Assembly (NCBI GenBank): GCA_964187785.1
Contig: OZ076409.1
Location: 558,001-622,000, forward strand
Origin: Amphiscolops sp. MND2022
Taxonomy: Eukaryota
DNA: 64,000 nucleotides
Direction of reading: 5' to 3'
The translations under genes and the position numbers were made by a program. Positions 1 through 64,000 of the stretch are shown in pieces (the first letter of the stretch is position 1; every line of letters starts with the position of its first letter). The notes beneath the pieces are model-generated. The model had not been told where the DNA came from. It saw nothing but the letters and a program-made list of their open reading frames with translations, and searched no databases.

Positions 1-80
1 CGTACTTGTCGAGGAACCTGTACACGCGGGAGCTCTCCTCAAACTGGGTCACGTACAGGTGGAAGGGCTCGGGGATCTTG
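1..80 (-). CDS. TRMT10C: TRMT10C-like exon, truncated by the window edge
   Basis: Acceptor tgtttcag|C; SKIPEPFHLYVTQF resembles the Trm10C DPFHIYFCNL motif; in phase with the previous exon. Confidence 0.8.
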
Positions 81-291
81 CTGAAACAAGACAAGGGCTG
101 GGGGGTTAATTGGGTTGGGTTGGATTGGGTACGAAGTGACGAACGATTGGCTACGAACGAGCATTTCAAACGGCCAAAAGGAGACATGCAATACAACACA
201 TGGCGGCTATTCACAAGTCCGAAAATATATTTGTGTTGCACAAGTCCGAAAATAAATTTGGGCTGTACAAGTCCGAAAAATACTTATCACA

Positions 292-412
292 TTTGTTGTA
301 TGGCTCGGTCGCTTCGCTCCCTTCGCCAAGTAGCAACATTGAGGCATGGCCATATGGCACGTCTCTTCGTTCCTGCATTTAGGGTACTAGGAGTATGTGA
401 GCATAGCTGACT
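292..412 (+). repeat. Dispersed ~120-130-bp repeat (also ~5775-5907 plus; ~10424-10560 and ~25246-25353 minus)
   Basis: TGGCTCGGTCGCTTC...GAGGCATGGCCATATGGCACGTC...CATAGCTGACT is shared among the copies. Confidence 0.8.
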
Positions 413-1144
413 AGGGGAAATAGATAAATTCATTTTTCCATCTTTGAACGGACTTCGGTTCGACCCCGTCAGCCAATCAGATTGCAGAGAATTATACAGT
501 GGTAAGTATTTCTTACGCTGGGATTTCTGAAATCTTATTGGACGAGAAAATTTAATTTTATTTTTTTCGGACTTGTGACCCGACACCCAAGTTGGGTGAC
601 CCAACATTCAGCAGAGCTGCAGAGTTTAACATTTGGAGGCGTTTCAGCCGGCAGCCAATCATGGAATTGATCGGTCCACTGTAACATGTACATGTATGTA
701 TTTGCATGAGAGGAGTCAACAGAACATAAAATACAGTGTGAAACCGAGTGAATCATTGCCCAATTAAATTTCAATATGTCATCGAAGATAACGCGTGAAA
801 TAATTTTTTGTTTGAAAATACGTAAAATGGCGTGAAATTGAGAAAATACAAAAATGTAAGTTTTAGCCGAAAAACTTTTTGATTCTAATAATCAGCACCG
901 ATAGAGCTCATTTTTGCAGCCAACTGAATGAGCGTGTGGTTTTGAAAACTATATTCTGAAGTACTTGTTCTTGTAAGTCAGTTCCAAAGATTTTCAAAAT
1001 GTAAACAAAAATGCGTGAAATAGCACCAAAATTAGCGTGACACGGAAGCGTGAAATTGTGCCCGCCTAGATACAGTGTGGGTGGCGGGGGGGGGGGTATG
1101 GTATACATTTACATGGTATGTGGTGTACATGCAGCAGTACTCAC

Positions 1145-1299
1145 GAGAAGAAGGAGAGCATGACGAGTATCTGTCTGGCCATGTCCTTGACCGCGTGCTC
1201 GTTCATGAGGTGATCGTAGCCCATGTCCAGCACCACCGGCAGCCCCACTCTCGCGCCCACCCCCAGTCTGTCTCTGCCGGCATTCTTGCCCACCCGCAC
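1145..1299 (-). CDS. TRMT10C: TRMT10C-like exon (start of the SPOUT/Trm10 domain)
   Basis: LPVVLDMGYDHLMNEHAVKDMARQI resembles the Trm10C PLVFDMAYENYM...VSQL motif; acceptor gtgcag|GTG, donor TC|GTGAGT. Confidence 0.8.
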
Positions 1300-1340
1300 C
1301 TGCACCGTTGACAACGCAGTGAGCCACGTGCTGCAACGAC

Positions 1341-2497
1341 AAACAAGACGGGAACGTCTCAAGTCGGCTAAGCCATATCTAAGGCTCCAAAAGCGCAGAT
1401 TTGAAATATGCGTAGGACGTGTTCATGAAAAACTCCTAATCTCGGACCTCCGCCTCCTCCTTACAAAAACGCAATGTAGTTCGGATATAACAATTACAGT
1501 GCAAGGCAAGCTATTTTGCTGCTTGTCGTGGATTCCGGGACACGAAAATTGAGAAAAGTCGTGGAATCCAGGAAAAAATTTCCCTTTGATGTTGAGCGTG
1601 TCTTGAATTCCACGACAGTGCTTGTCCTGGATTCCACGCCAATACTGCTGCTATAATGACGCTTTTGCCGCTGCTCTCTGATTGGTCCGCTGATTTTGAG
1701 TGATCATTATTGGAAAGGCAAAAGAACTTAAATTAAATCAATTTTATATCAACGGAAATTGTTTTGATTGACACGAAAAATCCCAAAGTACGAATAGAGA
1801 TACTCAAGACTGGTACCAAAATTGCAGCATGTCATCAAATAATGGCAGATTGTGATGATCTGGCAGTTTGTTCAAAACTGGTACTAAACTTTGAAAAATA
1901 CGAATATTTGTGTAATATAATATTAATTTTGCATGATCATCATTGGAAAGGCAGATGAACTTCAATTGAATCAATTTTATATAGATGGAAATTGTTTTCA
2001 TTGACACGAAAAATCCCAAAGTACGAATAGAGATACTCATGAGATGCCGACAGTGGCTACAGCTAAGCATTTGTTACTGGAATCCACGACAAAATCCGTG
2101 GAATCTGGGACTTACGACGTAATTTGCCAATTTTCTACGGTTAGAGGTATGGTCGTGGAATCCGAGGTATTGAAAGCACAAAATTGTGCTTTGAGCAAAT
2201 TTAGCTTGCCTATGCACTCTAATGACATCAAAAGTTCGGACATAGCACTTCCCTCGGAAATCACGAGGGGTTCTTCAATAAACTCGAAGGGGGAACCCTT
2301 TCAATAAAAAAAAATCGAAAATCTCAGCGCCGAAAAAAATTGAAAGGGGGAACCTTTGCGATAACTTAGATGCGTTTCCCACGTATTCGTTTAGCTGAAC
2401 AAAATGAACAAAAATTTCGTCGCTTCGAATCTGTCTTTACAAAAAACGAGTGACTGTAATAGTGGGCTCTTTTATTAATAAAAGCGCCGACTAAAAA
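1341..2497 (-). mobile_element. DINE-1/HINE-like element, family 1 (contains a nested TIR MITE at ~1499-2213)
   Basis: Subterminal IR AGTCGGC/GCCGACT, terminal hairpin AGACG-TTCC-CGTCT then TGTT; nested TIR GTGCAAGGCAAGCTA/TAGCTTGCCTATGCAC. Confidence 0.7.
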
Positions 2498-3119
2498 CAA
2501 CAAATTCACACCCATACCAGTGCATTGTCGTATACTGAGGTTCTCTTATAACGTGTAATCGTATAATCGAAGGTTTCTCGAAGGTATATCGCATATTCGT
2601 ATAATTGGCTTCTTACAACGTATAAAGGCATGCAGCACAGATTTTTGGATCATTTTCTTCGGAAAGTGATAATTGCTTCAAAAAAGGTGATTGCAATAGC
2701 CTACTTTCCGAATCTCGTATAGCCTATCACCATGTTAGGATGCATTTCATTTGAAACTCATCATGAAATTTTCATGATTTCCAAAAACTTCTTTGGTCCG
2801 TTCTTCGAAAATCGACTCAAAATGGCTGAAAAGCGATTATTATAACCAGTATAACCAGATGTGTAATAATGTAAAGAAATTCTGGATGCATGTAATAATG
2901 GCGGCATCTTCGTATAACATGTAATATAATGCATATAACAAGTTGTGCATTTCGTATAATTGTTCGTACAATCGTACATCGTGTACAATACATCAAACTG
3001 CAGTCAATAGGTGCAAACTTGCAAGTCCCGTTTGTTGCAACCCTTCAGGAGAGAGAAGCTTCATCTTCTAGTTTTCACTTAATACGCGGCGGCGGCGGCT
3101 TCCACCATACAATACCCAC

Positions 3120-3171
3120 CCGTCCAACTTGATGTTCTTGCACCGCGGGCGGGGGGGGGGTGCAATGTAAA
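3120..3171 (-). CDS. Candidate 52-nt exon of the TRMT10C-like gene
   Basis: gttgacag|TTTAC...GACGG|GTGGGT converts phase 2 to phase 0, as needed to join the flanking exons; no homology support, and it depends on the length of a G10 run. Confidence 0.3.
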
Positions 3172-3260
3172 CTGTCAACTGGCAATGATCTGCCGCCCTT
3201 CTAACGCACAATTCCATCAACTAGAACGGAACGACTGACAACTTCTCAACGGTATAACTA

Positions 3261-3829
3261 CAGTACCCTTCTAAAATATCGCAACTCCCTCCATTGCTTA
3301 AAATTGCAAGTGTCAATTCCAAATATCTTGAAAACTGCCACAAATACAAAAGTTTTCCAGCTACAAAAGTTTCTTAGAATTTTATCTAGTTTATAAGTGT
3401 TTCTTCGAAATTTCTCGACCCATATTGAAAAAGTTAGAAAATGCAAATTTTAGAAGTACATGTATTAAAATAGGCTATAAGAATTGTATTTAGAAAACAG
3501 ATTTTTATTCGAAATCGAAAAAGTTTTCAAGTCAAATCATATCAGCATCCTCAGGAGAATTGTGCTAAAAAACTTTCAATAATTTTTTTTTCAACTTTGT
3601 GAAAATCAAGAAAAGTGCTAATTTGATGAAATTTTGTCAAAAATTACAGTTTCTAACTTTTGTAATTTTTGTCGCAGAAATTTCAAACAAACATTTTTGT
3701 AAACTAAATAAAATTCTAAGAAACTTTTGTAGCTGGGAAATTTTCCGTATTTGTGGCAGTTTTCAAGATATTTGGATTTGAAACTTGCAATTTTAAGCAA
3801 TGGAGTTGCGATATTTTAGAACGCTACTG
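3261..3829. mobile_element. Tc1/mariner-type MITE
   Basis: Long TIRs beginning CAGTA..TTCTAAAATATCGCAACTCC; TA on both flanks. Confidence 0.8.
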
Positions 3830-3912
3830 TAATGTTCAATTCCAACCCAACACTTCTTTACATGTTATTGCAATCTGGTAGAAATTAGATTGGGAACAAG
3901 CTGTATGTAATT

Positions 3913-4170
3913 AAGACGCCCGCTAAGCACCGGGATATTTTCGCTAAAAATGTAACGCATCAGCACGCGTTCGAACCCACGACCTCGTGTCTGCCAGGCA
4001 GACGCACTACCAACTGCGCTACCAAGTAACTACAATAGTCAAGTGACTAAAATAGTCAAGTGGATATTTACTAAATGGGGTAATAAAAGTGGAGTTTTGG
4101 CAGAATTTGTAAAGAAACGCAACAGAGATAATGATTTTCGTTTCCATTATATGTGGGCGGAAAATAACAA
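3913..4170 (-). mobile_element. Family 2 short element with a tRNA-like core (A and B boxes)
   Basis: Ends AAGACGCCCGCTAAGCACCGGGATATTTTC and CATTATATGTGGGCGGAA are shared with 8070-8440; core TAGCGCAGTTGG...GGTTCGAAC then T5. Confidence 0.7.
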
Positions 4171-4199
4171 GAGATGGTTAGCGCCTCAAGATTGGTAAC

Positions 4200-4447
4200 C
4201 TGAGTTCCTTTCTGTCTCTCTGCAGATGCTCCTCGCGCCTCTTGACTCGAGCTTGCTCCTCACTCTTGCGCTTCCAGTAGCTCTTGAAGAGGAACTTGAG
4301 GTAGCGGTGCGCGTCGTTTCTGGGAGGCACACACTTCTCACTCGCCGCCGCATCTGGTGTCATCCGTCCCCGCTTCTCCTCTTCAACTTTCGCCAACTCG
4401 TTCTCGGTAAGGAAGCTCACAAACAACTCAAACTCTTCCACGGAAAT
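4200..4447 (-). CDS. TRMT10C: TRMT10C-like exon 4
   Basis: Acceptor ttggcag|ATT; contains RYLKFLFKSYWKRK, resembling the KYLKYL helix of TRMT10C; donor CTCAG|GTTACC, phase 2. Confidence 0.7.
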
Positions 4448-4490
4448 CTGCCAATAACATCAACAAATAATAGAGGTGTGCGGTTTATGA

Positions 4491-5324
4491 AACAAGCCGG
4501 GACCGGCCCAAGTCAGCGCCATATCCAAGGCTCAAAAATAGCAAAAGAACTTCCAAGTGTCAATTTACAGTACTCGAAAATCGAAAAACCAAAAAAAGTG
4601 GACCGAGTGGCGCGCCGATGCCCGCTAGCGCGAGCCCCTGGCGCGCTAAAAGGGGAGGTTACTTCTGAAATTGTCAACATTTTTGTCGAAGTTGAAGGGG
4701 GGAGCCTTTGGCGAAAAAACTAATTTTCGAAAAAAAGTCTCACAATGCCGAAAAACAGAAAGGGGGACCCTTCGGGATTTTTAAACACCCATTCTGTTGT
4801 AAAATATCAAAGAACTTGAAGGGGGACCCTTTGGAGAGAAAAAACATAGAAAAAAGTCTCACAATGCCGAAAAACTGCCAGTGAAAGGGGGGTCCCTTGG
4901 AGGTTTTTCAACATCCACTCTGTCGCAAAACGTCAAAAAATGAAGGGGGAAAAATTTTTTTATTTTCGGAAAAAATCTCACAATGCCGAAAAAAAACTGA
5001 AAGGGGGGACCCTTCGGGATTTTTCAACATCCATTCTGTCGCAAAACAGCAAAAGAATTGAAGGGGTACCCTTTGGGGAAAAAATTTTCCCGGAAAAAAG
5101 TCTCGCAGTGCCGAAAAAAAATAGAAAGGTGGGGACCCTTTGGTCTCGCCCGGTATGGTATGTTACGCGGGAAAACAGGAAAACCCCTTTTTGGTTCAGT
5201 TCGCTGGGCCAAATGGTGCAATATTTTGTAGAGCTTTTAAGAACTATTTTGGTCAGTTCGTGTGGATTGAAAAAAAGAGTCACTATAATAGTCGCGTTTC
5301 ACTTCATGAAGCGCCGACTAAAAA
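4491..5324 (-). mobile_element. DINE-1/HINE-like element, family 1
   Basis: Same termini as the other copies; internal subrepeats TCTCACAATGCCGAAAAA...AAGGGGGACCC. Confidence 0.75.
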
Positions 5325-8069
5325 TTAAACTCGGTCAATGATCACTCTTATAATTGGAAAGTCGGTGAAAATCAATGAATTCAGAAAAAGTTGAAAATTG
5401 ATTAAAAGTTACCTCTGTCACTCCATACTATAAATTGAAATTTACTGATTTGATTGGTTAAAAATCCGGAAATTATTAGATATTAATATTTCAACTGAAA
5501 CGATGCTGGAAAGATTACATAGCTTCCCAAAAACAGTCAATGAAAATTGAGATTGATTCATTGACTGAAATTTTACAGCGCTGATAAAACCATTGAATTA
5601 ATCTATTGGTTTTCAATATAATATCAATTAATCGCACACCCCTAACAAATAACTGGTGCAACTTCAATTCGTCGAACATTCAAATCGGCGAAAAATGAAA
5701 AGCTATTCAATGCGTCGAAAGAATTCCATATCAGCGATTATTTTCATTTGGTTATATTTTGTGGCGATTAGCATATTTGTTGTATGGCTCGGTCGCTTCT
5801 CTCCCTCCGCCAAGTAACAATATTGAGGCATGGCCATATGGCACGTCGCTCCGCTTCGCTCCTGCATTTAGGGCACTAGGAGTATATGAACATAGCTGAC
5901 TACGTTATCGTAATTTTGAATGCTCGTGTTAATACGTGTTCGACGAATTGAAGAGTCCCCCAAATAACGAAAAGCATTGAAGAGTTGGCAAAGATTGGCA
6001 ATTGAAAATTCGGAATTGTTAAAAGTTAAATTCGAAACAAATTAGAATCCGTATTACTTGACGGATGGACAAATTCGATCACGAAACCACACCTTACTTG
6101 TTTCATTTTGAAACTTCCAGAAAAATTGTTTTATCGGGTTGAAAAAACGTTGTACCATTGATTCGGATCTTCACTTTTGACTTTAACACTTTCACTGCAA
6201 ATGCTCTCTCCTTAAGAATTTACACCACATTATTATCATAGAACGCCAAGTTTCCTACTTCTACACCCGGAAAATATAGTTCCGGTACAACTATGCCGGG
6301 AAATGCATGAAAGTGCTTCCACTTGACTCCTATAACGATGTTTTATTTTGAAAGAATTGAAAGTCAGACAAATGCATAAAAGAGGGCTTTGACATCGCTA
6401 ATTTTTTTTCGCTAATCTCTAAACCGCTAATTTCAAAACCGCTATTTCGCTGAAAAAGTTTTCGCCAAACTATCAAAGGTTTGGCATCAAGTATATTTTA
6501 AAATTGAATGAAACAATTTGGTTTTTGCGAGAAATTTTTAAAATTTGGTTTTTAGAATCTTTCATATTATGTGGGCTTTGCAAAGGTAAGGGTTGGAATT
6601 TATCAAAATAATTTCGAAACCCCGAGTAAGATTGTGAGGAATTTTTGATTTTGGATATTTCATTTCTTGCAAATAATATGAACCGCTAACGAAATCGCTG
6701 AAATGTTCCTGCGCGGCCGCTATTTTAATTAGCTAATTAGCGGCGTCAACACTCTGGCATGAAAATATGGAATAAAAGAGACGAGAGATTGTGTGTTGAC
6801 GCAATTAAGTGAGTGGTGGGTGGTATGCACTTTCAGTCGATGCAAATTCAACCGTTGCCATTTCAACCGCTCACAATTTCAACCTATTGCATTTTCAACC
6901 GTCCGCAATTTCGACCTAAACTAATTGTGGCTATTTCGTCTTAATTCGGTTGAGCTATTATTTCATAATAATTAGTATTGAATCAAACAACGTTAATTAT
7001 TGGTAATTATTCATGAAACCAAAAGGTATCAAAGCTGGTGTAAAAATTAGCACATTTAGTTTAGAAATGTATGAAAATGAAAACCACCTCAAACACAGAG
7101 GCGAAGCCGTGCTTCGCAAACACTTGCACAGAAGGTTGCGAACTTTTGAAGAAAACCAAATGAGCAAAATCATACGGAGAACCAAGTGTAAAATGACATT
7201 GTTAAAATTTCATCAATTTTACAGCGCCAAAAAATACCCGAAGGAATACGCAAGGGAATCTCGAAACCCATTCTTCCCCAACTGGAAACAGCAAAAAAAC
7301 CCATCTCTCTCAACCGGAAACATTTAAAAAAACAGAAAAATGAGGAAAAAAATTCGAAATTTTTCGAAAAATTTTTTGAAGGTCTCCGGTAAGTCGCATA
7401 GTGCCGAAAACCGTGAGCAGTCCTTTATGCTCGCAAAACGTTTCATTTCAAGTAAAAATTGAGGGGGCTTCGATGAAAACAAATTAGAAAAAAGTAGCAT
7501 AGAAAAAAACGCCGGAAAAAAAACAAAATTCGGATATAGCGTGCTGGGCCTCAGAAAGCCTAATTTTAAGACAAAAATTATTCATTTTGAAATTTCTCAC
7601 AGTGCCGAAAACTGTAAAAGGGGGCCCTTTGAGATTTTTTAACAAGGATTCTGTTGCAAAATTTCGAAAAAAAAACAAAAGAAATGAGAATTTTTAAGAG
7701 TCTCATAGTGCCGAAAAATCTGAAAGAAGGGACCCTTTGGGATTTTTTAACATTCGTTCTGTTGCAAAATATCTAAACAAATTGAAGGGAGGACCCTTTG
7801 AGGACATTAACGAACCCTCTGAGTTGAAAAGCAAGCATCTTCCCACTAGACCACGAACGCCTGAACTAATAGTATGCGACTTGCGGGCTGAAACGAGTAG
7901 TCGCGCGGAAAAAAAGCACCCGCACTTTCCCATAACACTTGCTTATCGCAAGTGTTATAATAGGATCGATTAGTCAAAATTAGTTCAGGTCGAAATTGCA
8001 GGCGGTTGAAAATGCAAAAGGTTGAAAGTGCATAGGACGAAATGTCACGAAACCAGCAACAAAGAAACA

Positions 8070-8440
8070 AACAAGACGCCCGCTAAGCACCGGGATATTT
8101 TCCGCCTTCACCAACTGAGCCATAGCTATTTTAGGAGGGGGAATAGGATTTAAAGTATAAGATCTAAAATTTAGTGATTTTAGATCTCATTCCCTTTAGA
8201 TATTATTCCCAATTTTGACTTTAGATATTATTCCCCCTCTAAGCTGTTTTAGTTACTTGACTAACTCAGTTATTACTTGACTATTTTACAGTCACTAGAA
8301 ATAGTCAAGTAATAACTAAAATAATCAAGTAACTATAGGTGAGGTCGAAGAAACTGGGAGATTTGGCAGAATTTGGAAAAAAAACGCAACACAGATGATG
8401 ATTTTCTTCCCCCATTATATGTGGGCGGAACATAACAAAG
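8070..8440 (-). mobile_element. Family 2 short element (tRNA-like core reduced to the A box)
   Basis: Same termini as 3913-4170; TGGCTCAGTTGG retained. Confidence 0.65.
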
Positions 8441-8460
8441 AAAGAAAGAAAGAAACGTGC

Positions 8461-8684
8461 CTCAGGAGGCGCCATGTCCTCGTAGGCCCTTCTGAGCACG
8501 TCCTCCAGCAGGCCCTCGACCTCTGCCAGCTGCTGCTCGTCCTTCTCCGGGTGCAGTGCTCGGTACTGGGCCAGGAAGTCCTCCAGCGGGTGGCGCACAC
8601 TCTGCGCGGGGGGCACTCTGCAGGTCACCGTCTCCGCCTCCGCCTTCTCCACCCTCAAAGACTCCTTGGCAACATCTGTGATCC
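8461..8684 (-). CDS. TRMT10C: TRMT10C-like exon 3 (followed by a GC-AG intron)
   Basis: Acceptor gtgattag|GG; high-GC3 frame ITDVAKESLRVEKAEAE...AYEDMAPPE; donor GAG|GCACGT, phase 0. Confidence 0.65.
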
Positions 8685-8763
8685 CTAATCACAACACAAG
8701 TCCCAGCTGACAACAGCAGGCAATAAAACCCCATCACGTCAACAAGAGAAGTGAATAAAGCCA

Positions 8764-9405
8764 TTTTTAGTCGGCACTTCATGAAGTGAAACGCGACTAT
8801 TATAGTGACTTTTTTCAATCCACACGAACTGACCAAAATAGTTTTTAAAAGTTCTACAAAATATTATTGCACCAAATTGCACCATTTGGCCTAGCGAACT
8901 GAACCAAAAAGGTTTTTCCTAATTTCCCGCGTAACATACCATACCGGGCGAGACCAAAGGGTCCATCCTTCAATTTTTTGCTGTTTTGCGACAGAATGCA
9001 TGTTGGAAAATCCCAAAGGGTCCCCCTTTTGTTTTTTTTCGGCATTGTGAAATTTTTTTCCGAAAATAATTTTCCCCCTTCAATTTCTTTGATATTTTAC
9101 AACAGATTGGGTGTTTAAAAATCCCAAAGGGTCCCCCCTTTCAGTTTTTCGGCATTGTGAGACTTTTCAAAAATTTGTTTCTTCTCCAAAGGGTCCACCC
9201 TTCAACTGCGACAAAAATGCTGACAATTTCGGAAGTGTCCCCCTTTTAGCGCGCCAGGGGCTCGCGCTAGTGGGCATCGGCGCGCCACTCGGTCTATTTT
9301 TTTTTGGTTTTTCGATTTTCGAGTACTGTAAATTGACACGTTGAAGTCGTTTTGCTATTTTTGAGCCTCGGATATGGCGCCGACTTGGGCCGGTCCCGGC
9401 TTGTT
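8764..9405 (+). mobile_element. DINE-1/HINE-like element, family 1
   Basis: TTTTTAGTCGGCAC...CGCGACTA (partial IR)...GGCGCCGACTT-GG-GCCG-GTCC-CGGC-TTGTT. Confidence 0.75.
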
Positions 9406-9744
9406 CCATTGAATGAAGGAAAACACAGCTTGTACTAGAATGGCTACGATCATCTCGGTGAACTAATTACCTACATAGTGCCGCCGCCTCAATGGAATAT
9501 TTATATTGTATTTTCGACTTCAAATTATAATAAATTCTTATTGCTCCGATTATTCATTCAGACCCGAAAAATTTTTAGTCCCACGATTTATTTATTCAGT
9601 AGCGGGCGGAACACACGATGTGAAGGTGCCGAAGGGACTGGACTGTCTTCAATACTGATTGGCTATAAAGTTTAGTTTCCGGAGCTATGGAGGATACGAA
9701 CCAAATCAGGCTAAATGGACTAAATAGGGATAAGTATAGATTAC

Positions 9745-9945
9745 TTTGGCACCATAATCTGTCGACTTCTGTGCTTATTTGGAAATCGACCTCGTCGTCT
9801 TGCGGTGCTTCATTGTGATTGGCGGACGAGGCATCAGAGAACGAGTGCTGCTGCTGCTGGCCAATGAGCGACGAGAGATGAATGAACTGCTCGTCTGTGT
9901 GAGTGAAGGCTGTCGGGTCGTGCAAATTACTCTTTTCGGCACCCT
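9745..9945 (-). CDS. TRMT10C: TRMT10C-like exon 2
   Basis: Acceptor tttgcacag|AG, open frame EGAEKSNLHDPTAF...DRLWCQ, donor CAAA|GTAATC; 201 nt keeps phase 1; the 3' boundary is less certain. Confidence 0.5.
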
Positions 9946-11115
9946 CTGTGCAAACAAACGACAACACAGATGATCATTCATACTTATTCCAACGAATCTA
10001 CAGTCGATCAACAATCAAAACAACGCGACGCGACTCATGCCAAAAGTAACAAAATTCATCAATTAAGAATGTTTTGAAGAATTCGCAGTTTAGAACACGT
10101 TTGAAATTACTTCGATCAGAGGTAGCAATCACAGTTTCTGACCAATTTCATTCAAATGAGCACGTTCCCGAATTTTCTAAGAGCTGAAAAAAGATTCGTC
10201 CCAAATTTCGATCGATTATCAGCCCTCGAATTTCCGGCAAGATATTGCAGACATGTTTCTAGCACAAGACTGATGAATCCAGTCAATTATCCAGTAGGTT
10301 CGGTTCTAATGGAAGGGGTCTGAGAATGGAGAACAAGGCGGCTGGCTTCCTACCCGCTTTCTATTGTATGCTCCATATCTCCTCCACATGACCAGCGTGA
10401 AATGAATTTTCGCCCCTTAATTATTATAACGTAGTCAGCTATGTTCACATATCCCTAATGCCCTAAATGCAGGAGTGAAGCGAAGGAGTCATATGGCAGG
10501 GAGACGTGCCATGTGGCCATGCCTCAATGTTGCTACTAGGCGAAGGGAGCCAACAATTATGCTAACCTCTTCAAATAAATCAAGTTCCATGCATATTGGC
10601 TGCAACAGCACTAAAAACTTGTAATTTGAATTCTGCTGTTTGAGACCTATTCTGTAAATTCGGTTGTATGAATAGTCACCAGAAATTAGATGGGTATTAC
10701 ATTATGTCTGTAGTAGTTGACTCGTCCAATTTTTTTCCGACTCCTAAAAAGTGTCCACTACGCATACATTCTGTTATCTGACAAAAAAACTTGCCACTGT
10801 ATTAGTCGGGCTTTTTTCCTTAAAAGGAAAACGCGCCGACTAAAAAGAACAAAATTCACCAGTTAGAAAAGTTTTGAATAATTCGAAGTTGACATAAACG
10901 TTTGAAATTACGTAGCATTGGCAATTTTTGACTAATTTTGTTCAAATTAGCATTTTCGCGTATTTTCAAACAGTTGAAAAATATTCTTCTCAAACTTGTT
11001 GTGTCTTTTCCATGCTATGTTCCATGATGTCTTCTCCAGATGAAAAGGACATGTACTTTTGAGGCCCCTGTGAAAGGGGGGGAGGTTGTCGGTTGGAGAG
11101 GGGAATTCTCCTAAC

Positions 11116-11524
11116 CTTGATGGAGTTGAGGAAGGGGAGAGGAGGAGGAGGCGGAGGAGGAGCATAAGTGGCGAACGGCGGCATTGACAGTTGTGGTGAG
11201 TGGATCACTGCTTCCACGGACAGAGCCTAGTAGTTTGTGCTGCTTGTTGTTGCTCCTCTGGTAGTGAACACACACACAACACCGCCGGCGGCGGGCGGAG
11301 GTAGTCATCTCAGTAGGGTTAGGGTTAGATCTGTTAGGGTTCATCATCACTGCAGCACTTGCACCACTCATCAGCCAAGTCAAGGCCGCCGCCTCCGACA
11401 CCGAACGCAAAAGGGCAGCAGCAGCAGCACCACTTCTACAAACACCGCCACTCATAACACCTGAAGATAATATCACTTGTAGTAGCAGCGGATCTCTACT
11501 CCGCCGAAACACCGCCACCGCCAT
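11116..11524 (-). CDS. TRMT10C: TRMT10C/MRPP1-like tRNA m1R9 methyltransferase, exon 1 (probable mitochondrial presequence)
   Basis: ATG at 11524 (MAVAVFRRSRDPLLL...), Arg/Ser/Ala-rich N-terminus; donor CAAG|GTTAGG, phase 1, compatible with the next exon. Confidence 0.6.
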
Positions 11525-13058
11525 GCTCAAATCGCATACACTGCATGAGACTCTCCAACCAGAGACAGTCATACCAATTTATTCAAAGTGCACACATAGC
11601 ACCATATTATGTTATATTACAATGACTGTACAAAATTTCATTTCGATCGAATCGTGTGGACAGTTTTTGAGAAAAAAGTCGAAAATGACTGTTTTTTGGC
11701 CATTTTTGCACTAATTTTGGTTGTTTCTCACATCCCAGTCATACGATTTTGATGCCTTTGCGCACGCAGTGAACCCTTTGGGTGTAGAATGACTGTGTTA
11801 GACTTCATAAAAATCCGCCAAACCATCGCACCAAAAAACAATTTCACTACAGGATTGCCGCGGGAGACGATTTCTTGATCACTGAACTGTTTGTCAATAA
11901 CGGATCAATAAAGCAGCCCAATGCATGTTTGTCTCGAAAACTTGGACTCACACCTTGAACAGTTGCTAAACACAGCATATGTAGGCACCACACACCAATT
12001 CATGTTTAAAAATAACAAAGGGCGCAGCAGAAGAACGATTAAAATACGTATGAGCGATGGAAACTTTCCTAAAGGTCCATTTCATTTGAATTTAAGACCA
12101 CAGTGCTTCAAAGATTCCTAAAAAAACATGTTTAAAAATGGCACTTGCCTGGGATCGAACCCGCGACCTACTGCCGAAAACCGCACGCGGTAACAAGTTA
12201 CATTGAAACGGAGAAATGCTGCAAAAATGGCGTGCGTCTAAATTGGAACTTCCTGTCTACATGCTGCCTCCTGTGTATAAGCTCTAACTCATACTCTAAC
12301 TACTGGGCCAACCGGTGCTGTGCTATTTGACTATTATCCTAATTATTGCATAAAAACAATGAGAAGCCACAGTAATTGTCAGTCTATATTTCACATTGCG
12401 CTCGCCCGCCGACTAAGAATGCATAGTGCATTCATCTATCGTAAAGACCGACCAAAAAGCAGTAACGAAATGGCGGTTTGGTTAGATATTATCCCTCGTT
12501 GATGATCAATTCACAAAATATTAATCGTGAGACATTTGAAGCGTGATTGAAAAATCCAAGAGAGTCTGAAAAACTAAGGTTGACATTCTCGATATTTATT
12601 CAATTTTTCCACCTGAAATTTCAAATGTTCAGTTTTTTACTCTTTTACTTACTTTCATAGTCCCTGCCTCATATACTTTTGCTTCGGTCAGATCTATCAA
12701 ATAGTGGTAAAATTTCCTTCTCTGTGAAAGTTTCAACTTTTGTAGATGCTAACACGAACACTTTTGTTGAGAAGAGGAGAAATTTATGAAGAAATTCGCT
12801 CATTTCGCGATAGACTCCTCTCCTCGACTGACCTAACTAATCACACGAAAGAAACGCCTCTGCAAAAAGGTCCAACTCAGTTCACTCTATCAAGTATCTC
12901 TCGAAGCACACTCGGTGCAATGAGGAGGGGAAGAGGTGGCGGCAGACGGAATGGTTGAATTCAGCCAGAAGTAGATCAAAAAACAAACAGATCACATTCA
13001 AACTCAATCAATCTCCTATCAAAAGAGTGAGGACAGCTGCTGTTGATCTGCTCTGTAG

Positions 13059-13301
13059 TTACTTCAGCTTCTTCTTGTCCATCTTCTTGCGGTAGAAGTC
13101 GAGTTCCTTGCCCTCCAGGATGTATCCGTCCGCTCTGCCCACCTGGCCGGGGCGGGAGCAGATGCGCGCGTAGGCCACCCCCTGCTTCATGATCTCCTTC
13201 AGCACCGGGTCTATCTTGGGCACGCGCACGTTCCTGCGTGTCCACGAGGCCAGCTTGCCGCCCTTCAGCTTCTTTGTCTTCTTCTGCACCTTTTTCTCAA
13301 C
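13059..13301 (-). CDS. RPS8: RPS8-like exon 4 (with stop codon)
   Basis: [26 protein letters not shown] is the eS8 C-terminal signature; acceptor ttttgcag|GTT. Confidence 0.92.
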
Positions 13302-13347
13302 CTGCAAAAACCAACACACACAAAGTAGTCACCACACCACTGATATA

Positions 13348-14081
13348 CAGTCCTGTAATAAAAGAATGGAACCCCTGTTTGGTAATTAAGTTTGGAACGC
13401 CTGATGAGTTTGCGAATTTCTCAAAAACTGTCAAATTTTCCAAAATTTGATAGAAACAAAAGTTTCTTGGATTTTTGTCTCGTTTACATTCGTCTAATTT
13501 TCGAAGCCTTAAAACTAATGAGGCAATTTTGCAAATAAAACATTTTACATGAAAAACTTGAGTTGCAGAGTCCAAATTAGGAGCGGAATCTGGCCATTAT
13601 TTACTTTTTCATTTTGTTCAAGGTGCCAATCATTCACTAATTAAACTCTAAAATTTTGGGTACCCTACAGTGTGCATGTGAAAAGATAACCTCAAATCTA
13701 TAAGTCTTACATCAATTCCCAATCTGAATACATGTAGCGGAATAATTTCAGTGGAGATTGTCGATTTTCTTGGGACGTGTAAATACTAAATACCTCAAAG
13801 TTTGACAGTGCAATCAGTGGGCGATGACTGGGTTGATACACAAAAACTAATCAAAATTGTTTGTAAATTAGGCAAAAACTAAAAACTTGGTTTGCAAACC
13901 AAATATTACATAGAGAGATATTGAGAGCTAATTTCTCCAATATTAGTCATAGAAGTCATAGAAACTTTTTTATCAAAGGCGTTTCTCTTGAAAATTAATA
14001 GTTTCAGAGATAAAGGCAGAAAAATGAGGTGTTCCAAACATTATTACCAATTAGGGGTTCCCTTCTTTCATCACAGGACTG
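13348..14081. mobile_element. Tc1/mariner-type MITE in RPS8 intron 3
   Basis: TIR CAGTCCTGT(A/G)AT(A/G)AAAGAA(T/G)GGAACCCCT; TA flanks. Confidence 0.8.
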
Positions 14082-14085
14082 TATA

Positions 14086-14729
14086 CAGTATTGTGATTAA
14101 GAAATCTTCCCCCTAGGCGCTGAGCGTCGTTATCAACCAAATAAATTATCTTACTTGCTCTCACTTTTCAATTTGATTGGCGCATCAAGTGAAATCTCAG
14201 GCGCAGAACGAACACTTTTGTTACTTTCGCAGTTTCCGTAAATTTTCGAAATTTATTTCTCAAAACTTTAAGTTCATTGGATTCTGCAGATTGTCTAGAA
14301 TTCAATGATATATTTTTTGTTTCAGAAACATTTTTAATGAAAAAAATTCATTTCTCACCACGAAAACTCAATTTCCTATTTTAATACATGTAAATCGACA
14401 AAATTCCACCTTTCGAGCCTGATATTTCGAAAACAGTTGATTATTTTTGAAATCAAAATACATCCATGGATTCGGTAGATTTGTGGGAGTTAATTGAGCA
14501 TGAAACTTGGCAAAAAACTGTAGAGGAAACGGTCGAAAATTGAAAATTGCAAAAAGTCCCAAATTTGCTCAAAATCAGCTATTTGTAATTTTCTAAATTT
14601 TTGTCCCAGAAAAATTTAAAAACACTTGTTTAAACTAGATGAAATTCTAAGAAACTTTTATTTCTCAACCGATTTCGAGAAAATCGAGCCTAAAAGCGTG
14701 CGGGGGACGTTTTCCTAATCACAGTACTG
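14086..14729. mobile_element. Tc1/mariner-type MITE adjacent to the previous one
   Basis: TIR CAGTA(T/C)TGTGATTA(A/G)GAAA; TA flanks. Confidence 0.75.
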
Positions 14730-15955
14730 TACAGTAAGAACTGTAAGTTTCAAATAGTTGTTAGACCAATCAAAATACATAACCACTGACGCTCCAGTAG
14801 TTTTGTTTTGCTTTCCAACCATTCATGGAATGTCACTTTAAGGCAGGGTTGTCAATTATATACACTTTTTTTGACGAAAAATGCTTTTAACAGGTTTCTT
14901 TTCTCGAAATATATTGTTTTATTGTATTTCATTTTCTCCGCTTGGGAAAACTACCGTGGAAAACAATGTTATACACAACGGTTTTTCATTTCTTGCCAAA
15001 TATTTCATTGTACAAAAGTGTAACAAATGAAGATGAAGGAATATCTGCTGAAGGAATAATTGCTGAGTGAAGGTTCAATTGTTTCGAAGGTGTAGAAAAT
15101 TGGGTATATAAACCCTACTGGAATTCAGATTTAAAATCATATTGAAATTCCGTATCAGACAAAACTTCCCTGCGCTGCACTCAACTTTGACCCTTGTTGA
15201 AAGTATCTCGAAAAAGCGGCGGGGGGGGGGGTTCAAGCATTGGAATACAGCGTGTCAACAATATTAAAAATACATTTGGGGGGTTCTTGTCGTTTTCACT
15301 GAAAGTGTAGAGACTATTTCTCAATTCCACAAATGCATTCCATTAGCTGAGCGCTCTTCAATTGAATCACAAGCCAGTGACAAACGCGCCAATAACAGAG
15401 ACCCAACTGTAATGAACGGAATTCGTTTCTCTCACAACTCAATGATTTCGAGCGTGTAAACAATCAATAAGGAAGTTATTCCCTTTCGAAGATTACAATG
15501 AACCGTTGTTCCTTTCCTTAGAGACATTTCAAACAAGATAAGGACCATGCGTTCAATTCCCCCCACCCCCAAGCGGCGACAGGGGGGAAATAAGACAAAA
15601 GGTTCAAATACCATTATGTCGACATCACATTTGCGTTGAAATTTTGGTCCAATAAAATGATTGGCGTCGACATAATCCTATCCATTACATTGACTGTCAG
15701 TTAAAAGTTGCTCGTTTGATTTTATCACTGAGAAAATTTGCGTTGAAACAGGGGCCTTTCGATACTATTTTATCTTGTTCCAAGCGTGAATTTCTGCTAT
15801 TTTAGACAATAATATCGAAAAATAAGGGTATTTTTTGCCTGAAGTGTCAAAACAGTTGTAGAGGCAATCCTCTAAGTATTTACATTCATATAATATCTGT
15901 TTGGGGTGGAAATTGAAGACATGGTCCCAAGGGAAGACTAATTGGCACAACATAC

Positions 15956-16158
15956 TTTTTCAGGTGCGGGGGGCGGCGGTGCCTTTTTGTCGGCGCCCTT
16001 CTTGGCTGCTCCCTTTTTGCCGCCGGCTGCTCCCTTCTTGCCAGTCTCCTTCTTCTCCTCCACGGCCGCCGCCGCCGCCGTCTTGCGGGGTTTCCAGGGG
16101 CGAACCTTCTTCACGAACACATTCTCCGTGATGTCGGCCAACTCCATAAAGTCCTTGC
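15956..16158 (-). CDS. RPS8: RPS8-like exon 3 (Lys/Ala/Gly/Pro-rich insertion)
   Basis: Acceptor ttgttcaag|GC, donor AAA|GTATGT; its phases (1 to 0) exactly bridge exons 2 and 4. Confidence 0.78.
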
Positions 16159-16504
16159 CTTGAACAAGGAACAACCAACATTCAGAGAAAACCAACAACG
16201 CTAAAACTACACCACTTGCAGAGAACAGTCTAGAACCCGTCTGATAGACGAAGGGAAGTGTTCCTAACTTTTGTAAATTTCATTGCAGAAAATTCAAATG
16301 AAAATTCTTGAAAGCTACAAAAATTCTAAGGAACTTCCCCAACTGGCAATTTTTCGTATCCGTTACAGTTTTTATGATATTTCGATTTGAAAATTGCAAT
16401 TTTAAGCAATGGAGTTGCCATACTTTAGAAGCCAACAGCAGCCGACACGGTTAGGCTGCCACAAACAATGGAAGACGCAGCTCCATGTGAAGACTTTAGA
16501 GCCA

Positions 16505-16722
16505 GCAGCTAAACACCGGGATATTTTCAGCCTTGTCAAAAAATCAGGCGAAGGCGAGATTCGAACCCTTGACTGTCTACTGATCGATAGGCAGATGCAC
16601 TACCGACTGAGCCATCGTAGCAACTAACAGGGAGCGACTAACATGGAGATGGTGGTAGAATTTGGAGGAACAGATAGGCAACACAGATTATGATTTTCCT
16701 CCCCTACTCAATAGCGCGCGCG
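16505..16722 (-). mobile_element. Family 2 short element, diverged, with a tRNA-like core
   Basis: GCTAAACACCGGGATATTTTC end; TGGCTCAGTCGG A box, GGTTCGAATC B box, T6 run; GCAACACAGATTATGATTTTC near the other end. Confidence 0.6.
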
Positions 16723-16787
16723 TGAGTGTATATGAAATGTATGAAATGTATCTGTCAGCCAGCCAGCCAGCCAGCCAACCAACTAAC

Positions 16788-17017
16788 CCTGGGCCTTGCC
16801 GACGGCGTAGCGCTCCTGGTACCAGGCCTTGAAGGCGCTGGCGTCTATCTTGACGATGCAGCTCTTCACGATGGTCTTGGTCCTGACCAGCTCGTTGTTG
16901 GTGGAGTTGAAGACCACGTCCAGAATCTTCGCCTTCCGCGCACACTTCTCCGAGGGCCAGAAGAAGTTGCCCGTGTCCAGTCTCAGCGCCCGCATCTTGA
17001 TGTTGCCCCCTCGACAC
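16788..17017 (-). CDS. RPS8: RPS8-like exon 2
   Basis: [19 protein letters not shown]...[16 protein letters not shown]; acceptor ggtag|G, donor G|GTTAGT. Confidence 0.92.
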
Positions 17018-17939
17018 CTACCACCACCAACCAACCATCTTACAAACTACAACTACAAATTACCCTCAACACTCATTTCACCGTCCTCAATAATAGAAGA
17101 AACATACATATCTGCAATACTATACTATACTATACACTCCTGCTGTTTAATCATTATATAGAACATAATTAATCACTGTACCATTTCACACCGCCTTTGA
17201 TTTTTCTCGGACTACAAGCTTTGTTACTTGAACAAGAGAAATAACAACGAACAAGCGTACAACGACACATATTGGCATGAAAAAATGAAATTTGTACAGA
17301 AAAAAACCGGCGACGCTAACATTTACCGGCTAGTGTAATTAAAATGTTGTGCCGTGAAATGAACGCACACCAATGGAGATTAACAGCTGAAAAGCAGACC
17401 CGAAATCAGGTTCAATGTGATTAACCTCGACAGTGACTTCGTCCTCAAATGAGGACAGCAATTTTTTTCAATCAATAAAAATTACGAAACGCAAAAAGCA
17501 TATAGGAAAACGAAAATTTGTTTTTCTCATCGACAATGTATTGGACTATCTGGGGTGAATTGTTATTTGTGTCAATATAGTTTGGTTTTCGAACGACCGT
17601 CAAAAAAAAGTCATTGAAAAAAGTGAAAAATTGCAAAAAAGTACATTTCAGAAAATTCGCTTTTTCTCCATGAAAACACCTGTTTGCACACTCTGGTAAC
17701 ACAGTTTGCCACCAATGAAAACGCATATAGAAGTTTTTTCAATCAAGCTTCAGGCTGATGAGTTCAACCGACATTTGAAAGGCAGGCCCGGGGCAATTTG
17801 TCAACTTTTCCACTTCTCGGTGTACTCACGAGGTTACATATCACCTTCCCTGATCACCAGTTAACTCAAGAATAAAGCAAGAACAGTTACTCAAAAGATA
17901 TGATATTTGAATAACAAGACAAGGAGAACATCTCAAATA

Positions 17940-18280
17940 TGCTGAGAAAAGATAAAAAATCGAAGGGGATACTATTTAGGGTCCAAAAGCGCTTTTTACA
18001 GTTTGAAAACATCAAAAACCCCGTCCAGAGGAGACCTTTAGGTCTTGTCTCGAACAGCAAAAATGAAAAAAACTGTTGCCGCGTGGGATTCGAACGCACG
18101 ATCTGCTTGCGATGCGAAGCAAGCACCGTAAACACTAGTGTGTCGAGACTTTTGGGGTGAAAATCCACAACCTTCTTTGGGGTGAAAGTTAAACATTCAG
18201 TGAGAAGTCTGTGGTCTCACAAAAGAGAAACGTTTGCCACAGCAACAGCCGGGCACTGTTATAGAAAGCGCCGACTAAAA
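17940..18280 (-). mobile_element. HINE-like family 1 partial copy with a tRNA-like B-box cassette
   Basis: Ends GCGCCGACTAAAA; minus-strand GTTCGAATCCC followed by a T6 run at ~18066-18095. Confidence 0.55.
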
Positions 18281-18337
18281 CTTAATAGTACTGTGAGCTA
18301 CCCGCCCGTGGGGGCGCAGCAGAAGAAGAACACTGAC

Positions 18338-18477
18338 CTCACGGGGCGCACTCGCTTGGCCATGAGGCGGGTGTTGGCGGCGGGACGACCCAACTCGAAC
18401 TTCCTCTTCTTGCGCCACTTGTTGAAGCGGCCGCCAGTCTTCTTGCGCTTGTGGAACTTGGCCTGTGAAATGCCCAT
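18338..18477 (-). CDS. RPS8: 40S ribosomal protein S8 (eS8)-like, coding exon 1
   Basis: [36 protein letters not shown]; donor AG|GTCAGT. Confidence 0.92.
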
Positions 18478-19302
18478 CCTCTGAAAACATACATCATGAC
18501 GTCATTCGCGAAAAACAACTCAACTGCCGAAAATTTCATCAACGGAAACATTCAAGTGTCGAGAAGTTTGTAGTTAGGGTCGACCACAGTTGTTTGGGTA
18601 CTTTGGGTACTGACACTTTCCTTTTATAAAAGCTACACAAACAAATGTAGTCCCCCTGATTTTTTGTACATCTTTGACTTTCATGAAATTACGATGAGAT
18701 AAAATTAAATAACCTAGCAGAATTGTTGATCATCATAACATTAATCGCTTAATTGCTAAATAATGAGTTTCTGGAACGATGCAAAAATAATGGGAAGGCT
18801 TCTGCGGCAATTTTGTCTCGATAAACTGAAATAACAGCCATTTTGAAATACAACAAGATGAAATGCGACTTTGTGGTATTTATAATGCAATTTCCCGGAA
18901 CTATTCATGAAATCAAAGACTTTTGTGACTGAAAACATACACGTCGTCTTCTAAAGAATAATAGAGAAAAGGCCAAATTATTCATCACTCATGCGGCCCA
19001 GTCAAAACTGAAGTGCATTGTTTTCACTGAACGAAACCGATTTCATATCACAAATATCGAATGAATATCTGACCAATGAAAGGAAAACTTTTCAAAACAA
19101 TTTTCATGTTAAGGCCGCCGCAATCACAGATCTACTGCGAGGGAAGACTGTACACGAGGGAAGACTGTCCTGAATTACAACAAACCAATCTGGGCGGGCG
19201 CTCATCCTGACGATCAATCCTTTGTGATTTTCTTCCTTTTTATTGTTTTTTAGAAGCGCGTACCGAAACTGTGATTTCGTGGCGAGATTTTTAGCGAGCG
19301 TG

Positions 19303-19714
19303 TTTTTAGTCGGCGCATTTTATCAAAATGAGCCCGACTATTGCAGTGGCAAGTTTTTTTCTTTTTTTTCCGTCAGACCACAGAATGTATGCGTAGTGGA
19401 CACTTTTTCTACAGAACTACTAACCTACTGGACCGGCAAGCGGAAACGCATCTAAGTTAGTGCAAAAGGTCCCCCTTTCGTGTACTCAATTTTTAACGAA
19501 AGGGACTACAGGATCCCCCTTTGAATTTTTCCGGCACTGTGCGACTTTTTTTCGAATTTTTTTGTCGCCAAAGGGTCCCCCCTTCAACTTTTTTTGATAT
19601 TTTGCAACAAACTTGATTTGAAAAAGTGTAAAGGGTCCCCCTTTTACAATTTTGAAAACTTTGCGCCTTTTGAGCCTTAGATATAGTGCCGACTTTAAAC
19701 GTTCCCGTCTTGTT
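19303..19714 (+). mobile_element. DINE-1/HINE-like element, family 1
   Basis: TTTTTAGTCGGCGC...CCCGACTA...GCCGACTTTAAACGTTCCCGTCTTGTT. Confidence 0.75.
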
Positions 19715-20308
19715 CCATTCAGTTTCACTAGACCGTTATTGACACTGCAAGGAGGCTCTGCAGCTTGCAGCGTGACGACACATTTTCCCAACCCTCGTTT
19801 CTGGACTAGCCTAAATCTCGTCAAATAATCCCGGCAGAAACATTGTTTATTGCTAACAAACCTGGAATCATAGCGCGCGGTTGAAATAAGAAAGAGACTC
19901 CGGCGTGGATTTTGAATGCAAACGTTGCAGAGAAACATTGCAAGAAAATTAATTCCAATTTTATGTACAATGGCAAAGTTATTTACATATTAGACACTAA
20001 AAAATAAAAGTCAACATATTTAACATATAATTACAAAATACAAATATTGAAACCACGAATTGGCACTATTATTAGAGAGTGACTGCTTTCCATTAGAAGA
20101 GACAGATGCAAAATAGCTTCCAGACAAACTGTATGCAGTGTTAAAATCACACATTTCGATCAACGAATAGGGACAAGATCCGAAACACAGATCCTAATTT
20201 CTAATTGGCAGAGAAAGAGGTTTCTATCATGTGCCAAGCATAGTCCAGGGAGCGATATTAAATTGGAAAGCAGTTTTGGAAGTTGTGGTGAGTGAATTAC
20301 CGATCCAA

Positions 20309-23245
20309 TCACCAGATACTGGTGGAGGTGAGGTCCTGACTGGCTCTGAGTGAGTTGAGATAGTCCTGCTCGTCCTGCAGGATCTGGTCATCGGATTGGG
20401 CAGAAGACCTCAGATACTCCAGGTCATACTCTAGCTGAAGAGCCTTCCGCATCTGCTCCACACTCAAGGCGTTGTTTATCTGCGACGTGAAGTCGGCAGG
20501 GGTATTGAACCCAGAGTCATTCATAGCACCCAGTGAGCTAGTCACAGTCACCATCGTTCTCTCTTTCGCGGCGCCCGTCGTCGACCTCGCCAGATCCGGC
20601 ATCGAAGGAGCCACGTTCAGATCCAGGGGTTGTTCCATGGAGAAAGTGGGTAGAATAGGTGATTTCACGGGGCCGGAGCATTTGGAACAGACCAAGGTAT
20701 CTTTTTTGGCTTCCAGACTTCTATGTTGCTGAGCCAAAAGCAGCCTCTCTTGGGCCAGACTTTGTTCCTGTGCCCTGAGAGAAGCCAGCTTCTCCTTGAT
20801 CTGCTGCAGCCTGTGCTTCTCTTCCAGCTCAATGCCAGTTGCCTTGTTCAACGCTTGCAGGCCTTCCTCTCTGATCTTGGAAGCATCAGCTGCCAAATTC
20901 TCCAATTGCAGGTATCTGTGTTTGTTCTCCATCATCGACTCGTCCAGAGTCTTTCTCTCAATCTCGAACTTCCTCTTGCTCTCATCCAACAGAGCTTTCT
21001 CTTGCTCCAATTTGTCTCTATCCACCTTCAATTGCGCCGAGGTTTTGGCAAGAACTTCGTGTTCTTGAGCAATGGCCTTCAGTGAACCTGAAATGTCAGC
21101 CTCCACTTGAGCATTCTTGAGAGATTCGTGTTTCTCTCTCTCCGAGTACGACTTCATCGACGCTTCCAACTTGGCTCTTTCGATGCCGAGAAGTCTGCGC
21201 TCTTCGTACAACTGGGATCGCTCCTCTTTCTGCTCCTTCTCGAAATCGCTTTTTGCTTTGTCCAGCCAACTTCGTTCCTGAGCAATTTTGTTCAACTGTT
21301 CTTCTTGTTGTAAATGCAAGTTTTTCTTTTCGGCCGCAACTCTAGCTTGATCTTGCATCAGAGTGAACTTGTCGTTCTCCAAACTCGATGCAGTATCTCT
21401 CATGTGCACCTCCATTTTCGCAATCAGCTCCTGAATTTTGCGCCTCTCTCGTTCCGTGTCGTACAGTTGTCTTTCCAATCGGTCTTCCTGAATTTTGATT
21501 TCATTCTCTTTAGCTCTGATCTGGAATTCACGAGCATCCAACGTACTCGATGTTTTATTTCCCAAGTTGCAAGAGATTTCGTTAATTGTCCTAGCCTGAC
21601 TCTCCAATTGTTCTACAACCACATTAACAGATTGTAAATGGGAAGAAGCCGATCTAATGGCTTCTATCTCCATCTCCTTCTGCTTTTTCACACCCTCCAC
21701 TTTTCTTTCAAACTCCATTTTGGCTTCGCTAAAATTTCTTTCACTGAGAAGCCGCAGATTTTCAAGGGCTGTCTGGTGCCTCAGTTCAGCCTCCTGAAGA
21801 TTCCGATCGTGTCTTGCAATCAAGTCAACCCTGTCCTTCTCCATCAGCTCCATAATTGACTTGAAATGTTTTTCAATGGCTTCCTTTTCCTCTTTAGATC
21901 GTTTCATTTCATCTTCGTGTAACTCGTTCAAATGCTTCAGCTTATTTTCGTACTTCTTGACTAACAACTCCTTTTCTTCATTGAACATTGTAGTCACTTC
22001 AGTAACGGAAGTGTTGACTTCAGCTGGCCTCTTGACCGGAGACGTTTCCCGGCGGGTAGCGGAGTCATCGAAGAGGTTTGAAAGAGTTTGAGAAATAGAT
22101 TTCCTTCTAGTGGATGTTGGCTGCTTCGACACCTCACTGTTGGCTGCTACACTATAGGCATGGTCAACATTGGATTCCACAACGCGTTTCACATCCGAAG
22201 AGGGTTCCATGGCAGAGTCGCGAGATTTCACTGAGGGTCCACTCATGAGGGAAAGTAGGTCATCATTACTGCCTTTCTCACGAGACGGTAATGTTTTGGC
22301 TTCAGACGATAACCCATTAAAGGGCAAGTCTTTCATCTTCTCTTGGGGTGTTTGATAGTGTTCAATCTGTTTAATTTTACCAGTTGAAGGAGTTTTAGGT
22401 CCAAGCAATTGATCGAGAGGAATTTCGTCTCCAAAAAGTGGCTCATTCGGGCTAGTAGACGGTCTCAAATCTATTCTTTCAGGAGCTTTCGCGCTTAGAG
22501 ACGAACTAGTCTTCGGCCGTTCTTGCTCTACATTGGTTTGCCGCGACTTCGCCAAATTCATCCAGTCATTGGTAGCTTCTGGTCTTTCATCTTCCTTGAG
22601 CCAATCAGATATTGAACTTGACTTGTTGTCGCCAGCGAGTATGTCCAGAACAGATTCAGACCCCTTCCCTTTTAGCAGAGAAGGTGCTTTGCGGCCAGAA
22701 AGTACGCTTTCTGTTTCCAAAATGCTTTCCCCACCAAACTTAACAACCGACCCTTGTGTACTTTGGAAATCGGCTTTTCCTTTTCTCGTACCTCTACTGC
22801 TGAGGGAAGGCTGATATCCTCGACCGCTCAATGATTCCATATCATCTTCCTGTGTAACCTTCAGAAGTGGTTTTTGCGGTTTACTATCCAACCTTCGCTC
22901 ACCTGTCGGTGGCCTTTTACTGTCAGAACCGCCTGTTCCTAATAAACCATCAATTGTGATGTCACTTTCAACTGTAGCTTTTTTAACAGACTGATCCAAA
23001 AGTAAATCAGTTGGATTATCGTCACCCCAGTCAATATCTTTCTCGACTTTAAACATTTTGCGTTTAGTGATAGTAGGTTTTTCGCTCGAGACAGAGCCTT
23101 CATGTTTATCTGCCGGTTCTTTTTTAAGATCTGTTGCAGATGTTGGCTCATCGGTATTCTTCACAGGGCCACTTTCCGTACTTTTCGTGGCAGGGGCACC
23201 TCCAATGACATCCAGTAGATCTTCGAAGTCATCGGGGTCAGACAT
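20309..23245 (-). CDS. FBF1: Fas-binding factor 1 (FBF1/DYF-19/Twitchy)-like centriolar distal-appendage coiled-coil protein, single coding exon, 978 aa
   Basis: Long uninterrupted ORF with a disordered N-half and coiled-coil C-half; ASSHLQSVNVVVEQLE...REFQIRAKENEIK...ERERRKIQELIAKME resembles FBF1; ATG at 23245 follows a ttttccag acceptor. Confidence 0.78.
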   Translation of the reverse strand: MSDPDDFEDLLDVIGGAPATKSTESGPVKNTDEPTSATDLKKEPADKHEGSVSSEKPTITKRKMFKVEKDIDWGDDNPTDLLLDQSVKKATVESDITIDGLLGTGGSDSKRPPTGERRLDSKPQKPLLKVTQEDDMESLSGRGYQPSLSSRGTRKGKADFQSTQGSVVKFGGESILETESVLSGRKAPSLLKGKGSESVLDILAGDNKSSSISDWLKEDERPEATNDWMNLAKSRQTNVEQERPKTSSSLSAKAPERIDLRPSTSPNEPLFGDEIPLDQLLGPKTPSTGKIKQIEHYQTPQEKMKDLPFNGLSSEAKTLPSREKGSNDDLLSLMSGPSVKSRDSAMEPSSDVKRVVESNVDHAYSVAANSEVSKQPTSTRRKSISQTLSNLFDDSATRRETSPVKRPAEVNTSVTEVTTMFNEEKELLVKKYENKLKHLNELHEDEMKRSKEEKEAIEKHFKSIMELMEKDRVDLIARHDRNLQEAELRHQTALENLRLLSERNFSEAKMEFERKVEGVKKQKEMEIEAIRSASSHLQSVNVVVEQLESQARTINEISCNLGNKTSSTLDAREFQIRAKENEIKIQEDRLERQLYDTERERRKIQELIAKMEVHMRDTASSLENDKFTLMQDQARVAAEKKNLHLQQEEQLNKIAQERSWLDKAKSDFEKEQKEERSQLYEERRLLGIERAKLEASMKSYSEREKHESLKNAQVEADISGSLKAIAQEHEVLAKTSAQLKVDRDKLEQEKALLDESKRKFEIERKTLDESMMENKHRYLQLENLAADASKIREEGLQALNKATGIELEEKHRLQQIKEKLASLRAQEQSLAQERLLLAQQHRSLEAKKDTLVCSKCSGPVKSPILPTFSMEQPLDLNVAPSMPDLARSTTGAAKERTMVTVTSSLGAMNDSGFNTPADFTSQINNALSVEQMRKALQLEYDLEYLRSSAQSDDQILQDEQDYLNSLRASQDLTSTSIW

Positions 23246-23964
23246 TGTGATCTGGAAAATCATTTGAAAGTAAAACTACTACTACTACGAAAAGACTTTA
23301 ATTACCATTCTGATATGAAGTGGTAAATTTTTTTAACCCCTCAGATCGTCGTCATTTATCTAGTGCCGTTTCGGTCATCATGTAGGGGGGAGATGACGCA
23401 CACCCGTGGTCTGCAACCAAAAGGAAACGAAATAAACGAAGCACCACTACACATGCCAGCCACTATCCCAGTAGGACAGAACCAAAACAATAAAAACAGG
23501 CACGACATATTGTCGCGACTGGCTTCGAGCGGGAACGTTCAATGGTCTGTAAAAGGTGCTACAAACTGAAACCATGTTAACTTATCATGTCTCAGATCAG
23601 GAAATTTTGATGAAAGAACTGAAAGACGAATGAGACTTTTTTCCGGGAAAAATGAAGAAATGTATTTTTGGCTGTGACCCGAAGGTGTCATACTTCATGA
23701 CAAAAGAAACCTCTATTTGTAGAAACATTGTCATTAAAACATTTATTTCATTCACTGATTACCTCTTCAGATCGGCTGAAGATCAGCTCTTCAGATCGGC
23801 AATGCGGCCTGTGTTCTAGGAACTGTGAGCGACAGAGATGCATTCGAAGAAATTTATTACATATAGCCCAATTTTTTTGACCTTTAAATCATAGCAGCTT
23901 TAAAGAAAAATTCTACCGGTCGACTGCATAGTGGCTGGTTTGAGTAGTCTGTTGGTTGTTTTTT

Positions 23965-24545
23965 TGTTACTGGTCTACTGGTATAGTGGCTGGTATGGGG
24001 TCCCCTACTTTCGTTGCAGACCACGGGTGTGTGTCTTCTCCTCCTTCCAACATGATGATACACATGGCACTTGATTGATGACGAAGATCCATGATATCCG
24101 ATAGAGGAAAAAAATGATTACCTGGATTTGTTACTGCTCGACTGGGATAGTGACTGGTATGGGGTTCCTTACCTTCGTTGTGACCACGGGTGTGTGTCTT
24201 CCCCCAACATGATGATAAACATGGCACTTGATTGACGACGGAGATCCATATATGATACAGGAAATTTTTTACTCGTGTTTTTTTCCTCTATCATATATCA
24301 TGGATCTTTGTCATCAATCAAGTGCTATGTGTATCATCAAGTTGGGGGGGGAGAAGACACACGGATACAGGACAATTTGCCAAGACAATTTGCCGAAATT
24401 TTTTTCTTCATCAGATATCACGGATCTTCGTCATCAATCAAGTGCCATGTGTATCATCATGTTGGAAGGAGAAGACATACACCCGTGGTCTGCAACGAAC
24501 GTAGGGAACCCCATACTAGCCACTATCCCAAAAGACAAGTAACAA
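23965..24545. repeat. Fold-back array of a ~150-bp unit (two forward and two inverted copies); related sequence at ~23395-23490 and ~50200-50505
   Basis: TTCGTTGCAGACCACGGGTGTG...GGCACTTGATTGATGACGAAGATCC and its reverse complement at ~24415-24500. Confidence 0.8.
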
Positions 24546-24731
24546 AAACAATAACCAGAGCCGCATATGCGGTAAAGCAGTCGGTTACCAGTCACTTGGC
24601 TTAATACCATTTGGCTTATTTTTTTTCGTCGAGTCATTTGGCTTGAAAATTTTAAGCCAAGTGACCACAAAATTAAACCAACTCCATTCCAACTCAAAGA
24701 ATAATTATGTCAACTCCCGGAAATATCATAG

Positions 24732-24919
24732 TGTGGGGCATATACGGTGTATGCACGCTCGCCCTCACCGTCGCAAAGACCAGCTCCCTCTACCATCGCT
24801 TCGCGATCTCCGTTCCCGCTAGGTTTTTGCTCTCGCTCGACCTCGCTTAGCAAGATGGGAAAACAAGCGGCCCCAAGGGGACGCAGGGCACTAGAGGAAA
24901 TGGGGACATATCCGAGGGG
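24732..24919 (+). repeat. Dispersed ~185-bp GC-rich repeat (also ~26414-26596, ~27908-28090, and a diverged minus copy ~49500-49686)
   Basis: GTGTATGCACGCTCGCCCTCACCGTCGCAAAGACCAGCTCCC...GCGGCCCCAAGGGG is shared; this copy is nested in a TIR element (~24589-25118, TIR GTCACTTGGCTTAAT). Confidence 0.8.
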
Positions 24920-25393
24920 TACTTGATATGACATATTATAATAATACGCTGATTACGTTATAAAGATAAATTCGACAAAATCTGCCACGTGTTTTCAACT
25001 AAGTGGTTTTAAGTCAAATGACTTCAATCCAAGTGAAAAACACTGGAGACACTTAGCTTTAAAAAATTAAGCCAAGTGACCAATTGTATTAAGCCAAATG
25101 GCATTAAGCCAAGTGACCTTCCGGGGGGGTGTTCGGAAATAGGTCGAAGGAACGGGATCGAAATCAGAGTTAGTCCTCAGGTCGACATTTTTTGAATAAG
25201 ATCCAAAGTTTTGAATAGGATCGAAACAACTCGGATCGACATTTATATAACGTAGTCAGATATGTTCACATACCTCTAGTGCCCTGAATGCAGGAGCGAA
25301 GCGACGTGCCATATGGCCATGCCTCATTGTTGCTACTTGGCGAAGGGAGCGAAGTAAAGGGAGCGCGCAAAAATAAAGGATTTTTTTTAAAAT

Positions 25394-26210
25394 TACCAGA
25401 GCCGCATATGCGGTAAAGGAGTCGGCTTAAGTCTTTTTCCTTCTGACTCGCTTTTGTTCGAATCGTATGAGCAGTTTGTGAGAAAATCGAAAAAATCAAA
25501 AAATGACCGTTTTTTGGCCATTTTTGGGCTAAATTTGGCTATGTTTCTCACATCCCAGCCATACGAATTTAAAGAAAATGCACATAAAGGACTCTAATAT
25601 GGTGTAGAATAACTAGAAAATTTCGTTCGAATCGTTTGGCCGTTTTTGGGCTAGTTTTGGCTATGTTTCTCACATCCCAGCCATACGATTTTGATGCCAT
25701 TGCACATATAAGACTCCAATATGGTGTAGAATAACTGTAGGAAATTCCGTTCGAATCGTATGGATATTTCATGAGAAAATCGAAAAAAGTCGAAAAATGG
25801 CTGTTTTTTGGCCATTTTTGGGCTAATTTTGGCTATGTTTCTCACATCTCAGCCATGCGATTTTGATGCCATTACACATATAGGACTCCAATATGGTGTA
25901 GAATGACTGTGGAAAATTTCGTTCGAACCGTATGGACAGTTTTTGAGAAAATTGAAAAAAGTCGAAAATTGGCTGTTTTTTAGTCATTTTTGGGCTAATT
26001 TTGGCTATGTTTCTCACAACCCGGTCATACGATTTTAATGCCATTGCGCACGCATGGGCCCCTTTAGGTGTAGAATGACTGTGCAAAACTTTTTAAAAAT
26101 CGTATGGACAGTTTTTGAGAAATTTGAAAAATTCATAAAAAGATCGGGAGAAAAAAAACAAAAAAACAGCACGATTGCATAAGTAGTCGAAAATTTTTTC
26201 CGACTCCTAA
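25394..26210 (-). mobile_element. HINE-like element, family 3, with ~180-bp internal tandem repeats
   Basis: Hairpin CCGCATATGCGG next to AGGAGTCGG; its inverse CCGACTCCTAA at ~26200; a related internal unit lies at ~11640-11800. Confidence 0.65.
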
Positions 26211-26365
26211 CAACCAACAAACTACTCATACCAGCCACAATCGCAGTCGACCGGTAGAAAATTTTTTTAAAGCTGCGGGGGACTCAGGGACAAATAATTT
26301 TCGGCAAATTGTCCTTCAAGTTCGGCAAATTGGGTTTCGGCAAATTGTCCGGTATCCCGTTTTTG

Positions 26366-29352
26366 CTCCTGCGAAGCGTTTAAAAAAGATAAGGTACTTC
26401 TCCTCACCTAATCTGGGATCATATACGGTGTATGCACGCTCGCCCTCACCGTCGCAAAGACCAGCTCCCTCTCCCATCGCTTCGCGATCTCCGTTCCCGC
26501 TAGGTCTTTGCTCCTGTTCGACCTCGCTTAGCAAGATGGGAAAACAAGCGGCCCCAAGGGGACGCAGGGCACTAGAGGAAAGGGGGGCATATACGACGGC
26601 CAAAAACATGTTATTTGAAAACGCTAGGTATTTGGCAAAATTCGGCAAATTAAAAAAATTCGTCCCTACAAACTTCGGCAAATTGAAAGGGACAATTTGC
26701 AGAAAAAAATCGGCAAGTTGTCCCTAACGTTCGGCAAATTGTCCCGAACCCAAGGCATGTAACGACAAGCGCTGGCGCTCAACCGAGACCTAGAAGTGGA
26801 GGAACTAGAATAAGTGAATATGATCCGGGACTTAGATCTCCACTGCCAGAGCTCATTTTCCCTCCAAGGGAGCACGGGCCAGGGTGGGTGAACCGTATTG
26901 TTAGATGCTCTCTGGCCTGGTCCTAGTCTGTAACAGCTAAAAATAACAGGCATCTCCATTGGACTAAAGAGCACTGCCTAATTAGCCTCTAAAAAGGGTG
27001 CCGAAAACTGAATTAGAGTTAAGCCATAATCTAGGGAAATCTGATAAACCGCCAATGAAGAACAGTAGCACAGATGGTATTTAGACAGCTCTCCAGTATA
27101 TCAACCTAAACTGCAACCAGTACATCAAATATAACAGTTTGAGTCCGTTCTCCGTAAAAAAAATAAGATCAAAAGGAGACCCAGTGCTCACAGAACACCA
27201 GAGGGATCTTCAGGAAGACATCTGGATTCACAAAAGTAGAGAATTCATGTCGGAGATAAGAACAATTCCGTGAAAAAAACGTCAGAATAGCTGAACTAGC
27301 TGCTGGTATTGCTTTTTTTGTTCTCGAGGGCGACGTCTTGTTACTTTTGGGACTATTGTCTGGCAGGTCTTTGACCGGAAACATGTTCAGGCTGCCACGT
27401 CATTTGAACGAAATTTTGGTACTTTGTTGAAAATCATCGAAAATTGTTGACATCAGCAGTTGCCGTTACATCACTCCCCGAGCTTCTGGCTTGTCGTCCC
27501 TGGCAACCGTCATAGTGCCTCGTCCTAGTACTGAACCACTTTGGCTTCTGAGGGTCGTCATCCACAGGGACGAATCCTTGCTTTTCTGCAACTTGTTTTG
27601 ACATTTTTCGCGATCTTACTTGAATAATTTCTTTCTGCCTAGGTATTTTACAAAAACATGAATGAGGTTTTAGCACCAGCTCGAGAGCTTGAATTTCCAG
27701 CCGTTAAAAACCTGCTTTGGACAGTCAATTGCGTTTGAAAACTCTTTTGTGACAATTATCGACCAAAAACATTTTTTAGTTCAGTTTTTTGCATGTTTTT
27801 CTCTTTTCAAGCACCTTAAAAAATTGTTAAGAAGTGCTCAGACTCACTGACTCACGGAACTCCTGCGAAGCGTTTAAAAAAGATAAGGTACTTCTCCTCA
27901 CCTAATCTGGGATCATATACGGTGTATGCACGCTCGCCCTCACCGTCGCAAAGACCAGCTCCCTCTCCCATCGCTTCGCGATCTCCGTTCCCGCTAGGTC
28001 TTTGCTCCTGTTCGACCTCGCTTAGCAAGATGGGAAAGCAAGCGGCCCCAAGGGGACGCAGGGCACTAGAGGAAAGGGGGGCATATACGACGGCCAAAAA
28101 CATGTTATTTGAAAACGCTAGGTATTTGGCAAAATTCGGCAAATTAAAAAAATTCGTCCCTACAAACTTCGGCAAATTGAAAGGGACAATTTGCAGAAAA
28201 AAATCGGCAAGTTGTCCCTAACGTTCGGCAAATTGTCCCGAACCCAAGGCATGTAACGACAAGCGCTGGCGCTCAACCGAGACCTAGAAGTGGAGGAACT
28301 AGAATAAGTGAATATGATCCGGGACTTAGATCTCCACTGCCAGAGCTCATTTTCCCTCCAAGGGAGCACGGGCCAGGGTGGGTGAACCGTATTGTTAGAT
28401 GCTCTCTGGCCTGGTCCTAGTCTGTAACAGCTAAAAATAACAGGCATCTCCATTGGACTAAAGAGCACTGCCTAATTAGCCTCTAAAAAGGGTGCCGAAA
28501 ACTGAATTAGAGTTAAGCCATAATCTAGGGAAATCTGATAAACCGCCAATGAAGAACAGTAGCACAGATGGTATTTAGACAGCTCTCCAGTATATCAACC
28601 TAAACTGCAACCAGTACATCAAATATAACAGTTTGAGTCCGTTCTCCGTAAAAAAAATAAGATCAAAAGGAGACCCAGTGCTCACATAACACCAGAGGGA
28701 TCTTCAGGAAGACATCTGGATTCACAAAAGTAGAGAATTCATGTCGGAGATAAGAACAATTCCGTGAAAAAACGTCAGAATAGCTGAACTAGCTGCTGGT
28801 ATTGCTTTTTTTGTTCTCGCGGGCGACGTCTTGTTACTTTTGAGACTATTGTCTGGCAGGTCTTTGACCGGAAACATGTTCAGGCTGCCACGTCATTTGA
28901 ACGAAATTTTGGTACTTTGTTGAAAATCATCGAAAATTGTTGACATCAGCAGTTGCCATTACATCACTCCCCGAGCTTCTGGCTTGTCGTCCCTGGCAAC
29001 CGTCATAGTGCCTCGTCCTAGTACTGAACCACTTTGGCTTCTGAGGGTCGTCATCCACAGGGACGAATCCTTGCTTTTCTGCAACTTGTTTTGACATTTT
29101 TCGCGATCTTACTTGAATAATTTCTTTCTGCCTAGGTATTTTACAAAAACATGAATGAGGTTTTAGCACCAGCTCGAGAGCTTGAATTTCCAGCCGTTAA
29201 AAACCTGCTTTGGACAGTCAATTGCGTTTGAAAACTCTTTTGTGACAATTATCGACCAAAAACATTTTTTAGTTCAGTTTTTTGCATGTTTTTCTCTTTT
29301 CAAGCACCTTAAAAAATTGTTAAGAAGTGCTCAGACTCACTGACTCACGGAA
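26366..29352. repeat. Tandem duplication of two ~1494-bp units
   Basis: Both units begin near CTCCTGCGAAGCGTTTAAAAAAG and end GACTCACGGAA; ORF offsets are 1494 and 1493; about 6 differences seen. Confidence 0.95.
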
Positions 29353-29681
29353 CAACCGATACAATTCACAGGACAGGAAACTACTGCTCACGGCGATTAA
29401 AGTATCTTTTGAAGCTATAGCAACTCAAGGACACCGTGAACGGTGTTGAACAAAGATAACAGCATTCTTTCATTTCATATTTTCGTTTTTGATTGCAAAG
29501 CAAGCAACTGGGGCAGACGTACTCTAAGGCCATACACCCACTGCGGAAAAAACAAAAGTAACTATCAACAAAATATCTAAGTAACCAAAATTGCACCTTG
29601 TAATTTGGTAGCTCCTTGTAGGATTTGAATAACGCAAGGCAAGTGTTTTAGGCAAGTTTCAGTTTGACAGGCCTCATCGAG

Positions 29682-32600
29682 TCACAGGGAGCGCGAACGC
29701 TCCCAATTACGGCTTGGTTTTACGGAGTTGAACTGCGTCGTACTCCTGGGCGATACCACAGTCACTATTGTTTCTGAATCAGAGACATCTTCAGGAAATA
29801 TCAAATCAGCAATCGGTTGGACCAATGCGGTGTCTGGAGTTAACTCCGCTGCGTGCTCTCCAATGGCCCGTGGTCTCATTGGCTCAGCTTCTAATTCATG
29901 CGTTGGCAGAGCGACAGTCACTTGTTGATCTGAAGACATCGCCATCGTGGGAGTTGGAACGGCAGCGCGAACGCCTGTTGCCGGGCGGTTTCTGCTCTGC
30001 TGTCGACTGGTAAGGGTAAGGCTATGCGCCGGGATACCCAGCCTAGCTGGTTCCAGAGCTCGCAAGCTCTTTTCGAATTGGGGAAACTGGCATTTTCAAT
30101 CTCGAGGCACAGGCTCCTCCGATTCTGCGCGGGCTTGAAGACATTGCACGAAATTGAAAGCGTCGTGCATCACAAATAGCATGTCGCCAGACATGGTCAT
30201 CTTGCCTTCACGGATTCTGCGTGACAGGATATCTGAGGTTTCTTTGGCGCACTTGTGCAGCACCTTCAATCCAGGGACTCTGGCTAAGACCAGGTGCTGT
30301 AGTTGATAATTGAGGCAATCGGGCGCTAGTCCTACAGGGCGTGCACGAGGCCATCCTACCGACTCTTTCCAGTACCGGTTAGGAAACGTGATACATTTAA
30401 ATAAATACAAAGGGTCCACACAGGAACTAGCACGCGTGCAAGCTCTAATAATTTTTCGCAGAGTTTCTTGGGACCGCGGAAATCGGAAGGGGAACCCATT
30501 GATACTCAGGGGAGCTGCGTACCATTTGACTGGACTGTGTTCTCGAGATAAAGGGCTGGCTATTGGGGTGCGGGTGCGCAAAAAACCCATCAAATTCTCT
30601 TCCAACTGTTTCACTGTCTTGATGGTAGTGTACGCTTGGGCATTTCTCCACTCATGACTGCGTCTAGGACTCTGGGATATGTCAATGGCGGGCTGCCTTG
30701 CAGATAAGTGCAGGTGGATACAGGGTGGGCACGTACTGCCATTGCGATTGGCTTGGTTGGATAACGAACTACTCCAGTGGCACCAAAGATAGGGGCTAAA
30801 ACGGATACCATCGCATGAGCAAAGTCTTCTACCTCCGCTCAGGTCAGGTCAGCTAGCTGCTGCGGCATAGGGAACCCAGCAGTTTCCCAGGGTTATTGTC
30901 GATCAGGGTCGTGCAGGGGCTGCACCTGGTCCACGCCAACAAAAAATCCCGATGCAAAAATCAAGGTCGAATACAACCAGTGCTGCACCGAGGCACGCAG
31001 ACGTTCTAGCTGGGCGGAAAAGTCATGTTGATCCTTCGTGTACAAGATATGACCCCAGCGAATTAAGCTTCGAAGCTGTCCTTGAGCTAGAACCACATAG
31101 CTGTAAAACATGATTAAGTCGCAGGACACGACTATTTCAATCAGCAGGGCCAGTGGACCGGCCACGAACTTGGCCGGACCTACCATCAACGCGAGCGCTA
31201 GCACCTCTCCAATGGACATTTCTCCGATAGTTTCTGGTAGTTTGTTGGCTTGCGAGTCTGTGACTGCCAACTCAGTAGCAAGTACATCCAAATTCCAGCC
31301 CAGGCCAAGGCTAGTGCAAACGGCCTCGCGGGGAAGTTTGAGCTCGCAAGCTACATCCGACATGGTTCGATCAATAAAACGGACTTGGTACCAGTGCGCA
31401 TAAGTGATCGCACCTGCGTCAACTTCTGCTTTCAGGTTAGTAGATTCAGTAGCAATGATATTGCATAGTCCCACAGGAAGTTTTACTAGCTCTGCTCCAG
31501 GCGCAAAACGAATCTGGGGAATAGTGCTCTCAACTGCACGCGCAGCGAGCCAATCTCCGATCTGTTTCATCATTCCAGTGAGTTCTCCGCAAACAGGCAC
31601 CTCTGTAGTATTCCGTATTAGCCAGGTGGGACGGCGTAATGCTTCTCGCTCCACGGTAGTTGTTTCTCCCATCATTCGACGACCTTGTTGGTCGAAAGCC
31701 ATCCCACCCATTCTCATGCCTTGGTCATCGTGAATAGCATCATCTTGAGTCAACTGTGCGTGCCAGAGCGTTCCACGGACTGAATCACCCTTGAGATGGC
31801 TGCTATGTAGGCGTCGTAAGAAAGTGCAGCAGGGCGCAGGTCACCAGCACCATCTCGCAAGTTTGGGGCACAGATGGCAAAGTCAATAAGGCGAGCCTTG
31901 CACACCTCCATCAACAGATAGACGAACTACTGCAGATTATTCTCCCTATACATAAATCCAGGCGGCGACACGAAGAGCAAAGATGCTCCCAACCGACCCC
32001 GAAGGATCCCTCCGGCTGTCTCCATCGCGTCAGCTACAAGCTGCAGTAAGCCTCCGACACGCTCAGGATTTCATGTGTCGTTCATGACTGCGTGCAGGTC
32101 TATCAGCAGTCCTTCACAAGCCATGTGATCCAGAACATTGGCAATAATCACACGCTGGTCTGGTGGTTCCTTCAGAGAAGGAGTTCTGGGGCGAAAATTG
32201 CCACAACCAATTTTGCTCATTCGGGGATTTGTGCTAGTGGCATGGTCATCACCATCACGTCCGGCATCAAGTTGTCGATTGGTAAGTCACAACTACAGGT
32301 GGATTCTACCACCAGGCAAAAACGGGCACGTTGCAACACACTCTTTAACAGGAGCTTCAACGACGTCAAGTGCCGCGCGTATCGGGCATTTGCTTCCCAG
32401 ATTTCTCCTTCTCGTAATGAGTACCGCGCAGGGACTTGTTCAGATAAATCGTGCTGGAGGGCGGCTAAATAGTTGTGAGGTGTTCTAGGCAGTCGTTCAA
32501 CGGCGCGTTGCTCCCAGGCTTGGTCCAACATTTCAGCGGGTGACGTGGGCAGCAATACTGCATTGGTTGACGGCATGTTGGTCAGCCTCACTGGGGGGCA

Positions 32601-32874
32601 CTCGTCTTTTTGTATCGTACATGTGGGCATGAAAGAATTCCGCTGATTCCCAAATGATCGAAAAGTTTTTTGATCGAAAAGTTTGAGCAGTTTCGACCTT
32701 GAGTAGGGTTTTAATTCTAATCGCCGGATTTTCTGTGGCGTTGTGTTTACTGTGCCTCTGTCAGAATTCGACGTTCGCTTTTCGGTTGCGTGGTTTGCGT
32801 GGTTTGCGTCTTTGCTGTTTGCGTTTCTTGGGTGAGTTCGTTGATTCCCCGGAGATGTTCTCGTCGTTGTTCAT
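29682..32874 (-). pseudogene. Disrupted ~1000-codon coding region of unknown function directly 3' of Gypsy element 1 pol
   Basis: Collinear minus-strand ORF pieces (32874-32761, 32630-32217, 31753-30893, 30811-30611, 30614-30096, 30065-29682) in non-repetitive DNA of roughly 50% GC. Confidence 0.55.
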
Positions 32875-35800
32875 AGTTTGCTGGATGGTGGGGCAGTACC
32901 AGGTATGCGGTCTATTGCGCTCTTGTGGAACTTACGTAGAATTTTCCGATACCTAAGCGCTACTCTGCTCGAGCCATCCATTCTGACGGCGTGTTGGTCA
33001 AACTGTTTCACTTCGATCAACAGGCCAGTTCGATCCCATCGCGATGGATGGTTGCTTGTTCTTCTGGATGAACACGCGGTCGCCAACTTTGAGGGTTGCA
33101 ACCGTACTGTGTGTTCGGTGAGGCGTTCAGCACTTCCAACAGTTCTAGCACGCATTGCCTCTTCCCTGGTCCGTCAGGTTTTTACCCAGATGTTGTGAGG
33201 TCTGTATGAACAAGGTGGAACGGAGATGAAGTCCTTTATGGACGCGTCCAAAGATCGTCTGTGCTGGAGATAAAAGTATCGCGGTCGAAGATGTTGCCGT
33301 ATTGAAGCATGCCTCTTTCAATTTGGTAGAGTTGATCTCTGAGATCAAGACAGTGTTGTCTTCGAGCATGTGCTTGCATATCTTGCCTCCGAGCCCGGCG
33401 CGTCTGTTTGAAGGAGCAAGCGCAACAGACATGAGGCGATGATAGACACCTCAATTTAACATCAATTGCGATGTCTCCTCGGCCGTAAATTCAGGTCTGC
33501 CAAATGAAACTTGTTCGTGTGCAATGCCGAAAAATACGAAAACTTCGCAAAGGCAGTGAACAAGAACCTTAGAATTATCTCCGGATTGATGCACAATCGC
33601 CCAACCAGACTAGCTGTCCACAGTGACCACGTAATTGCAGCCCTTGTGATTGAAGTTTTCCGTACAGATGCACTGAAATGGAGAGATTGGCTTCTGAGCG
33701 GCAAGCGGAGGACCATGCGGCTGGCTGAACGCATGCTTCGTGCATAACCGGCACTGAGCCTTCATGTTTGCAATAGCTGGCGCAATGCCCGTCGAAAGAC
33801 ACTAAATTCCAACCTGGAAATCAAGCAGGAGCCGAAACCAGGCTGTCTAGGATCCGTTCTCTTTGTGGTGATGGGATAACAATCCTGTTTTTGCATAGAA
33901 TCACTCCATCCACTGTGCTGCGTCCCTCCTTGAATGGGAACAATTCTTGCAAGGACAAAATCCACCCGCGAGGTTTTTTCCTGGAAACCTTCTTCAATCT
34001 CTACTGGGAGATTTCGTAAATAATGTCATTGTGAATGGTGTGTTCTCGGAACAGGGTCCATGTAACAGCACGGATGTCCTCGAGATTGGTGGCTGGTCTC
34101 AGGAAGGCAGAGACGCTCTTGAATACTTGCGATGGAGTGCTACTTCCTCGAGATTGCTATCCAGGAGAAGTTTATCCAGAGGGTTTGCTCGAGTTGGCAT
34201 CCGGCACTAATTATTTCTGTTCGGGTACATGGATGATAGAGAACTGGCATGGTCTTGAGTGACAGTAGATTCCCATCCTTGATGTCGCTGAGGGGCCGGT
34301 TGTTGAAAACCTCGAGTAGCAGCTTGTGGTCAGTAGCCACCACTAAATTTTCGCAACCGAGTATAAAGTGACGAGCGAATCCAAAGATCCAAATCCATTA
34401 ACCACAGTCAAGGTTTCTCCTTCAATCGGAGCATGTCTGGATTTGGCTTGGTGTGTGAACCTGCTACCCGGTAACACTATTTTTTATCCCGTTGCACAAC
34501 AGACTGGAGTGATGATATCACAAGTGCAGTACTTCTAGAGGAGCCAAAAACATTTGTTTTTCTTGGCACATTATGTGGCAAGGCATGTGAATTGTTTGGA
34601 GTCGAATATCCTGAGACCTTTGGTGATTTTGTCCAGTATAGCAGCCTTGGATTGCTCAAAAACGTGGTATTGCAGATGACGGTTTGTGATGCTCGCCGCG
34701 GAAAGGTGCCATGTTTTTGCGGAGGGAATCGCGGTACCACACTTGGTTGATGGGACTGAACCAAACTCGGACGTCAGTGATGTTTTGTGGCATAGGGAAG
34801 GCTGAATGTCGGTCGGAGTGATGGCGAAGCCATCAAATTCCACTGTGTCGGAGTCATTTACAAACATTTTGGGATGCTGCACAACTCCGCGTCGGCTGCA
34901 ACTGTTTCGCTAGTGAAATTCTTGAAAAAGTTTGAAAGAAGTTTTCTTCGAAAGTATCTGCCGATGCAAGTGTCATCGATGCATTAGGTCTTATTGGGAA
35001 AGTTAGTGACAATCTCATCGAATCTTCTGGTGTACCCGTCCTGTGACGCATCGTAGCCATGTGGACAAATCATTTATCAGTATAAACACCATGGCAAGAT
35101 GGGCATGGTGAGGCGGAGGTCTTTTCGGATTGGAACACTGTGATACCTGTTCGAAGCATCGACAATCGTCGTGTTCCCTGACGCCACCAGCGTTTCCTGG
35201 TGAAACGCATATTGGATGTGATGTGTTTCACAGACAGCACTTTGGTTGAACACCTGCAAATCAACTGTGCGTTGTGACTTGCTGTTTTTCTTTCGTGCCG
35301 TGAACATTCGATGGCACCTGGTAACCGTTTCTCCCACTGGGACAGCCTGCAGGACCTCGAGTTTGACACCTCTGTACAACAATGGACAACAATGTAGAGA
35401 GACAGAAATGGGTCTGTGGACTGCAATTTGCTTGGACTTTAGGTTGACGTGGAGTTCTGAAGGTAGGCCTTTCATTAAAAGGAATGTTTGGAATTCGCAA
35501 ATGGTGAAAGTTCTGGATCGGTATCTGTCGACTATCCAAATCTGGAAAACGACCAGGTAGGTGTCAGTTGCTAGAAACGGTAGAGCAGTTGGTAATGGGG
35601 CGACCTACTAGTTGGTAATGGTGCGTATGGGGCAAGGGCAGTCTCACTCCTCATCGAGGGGGCTTGCTGCAGCTCAACTAACTGATATCGGTTCTTCTGG
35701 CAATCGTAGGATAACTGCCCTTAGAACTGTGATAACGTCACGATTCACCGTCCCATTTCTGTTTTTACAAGGTTTGGTTCAATTTTTTGAAACTCAGCAT

Positions 35801-36900
35801 GACGACTGCTTTGATCCCAACTAGGACAATTTGAAATCCAGTATCAGTCATCAAGGCTATCGTAATCTGGCCTGTCCGCGTGTTGAAGCAGCTCCTCATA
35901 TTGTTTTGTGTGAGCGCAGGCGGTGAGATAAGCTGCCGGTGATGGCGGCGACTGTATTCTGATCCAACCATTTTTCCTTGCCAAATAAGGTAGGCACTGA
36001 TGACCGCCCTTTGATCGGTTTTATAAGAAGAGACCGTGCAGACTACCGAAATGTTGCACAATTTGTGAAGGACAGTGTTGGATCATCTGTGTTGTCTTTT
36101 TACGTGTCTTTTTGGGTTTAGACCTAGAGACGTTGACGAAGTGGTTCTTTTTGTTACACGTTGAACAATACTTATCATTGCCTGGTTTTCCGCAATTTCG
36201 GCATTGGACAAGGTGTTGGTCCTCGTCAGCCTGTTAATGCGAGGATAGTGTTCAGTACTCAGGTTCTGGAGAGTTGATTGTGATGCTTGTGATGGTTTAC
36301 CAGCTTCATTGGCCTCTTCAAACTTGATCATATCCTCCATGGTCATTGCTCCATCCTCCATGTGCTGCTCGTTGTGTCCCAGTTTATTTGCTTGATGCAG
36401 CTGTCGCCTAGTACTCTAGCGAGGGCGCCTTGGTCCATGTCATCGCTGTAGTTAAATGCTTCAAATGGGCTATGAGAGCAGTTTTTAGAGAACTTGCAGA
36501 CCTTAACTTGACATCGTAAGCGAGCGACAAGACTCGTAACACCCTCTTCTCTGTAATCCACTCCGTGTCATTCTCATGACAGACATCCTGCTCACCATGG
36601 CGTCCTCAGCCTTGACAAAAAGGTCTTGGTGGCTGCCAGAGCATCTATTGCAGTTGCCGTAGCGGTGTTTGTGTTTGAGTGGTAGAAAACTTTGCGTAGA
36701 CCTACTCGACACTTTTGCGCAAGACAAAATGTCGGGTTTAACATGTTGCCAAGCAACTGGCGAATGCGAATGCTCGTGCACCATGAAAAGTGGGTTGGGC
36801 TGCTTCAAAACTCCCCGTGGCGTAGGTACATCCTTCAACACGGCAATTGAGCACCACCATGGATAGCGGACACGTTAACTTGTCGAATCTAGGCTTGGAG
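32871..36900 (-). mobile_element. Decayed Ty3/Gypsy gag-pol (element 1)
   Basis: Frameshifted fragments in the expected order: gag LRCQVKVCKF, protease TDTGFQ, RT RTVDLQVFNQ and DASNRYHSVP, RNase H VATDHKLLL, integrase end WDRTGLLIEV...RYRKILRKF; no LTR pair found. Confidence 0.85.
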
Positions 36901-37438
36901 CACATGATTAGTGATGCTAGCTAGGTAATATAGGAACGGGTTTGAAGTACCGATACCTGATAAATTAAAATACACGCTCAAAGATCCCATTCAATTTTGG
37001 TCTTGAATTAGTAGTTGTTAGCCATGGCTTGAGTTAAAATGTTCTGTTGACTTGGCTCAATTTTGCGGTCGTTTGGTTTGACAATTTTGAGCCCAGTGAC
37101 TTTACAAAATCATTGAGCCCAATGACTTGAGGCCAAGTGACTTGTGACTATCGCTGCTAACGTCTGTGTCACTGTGATAAAAGAGTTGAACGAGACGGTT
37201 TATACGATCTTCCTTTCACCAAGAGTGCTGGTCGCTTCTCAAAGCTAGCTACTTTCAATATTTTCTTAAAGGGTCGTATTTCCGGCGGATCAAAACACTT
37301 TTCAATAAAAAAATATTCTCATACCAAAGGGACACAAAATCTAAAATAAAGTGAAGGATTTGAAAAAGATCATCGGAAACAACATTGCAAACTAAAGACA
37401 AATGAATCACATCATCGCCCTTCCATTATTTCTTACGG

Positions 37439-40400
37439 CTACTCGCGGCAAATGTAGTCATTGAATTTCGACTGCCGTTTCCTGTCACCTGCAGACATCC
37501 TATTCGGGACCTCGGTAGTAGTAAGAGACTCTACAACCAAAGATGTGTCTCTGCTGGAAACGCAAGTTGAAACTTGTTCCACCACTCCCGTAGCAACATC
37601 TGTAAACAATCTAACCGTCACAGGATCAGGGGCAACGGTAGTTGGCTGGAACAGTTTGGCTGATACGTGCTAGAATCGTTCTCTCAGACCTGTCTGAAAT
37701 TTTCTTAGTGAGCCATGCTGTATTATATTATTGACCTTCCGAACGACAAACATCGCAGGAAGAGCCGCACTGTGAGGTCCAGCATGGAAGACCACACGCT
37801 CTCCCACGGGATAACTGATTACAGCATGAGAGTGGTCATTTCCTTCCAAACAAAACTTTCAAGTGAGTCTTTTCTCACGGAAGAAGTGTTACGGTGTGTG
37901 AACAGAACTCCAAATAGAAACGCATGGAAACTGACACGAAGAGATGAGTTCCATTCCCTCAATGCTATCGTTACAGTCCTCACAGCCCGTCCAGCAAAAC
38001 CATTACTCCTTGGATTGTAAATTGGACTCTCCAAGTTGGTGCAACCTTGAGCCTGTAACCACGTGGCCCCTCTATTGTTGACAAACTCCTTAGCGTTGTC
38101 GGAAACCAAATCTCCCAAAAATGGCGGACAGACAATGTATAACTTTTTCCGTGGTGCGATCGCCGCATATGAAAACTTCTATCTAACAAGAACCAGCGTT
38201 GAAAATACTAAGAATAATGCCTACTTCTTGGAAAGAGGCCCAATCCAGGTGTAGTTTCTCCCATGGTTGTGCATCTGTCCGAGTATCAACCGATTTCATA
38301 GTTCTGGGTCCGATTTTTGCACTTGGACCGATTTTCACTGCAGGTACTTACGACCCAATTCCAGCTCCATGCAACCAAGACATTATGTTCACTATGATTT
38401 AGTCGCCTGAACACAAGGATGCGTATCACGAGCTTGTTCAATGACTATGTTCCGCATATTTGGCAGAATGTAAGGTCTAGTTCCGTTGTAAAACATCCCG
38501 TTTCCGACTGTGAGGAAACCAGAAACTTTCGTGGAAATACTCTCTGCTTGAGTACGTGCTTTCCGATTGTCATCAAATACACACCTGATAATTCGCTTCG
38601 CCTTTCCATCGCGTTCACATTCAACCCTCAACTTTTCGAATGGAAAGAGTCTATGCTCCACAAACAGAACACAAATTTAATCAATATTGGGACTTAAGTA
38701 ATTCACTAGATTCCAGTCGTTTTTGCCGCCATCCTGATCACAATTCAGTCTGCTCATGGCGACGGCATGAGGCATTGACGAACTTTCTTTGTAATAAATC
38801 CTAAATTCAAAAGCCATAAGCGAAATTGCCCATCTTTTGATTCTTGCTGATACGGTGTTTGGGAGTCTCCTTTGGAATGGTACGGTTTGAAGCAAATATG
38901 AACTCCAGAGGACGATGACCACTTTTGAGCTTGAGTTTCCAGCCACGTAAAAACCGTTTCAAGTGTTTTACCATAAAAACAATTGCTGTGGCTTCACGCT
39001 CATCGTTACAGTACCTTTGCTCAGCTTGAGACAATGTCTTTGATACATAACTTACAGCGTGACCTTCCTGAGCCAAAAGTTTTCTCAGAAGTATCAGTTG
39101 TGAATGTTATTTCTTTTTCCAAGGAGTAGGGCTGACCAACAGGTTTCGATGCTAACTCAGACTTCAACGTTTCGAATGCACATTCACAGTTTTTAGTCTA
39201 CTGGAACTCAGTCTTCGATATCTTCCTCAGATCAGACATTGGGGCCACTTTGGAAGTGAAGTTCGGGATGAACCGGTCGTAGAAGTTGACCAATCCACAA
39301 AACTGTTGAACTTCTTTAACGCTTTGAGGAGAATTGATTTTCTTGACTCTTTTGAGAAGGTAATCATCGGGCCCAATCCCTGAAACTGTGAAACCGAGAA
39401 AAGTGGTTTTCTTCATGATATTTCCAGGATTGATTTCATCAATCGTGAACACATTGTTTTTCTAGACGATCCTCAACGGCCCTCCAACGCTTCTTACATT
39501 GACGTCCTGTTCTTCCGATTACCAGTACGTCGTCCTGAAAGGAGCATGTTCCAGTCAATCGTTTGAGAGAGTTCTCGATTGTTCGCTGGAACATTCCGGA
39601 TGCGTTTTTAAATCCTTGAGGTAGTCGGAGTAACTTGAAGACACCAAGCGTTGCGTTGATGACACAAATATCTTGCGCAGCATCGTCCAGCATTTTTTGG
39701 TAATAAAAAGATGATAAGTCAATCTTGACATAAAACTTTGGTCCTTCTAGATCGTGAAATATTGTTTCCTTGTAGGGAAGCAGGTAAGCTTCAGTCATGA
39801 TCTTATCGTTTGAGGTCTGCATAAAGACCAAAAGATCAGTGTTTCTTCTTTTGACGCACAACTGGCGAGGCCTTTCCATGACACGCCATGGATCGACGGG
39901 GGCAGTGTTTCCTTGTGCCTATTGTTTCGCCTCTTCAATCTTGACCTGAGCTTCCATGGCAAGTGGAAATTTGCGAGCGCGACGAAAAACAAGTTTTGCT
40001 TCAAGTTTCAGTTTGATAATTGCCTTAGCTTTTTAAATGGCAGGCAAGATTTTTACATCAGATAAAGACGTGTTGTGAATGTGATCATCTCGGATCACGT
40101 CGCTGCCGATCAATCACAATTTGTCTCGGACTCAAAAACTGCAACGTCAACGCTATGAGTTTACTTTTCTCATGAGATTTTACACTTTAGATGACCAAGA
40201 TACTGCAATCTGTGTCCATCGTACGCTTCAATATATCGAGGGATACTCCTCAAGGTTGGAGAGACAATTCGTCGCCAAAGTTTTGTTGATATAATGGTCA
40301 CGGAAGAACCAGTGTTCTTGTTCATTCGAATGGTATGACCATTTAGTTTGATGCAATGAAATGAAGCTGTGCTTCCAATGTGATAAGCTTCTTCTTGAGT

Positions 40401-41200
40401 TGCAGTTTTTTGAAGTTCGAGAGTCTTCTTGTTTTTCGGCTTTGCATATTTTGGAGTAGTCTCCTTGCTTCGAACAATTTTGACTTTTTTCAATCACACT
40501 AGAAAAGTGTGTGAAATGGCTTTCGTCAACATCGTTCACACTGCTCTGGTTTCTGAGGGAGACTCAGATCTTTTTTTACTATTGGAGCCACGTTTTCCGC
40601 ATATGCAACTACACTTGAAGTTGACTGATGAACTGAAAGCTCGGCAAACTTTTTGACCTGGGTTCTATAATGAATGAGCTGAAGCAGTTCTTTCATAGTC
40701 AAGTTGTCGTTTGCTTTGATTACCTCAAGTAACTTGATATTGGATTCGCTGTCTCCAATGATCAATTGTAATCGAATAAATTCAGCTTCAGCGTCCGGGG
40801 AAGCTTTGAGATCGACAAACTTGCAATACTGCGCAGCCTCTCCGAGCTTAACAAGGTAGTCGGTTTCTGCTTCTTCTCCCTCTTGAGACATCTGAAGGAA
40901 ACTAGTGCGTTTTGCAACCACCAGTTTCCCTTGTGGCTTCACGTAATTTATGAGATCCTTACGGTTGTCTACGATTTTCATGTCTTCAAGGATTCTGGGC
41001 GCTATGGGGCTGTTGAGTTGTATTGGCTCATGAAGAAATCAGTCACCTGATATTTGTTCGCTATGGCAACGACAGCTGGTGGTCCACTAGTTCCAGGTGT
41101 TGCGTCGATGTCTCTTTTTTTTCAACACGCGCTCGCGTTTCGAACGCTTTGAGCCACATAAGTGCTTTATCGGGTTCCGCCAGTTCCAATTCCAGTGTAC
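37439..41200 (-). mobile_element. Decayed Ty3/Gypsy gag-pol (element 2)
   Basis: Gag KRTSFLQMSQ...AAQYCKF, protease-like NTGSSVTII, RT KIDLSSFYYQ, RLPQG and FQDDVLV, RNase H SKTLSQAEQRY...HRPL, integrase LVSDNAKEF...PRSNG; many stops and frameshifts. Confidence 0.88.
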
Positions 41201-42499
41201 GCAATAATTTCGGCTATGATTGTTCGAAAAAACACAATTACAAGAGTTTGCGTCCCAATTTCTAAGAATTACGAACGGGGTTTTGAGTCCAAGACTCCGT
41301 AGCGCACCTTCATTTCGAATCGCCATAAGGAGGTAACAACGGTGGCTCTGAGTCCGAGACACTAAAAGATCACCATTAGTTGATTTCCCTTTTTGGATTA
41401 GCCTCCCTGCGCTGATCGTGAGTTCTTCGCTTGTTGCCTTTTGTTCTCAGGATCTTCCGCAAATTCGGGTAGTAAGGTAGGACTACACCGAAAGATCTGA
41501 GTTCAAGTCGCTGGATTGATGCAAATCTGTGTGTTTCTCAACGATAACTTCACTGCGCAGCTCTGACTTGTTGCTCAAAACATTTGTCGTTACTTGGATG
41601 ATTGGCAGTCCAACGATCTCCGGTCTTCAAAGGTGTTCGGTGACCCTGTACTAGGCCGCAAAAGTTTGTGAGGCTTCGCAATGAAGCCAACAGCGGAGTT
41701 ACACTTCGAGGTTGATAGTTGTTGCTTCTGTGGTGTGTGATAGTATTGGTAATCACATCATGCCATAAGATTAGTCTCGTATTTTTCAGATCTTTAGACT
41801 TGAGATAGTTGTAAACGTCTTTTGATTTAATCACGGACTCTGGGTTCAGAAAAAATCAGGGACCGGTTTGGACGAGTTCTTGTACTTGTTTACGCACACT
41901 GATTTGAAGATCTTTAAAGGAATTGTACAGTGAAATGGCAGGGCGGCGGGAATAGCGTCTAAAGAATAACGTTTAAACTAAAAAGGGGAAACCATCTATA
42001 ACTGAATCAATTTTCGGGAAAAAATTCTGAAGGTTTAGACGTTATTCCATTTTTTCAGACGTTTTCCGGTTATTTTTAGGCATTATTTCTGATAGTAAGA
42101 ACTTCTATAAATTGACGTAAAAAAGTATCTGAATTGAAAACTGTCTATTTTTAGACTATATGGCAGAAGTCGAGATCATCGAAGGTCGACGTAAGGGTGC
42201 AGTTGCAAGTCTACACCTGCAAGGGCTATTTGTATTCGAAGAATAATGTGTATAAAGATAAAATCCAATTGGGATGCCACAGGAACAGGGTACTTTCAAG
42301 GAGGAAAGTTTTCGAAGGTGACGACCGTTTGCATTTAATTTTTGATCCGAGATAAAAATTTGCCTTTTTCACTACAGACAGGCAATTTGAAAAAAAATGG
42401 AAGCATTTAGGGTTATCCGTTTTCAACGCAAACGAAAAATCATAATCGTCATGGCTTAAACTTATATTGTCATTGCCTGGCCTACCTGAGACACTCAAC

Positions 42500-45400
42500 G
42501 TTCAAAGATCTGAATGAAAGAAAAAAAAAACAAAAAAGTTTGAATTTGAAGAAGAATAGCTTCGATTTAAAACAAAACAGAATACTTACAGTTTTTCTGA
42601 GCGAGGATTGAATCATTCAGTACACTTTTCCTCGTGCACACAAATATCGAGAGTCCGTATTGGAAAATAGGTTTCATGTATGTGTTGTAACAGCCTATAA
42701 TTACTGATATAGTGGTGAAATGCCTCAGACGGTGAAGTACAGATATCTGTTTGGCTATTTTACTCAATAATCGTTGAACGTGGAATACGTAACTTCAGTT
42801 TTTACCAAGAAGAACACCCAGATATTTGACGTATTTTTTACAAGTTAATTCAGTCTTTTTAAATACTTAGTTGTGATCTTTGCATTTTAGGAAATCGAGC
42901 AATTCTGTTTAAGGAACCTTTTGACTAACTTAATTCAAGAATGTGTTCAACATGATGTTCCAGTGAAGATGTTTTTTCATTCCTCACGTGAAGACAATTA
43001 GCGTCATCAGCGAAGAGAAACGGGATGATAGTTTAACAAGAGTTCGGGAAATTTTCAGTATATAGTAAAAAGTTTGTATATACATATATATACATATATA
43101 CATAGTTTGTCGTATCAATATTTTTTGTAAATCTAGCAAAACACGAAAAATATTAGGTTAGAATCGTCCCTAATCATTTCTGTATTATCCGAGAGAGCGC
43201 GGACGAGGCTGGGTTTTCATCTAGATCCAAATAGTCTCGAATAGAATAGTTCGTTTTTGTCGTTGAAAGTATGTAATCGGTCATGAAGAACACGGTCAAT
43301 TACTTTGCTTAATACTAAACATAAATACTAAATCAAAGGTAGGTCTGGAATTTTCCTCAATAGATTTCTTTCCCGGTTTGAATGTCGGTACCAATCTCCC
43401 GGCATTTCAGACCTGAGGAAATTTTCCATCTTTCAGCGATTCGTTCACAAGATATGTTAATTTTTCAACTAATACATTAAAACTCACTTCTAGTATTTTT
43501 ACAGTCAGTCCATCTAGGCCAAGTGATTTATGAATCTTCAGAATTTTACAAAACCTCGGACGTTTTGTGCAATCAGAAGGATAAAAAATGATTTTTCATT
43601 GCCTTCCTTGCCGTCAGTCGTGAATGGGATATTTCGATTGAAACAGCTAAGGAATTAACGATGGAAACAAATTTTTCATTGAACGATTCGGCCTTCAATG
43701 TCATCCGTAATCATTGTTTATTGTTCCTGAGATTTATTTTTACCTTTGAATGTAATTTTGCTGAGTTCTTCAAAGAAACGTCTCGGAAAATTGATAAGTT
43801 TATTCAGACGTGAATCATAGTATTCGCGTTTGCATTTTTGAAGCTGTTGATGCAATTAATTTCTGGCTCTTGTATAGCGTTGCTTGTTCTGATTGGTTTC
43901 ACAGCGCTTGTATCTGTGGAATGTACAACTCCTACGAATTGAGGCATTTCTAATTTTCTTTGTGAACCAAGGTCTCACAGTTTCTATGTGTTTCGAAGTT
44001 TTTTTTCAGTGAAAGCATATTGCATTGGCGAAGGCTTAGTAGATGTTGATGCTCTTCTCCTAAGTCTACAAGTCATTACAGTGCATCTGCAAGCTAAGTC
44101 GCCACAGGGGGTAAAATTGGCAATTTAACACTGATTTTGCGGGATCCACGCCACGAAAATCGGCGTCTTTTGGAATCCGAGGACATGGGTTAATACGTTA
44201 GCTGGTTTCAAATTGCGGAAACTGGGACCAAAAATATGCCGATAAAAGCCGACAAGATGCCTCCAGAATCGTGTCTTGGATTCCACAAAATACAATGTAA
44301 GCAATCAGATAACTGTAAATTTTAGCGTCTACTTACGTTTTATTTCGCCGAAATCAAATTTAATAAGCCAGAGAATGAATACAAAGTCAAATACCACAAA
44401 GAAGTTACAATCAATGTCTCCCTTTCCGTAAAACTGTCGGCTTTTCTTATAGTGAAATACTACATTTCTACCAATTGTAATGAAATTGAAAAAATGAAAA
44501 TTTCATTGAAGTAATTAGTGTGAAATTGAAGTTATATTTTGGTTCCAATCGTGGGTCAAATCGTGATTAACCGAACGTTATCGTTTCTAGCGGTTTTAAT
44601 CTAATTTAACGAGATAAAATGCGGAAACAGAATATTCGTGTTGCGGATTGCAGGTGTACGAATTACTCTACTGGATAAAATGCTGGAATCTGAGGCACAT
44701 TTAGCACCAAGCACTATTTGCTCTCTACATGAATGGCGCTATTAGGGCGTGGCATAAGTGACAATTAATTGATCCCATTAACTTGCCAAGGCACAAAATT
44801 GCGGAAAGTAAGATTTCAAATCCAAAGGAAGCTAAGGCAGTCAACATCAAAGGGAATGAATTCAGTGCACGCGTCTCGGTGTCCTGATTCCCGCAAAACG
44901 CTGCTCAGAAAAAACTTGCAGATGCACTGTAATGGTTCCAGGCAGTGTTTCAAGTGTATTAGATGGAGAATTTCGGCACTACCGTCTTGGAGAAGCGGTC
45001 AATCTTCAAATGAAATGTTGATAGCGAATGGTTTGGGATTTATTTATATTCATTTCAACGTTTCAAAATTGCAAAATGATCTGTAATATATGTCCTAATA
45101 ACTCCACATTCAACAGGTCTTTGAAAGTCATTGAGGAATAAATGACCGATTAAGGATTCTGAGTCATGCGTCACACGAGTTGGTTCTTCGATTTCTTTCT
45201 TGACTGCAAGTTAAATTTTCCAACAAGTTCACGAACCTATTCGATGCTGGACTGCATTCCAAGAGGTGAGTGGTAATATTGCCTAATAAACAAATGTTCT
45301 CAGTTTTACTCGGAGACAGAAGGAGGAACTAGAGCTGAGTCAAGAAATCCTGTTCACTAACGAAGGTGAATTGTATAAACAAACATACAACGGTAACTTT

Positions 45401-46610
45401 TTCCATTTTTCATTGTTCTTAGTTGTACAGTTCACTACAGTCTAGTTCAAATCTGGAATAAAATCTGTTAGTATGCTAAGCTTCAAAGGTTCAAAGTCCA
45501 GCGATTCTGAACCTAGATTTCGAAACCTTCATTTCTAGTTGGAGGAGGTTCAAAGTCCATAGGCGCCTATGATTCTAGTGAGTAGGTACTCTTGGCTGAG
45601 GACTCCGCCATCCAAGTTTCGGAACAGCAAAAAACAGACAGTTTTGTTCCACGAAAGGTATCTATTAGCATTTCTAGTTTTTCAAAATGATCATCGGTAG
45701 ACCTTATCTTACGTTCAATTGAATTATCAGTTCGTTCTCGACCTTTTGTACTTCAAGATTCTTTAATTTTTCTTAACGTTTCAGGGTGTAAACGAGGTAA
45801 ACGAGAAGGCCCTCTAACAAAAACGCAAACTACTTTTGCAAACAGCGTAAACGAAATTCGGATCCAATTCATTCACATTAAAGAGGCTTTCAAAAGACAA
45901 TTTTGGAAACATTTGCTTGACATACGACAATTTTTTCATTATTCTTATTGACACAGGTTACATCCTCACGTTGTCGCAAAGTCTTGGTCAACCTTGCTAC
46001 CAATAAAGTAAGGTCAATTCGATTTTTCCATCCTTTTCGTTTTAACTTTACCAATTTTCATTTGCCTCCGCAAAAACTTTGCAACAATTGAACGCCCTTG
46101 ATCCTGCTTCATGCTTCTGCTGGGCACTCTGTGACAGATGCTGATGTCCACTAGGGATAAATGACTTCCTCCTTTTTTCGTCACATTGATCACTGTTTGA
46201 TTGACATCCTCATATTGTTCCTCCTCTACCCCAATTATTCGTTCATTGTTCCTTCTTCCATGCTGTTAGTTTGATTCTGCATTAAGTAAACCCGACAACT
46301 ATCCACTGATCTGAGGCTTTTTAGGAAGTTTTGTCTGTTTTCATCGCACCTCGGCTACCTCAGCTGCTGCACAAAGGCCACACAAGGACGAACATTTGAT
46401 GAAACCCTTCGGAAAACTTTTGGGAAGTCAGGTAGGAACCCATGAAGTGTCCCCATTGCTAGTTTGCCCTTTGCCCGTGCACTCAATAAAGTCGGTGGAA
46501 CCTTCTTCACCATCGGTGGTCGAACCAGTTCTGGTTTTCGTCATTGCTCTGAAACTATTTAATAAATTAATACAACAATTAGCATCATAGTTTTTGATCA
46601 GTGCATCCAA
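42500..46610 (-). mobile_element. Decayed CR1/L2-type LINE (ORF1 remnant plus RT remnant)
   Basis: RT motifs KSLGLDGLT (~43510), LFADDA (~43010) and VKYLGV (~42820); ORF1-like VDISICHRVP (~46140) and Cys pairs near 46400; boundaries approximate. Confidence 0.65.
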
Positions 46611-47673
46611 AATATTTTGACTTTCTACCTTTATGTGGAAAGGAAAAGACCTGGAATACTGACTTCAATCCTTTCAGTATGTTTTCTGTTTATGATCAAA
46701 AACGCGGTGCGAATTCAGATGTTGAACGCTTCATCAATTCGGCATTTTCAAAACGTTTTAACCGAAAAAGATCAAAAATTTAGTTTTTTTTTCGATGAAA
46801 TTAAAGAGTGTAAGCAACTGTTAGAAAATTGAGGCAATTAATTAACACAATGGTGAAGTGACACGCAACTACAAACGCAAAGAGGCAAAAACAGCGGATC
46901 GCTTAAATTCGGAAGCAGAGCGAAAATTAATAGCCTATCGTTTTGAGCCTCAGGAGTTAGTAAGAGTAGTATCGCACGATATCTCAAAAATATATTCAAA
47001 AGATGTTAATGACTGACTTGAACAAAAATAACGACGTGGACGAAATTGAAGAATTACTAGTCGGCACCATTGAATATTTTGACAACTGGCAATTATTAAT
47101 TGGGTTTCCAATAATTGCCTTTATTTTGTTTCAATAATTGTTTTGATGCTTTACCCAATTATCAAACTGTTTCTGGGGATCTGCCAATTATCAATGAATG
47201 ATAATATAGTTGTGAATACATTGCAATTTGTTGATTTTGTATGAGATGAAAAATGTCAACTGCTAAGGGATTAAATTCAATTGTTTTGAGATATTTTATC
47301 CCCTTGGAAAAAGAGTTCTACAAATGTTCCTGTGGTAAGTAAGATACTCAAAGTTCAATTTGTATACCAAAGGGATTGTGCGCATCGAACTCAAAAACGT
47401 AATGGTCAACGCATGTATGGCCCAGGTTACAGAAGGGCTTACGAAAACAGTGAAGAAGGTGTCGATAAATTGCAAGCTGCAGAGCCTCCGTGCAGTGTCA
47501 GTAACGGTCCCGTGAAAATAACTTTGAAAACCTCGGTAAGTGGAGGACTAATTTATAGAACAAAACATTGGATCGCAAGGTAGAAGCTGGTCTATAAGAA
47601 AGCGTACCACAATTGAATTGCTCGTTATGAAATGACTGAGAGCTTGAGAGCCTCCCCCCTTCGACGATTGCGC

Positions 47674-48800
47674 TCATAGAAGACTCGGTCTGAGTGACAG
47701 TGTGTTCAAGAGATTTACATCTTCTGTCAACAGAATTGAACTCCTCAGAAGTGCAAAACTAAGCTTCGTTCTGATAACTTCTACGACATCAGCGTATGGC
47801 TCGGAAGTTTTGCCGCTGAGATCGACCGCAACTCTAGTGGCGATTCTCGATGCGGGCGGTCCGGCTCCTCCTGTAGTCGCAAAGACGAGTGGCTGAAAGA
47901 GATTTTTTTCGACATTTACGATACGTTGCTCGTATTTGCCTTTCTTTGAAGCTTTGTGGTGTTTGTTACTTCTTGAATTTGTTTCAGACAGGAGTTGCCG
48001 AAGGGGTTGAAAATTTTGACATCGAAGAGGGTTCGACAGAACTTTGAATCGAAACATCCGTTTGCTTTGATCTCTAATCTACCCTCATCTTCATTGCTCG
48101 TTGATTTATTATCGAAGGTCTCGCCTTCTTCCGGCTGAAGTTTCGGTTCAATTTCAACATCGATGCAGACGTCTCCTAGGAGCTTGGCGAACGTGTCGGG
48201 AATTTTATTGAGCTGCAGATGGGTTTGTCCGCTTTTTGCACAGTGCAAAGCGTGCAACATTACCAAAGATTCACCGCATGCAAACGAAATGGGAAGATTT
48301 TCCAGTGCCCATCCTTATCAGAGAACTAAGAGGTGTCTGAATCTGATTTGGTTAGGGCGAGGCCATATTTCTGCAGGGGAAGCGCGTTCAACCAGCTGGG
48401 GGCTCCGTTTTCATAGCATACAACTCACCCTCAGCTATGACTTCTTCCAGTTTTTCTCTTTTTTTGTGATGTTCCTTCGTAATTTCTGCTTCTTGAGTTC
48501 GCGGAGGATGTGTATTGTGAGATTTTCGCAGCTAGGTGTTCGGACATTCATTCAAAGCGACCAATCCTGACTAGTCCCGGCGTGGTCATCGGGTGAGAGG
48601 ATTTTGAGACCGCCATTTTTAGAAGGAGTGAGAAGAGCAAACGCTGCTCTTCTGTTTGGATGGTCGTTTCAGTCAGCGCAGGTAGCAGTTATTCCGAGAT
48701 CGTCGTTTCTGTTTTTTGTAGGGAAGGCTCCTCGTCCGGTGTGGTTAGGAAGAGAAACGAGAATCTGTTCTGTATACCTTGTGCGATGGCGTGGTATACT
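47674..48800 (-). mobile_element. 3' part of a CRE-like non-LTR retrotransposon (zinc knuckle plus restriction-like endonuclease), decayed
   Basis: HALHCAKSG, VEIEPKLQP, RLEIKANG, FDVKIFNP, KKGKYEQRI, FQPLVFATTGG and IRTKLSFALLRS motifs. Confidence 0.8.
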
Positions 48801-48824
48801 TTTTGCGGCGGAAGATACTCAAGC

Positions 48825-49362
48825 AAACAAGCCGGGAACGGCCCAAGTCGGCGCCATATCTAAAGCTCAAAAAGACTCGAGAACGAAAACTATTTTTTCT
48901 ACAACTGGAGACAACAAAAGCTCTCAAAAAAACTAAAAATTGAGAAAAAAAATCCGAATTTTTTATCGAAATTTTTTTGAAGTTTCCGATATGTCGCATA
49001 GTGCCAAAAAATGTGAAAGGGAGGACGCTATGGGATTTTTCGAACATCCATTCTGTTGCAAAAGGTCAAAAAGTGATGGGAGGAACAATAGAAAAATTTC
49101 GGAAAAAAAATCAGTCTCACAGTGCCGAAAAACGAGGAAAGTCTCATAGTGTCAAAAACAATGGACCCTTCTGCTTTGGAATGGCTTTTTATCTCATGTT
49201 AGAGGCTTTGGATGCGTTGAAAATGGAGTACTAAGTACATATGGTAAACGTTGGTAAATGTGCATTAATGCACAAAAAGTGGACGTTTCGCGTTGAACTG
49301 ACGAAAAAAAACTAGCCACTGCAAGAGTCGATATTTTCTTCGAAAACGCCGACTAAAAAAAA
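48825..49362 (-). mobile_element. DINE-1/HINE-like element, family 1
   Basis: AACAAGCCGGGAACGGCCCAAGTCGGCGCC...AAAACGCCGACTAAAAA. Confidence 0.75.
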
Positions 49363-50759
49363 CTCTGGTGTTGAACCCTGTGGTCACATTGTGTGTTCTT
49401 TTTGTATTGAAGACAAAAACTGTGCAAAATGCGATGCCAAAGGTGATTCGAGGTTTCGAATTACACAGAAATGAAGGAATGATGCGAAGTATAAAACGTG
49501 CCTCGGATATGTCCTCATTGCCTCTGGTACCCCGCGGCCCCTTGGGGCCGCTCATGTTGTTATCTTGCCAAGGGAGGTCGAACAGGAGCAAAAACGTAGC
49601 GGGAACGGATATCACGAAGCGATCGCAGTGGGAGCTGGTCTTTGCGACGGTGAGGGCGACCGTGCATACACTGGATATGCCCCACTTTTCAGTTTTTAGA
49701 TCTTATTCCTTTAGATCATAGGCGGCGGAGCTCTCAGGATCTTGTTTGAAGGATGTCCAGTTTGTAGAATTTAATGATCCAGTTGGTAGAATTCATTGAT
49801 CCAGTTTCCAGAGAAAAAATTCTACAAACTGGACCACCTAGGACCTGTTTGTAGAATTCTGCAAACTGGTATTCTACAAACAACCTGATTTTTTCCCAAC
49901 AGACCCAAAACCCGAAACCCAATTTCTGGTACCACACCAATATCCAATATTAGCACAATCCAGTTAATTGTGATCCGTGGTGAATCAAGACCCATGCAAC
50001 CCGGGAACCAACACCACCGAGGCTGAAGCACGTAAAATAGAAGTATCGCTAATTGACAGACAATTGATTCATTTTTCAACCGGTTGCCTTGGAAGCACAG
50101 GATTCTTTAGGCGAGAGCAGTGAATTTTTCATTATGCGTCTCTGTGAAATGCGTCTCGTACAACGATCAACGAGCTGGTAGTTTTTTAACCAACGGATCT
50201 CTGGCTCTTCAGATCGGCAATGCGGCCTGTGAGCGACAGGGCAGCGTTTGCGGAAATTCATTACATAGTTATTTTTTCAACCTGTATATCGTTCCAGCTT
50301 TTTAAAAAAATTCTACTGGGATAGTGGCTGGTATGAGTAGCTTGTTGGTTATTTTTTTTGGTTACTGGTCTACTGGGAAAGTGGCTAGTATGGTGTTCCC
50401 TACTTTTGTTGCAGACCACGGTGTGTGTCGTCTCCCCCCAACATCATGTTGCAACAATGATGTTACATGACAATGCACTCGATTGATGAAGATCCATGAT
50501 ATCGGGTAGTGAAAAAAAGTTCGGAAGAAATTGGTTCAAACATTGGAGTCACTTCAAAAAAAGTTGCAAATTTTTCAGCTCAACATGAAAATTATGACCT
50601 GGAACCACCAAAAAATGAAGAATATCCCCGTACCAGCCGAATACTGGTCGAATCAATACTAATACTACTATCCTGTTTTCTTTCTCAATAAAACTATTTT
50701 TGATCCGTTTTATCCACTGTAGCAAAGTTTTTTAACGTCTTTTTCCAGATCTTTTGCAG

Positions 50760-51097
50760 ATGTCATCGCAAGTAGCAGATATAGCCCTGATTGGCCTAGC
50801 GGTCATGGGTAAAAACCTCATTTTGAACATGAATGATCATGGTTTTACTGTATGTGCTTTCAACCGGACGGTATCGAAGGTCGAGGAATTCATGCAAGGC
50901 GAGGCGAAGGGAACTAAGATTGTCGGTGCTACTTCCTTACAGGACATGGTTTCAAAACTCAAGAAGCCGCGTCGTGTGATGCTACTTGTGAAAGCCGGGC
51001 AAGCTGTAGATGACTTTATTAACCAACTTTTACCCTTGATTGAGCCAGGTGATATCATAATTGATGGCGGCAATTCTGACTTCAATGATTCAATTCG
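50760..51097 (+). CDS. PGD: 6-phosphogluconate dehydrogenase exon 1
   Basis: ADIALIGLAVMGKNLILNM...DIIIDGGNS NADP-binding motifs; donor CG|GTTAGT. Confidence 0.95.
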
Positions 51098-51708
51098 GTT
51101 AGTGTGCATTTTAAACAGCAATTCTGAAAAATTAACTGCAATTATTTGGCACAAATAATTTATTGCTAGCTTCTTGCATTCATTCAATTGATTTTTGTCT
51201 CCAATTAAATCCAATTGAGTACTACTATAAAATCTACTGCAAGTGAAATCTAATGCACTCAAATAATAACGAACTTCTAGTATTGTATGGAAAAAATGTA
51301 AATGAAACAGTGTATGTTGGTATCAGAAATACTGAATTATTATAAAAGACGTGCGGAAGGTATCTGCCTGGCGTCTTGTTTGATATTTTTGCGTGAGCTG
51401 AAATGTTGGAGAACTAAAGGTGACAGTGTAGTTCTTTTCCATGCTGCTGGTAGATATTTCAGCTCATGTTGCGTGGGTAGAGAGTGACGATTAAGGGTTC
51501 TCATGCATGTTTGTGTAAGATAGTCAATAAATGGCATTGTACTTCAAGGACTGCTGCTTTTCATAGCCAGCTACGTAACTGAATGCAAGTAGTAGTTGTC
51601 ACCTTTTCATTCCATGATGCTTGAGTTTCGAAGGGCAAACTTTTATTGTGTGCAGTGTAGTATCCACGTCCTGTGTAAATGGTGGTGTTCCCCAAGCTGT
51701 GTTTTCAG

Positions 51709-51839
51709 TCGCTGCCGAGAATTGTCCGCGAAGGGCTTTCTGTTTGTTGGCACCGGGGTCTCTGGTGGAGAAGATGGAGCCAGATATGGACCCAGTCTCA
51801 TGCCAGGAGGCAATCCCGAAGCGTGGCCTCACATCAAAG
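51709..51839 (+). CDS. PGD: PGD exon 2
   Basis: [23 protein letters not shown]; acceptor ttttcag|T, donor G|GTAAAC. Confidence 0.95.
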
Positions 51840-52293
51840 GTAAACTATTCTTAGTTGAATTACTTTGACGGTGATATTTCAGCAATGCAAAAATTCATCT
51901 CACTTCTTGTTTCGTAGTCAGTCCTGGAAAAAATTGTGCCGAGTAAAGTTCTATTTTTGACTTTGAGGCTCACTCGAACCGATCGACATATATCCCACTG
52001 ATGTTGTGTGGAGTCTGAAAAATCTAATTGTGCTACCGCGGTTTCATGAAGTAGCCTCAAGGTCGCAACCGTTCAAATCGCTCATCACGGCTTCAAACGC
52101 AAAATTAGCCTTGTGTTTTCTTTAAAACTTTGATAAAATTATAAAAAATATATATTAGTGTCGAATTTATCGTATCAATGCGACTGTTGTAAATGCCGTG
52201 ACATTTGTCGATTGAAGAGAAAGGTATTATTTGGTCTCGAGTTTGTTCGAAATGACTTGAGTACTTAGTACAAGTGAGTGAGTGTTGTGGCAG

Positions 52294-52423
52294 ACATCTT
52301 CCAGTCGATCTCTGCCAAGACGGACGGGGAGCCGTGCTGTGACTGGGTGGGCAGCGAGGGCGCCGGACACTTCGTCAAGATGGTCCACAACGGCATCGAG
52401 TACGGAGACATGCAACTCATCAG
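52294..52423 (+). CDS. PGD: PGD exon 3
   Basis: [21 protein letters not shown] catalytic motif; acceptor gtggcag|AC, donor AG|GTGAGT. Confidence 0.95.
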
Positions 52424-53072
52424 GTGAGTGAGTGAGTGAGTGCACATACAATTCACTGTTCACTGTTCAACAACTACGCGTCTCTACTCGCCGATGCTTC
52501 TCAAACATGCGGATTGCCTTTTGCATGAAGGGGAAGGCGCGCCGCATGTTACCTGAAACTTTTGCAGCACCAATTTCGTACCTTTTGATTACACTTGGGG
52601 TGAGCAAGCGAAACTTGTGCGGAAACGGGTAGCTTTTTCCTTGTTATAACTCGCTGACTTTTTGTTGAATCGCGAAACGTACCAGCTAGTTAGAGCAATT
52701 TGTTTCATCTCAATAACCACAGTTGCTTGTGAACTGTTAGCTGATAAGTTCGTTTTTTTTGCAACACGGATTCTATGCGTGTACCGCGAATTCGGTACCT
52801 TCGACTTCACCTCTAATTCGATCCGTAAAACCTTGTACATGAACTTTTGCAATATTCTGCAGTTGCCAAAATACTTGCCGATCATTTTCAATATCCAGTT
52901 GGGTTCGTATTTCGGGGGACCCTTGCGCAAGTGTAAACTATGCACGGCTTGGTTTCTGTAATGAAAATTGGGGAGTCCGAAATCTTTCCATCTCCTGTAT
53001 TCTTCCATACTAAGGAATGGAAATTGATCAGAGATAGATAGATAGATGCATTGGCTCACTTGACTATTTCAG

Positions 53073-53342
53073 TGAAGCGTACCACATGCTGAAGGCGGTG
53101 TGTGGGCTGTCGAACGACGAGATCAGCGCTGTATTCGAGGAGTGGAACAAGGGCGAGCTGGACTCCTTCCTCATAGAGATCAGTCGCGACATCCTCCGCT
53201 TCAAGGACCCCGCGGACGGAGCCAGTCTGCTGGACAAGATCCTCGACTCCGCCTCCCAGAAGGGCACTGGCAAGTGGACCGGCAGGGCTGGCCTCGACTT
53301 CGGCATCCCCATCACTCTCATAGTCGAGGCCGTCTTCGCCAG
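53073..53342 (+). CDS. PGD: PGD exon 4
   Basis: EAYHMLK...ILDSASQKGTGKWT...EAVFAR (6PGD signature); acceptor atttcag|T, donor AG|GTCAGC. Confidence 0.95.
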
Positions 53343-54715
53343 GTCAGCTCAGCTCAGCTTACTACTACATGTAACTACTTGCTCAGTGGGTGGCTGGGTC
53401 GGTGGGTAATTGGGTTCATGCCACCAATTAATTGCAATTAATTGATCTTGAAGAACTCTTAATTGCAATTAATTGCTCGGTTATTTCACGTCAAAAACGT
53501 TGTTGATAAACGCTTATTCAGTACATTTTGACGAGTGCCTATTACCACAAAAGCTTGAGATGCGATTGTTTTTAAAAATGAATAAAAAACTTTGGGACGA
53601 AAAACTTTGTGAATCGCTGTATAAACCTCAATTGTGATTAAAACTGTTTTATTTTTCAACTTGCCTGTAAATCAAAGTGGCATGAAAAATTTTTGAATAT
53701 CACGTTTTGTGTACAAACGAGAGAAAAATTGCAATAATTGATTGCTCTGGCTAGCAATTAAAATTAATTGATTGCAAATACCCATGATTGATTGGTAGAG
53801 GAGCAATTAATTTTGCCATGCCCTGGGTGGGTTACCGAATGGTGTGGTGGTCAGCACTGCACTGCCTACCTCTGCACCTAAAACTACTCACGTTCAATTT
53901 AATGGTCGTTTCACAGGCGATGGCATGGTACTAGGTGAACCAAAAAACAATGCACAAAATATTCACGTCAAATATTCACGTCACTTCTGAGGAAAGATGC
54001 TAATTTGAATGATTGACAGCAGCGTTCAAAGTTGTTTTCAAACATTTGTTGACAAATATTTGAAACTTCGAGAGCACGAAAATTTCTATGCGTTCCGTTT
54101 TTTATGGTTCACCTAGTAGTACTTTCACAAATGCCCAGTCATGTACCAGCATGTTTTTACGTTTTACTCGCATACACACCCGTGCAACGAACTGTTTCTC
54201 GTCTCGAATTCGCGAGCGTTGTAAAAAAATACGCGCAGCACTGCTTCGCCTGTGTAAAACAAGACTAAGTTCTACATCCTTATATGCTAGGAGGGACTTT
54301 CGACTGTGTTCGCAATGGCTGAGGTTGACCATGTTTTTTGTTCACCGATATTACCTAACCGGAACAAAGCTAACCGACCCAACAGTTCCCAGACAAATGT
54401 CAAGAATCAGTCGTAAAGTATGAAATGATCTCTAACAAAGTTTTCCAGCCGCGTAATGTGGTCTGAAATCTACACATAGTTACCGAGCATATTGAAATAA
54501 AGCATATTCGAAAAATAGATGTTTCTAATTTGTTTTTGCAACCATACTGCATGCATTCATTTACATGGAAAAAATGCTTCTAGTACTCCAGTGTTCCTCT
54601 TCACCCGTTGCTCTCTTCTGATGAAGAGTTGTACGTGCCCTTAATTTATGAACTGTCACTTATTAGCAGCAACAGCTCTGAACAAATTGGTGAAACAAGA
54701 TATGATGCCACAGGT

Positions 54716-56432
54716 GATTACAGGACACTTGCTACTAGTCTAATTGCTACTACAGTTCAATTGCTACTAGGGACATTTGCCACCACTCAATTTTACTACT
54801 ACGCGTTGAAGGTCATCCAGACATTCGTTCTTCAATAACGCACACAATGATGGACAGCAATGCTTCAATTCGACCAAAGCGTCTTTAGATGTGTTTACAA
54901 ATATTGCTCTGATGCAGAAACTGCGGCGATACAAAATAGCTGCCTGTGTCAATCAAATTACTCCAATGTCACCGAAATGGCCTTTAGCACTGAATGCTTA
55001 ACGTTAACTCCAACTGACAATCACTACTTCAGGCATTTGTATGAATAATCGTTGCAATGATTATAGCATTGTAAAAACCATTGTAAACAAACTGATTTGG
55101 TCAAGTGGTCCTACGTTGAACTGTCAACTTTATGACTCGAGTTCGAATCCCTTGTTTGGCACTTTTGTACATAGTTCTACTTTGTCGGAGATGTCATCCG
55201 TGGCTTGAATTTTCTAAAGGACCACCAATTTCTTCCATGACTGCGGAAAAGCCTTCATCCCCTTTATCTATTGGCAAAAAGCCACTGCCGACATTTATTT
55301 TCCACAGGGCCGACTGTCGAAAATGGAAGTAACAACTGGAACTTTGGGTGGATGGGTTTAGGTCCCCAATGCATTCATTGTGGCTCTCATAGTCCATAAT
55401 TCGCTGAGGTTTTCCATTAGGAACTAGTTCCAACAAGGCTTGATAGAAGCGTCTGTAAGTTTTTTTTCTGTTTCATTGGGCAGAGAGCGTACAAACAAGG
55501 CGGATGGTAACCACCGATAGCAATATGAATTGTATAAATTTGATGAAACATTTCTGGGCACTGCTTGAAAGTGCCATCAGCCAGCCGTATGTTGCTTTGG
55601 CATTCCATCAGACTCAGCATTTCAGGAAGAGTAAAAATTAAAAACTGATCGTGGTCATTTATGCCCTTGTCGGAAGCAACGAAATCAAGCAAATCATCGG
55701 GAATTTGGAAATCAGCGGTATGAGGAATGCTTTCGAATTTTCTCTTGTAGCGGTTCAAAGTCTTCACCAGCGTTTCTTGCTTGGGAAAATTCAATTGAGT
55801 CGTTACATTATCCTTAACGGATTGAAGAGATACGAAATGGCGTTATAATTAGTCATGCTGAGCGCTTTTTCTTTCATAACATTCTTCAATTGTCTAGCTT
55901 CTGTCGCCCCTGATTTAAAATTGCAAATGTGATCTTTGGGATCGTTTGTTACAGCATTCCCCGAGGTAATAATTGTCGAACATTTGATTGTGCGATAATT
56001 CTGACATATCCAATAGGTGGTGGTGTTGGTTTCTTGCTTCTTAACATATTCATTTCCCTCAAATATTAGAGTCGGTTTCCGCGGTTAGAAAATCCAAGTT
56101 TGAGGGTCATTTTGAATTCGTTGTAAGTTGTTGATAGATTGTGAAGTTTAAAATGATCGAATGACGTCTGATTGTGTGCCTTGCTTTCACAGCGCCTAGA
56201 TAATTATTCAGTTATAGCCCGTATTTTGTATTCAGTATGAAAAAGGTGTCACTCAACGGTTTAATTAATATTTCTCATTAGCACCTTACTGGACCGTATT
56301 GCACTAAAAATTCTAATTAGTGGCAAATTACCTAGTAGCATTTATCCCCTAGTGGCAATTTGCCTACTAGCAAAAATCCATAGTAGCAAATTACCTATTA
56401 GCAAATTGCTTAGTAGCAAGTGTCCTGACACC
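54716..56432 (-). mobile_element. Mutator/MULE DNA transposon, decayed, in PGD intron 4
   Basis: TIRs with core CAGGACACTTGCTACTA; 9-bp direct repeat GCCACAGGT at 54707-54715 and 56433-56441; FLYWCH-like LIFEGNEY...YWIC and MULE ADGTFKQCP...QIYTIH...PCLYAL remnants. Confidence 0.85.
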
Positions 56433-56639
56433 GCCACAGGTATAAATCGTTTGCATCCTAATTAAATTAATATCAGTATTTAAAAATACATCGTCGAAAA
56501 TCTTAGTAAGATTTTCGACGATGTATTTTTAATTACTGATATTAATTTGATTAAGATGCAAACGATTTATACCTGTGGTGTCAGGACACTTGCTACTAAG
56601 CAGTTTGCTAATAGGTAATTTGCTACTAGGATTTTTGCT
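56369..56639. repeat. ~270-bp near-perfect palindrome centred at 56506
   Basis: CATCGTCGAAAATCTTA-G-TAAGATTTTCGACGATG at the centre; the arms include the MULE TIR and its flank. Confidence 0.92.
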
Positions 56640-57084
56640 TAGTAAATAGCAAAATACATCGAATTTTAAAAATAGACAAAGAACAATTAAATGATAAATA
56701 GACGAGTCGCATTGACATTGAATTAGATATTATTAGAAAAATTTAAAAGTACAAACTAGATATGAGCTGGCATTGGCTCTGGGTTTATGTAACTGTTTTT
56801 CGATGGCGCAGAAAAGCATTGTATACTAACCCCATCAACGTCATGCTTAACGCAACATGAGTGTAATACTTGGTTTCCACCAATATTTTTGAACACTATC
56901 TTACAAAAAAACAACTCTCAATTCTACAGTCCAGTGCCAGAAAAAAGTGAATCAGTTTGAATATTATTATTCATGAAAGGTTACCACAAACTTGCATCTT
57001 CAATTGGAATAATTTGGAAAACTCTTTAATTTGTTCTGCATCAGTTGTAATGTTTGAATGACGTACCTGTTGTTGTCTTTGAAG

Positions 57085-57299
57085 GTGTCTCAGCTCGCTG
57101 AAGGAGGAGCGAGTGACGGCGAGTGGCAAGTTGCAGGGTCCCCAGCCCACCGTGTCGCAGGAGTACAGTAAGGACCCCCAGCAGTTCCTGCAGGCAGTGA
57201 AGAGTGCGCTGTACGCCTCCAAGATCATCTCCTACGCCCAGGGCTTCATGCTCATGAGGGCCGCCAGCCAGGAGCTGAACTGGAACCTCAATATGGGCG
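57085..57299 (+). CDS. PGD: PGD exon 5 (gene continues beyond the window)
   Basis: CLSSLKEERV...ALYASKIISYAQGFMLM; acceptor ctttgaag|G, donor G|GTTAGC. Confidence 0.92.
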
Positions 57300-57377
57300 G
57301 TTAGCGTTTCCCTCCCTCTCTTATCACACACCCACGGCCATAAGGACGGCGTTTAGTCTTCGTCTTAAATAGTACTT

Positions 57378-57721
57378 CTTTCTTAGTCGGCGCTTTTCGT
57401 GAGAAAAGAGTCGACTATAGTCATGGGTTATCGTCAGTGTTTTCTTTTCGATACACCTGAAGTGACCAAAATAGTTCTTCCAAAAGTTCTACAACATTTT
57501 ATATTGTACCTGTGGGCGAGGGAACTGAACCAAAAAGGTTTTTCCGCGTAACATACAATACCGGACAAGACCAAAGGGTCCCCTTTAGATTTTTTTCGGC
57601 ATTGCGAGACTTTTTCAATTTTTCACCAAAGGGTCCACAATTCACCAATAACACTTCGAAGTCTTTTTGCTATTTTTGAGCCTTAGACATGGCGCCGACT
57701 TGCGCCGGGCCCGGTTTGTTT
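57378..57721 (+). mobile_element. DINE-1/HINE-like element, family 1
   Basis: TTAGTCGGCGC...GTCGACTA...GGCGCCGACTTGCGCCGGGCCCGGTTTGTT. Confidence 0.75.
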
Positions 57722-58309
57722 CTATTTCTCTTTGTCTTAGTCTTTATACATCTTTCTTCAAGGACAAGGAATTAAACAAGGACCGTCCAAAAACCGCAGG
57801 TCCGTAGGTTGACAACGTTTTTTGTGCCCATACAAAAGGGCGATTCGGTAAACTGTATTTTTGGTGTCGATACGCTGCGAGCTACAGAGCCTTTTTTGCA
57901 GTGTCAGTAACAGTTCTGTTGAATATCTAAAGGAAAAGAACATGCAAACATGTAGACATGCCAGAAAATTAGTCTAATTTGATTTCGTTTAATCAGATTT
58001 GAACAACTGTAATGTCATTTGAAAAATGCTACTTTGTTCATGCTTCCATGCTGTTCATTCATTAGTTTTTTTTGCTCATTCCCGCTCTAAATCAGTTCTA
58101 ACTTCTCGTTAACTCTCTTTCTCAATCAGAAAACAATTTTGATAGAAACAACAGTTTTTATCGATCAGCTAGTTTAGCACATATATAGAACAACAGTCTC
58201 TATTATTGAGTTATTCTAGCACCGTACATTTTGGTGGCCATTGAGAGGCAAGAGATTTATCACGAATTACTCGAACCTCTATTACAATTACCAAGCAGTT
58301 TATTCCAAC

Positions 58310-61300
58310 ATGGCGGATGAAACTGAAACGCAACGAATGACACGACTGATTAGAACTAGAGGTGGAACTCGAGCAATTGCCACAAGAAGGATGAATCGCC
58401 TGGATGAAATTCTGGCACAAGAATTAACAACAGAAACAAAGCTTGAACTAGCCGCATTGTGCGACGTATTCAAGAAACTTCGACAAACACTCGACGACAT
58501 GAATTCAGATGTTCAAGGGTTGATCGGCGTTGATGAAATTGATGCTGATATGATGACGAGTAACGACTATGATGTAAAACTTGCAGTAGCGATTCAACAA
58601 GTCAATTCAAGGCTAGCAAAAGTTGAAACTGCAACGCTAAGAACGTCGACCGCTTCGACAACTGGAGGTAACCAAGATGCAAGATTGAAGCTACCAAAAC
58701 TTGATATACCCAAATTTGATGGATCATACTCTCAATGGGTATCATTTTCTGACTTGTTTGACGGCGCAGTTCATGCAAATCCAAACCTGACAGGATCCCA
58801 GAAGCTTTTCTACTTGAAGGGATTGCTAACGGGTGAGGCAAAAAGATTGTTAACTTCTATTACAATCACAGACGCAAACTACGAAGAGGCAAGAGACATA
58901 CTGAAAAATCGTTACCAAAACCTCAGAGCAATTGTCAGAGAGCATATTGCCGCAATTGTGAACGCACCGAATGTTAACAAACAAGAAACAGGTTCACTGC
59001 GGAATTTGGCTCAGACAATAGACGAGCACAGACGAGCGCTAGAGGCACTTGGTCAAAACACAGCTGAGATGGACATATTCATAGTCTATCACGTCGTCGA
59101 AAAGATGGATCATGAGTCAAGAAGGCAATGGGAACTGGAACACCCAGGGACAGATATTCTCAAATATGATGACCTCAACAAATTTCTCACAACGAGATGT
59201 CGAGCACTTGAAGCAGCTCATGCAAGCAAACAATCCAACAAGGGGATTGATTTTGGGCAGGCACAAAATGGTGGTAAGCGGAACCATTCACTGTCCGTCA
59301 CTCAAACCAACAAATGCCCACAGTGCAAACAAGCTCATGGATTGTTCGCCTGTGATGAATTCAAGAAGAAGACAGTTGATAATAGACGCAAATTCGTGAG
59401 AGACGAAGGGTTGTGTTTCAACTGTTTACGTTCAGGTCACACAGCTAAAGACTGTTCTTCGACGAAGAAATGTAAGTTATGCAATAAATCTCATAACACG
59501 ATGTTACATATCAATCAAAACAATGTTGCCGCATCAGTGGCCAGCGATGAAACAACCAAAACAAGTACTTGTACACAAATTGCCACAGCCATGGGTTCTA
59601 GCTATCAAGTGTTGCTACAAACAGCCAACATCCAAGTGCTAAGCAAACAAGGACGTCCAGTTTTTTGTCGTGCTCTACTTGACAGTGGGTCACAAATCAA
59701 CCTTATGACTAATGCATGCCGCGCAAAATTGGGACTTGCATTAGAGAACGCTGATTCATCATTCACAGTGGCTGGTACGGGGAAAATTGCGCCAAGCGGG
59801 AAATGCAAGATACAATTACCAATCAAAGACTCAATCATCACAACACCAGCGTTAGTGGTCAAAGGAGGGCTAACAATGCCACTGCCTTCAGTGGAATTTG
59901 ACAGGCCAATCGATTTGCCCAAGCTACCACTGGCTGATTCCAAATTCAATATACCCTCTGAGATTGACATTCTCATTGGCGCTGAACTTTATGAATCACT
60001 TCGAACTGGCAAAACTATCAAACATGGTGATCTTCATTTCACAAGTACAGCTTTTGGCTACGTCGTGTCTGGCCCAATCAAAACAAAGAGCAAAGGATCG
60101 CCAATAGTGAATCACATCATGACACAAGATGATTGTCTTCAGAAATTTTGGGAGACAGAGGAGATACCATTCTCGCCAGAAAACACATGGACCAAGGAAG
60201 AACGAGAATGCTCGAAGCATTACGATGAAACTACGACGCGTCAAAGCGATGGCCGCTTTGTAGTAGAAATGCCGTTCAAGAAACCAACCCCTGCATTTGG
60301 TGACTCATTCAAACAAGCCAGACTGCGTTTCGAAGCACAAGAAAGGAGATTGCAGAGAAACCCTGGGGTGAAGGAGCAATACAAGGCATTCATCAAAGAA
60401 TTCGAAGACATGGGTCACTTAGAAGAAGTGCCTCCAGATGAACTTGATAATGGTTGTGAAAATCATTACTATCTTCCTCACCACGCAGTGTTCAAAGAGT
60501 CAAGTACAACTACCAAGTTGCGAGTAGTATTTGATGGATCGGCAAAGACGTCAAGTGGAGTGTCGCTCAATGACATTCTAATGATTGGTCCAGTACTTCA
60601 ACCTAACATCTTTGATCTGCTGATTCGGTTTCGACTCTACAAATTTGGACTCACAGCCGATGTTGCAAAGATGTATCGCCAAACAGCACTTGCTAAAAAA
60701 GCAAGAAGATTTCACAGACTTTTGTGGCGTGATAATCCAAAGGATGAATTCAGACACCTTTAATTAACACGTGTGATATACGGGATAGCATCAAGTGGCT
60801 ACCATGCTGTTCGCTCACTTCAAGAGACAGCAAAACTCACCGAAAACGAAAATGTTCGCACAGCTATTCTCGAAGGTTTCTACGTGGACGACTTTCTTTC
60901 AGGCTGCAATACCCTGGAAGATGCCAAGGGTCTGCAAGATGAACTCATAGCAACATTGGAAAAAGCCAAATTGCCCCTTCGGAAATGGGTCTCTAATGAT
61001 CAAACACTTGTGGAAAGACTGCCGCCAGATATGCGTGGAGGTGATTTAGTGAATCTATTCGAAGCAGATTCAACTATACGAACGTTGGGAATCACGTGGC
61101 AACCTCAGAAAGACCATTTCAAGTTCACTTGTACCCTACCCAAAATCAATCCACCTGTGACTAAAAGACAAATTTTGTCAGAGATTGCCAAATTGTTCGA
61201 CCCAATAGGGTGGCTAACTCCAATAACCATCAAGGCCAAGATCTGGATTCAGCGTTTGTGGACCCTGGGTCTAGCCTGGGACGAACCTCTGGCAGAAAAT

Positions 61301-63481
61301 CTGATTGAAGAATTCAATGCAGATATCAAGGGCATCGAAACTCTGGAAACATTCACATTGAATCGCTTCATCACAGACTGTGACCCAGTCAAACACGAAA
61401 TTCACTGCTTCACAGATGCATCCATTCATGCATATGCAGCAACTGTTTACCTCGTCACAGAGAAAGCCACAGGCGAAAGAATTTCCCATCTCATTGCAGC
61501 GAAATCAAAGGTTGCCCCCATCAAGACAATCTCATTGCCGCGTTTAGAATTGTGCGGAGCACAATTGGGCGCGAAGTTGACCGATAAGATACTCAAGGCA
61601 TTCAAATCAGTCAATCTGAAGAATCTGGAGACATTCGCATGGACAGATAGCACGATCACGTTAGCTTGGATACAGGCTGTACCTTCAAAATGGAACACAT
61701 TTGTGGCAAACCGAGTGGCCGACATACAAAATTTCATCCCACCATCTCGTTGGTTTCACGTTCCTACGAAGTCAAACCCAGCAGACATTGCATCACGGGG
61801 TACACATGCACCTCAGATAATCAACAACCAACTCTGGTGGAAAGGCCCTCAATTCTTGACGAGTCTCAATCAATGGCCCGACAAGCCGGTCATTGGAGAA
61901 GTTGCAATTGAGAAAAGGAAAATCAAACCAAGCGTGTATAGCGTCGTGTTACCTACGCCACAACTAGATCATGAAAGGTTCTCACAATATAAACGACTGA
62001 GAAACACGCAAGGTTATGTTTTGAGATTCATTCGACAATTGCGTTCGAAGGGTCGACAACAACTTTGTCTCACATTGACCGAACTGAAGTCTGCTCAACA
62101 CCAAATAGTCAAAGATCATCAAGCTCAATACTTTCAAGAGGAAATTCAACTACTCCGTGAAGAAAGGCAGCTTCCACGGAAACACAAATTCATTGGACTG
62201 AATCCCTTTATTGATGAAACCGACGGTCTTATGAAAGTCGGTGGCCGATTGTATCAATCTGACATGGACGACAATGTCAAACTTCCAGTTCTACTCCAAG
62301 CCGATTCTCATCTCGTGAAGATTTTGATTCGTCATCATCATCAACAATGTCTTCATGCTGGTCCACAATCGACATTGTACAACCTTCGTCAACAATTTTG
62401 GTTCGTGAATGCCCGAAATGTTGTTCGTCGAATAATTCAAGCGTGTACTACATGTGCTCGGTTCGCACATACATCATTTCAAACCCCTATGGGACCTTTG
62501 CCTGAAGAAAGAATCACTCCTAGTAAGCCATTTACAAATTGTGGCATTGACTTCGCCGGACCATTTCATATCAAGTTGAAAGGAACTTTGAAATCAACAG
62601 AGAAAGTGTACATCTCATTGTTTGTTTGCTTCGCCACAAAGGCCATTCACCTGGAAATTGTCTCTAGTTTGACTACCGAAGCATGCATTGCCGCATTGAA
62701 ACGATTTGTAGCAAGGCGGGGAGTACCGGCTGCAATATTTAGCGATAATGGTACAAATTTTATTGGTGCACGAAATGAACTTATACAACTTAAATTGATC
62801 CTAGCGAAAAGGAGAAATTCTGTTTCACAATTTGCTACAAATCTTGGAACACAATGGACGATGATCCCGCCCCGAGCCCCACACTTCGGAGGATTATGGG
62901 AAGCAGGCGTGAAGGCTGTCAAGCTGCATCTCAAAAAGATCATATGCAATACAATTCCTTCGTATGAAGAGTTCCTAACACTAGTTATACAAATTGAAGG
63001 AATATTGAATTCACGTCCACTATCCCCGATGAGCTCCGAACCTAACGACTTGGAACCCCTAACGCCAGGGCATTTCCTCATGGGAACTTGCCCAAATAGT
63101 CTGCCAGAAGACCCAAGACAATTAAACATCTCGAGTGAAAGGCGATACCACCTTGTCAAGAAGATGAGACAACAGTTTTGGAATCGCTGGTCTCGAGAAT
63201 ATCTGAATCAACTTCAAAATGTGTCTAAGTGGAAACATATTGGTCGGCAACCCAACGTTCATGATTTGGTCTTGATTGCCGAAGACAATACAACACCTCT
63301 CCAGTGGCCTATTGCAAGGATACTTGAACTTTATCAAGGAAATGATGAAATATCTCGGGTTGCAAAACTCAAGACGAAGAATGCTATACTAATTCGGCCT
63401 GTGACAAAACTCAGACCCCTTCTATCAGAAATCTCGCGTGACCAAGTGGAGGTCTCTCATGACCATGCTGAATCTACTTAA
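58310..63481 (+). CDS. BEL/Pao gag-pol polyprotein with one in-frame TAA (60761-60763)
   Basis: LPKLDIPKFDG gag; three Cys/His knuckles; LLDSGSQ protease; YYLPHH, LRVVFDGS and YVDD RT; FTDAS RNase H; IDFAGP, SDNGTNF and WEAGVK integrase; the two ORF-track ORFs are in the same frame. Confidence 0.93.
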
Positions 63482-63635
63482 TGAAGTTACAAGGATATTG
63501 TTATTATCCACTTACCCTACCCATTTTCAATCCACTTAGGATAACATTATCTTATCCTCTTAGTTTGTTACAACGTTTACCCACTCTCAATCCACGTACA
63601 AAACACAATCATTAAATTCATTTGAGGAGACTCAC

Positions 63636-64000
63636 CTATTTATACTTTGTTATGAAGTCCACATGAGAATTCACCCATCTCAGCCCTATTTGATGGGATC
63701 CCCATACGCCTTTCTGAAGTGATGCAAGACCCAGCATCCATTCCAGTTTGCCGTCTTCTGCCACCCAATGAATGAGGATGTCGACCCCCAACAATGATGC
63801 CAGAGCATGGATAACAATCCCACACACATTTTGATCACAATTAGTTTCTGCAGAACGATGCCCGACACACTCTTCAAAACTGTCTTGGTAAATTGCTCTC
63901 AAGGCTGACTGGATTGACTCGTTCTCCATGTGTGTGAAAACAGCACTTCTCAGTTTCCCGTGATGCCTGTCATCAGCACCGATTCCATGCAACACCGAGA
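63636..64000 (-). CDS. Putative OTU-like cysteine protease domain (C-terminal part), antisense to BEL pol
   Basis: LHG...HGKLRSAVFTHM...IHALASLLGVDILIH...IGLRWVNSHVD follows the OTU pattern HxxLR...AlaxllxvxI...IxLxxxnxH(F/Y)D; the frame is open to the window edge and the catalytic Cys is not visible. Confidence 0.55.
   Translation of the reverse strand, partial: SVLHGIGADDRHHGKLRSAVFTHMENESIQSALRAIYQDSFEECVGHRSAETNCDQNVCGIVIHALASLLGVDILIHWVAEDGKLEWMLGLASLQKGVWGSHQIGLRWVNSHVDFITKYK

Follow-up and report, generated by a model that had tools for sequence, protein, structure and literature searches.

In the window, the 64,000-nucleotide stretch of DNA analysed here, remains of Gypsy-type retroelements lie side by side on the minus strand. 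We call two of them element B and family A; the latter has a third gene, ORF3. The features and the evidence that defined them were as follows.

26757..28250, minus strand: second 1494-bp unit (repeat search, 99-100% identical; BLAST)
28252..28966, minus strand: family A LTR, TG...CA (solitary copies and 5′/3′ pairs elsewhere)
28967..29681, minus strand: family A non-coding stretch from ORF3 to the 3′ LTR, with a purine-rich tract at its end (homologous in full copies)
29682..32656, minus strand: family A ORF3 copy, decayed and 5′-truncated (tblastn of P0003)
31760..32336, minus strand: counterpart of the predicted SGNH-fold domain in the ORF3 fragment, ORF3 residues ~510-703 (tblastn HSPs and model numbering)
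32657..32691, minus strand: filler of ~35 bp at the B/A junction (window aligned with copies of both elements)
32692..36968, minus strand: element B, decayed Ty3/Gypsy gag-pol (DNA identity to genome copies)
32764..32874, minus strand: the "basic arm", an ORF of 37 codons opened by the ATG that overlaps the stop; -1 frame of the B pol tail
32786..32824, no strand: 9-bp tandem repeat, 4.8 copies (Tandem Repeats Finder)
32871..32873, minus strand: premature in-frame TGA in the C-terminal tail of element B pol (tblastn with intact B pol ORFs)
37819..41038, minus strand: third, separate Gypsy-type fragment upstream of B, with protease, RT, RNase H and integrase pieces (Pfam)

The junction filler contained a short CTTTTCGAT duplication. 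The second unit was composed of ~390 bp of other repeat DNA, the repeated last 390 bp of the family A internal region, and an LTR copy at 26757-27470. A 390-bp stretch between the window LTRs (27861-28250) was considered as a family A 5′ leader and rejected, as the L037 copy had no match there past its 5′ LTR. When 24 stop-to-stop ORFs of the window were compared with Pfam at E <= 0.01, matches were found solely in the third fragment (38.8-40.5 kb), whose ORF pieces matched RVT_1, RT_RNaseH and gag-asp_proteas. Nor did Pfam match any of the three frames of 32871-37499 or of 29400-32874 at E <= 1 when stop codons were translated as X.

The junction of element B and family A

The preliminary description of this DNA had proposed a single Gypsy element, in which pol is coupled by an ATGA stop/start overlap to a third ORF of ~1000 amino acids that begins with a basic, NLS-like arm and might derive from a viral structural (capsid or nucleocapsid) gene by capture. 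Its reading of the letters was correct in part. On the minus strand, the pol frame reads ...GTAPPSSKL and then TGA (32873-32871), and the ATG at 32874 is made up of the A of CTA and the TG of TGA. The K/R-rich peptide is present, and same-strand, protein-like pieces continue to a stop at 29682-29684 with a Pro/Thr/Ser-rich tail. The ATG does not, however, open a long ORF: its frame ends with TGA after 37 codons (MNNDENISG...RKANVEF) and differs from the frame of the pieces downstream.

The homologous coding frame at this place is that of pol itself, and PPSSKL is not the true end of pol. Two intact B pol ORFs (L033:1569-3203 and L031:1469-4135) aligned in frame across the TGA by tblastn, and the L033 pol extended ~155 codons past its position, to ...GDYIRL. 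Neither of these two ORFs had a stop there, and the overlap was likewise absent from both. The overlap is unremarkable because an A is expected before TGA about once in four cases by our estimate. Judged from these alignments, the "basic arm" is an out-of-frame reading of the B pol C-terminal tail, that is, of the frameshifted integrase tail, past a premature stop; the 9-bp tandem repeat at 32786..32824, read out of frame, gives the K/R-rich peptide. The N-terminus of ORF3 is different (MAHCPNNS... or MAYCPSNS...) and is missing from the window.

Many copies of element B in the genome were 74-77% identical to it in DNA, and all of them ended at window 32737-32687. Its intact copies matched RVT_1, RT_RNaseH, Integrase_H2C2 and rve in Pfam, and the window copy had no Pfam match. 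The window copy is cut ~90 codons short of the pol end and lacks a 3′ LTR. A search for the element B LTR with 36950-37800 detected only a dispersed repeat of ~390 bp, the copies of which were unpaired with known B copies.

The pieces beyond the junction belong to another family. For all nine fetched relatives of the region (9/9), homology started sharply at window 32656/32655. Of 55 listed matches (40 scored among 1621 candidates), only the window itself covered the 218 bases above 32656. When 10-kb stretches upstream of the relatives were compared, eight were mutually homologous and none of the eight had a window match of >=100 bp. From the other side, copies of element B stopped between positions 2572 and 2714 of a 3001-base query, and the window alone spanned the junction among the 78 matches. 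The flanks of B copies at seven of seven loci had no match in 29743-32656. The supposed cargo therefore does not belong to the adjoining pol, and it occurs independently of that Gypsy element. A 217-codon ORF (32217-32870) crosses the junction, where the B pol frame by chance continues into the ORF3 frame; because of this run-on, the two fragments resembled one gene.

We therefore read the region as two dead Ty3/Gypsy fragments, unrelated to each other, that came to adjoin by chance, with the cargo being the decayed rear of the family A accessory gene ORF3 (probability about 0.85). Element B (~36968 to 32692) would be a decayed gag-pol with a premature TGA in its pol tail, cut near 32690. After the filler would follow the last quarter of a ~17.6-kb family A copy, consisting of ORF3 residues 397-1393, 0.7 kb of non-coding DNA and the 3′ LTR. 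The single coupled element of the preliminary description has almost no probability left. The locus itself is debris of little importance, and the result here is the correction of a false chimeric gene model across two transposon fragments.

A conserved accessory gene of family A

Family A is a Ty3/Gypsy (Metaviridae-type) LTR retrotransposon by its pol domain order (RVT_1, RT_RNaseH(_2), Integrase_H2C2, rve in L036 and L022) and its direct LTRs. LTR pairs were found 17,631 and 17,616 bp apart, together with many solitary LTR copies. The LTR ends are TG...CA, and the 5′ LTR of the L037 copy was 81% identical to the window LTRs. In L016, a 493-aa ORF without a Pfam match, a possible gag, lies upstream of the protease. 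Within its ~17.6 kb the family carries two extras, an integrase extension of ~700 amino acids and the separate ORF3. A resemblance of the C-terminal domain of the pol extension (~400 amino acids) to macro domains, suggested by eye, was not borne out by Pfam or by PDB sequence and profile searches.

The pieces in the window are protein-derived, as had been proposed, and go far beyond what chance would give. By tblastn they corresponded to residues 397-1393 of the 1426-aa P0003, and at least 54 other matches were found in the genome. The damage had been put at a few stops and frameshifts; it is real and was understated, with five main frame pieces and, against an intact relative, at least four frame changes and six in-frame stops. 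The region showed 66-87% DNA identity to other copies. A large non-Env gene between integrase and 3′ LTR does exist, as the preliminary description had it, but in a Gypsy family other than that of the adjoining pol.

ORF3 had 49 relatives, among them full-length proteins of 1426, 1435 and 1456 amino acids in clusters of 581, 1 and 657 members, respectively. Many copies in this genome are intact: 16 of the 32 scored matches to P0033 were stop-free and 96-99% identical, as were 33 of 39 matches to P0248 with regard to stops. For ORF3, dN/dS was 0.157, 0.171 and 0.113 in comparison with three copies; with six other copies, dN was 0.23 and dS was saturated. These results established ORF3 as a real accessory gene in its own family, maintained by selection.

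No named family matched this gene by sequence, in agreement with the preliminary description. Pfam had no family for P0003 or P0033 even at E <= 10, nor any at E <= 0.1 when four pieces of ORF3 were used. PDB sequences (single protein and profile) and the ESM Atlas gave no match, and PHROGs gave only noise at E 0.2-0.5. Seven pattern matches in IMG/VR viral contigs and 139 in JGI metagenome contigs yielded no confirmed relative. With a profile, 535 clusters were detected at E <= 0.001, mostly short nameless fragments, and none of the 167 cluster members read had a name. Full-text literature searches on large non-Env ORF3s of animal Gypsy elements did not turn up this protein.

A gene without relatives of known function, most of whose profile matches are short nameless fragments, might belong to the host, or be part of a different mobile element, with Gypsy copies as mere neighbours. 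We consider this extremely improbable. ORF3 lies inside paired LTRs, at the same place behind the same extended pol across copies with 67-87% DNA identity, and it has hundreds of near-identical members. The position and the architecture of the element also hold in another family, with an ORF3 protein identity of only 44%. A relative with 29% identity (E 2e-54) has its origin elsewhere.

ORF3 begins ~200 bp behind pol. By eye, a pyrimidine tract followed by AG, a candidate splice acceptor with its AG 10-15 nt ahead of the ORF3 start codon, was seen in seven of eight close copies and in one distant copy, and ORF3 may be made from a spliced subgenomic RNA. Such an arrangement in the env position would also be expected of a very divergent envelope protein or fusogen in an errantivirus-like endogenous retrovirus. 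In favour of this reading are two or three inner segments of moderate hydrophobicity at ~900-1040, a hydrophobic helix conserved around residue 45, and the wide occurrence of env-bearing Ty3/gypsy elements reported for invertebrates (PMC13524379). The proteins themselves argue against it. Simple hydropathy and motif counts in P0003, P0006 and P0033 revealed neither a signal peptide at the N-terminus nor an anchor at the C-terminus; Cys made up 1.2-1.4% of residues, sequons numbered only 6-10, and an internal furin-type site was lacking. The hydrophobic segments hold Asp or Glu and were modelled at high confidence as packed helices. Pfam env families had no match at E <= 10, and conserved RRxS-type sites in the C-terminal tail, read from the sequence, suggest an intracellular protein. 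ORF3 is thus very unlikely to be an Env.

Predicted fold and possible function of ORF3

The core of ORF3, residues ~510-1020, was modelled with AlphaFold2 at a mean pLDDT of 83.8; 306 of its 511 residues reached at least 90. In this model, the core showed the SGNH-hydrolase fold (three-layer alpha/beta/alpha) with a helical domain (~800-975) behind it. On both sides of the core the protein is disordered and rich in Pro, Ser and Thr. Foldseek with the model gave no match at E <= 0.001 in PDB and BFVD. Its match lists were filled by the SGNH domain, so that the other modelled parts were barely sampled; the zebrafish L2 ORF1 esterase (4c1b_B) was at rank 32 with E 0.28 and probability 0.44. Nothing in these comparisons supported the suggested capture of a viral capsid or nucleocapsid gene: no relative was confirmed in the IMG/VR viral contigs, the viral fold matches were only to phage SGNH esterase domains, and the predicted fold is that of an esterase rather than a capsid.

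Several conserved residues may occupy places of an SGNH active site. Asp520-Ser521 and Asn577 were invariant in 11 long sequences; placed by predicted strands, Asp-Ser comes directly after strand 1 and Asn after strand 3. In the window copy, Asp-Ser reads Glu-Ser (peptide ...RFCLVVESTC...). The Block V place of Asp-x-x-His, after predicted strand 5, is taken by an invariant Cys-Ala-Pro-Asn, again placed by predicted strands.

ORF3 may be read in two ways. One is an active esterase or acyl-transferase with non-canonical catalytic residues that modifies lipids or glycans for the element, using the invariant Ser and another base such as the His four residues after the invariant Asn (44 of 52 sequences). 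Besides the predicted fold with its invariant Asp-Ser and Asn, this is favoured by the active esterases reported for LINE ORF1 proteins (PMC3905857) and rotifer Vesta ORF3 (PMC5408684). On the other hand, Cys-Ala-Pro-Asn stands at the Asp-x-x-His place, no His is invariant across the ORF3 family, the block II Gly is confined to the most distant member, and Pfam Lipase_GDSL and its relatives gave no match even at E <= 10. We regard the enzyme as a minority possibility.

The other reading, which we prefer, is that ORF3 probably acts without canonical hydrolysis, because the Asp-x-x-His block is replaced by the invariant Cys-Ala-Pro-Asn. By analogy with the esterase domains of LINE ORF1 proteins, ORF3 would work inside the cell and assist the particle of the element by binding membranes/lipids or RNA. 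As a tentative and rather unlikely wider proposal, an animal Ty3/Gypsy clade, active in this genome, may have swapped Env for an intracellular, His-less accessory protein of 1430-1480 amino acids with an SGNH fold. If so, ORF3 and the ~700-aa integrase extension would be an LTR-element counterpart of the LINE ORF1p esterase, and a lipid/membrane- or RNA-dependent step (assembly, trafficking or Env-independent spread) would be a recurrent, independently evolved need of retroelements.

Of some interest is the third gene of an animal Gypsy family that is long, strongly conserved, multi-copy and partly intact, and that has no Pfam or PDB sequence match. The confident model provides a testable handle on it, a predicted SGNH-like domain without the canonical acid-base pair. 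ORF3 would also be a natural, abundant protein for asking whether this fold serves membrane binding rather than catalysis.

Comparison with known systems

A close known system is the OSK domain of Drosophila Oskar (PDB 5a4a). Oskar is a host germ-plasm protein, unlike ORF3, and not a gene of a mobile element.

Errantiviruses of invertebrates resemble family A in being Gypsy-type, with a large third ORF where env would be and numerous intact copies that resemble one another (Chary & Hayashi 2026, PMC13524379). Their ORFs resemble paramyxovirus F or herpesvirus gB, whereas in the family A ORF3 a signal peptide, an anchor and a Cys-rich ectodomain are all lacking and the modelled core is an esterase fold.

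Oversized Ty3/Gypsy elements with extra coding length, the function of which is described as unclear, are the planarian Burro and the plant Ogre (Arkhipova & Yushenova 2019, PMC6431247). The extra domains of Burro are inside one giant gag-pol polyprotein and the extra ORF of Ogre is before gag; family A has the integrase extension and a separate ORF3, behind pol.

Esterase-type domains are reported in two kinds of retroelement: LINE ORF1 proteins (PMC3905857) and rotifer LTR elements (PMC5408684). The ORF1p of CR1/L2-type LINEs bears an SGNH-fold domain, as ORF3 is predicted to do. That of ZfL2-1 (PDB 4c1b) binds negatively charged phospholipids, and Gag-like membrane targeting was proposed for it (Schneider et al. 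2013, PMC3905857). The LINE domain differs in belonging to a non-LTR class and to an ORF1 gene and in being catalytically active (PMC3905857), and its Foldseek match to our model was weak.

Vesta elements are LTR retrotransposons of bdelloid rotifers with a GDSL/SGNH esterase as ORF3 (Rodriguez, Kenefick & Arkhipova 2017, PMC5408684). As with family A, this is a non-Env third ORF with the SGNH fold behind a Gypsy-like pol, and in both the message is probably spliced. Compared by description rather than by sequence, the Vesta ORF3s retain the invariant S-G-N-H and are recognisable by sequence, while the family A ORF3 has no GDSL match and differs in its length of 1426-1456 amino acids, its large helical domain and its long disordered ends. 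A third, independent and much larger esterase-type version in family A would support repeated recruitment of the SGNH fold by retroelements.

The pol stop and the junction of two Gypsy elements

On the minus strand, the pol frame of element B, the decayed Gypsy gag-pol, reads ...IPGTAPPSSKL and ends in TGA at 32873-32871, and the A preceding this TGA forms an ATG at 32874. Downstream of the ATG, stop-to-stop ORFs of 71-315 codons follow in changing frames, with the last stop at 29682-29684. By translation, the letters of the stop/ATG overlap and the same-strand ORF pieces are as they were read in the preliminary description, which took them for a third ORF of ~1000 codons starting at this ATG with a basic, NLS-like arm. 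The frame from the ATG is MNNDENISGESTNSPKKRKQQRRKPRKPRNRKANVEF followed by TGA, only 37 codons in total. When the window was compared by tblastn, two intact element B pol ORFs aligned across the window TGA in one same frame (B ...FDKIVVD-IPGTTHTIKHLKTLNNAENLSPVNQRTNPEQA; window ...FHKSAIDRIPGTAPPSSKL*TTTRTSPGNQRTHPRNA), and the pol frame of L033, an element B locus, extends ~155 codons further, ending ...RPPVRLGDYIRL. This in-frame continuation makes the TGA a premature stop within the element B pol tail. Read in the neighboring frame, that tail yields the basic arm, which is the frameshifted C-terminal tail of the integrase and not the start of ORF3; the arm overlies a 9-bp tandem repeat (32786-32824). 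The earlier gene model is refuted at this locus.

A genome search with window 35400-32400 gave at least 78 matches of 72-78% identity (40 of 348 candidates scored); among these, all end at query positions 2572-2714 (window 32829-32687), and the whole query was spanned by the window alone. Intact copies, such as L031:1469-4135, carry RVT_1, RT_RNaseH, Integrase_H2C2 and rve, which identifies element B as Ty3/Gypsy; decay has left the window copy without any Pfam match. The corresponding search with window 32874-29682 gave at least 55 matches (40 of 1621 candidates scored), among which the first 218 bases were covered by the window itself only. By BLAST, homology of each of nine fetched related loci starts at window 32656 or 32655 and extends beyond the ORF pieces to ~28250. 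The 10 kb upstream of eight ORF3-region copies were mutually homologous over most or all of their length, and none of these eight stretches matched the window over 100 bp or more. Flanks of element B loci likewise had no match in window 29743-32656 (seven of seven loci). The ORF pieces, previously joined to the adjacent Gypsy pol, therefore belong to another family, the ~17.6-kb family A.

In the junction alignment, B-like sequence continues as far as ~32690, ~35 bp of filler containing a short duplication follows, and family A sequence starts at 32656. By chance, the B pol frame runs over the junction into the A coding frame, resulting in a 217-codon chimeric ORF (32217-32870), which is probably the reason the two elements resembled a single gene. 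Deletion between neighboring or nested insertions, or aberrant recombination, could have produced the junction. The remaining 13 kb of family A was absent throughout the 64 kb. The locus is dead and chimeric.

Family A and its surroundings

The following features were found in the window:

28966-28252, minus: family A LTR, TG...CA, the last ~713 bp of the region shared with other copies
58220-63481, plus: nearly intact BEL/Pao retrotransposon (DUF1759, Peptidase_A17, Integrase_H2C2, rve, DUF5641)
20309-23275, minus: 988-codon unbroken ORF with a Fas-binding factor 1 (FBF1) domain (E 2e-78)
50736-51158, plus: exon for the NAD-binding N-terminus of 6-phosphogluconate dehydrogenase
24733-24917, 26420-26596, 27914-28090, and inverted at 49501-49685: dispersed ~180-bp repeat, 84-86% between copies
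25513-26150: 172-bp tandem repeat array, ~4 copies, 62-90% identical
37819-41038, minus: third decayed Gypsy-type fragment (protease, RT, RNase H and integrase pieces)

The family A LTR segment recurs in the genome as many solitary copies (BLAST). LTR pairs flank two fetched copies, at C12:54140241 and 54157871 (17,631 bp apart) and at C1:23084075 and 23101690 (17,616 bp apart); the 5′ LTR at C12 is 81% identical to each of the two LTR copies in the window. Between their LTRs, family A copies have the Gypsy order of domains: protease/RT, RNase H, then integrase. The integrase continues in frame as a ~700-aa extension, and ORF3, the third gene, starts ~200 bp beyond the pol stop.

The extension is carried at L025:5045-7678 (minus), L036:2618-5785 (plus) and L024:5116-7104 (minus), all outside the window. 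It consists of a disordered stretch containing GRGRPPK, which is AT-hook-like, and also a CGTCGLRDC motif, then a ~400-aa conserved structured region. Pfam gave nothing convincing for it (only a sub-threshold Spore_coat_CotO, E 0.015, in a single copy), and PDB searches by sequence and profile gave no match. Database proteins with this region have it fused to rve/Integrase_H2C2.

Window 26366-29744 is a tandem arrangement with a 1494-bp period, its units 99-100% identical. Each unit combines a family A LTR with ~390 bp of unrelated repeat DNA and the final 390 bp of the A internal region, which is suggestive of unequal recombination or of a local duplication that happened recently. The ~180-bp repeat, possibly a SINE or MITE, also occurs in sequence flanking several element B loci. 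Element B has the third Gypsy-type fragment immediately upstream of it, oriented the same way, so that the three fragments make up a stack of truncated LTR elements. In the BEL/Pao element, one stop at ~60764 divides two long ORFs (847 and 905 aa), and the FBF1 ORF is probably either an exon of a host gene or a copy without introns. The host is an animal; its window contains an FBF1 exon as well as the BEL/Pao element, a type that is not known outside animals.

Conservation of ORF3

The window pieces cover residues 397-1393 of P0003, a 1426-aa protein, in frames -2, -3, -2, -1 and -3, with six in-frame stops. A word-based search found 49 relatives, including full-length proteins of 1426, 1435 and 1456 aa, whose clusters have 581, 1 and 657 members, respectively, at 90% identity. 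In the 581-member cluster, 7 of 15 listed members are exactly 1426 aa. None of the ORF3 cluster members examined carries a name. The 1456-aa type is present in this genome at 96-99% identity, with no stop in 16 of 32 scored matches. P0248, a distant 1187-aa relative that shares 29% identity with P0003 across 701 columns (E 2e-54), had 33 of 39 matches in this genome free of stops, with open frames up to 1451 aa; these matches reach only 27-30% identity, so P0248 comes from elsewhere. A profile search of 1.84 billion representatives gave 535 clusters at E ≤ 0.001, of which 375 reached ≤ 1e-10 and 143 reached ≤ 1e-30; short fragments make up most of them.

For the single long piece that is intact in the window (30893-31840), comparison with three copies gave dN/dS values of 0.157, 0.171 and 0.113; in comparison with six copies of a more distant subfamily, dN was 0.23 and dS was saturated. 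The order of pol extension and ORF3 is also kept in a family whose ORF3 is only 44% identical. Given these relatives, the intact copies, the low dN/dS and the constant order, ORF3 is a genuine, old and selected part of the family A lineage, not recent cargo.

One ORF3-family fragment of 246 aa, P0154, stands in the database as a hypothetical protein; its 816-bp contig is assigned to a Bacteroidota metagenome-assembled genome, most likely through mis-binning of animal DNA.

Predicted fold and role of ORF3

ORF3 matched no Pfam family at E ≤ 10, no PDB sequence by protein or profile search, and no neighbor in Atlas. Pro, Ser, Thr, Gly and Gln are abundant in its first ~400 and last ~120 residues. 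An initial model from 13 sequences was unusable (pLDDT 40.9). Addition of the profile-search fragments and the P0248 group gave an alignment of 126 sequences (depth 25-67), and the resulting model of residues ~510-1020 had a mean pLDDT of 83.8 and a pTM of 0.56; of its 511 residues, 306 reached a pLDDT of at least 90. Model residues 1-194 form an alpha/beta/alpha domain that matched SGNH/GDSL hydrolases in an all-against-representatives structural scan, the best 50 rows being mostly SGNH-family esterases or O-acetyltransferases. The top Foldseek ranks were SGNH-type proteins too, but only at E 0.04-0.3, with the zebrafish L2 ORF1 esterase domain at rank 32. In a viral structure library, the named top matches were phage SGNH esterase domains, none at E ≤ 0.001. 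Model residues 290-463 form a confident helical domain; the first domain filled the structural match lists.

Invariant in 11 long ORF3 sequences were Asp520-Ser521, Asn577, Asp580, Pro-Pro-Gly-Phe, Cys-Ala-Pro-Asn and Leu-Thr-x-Asp-Asp-Ala; no His was invariant among them, and a His four residues past Asn577 was present in 44 of 52 sequences. Placed by predicted strands and not by superposition, Asp-Ser sits directly behind strand 1, where SGNH hydrolases have the GDS nucleophile, and Asn577 sits behind strand 3, at the position of their block III Asn; behind strand 5, where they have Asp-x-x-His, ORF3 has Cys-Ala-Pro-Asn. If this placing is right, the SGNH-like domain would keep the nucleophile and oxyanion side and would have lost the acid-base pair, which would favor a binding role over canonical hydrolysis. 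Given the fold, we put the probability that the ORF3 core is a non-catalytic or non-canonical binding module at about 50%. An active enzyme, to which the apparently retained nucleophile side would be suited and the apparent loss of the acid-base pair would not, seems rather unlikely. Env or a fusogen, for which the place between pol and the 3′ LTR would be the usual one, is highly improbable: by simple measures ORF3 is not Env-like, with no N-terminal signal peptide, C-terminal anchor or internal R-x-K/R-R site, a Cys content of 1.2-1.4% and 6-10 sequons. Some other function takes up the rest.

ORF3 may be an intracellular helper that acts on the RNP or at membranes. The analogy is with the esterase domain of LINE ORF1p, which binds negatively charged phospholipids and for which Gag-like membrane targeting has been proposed (PMC3905857). 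ORF3 may be expressed from a spliced subgenomic RNA, as a pyrimidine tract and AG lie 10-15 nt upstream of its ATG in seven of eight copies of one subfamily and also in a distant family, and ORF3s of LTR elements are typically made from spliced messages, according to Rodriguez et al. (PMC5408684).

We found no description of family A ORF3 in the full-text literature, a comparison made outside Repbase and Dfam. Non-Env ORF3s, including GDSL esterases, are known in rotifer LTR elements (PMC5408684), esterase domains in LINE ORF1 proteins (PMC3905857), F- and gB-type Env genes in invertebrate Gypsy elements (PMC13524379), and oversized Gypsy elements in planarians and plants (PMC6431247). Family A differs from these in the size of its ORF3, in the apparent loss of the canonical triad (by the placing on predicted strands), in an ORF3 without any sequence-level match, and in the added integrase extension.

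Follow-up and report, generated by a model that had tools for sequence, protein, structure and literature searches.

One BEL/Pao LTR retrotransposon of Amphiscolops carries, on the strand opposite to its own coding frame, a gene for a predicted cysteine protease of the OTU fold, and the same protein probably begins with a domain of the kind found at the N-terminus of retroelement integrases. The results are jointly explained by an element-borne, selected and exchanged OTU gene, whose product would act for the protection of the element as a deubiquitinase targeted by its integrase-like domain; we give this explanation a probability of roughly 0.7. Most of the uncertainty that is left concerns the activity and the role of the protein, not its identity. 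The window, by which we mean the whole stretch of DNA that was analysed, is 64,000 nt long and corresponds to G000:C1:558001-622000 of the genome. As the gene and the 3′ part of the element run past its end, coordinates above 64000 are extrapolated (L011 position + 57000).

A complete insertion with an antisense accessory gene

The element extends from window position 57917 to extrapolated position 64882 and is a complete insertion of 6,966 bp. Its 5′ LTR (57917-58228, plus strand) is 312 nt long and shares 310 of 312 bases with the 3′ LTR, which lies past the window end (extrapolated 64571-64882; L011 7571-7882), and both have TG...CA ends. The same pentamer, AGTTC, flanks both LTR ends directly as a 5-bp target-site duplication, the left copy at 57912-57916 and the right copy, again past the window end, at extrapolated 64883-64887 (L011 7883-7887). 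A PPT-like GGGGAGAA run at 64563-64570 adjoins the 3′ LTR. Gag-pol is encoded in a single plus-strand frame (58241-63481, with the pol stop codon at 63479-63481), which gives Pfam matches to DUF1759 (4.6e-36), zf-CCHC, Peptidase_A17 (5.1e-47, 160 bits), Integrase_H2C2, rve and DUF5641 (9.2e-31).

With this LTR pair, target duplication and set of Pao-type gag-pol domains, the element is a BEL/Pao LTR retrotransposon, as a preliminary description of the window had called it. The same description had reported neither a PPT nor an LTR in 63482-64000, which is correct, since both lie further right. It had also proposed to look for a 3′ LTR beyond the antisense ORF that would pair with ~58035-58228; the partner exists, but the 5′ LTR that it matches begins at 57917.

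The insertion is young, with two differences between its LTRs, yet the window copy is dead. It carries a 2-nt indel in the antisense gene and, in the middle of the reverse transcriptase, a private in-frame nonsense codon (60761-60763), at a position where a sense codon stands in the sister copy and in four other families. Some 600 nt upstream of the 5′ LTR, an exon-like ORF on the same strand (57113-57304, plus) matches the C-terminal domain of 6-phosphogluconate dehydrogenase (PF00393, E 2.9e-14, profile positions 122-178 of 290), so the element may occupy an intron of that host gene.

Inside the window, the antisense gene is seen as a minus-strand ORF of 120 codons (63636-63998) that is open at the window edge and convergent with pol. 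The position, the convergence and the stop at 63636 had all been noted in the preliminary description, and they hold; the frame continues beyond the window. What the window contains (63636-64000, minus strand) is the 3′ part of the gene, which encodes the C-terminal two-thirds of the OTU domain and ends with the stop codon at 63636-63638. The gene itself runs on to extrapolated position 64521 (L011 7521). The start codon common to all families is the second Met, at 64519-64521, which gives a product of about 295 residues. The 3′ LTR and the matching 5-bp target duplication both lie beyond the gene, which is thus inside the element: it is an accessory gene of the BEL/Pao element itself, placed between pol and the 3′ LTR. 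An ORF outside the LTR pair, or one missing from sister copies, would have told against the idea of cargo, and here the ORF proves to be both enclosed by the LTRs and present in sister copies. The hexamer GTGAGT, which looks like a splice donor, directly follows the stop codon of the gene (63630-63638, minus strand).

The ORF was, on the other hand, described as clean, and this does not survive. Alignment with the sister copy places the 2-nt indel near 64072, where it breaks the frame upstream and splits the gene of the window copy into two, an OTU frame of 199 codons between stops and, upstream and overlapping with it, a second frame of 211 codons. The uninterrupted form of the product is represented by a database protein of 323 residues (P0001), and a single open frame of 326-344 codons is found in 13 of the best 20 protein matches in the genome. 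At the nucleotide level, the 519-nt stretch from the pol stop to the window end recurs in the genome with 38 matches, 20 of them at an identity of at least 96%.

An OTU fold behind a probable integrase-like domain

In intact sister copies the OTU cysteine protease region takes up residues ~157-295, with Cys172, His287 and Asp289 as its triad. The C-terminal His pattern on which the preliminary description had based its OTU call is real: the catalytic His-x-Asp (H-V-D) is encoded at 63657-63665. The catalytic Cys motif that it expected further upstream was also found, as N-G-N-C, with the Cys codon (64008-64010) 4 codons past the window edge. Sequence profiles give a more graded picture. The 120 in-window residues alone have no Pfam match at E <= 10, so the proposed search against the OTU profile gives a match only once the ORF is extended; OTU (PF02338) is then the sole family matched (E 0.015, 16.2 bits), at a score below the gathering score of 23.3. 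The sister copy, with 15.2 bits, is below it as well. Nine of the 19 family members match OTU at E <= 10, and the best of them, P0012, exceeds the gathering score with 27.9 bits.

Other searches point the same way. A profile of the family, compared with the PDB, finds OTUD3, OTUD5 and OTUD1 only (E 8e-4 to 3.5e-3), at the Cys loop. Remote phmmer matches in a library of 1.84 billion proteins are OTU proteins, including Rep/helicase proteins of the Helitron type, and the matching cluster representatives in this library number only 26. A search of the protein Atlas gave no usable match. When a single sequence was run against the PDB with phmmer, the only match was FliM, which we rejected as spurious.

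We obtained an AlphaFold2 model for the product of the sister copy from the 19-row family alignment (pLDDT 88.7, pTM 0.68). The rows that Foldseek lists for the full model are OTU structures throughout, with OTUD3 at the top (E 4.4e-6, TMt 0.67), and VIA-align puts OTU-type enzymes at all of ranks 1-25, with OTUD1 at Z 12.9 (rmsd 3.4, 129 aligned) and OTUD3 at Z 12.8 (rmsd 3.8, 129 aligned). In the alignment, G170 and C172 are near-invariant, the motif being N-G-N-C in general but D-G-N-C in families D and G, and H-V-D is kept in 16 of the 17 rows that reach the C-terminus. The OTU assignment is firm at the family level, and on the strength of the model we regard the protein as an OTU-fold cysteine protease with a conserved Cys/His/Asp triad.

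Could such a protease serve the element's own polyprotein? The OTU-type proteases of tymoviruses and arteriviruses process polyproteins, and the model does match viral OTU folds, those of TYMV (4a5u_A, Z 6.6) and maize rayado fino virus (7mia_A, Z 5.0). The protein is, however, a separate product encoded antisense and outside gag-pol, and the element has an aspartic protease region of its own. A candidate M-R-G-G at gag-pol residue ~933 is not conserved either, as four other families have RGS, RGS, RRN and RGT in place of R-G-G; this comparison covered one of seven G-G sites. We consider a role in polyprotein processing highly improbable.

The N-terminal half of the protein is of a different kind. 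Residues ~1-107 resemble the N-terminal extension and the HHCC zinc-binding domain of retroelement integrases. Against this half, residues 8-96 of the PFV integrase score Z 7.4-7.9 (81-82 aligned, rmsd 2.8) and residues 26-130 of the Ty3 integrase score Z 7.1-7.7. For a separate model of the N-terminal half, these two integrases are the only rows at Z >= 5, the next row, at 4.9, being unrelated; in Foldseek the 13 best rows for that model are all Ty3, MLV or PFV integrases (prob 0.69-0.99, E 0.04-0.64). The zinc ligands can be read as H67-x7-H75-x31-C107-x2-C110, with H75 and C107 invariant and H67 and C110 each present in 6 of 7 rows. Integrase N-terminal domains have an HHCC spacing of H-x(3-7)-H-x(23-32)-C-x2-C, and the pattern of the antisense product fits the spacing of these domains (PF17921/PF02022).

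Sequence comparison says less about this half. Pfam Integrase_H2C2 matched 2 of the 19 family members, at best with E 0.087, and hhalign found no match between the family profile and the H2C2 region of the element's own integrase (probability 0.3%). No DDE core or rve match was found in any of the 19 members, and the spacer of ~50-60 residues between the finger and the OTU region is too short for one. As the sequence-profile support is weak and the fold Z stays below 8, we grade the assignment as probable: the modelled N-terminal half is probably an integrase N-terminal-type domain. The preliminary description had spoken of a captured deubiquitinase as cargo. An OTU-fold protease is indeed what the gene appears to encode, but a bare one it is not, since an integrase-like half is also present.

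Truncated element proteins can limit copy number, and a finger without a catalytic core brings such proteins to mind. The antisense product might then be a regulator and not an enzyme: its integrase-like domain would, for instance, titrate integrase assembly in the manner of a decoy, and its OTU part would be a ubiquitin-binding or inactive scaffold. It speaks for this that the N-terminal domain, with its integrase NED and HHCC-like parts, shows no less conservation than the OTU part, that there is neither a DDE core between the two nor an rve match, and that a close subfamily can have nothing in the slot of the gene. In a pure scaffold one would hardly expect the active site to persist, and yet the OTU triad is retained in nearly all full-length members, even in families that are 37-45% identical. 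We therefore think a purely regulatory protein unlikely and prefer to see the product as a candidate enzyme.

Coding constraint, cassette exchange and other contents of the slot

We examined 15 further loci (L033-L047), the last of which is the sister copy. The arrangement of a pol tail and a convergent OTU gene is found in 15/15 of them. Across these loci the pol segments have 50-98% amino-acid identity and the OTU proteins 37-68% (99% in the sister copy). Because the same convergent slot is occupied in 15 loci of diverged BEL families, the gene is old in this lineage and its capture was not a recent event. It had been proposed that a young element captured the gene; the insertion in the window is young, as its LTRs attest, but the gene that it carries is not.

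Between families pN is 0.22-0.45, against a saturated pS of 0.75-0.88, and the median in-frame pN/pS over 28 pairs is 0.46; when these columns are shifted to frame +1, it becomes 1.00. Copies of one family differ with a dN/dS of 0.7-0.8, the level that neutral decay after insertion should give. The dN/dS check that had been suggested thus returns constraint between families but neutral decay among the copies of a family. These substitution patterns indicate that the gene has been retained with coding constraint across diverged BEL families.

The frame-specific constraint also bears on another explanation of the ORF, which is that it is a chance open frame or a part of a host gene that abuts the element. 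The weak Pfam score, of the window copy only, is all that speaks for it. The LTR pair and the target duplication enclose the ORF, and all near-identical copies found in the genome have it. It shows constraint in its own frame only and belongs to a family with a confident OTU fold. On these grounds we rejected this explanation and leave it next to no probability.

A more substantial alternative takes the gene for a passenger. It may descend by deletion from an integrase-OTU transposase of the Ginger1 kind that became nested in an ancestral BEL element, and it may be useless to the element that now carries it. Both end domains of Ginger1, the HHCC finger and the OTU domain, occur in the antisense gene product, and its OTU part matches TE-borne OTUs by sequence. 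A useless passenger is, however, hard to reconcile with the clear coding constraint between families, with open frames and catalytic residues that persist where synonymous sites have reached saturation between families, and with the exact boundaries that are preserved when the gene is exchanged (see below). Nor was an integrase-OTU fusion found in the genome with P0028 as the query; apart from the BEL genes, this protein, which combines a weak integrase-SH3 match with OTU, matched only a pair of very long open frames. A search for homologues among longer proteins also returned no fused longer form, which is weak evidence. All in all we judge a passenger decidedly unlikely, and continue with a gene that is selected while it is carried by the element.

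The exchange of the gene is seen most clearly where the backbones have hardly diverged. In family B (L039, L041) the sliding identity to the window copy, 97-100% through pol and 83-96% over the LTR, drops to 44-67% at ~63540-64500. Another locus (L033) behaves alike, with 65-73% over the cassette and 88-99% over its backbone. On the left, the cassette boundary follows a 36-nt block just past the pol stop (63497-63532), which is near-invariant across families whose cassettes differ; on the right, it is close to the start codon. From these identity profiles we conclude that backbones which are otherwise nearly identical exchange the gene as a cassette. The 36-nt block is a putative cis element and could, for example, take part in 3′ end formation of an antisense RNA. 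An imperfect direct repeat of 21 nt (86%) covers the end of this block at 63518-63538 and occurs again 60 nt downstream, at 63578-63598.

The wider distribution of the gene was tallied by cross-matching coordinate lists, which cover 131 of 8,355 pol candidates and 150 of 331 candidates for a second type of cargo, a JmjC-like ORF. Among the matches listed, a convergent OTU match lies within 2.5 kb in 28 of the 35 rows with a pol-tail identity of at least 85%, in 15 of the 26 rows at 60-84% and in 0 of the 72 rows at 51-59%. OTU-gene fragments that are 45-47% identical also occur at G000:C9:36685511-36690475 with a period of ~3.1 kb; this periodicity suggests that partial copies of the element are arranged in tandem.

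Two copies of another BEL family, with pol tails ~54% identical, show what else the slot can hold. Between pol and the 3′ LTR, where our element has its OTU gene, they carry an antisense ORF of 203 codons that is JmjC/cupin-like (L052 866-1474, plus strand, about 1,225,265-1,225,873 of G000:C10; L054 551-1159, minus strand, about 23,147,500-23,148,108 of C9). This ORF scores 22.6-22.9 bits with Pfam JmjC_2, against a gathering score of 22, and E 5e-5 to 8e-5 with Cupin_8; an H-x-D ... H pattern is visible, and matches to PHF8, PHF2 and KDM7 in the PDB are weak (E 0.15-0.24). It is enclosed by two LTRs of 200 nt, which are 99.5% identical to each other. The genome contains at least 150 matches to the ORF, and among the matches listed, 27 of the 72 distant pol tails have it in convergent orientation no more than 3 kb away.

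The slot can also be empty. One copy (L056, G000:C6:6812700-6814500), whose pol tail is 93% identical to ours, has no antisense gene: the conserved post-pol block is followed by ~65 nt and then by the PPT and the LTR homologue. As this copy belongs to a subfamily so close in its pol tail, the antisense gene is dispensable for the structure of the element.

These variants raise a broader idea, which we offer tentatively and would sooner bet against than for. The stretch from the post-pol block to the PPT might be a swappable antisense slot for counter-defence, which holds an OTU protease tethered by an integrase N-terminal domain, a JmjC-type (demethylase-like) enzyme, or nothing. Co-packaged RNAs would recombine and so exchange the cargo, which would erase the ubiquitin or chromatin marks by which the host restricts the element. 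If this were true, the slot would be an animal retrotransposon counterpart of viral deubiquitinases and of the anti-silencing factors of plant transposons.

A possible role and comparison with known systems

What might the element gain from an OTU gene? Antisense transcription would start from the conserved LTR-proximal flank, and the 3′ end of the antisense RNA may form near the conserved post-pol block. The protein, as modelled, would be an active deubiquitinase or a deconjugase of ubiquitin-like proteins, although proteins with an OTU fold and a triad can also be inactive or target a different modifier. Its integrase-like domain may direct it to the nucleoprotein or integration complex of the element, or to the element's DNA, and it would there remove ubiquitin-type marks that otherwise restrict, degrade or silence the element. 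An alternative benefit would be the tuning of repair at integration sites, on which the authors of the Ginger1 study speculate for the OTU and Ulp1 domains of transposons (PMC2836005). Overall, our results hint that BEL/Pao elements of Amphiscolops tamper with the protein-tagging system of their host. A putative anti-silencing role would fit the JmjC-like cargo of sister BEL families, which is no direct evidence for it.

Viruses offer one parallel. The viral OTU deubiquitinases, such as those of the nairovirus L-protein, the arterivirus PLP2 and the tymovirus PRO, are domains of sense-strand RNA-virus polyproteins with shown deubiquitinating or deISGylating activity. The likeness, if our model is right, is that of a selfish element with a DUB-type gene of its own, and the fold is the same as in nairovirus vOTUs (Z 11-12.8), those of Taggert, CCHFV and Kupe virus scoring Z 12.2-12.8 over model residues 115-295. 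The BEL gene differs in its sequence, which is 10-12% identical, and in being a separate antisense gene, known here from sequence and models.

Among mobile elements the Ginger1 transposons come close in architecture. In their transposases, an OTU or Ulp1 protease is attached to the C-terminal end of a Gypsy-type integrase, which has a YPYY motif, an H2C2 finger, DDE and GPY/F (Bao, Kapitonov & Jurka 2010, PMC2836005). As in Ginger1, an integrase-type H2C2/HHCC N-terminus and an OTU cysteine protease appear to be united in one protein of an animal mobile element. Unlike the Ginger1 transposases, the antisense gene product has neither a DDE core nor GPY/F. The carriers also differ: Ginger1 is a cut-and-paste transposon with TIRs, whereas here an LTR retrotransposon with a complete integrase of its own holds the gene in antisense. 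With no DDE core and an LTR carrier, the BEL gene is not a member of Ginger1.

OTU domains occur in animal Helitrons too (PMC2836005; see also PMC4067079). As in Helitrons and Helentrons, the OTU domain here is borne by a transposable element, and two Rep/helicase-OTU proteins (P0029, P0026) are among the nearest relatives outside the family. In Helitrons, which are rolling-circle DNA transposons, the OTU is one part of a very large Rep/Hel protein, whereas in our case it belongs to a small, separate retrotransposon protein. The Amphiscolops genome has OTU-like matches inside open frames of 2,547 and 2,244 codons (G000:C2:103743360-103743701 and C13:25891270-25891641). These are probably Helitron-type Rep/helicase-OTU genes, and would represent another lineage of TE-borne OTUs in the same genome.

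The position of the gene has its parallel in plants. The aORFs of plant LTR retrotransposons are antisense, lie between pol and the 3′ LTR and are thought to be regulatory, according to three studies (PMC7264820, PMC11963269, PMC8220671). The BEL gene resembles them as an antisense extra ORF between pol and the 3′ LTR. The plant aORFs belong to Ty3/Gypsy and Ty1/Copia elements and mostly lack a recognisable enzymatic domain, whereas ours sits in an animal BEL/Pao element and has an enzyme fold. Enzymatic accessory ORFs are known from the LTR retrotransposons of bdelloid rotifers, whose ORF3s include DEDDy, GDSL and dUTPase types (PMC5408684). They too are animal LTR elements that capture enzymatic accessory ORFs and share them across element types. 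The enzymes are different ones, and the term OTU occurs 0 times in PMC5408684. It also has 0 occurrences in a survey of BEL/Pao elements (PMC3118150), and in our literature search, which did not extend to Repbase Reports or subscription journals, no paper was found to describe an OTU domain in an LTR retrotransposon, whether of BEL/Pao or of another type.

OTU proteases of mobile elements are thus already known from DNA transposons (Ginger1, Helitrons) and from RNA viruses, and antisense extra ORFs have been described mostly in the LTR elements of plants, where they have no clear function. What differs here is that an animal LTR lineage has retained an enzyme-encoding antisense gene under selection, different versions of which have been traded between backbones. 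Variants with, without and with swapped cargo occur naturally in a single genome, and sister lineages have a JmjC-like gene in the same slot. Next to the viral, transposon and plant systems, this gene is an assayable candidate for how retrotransposons might counter ubiquitin- or chromatin-based control by their host.
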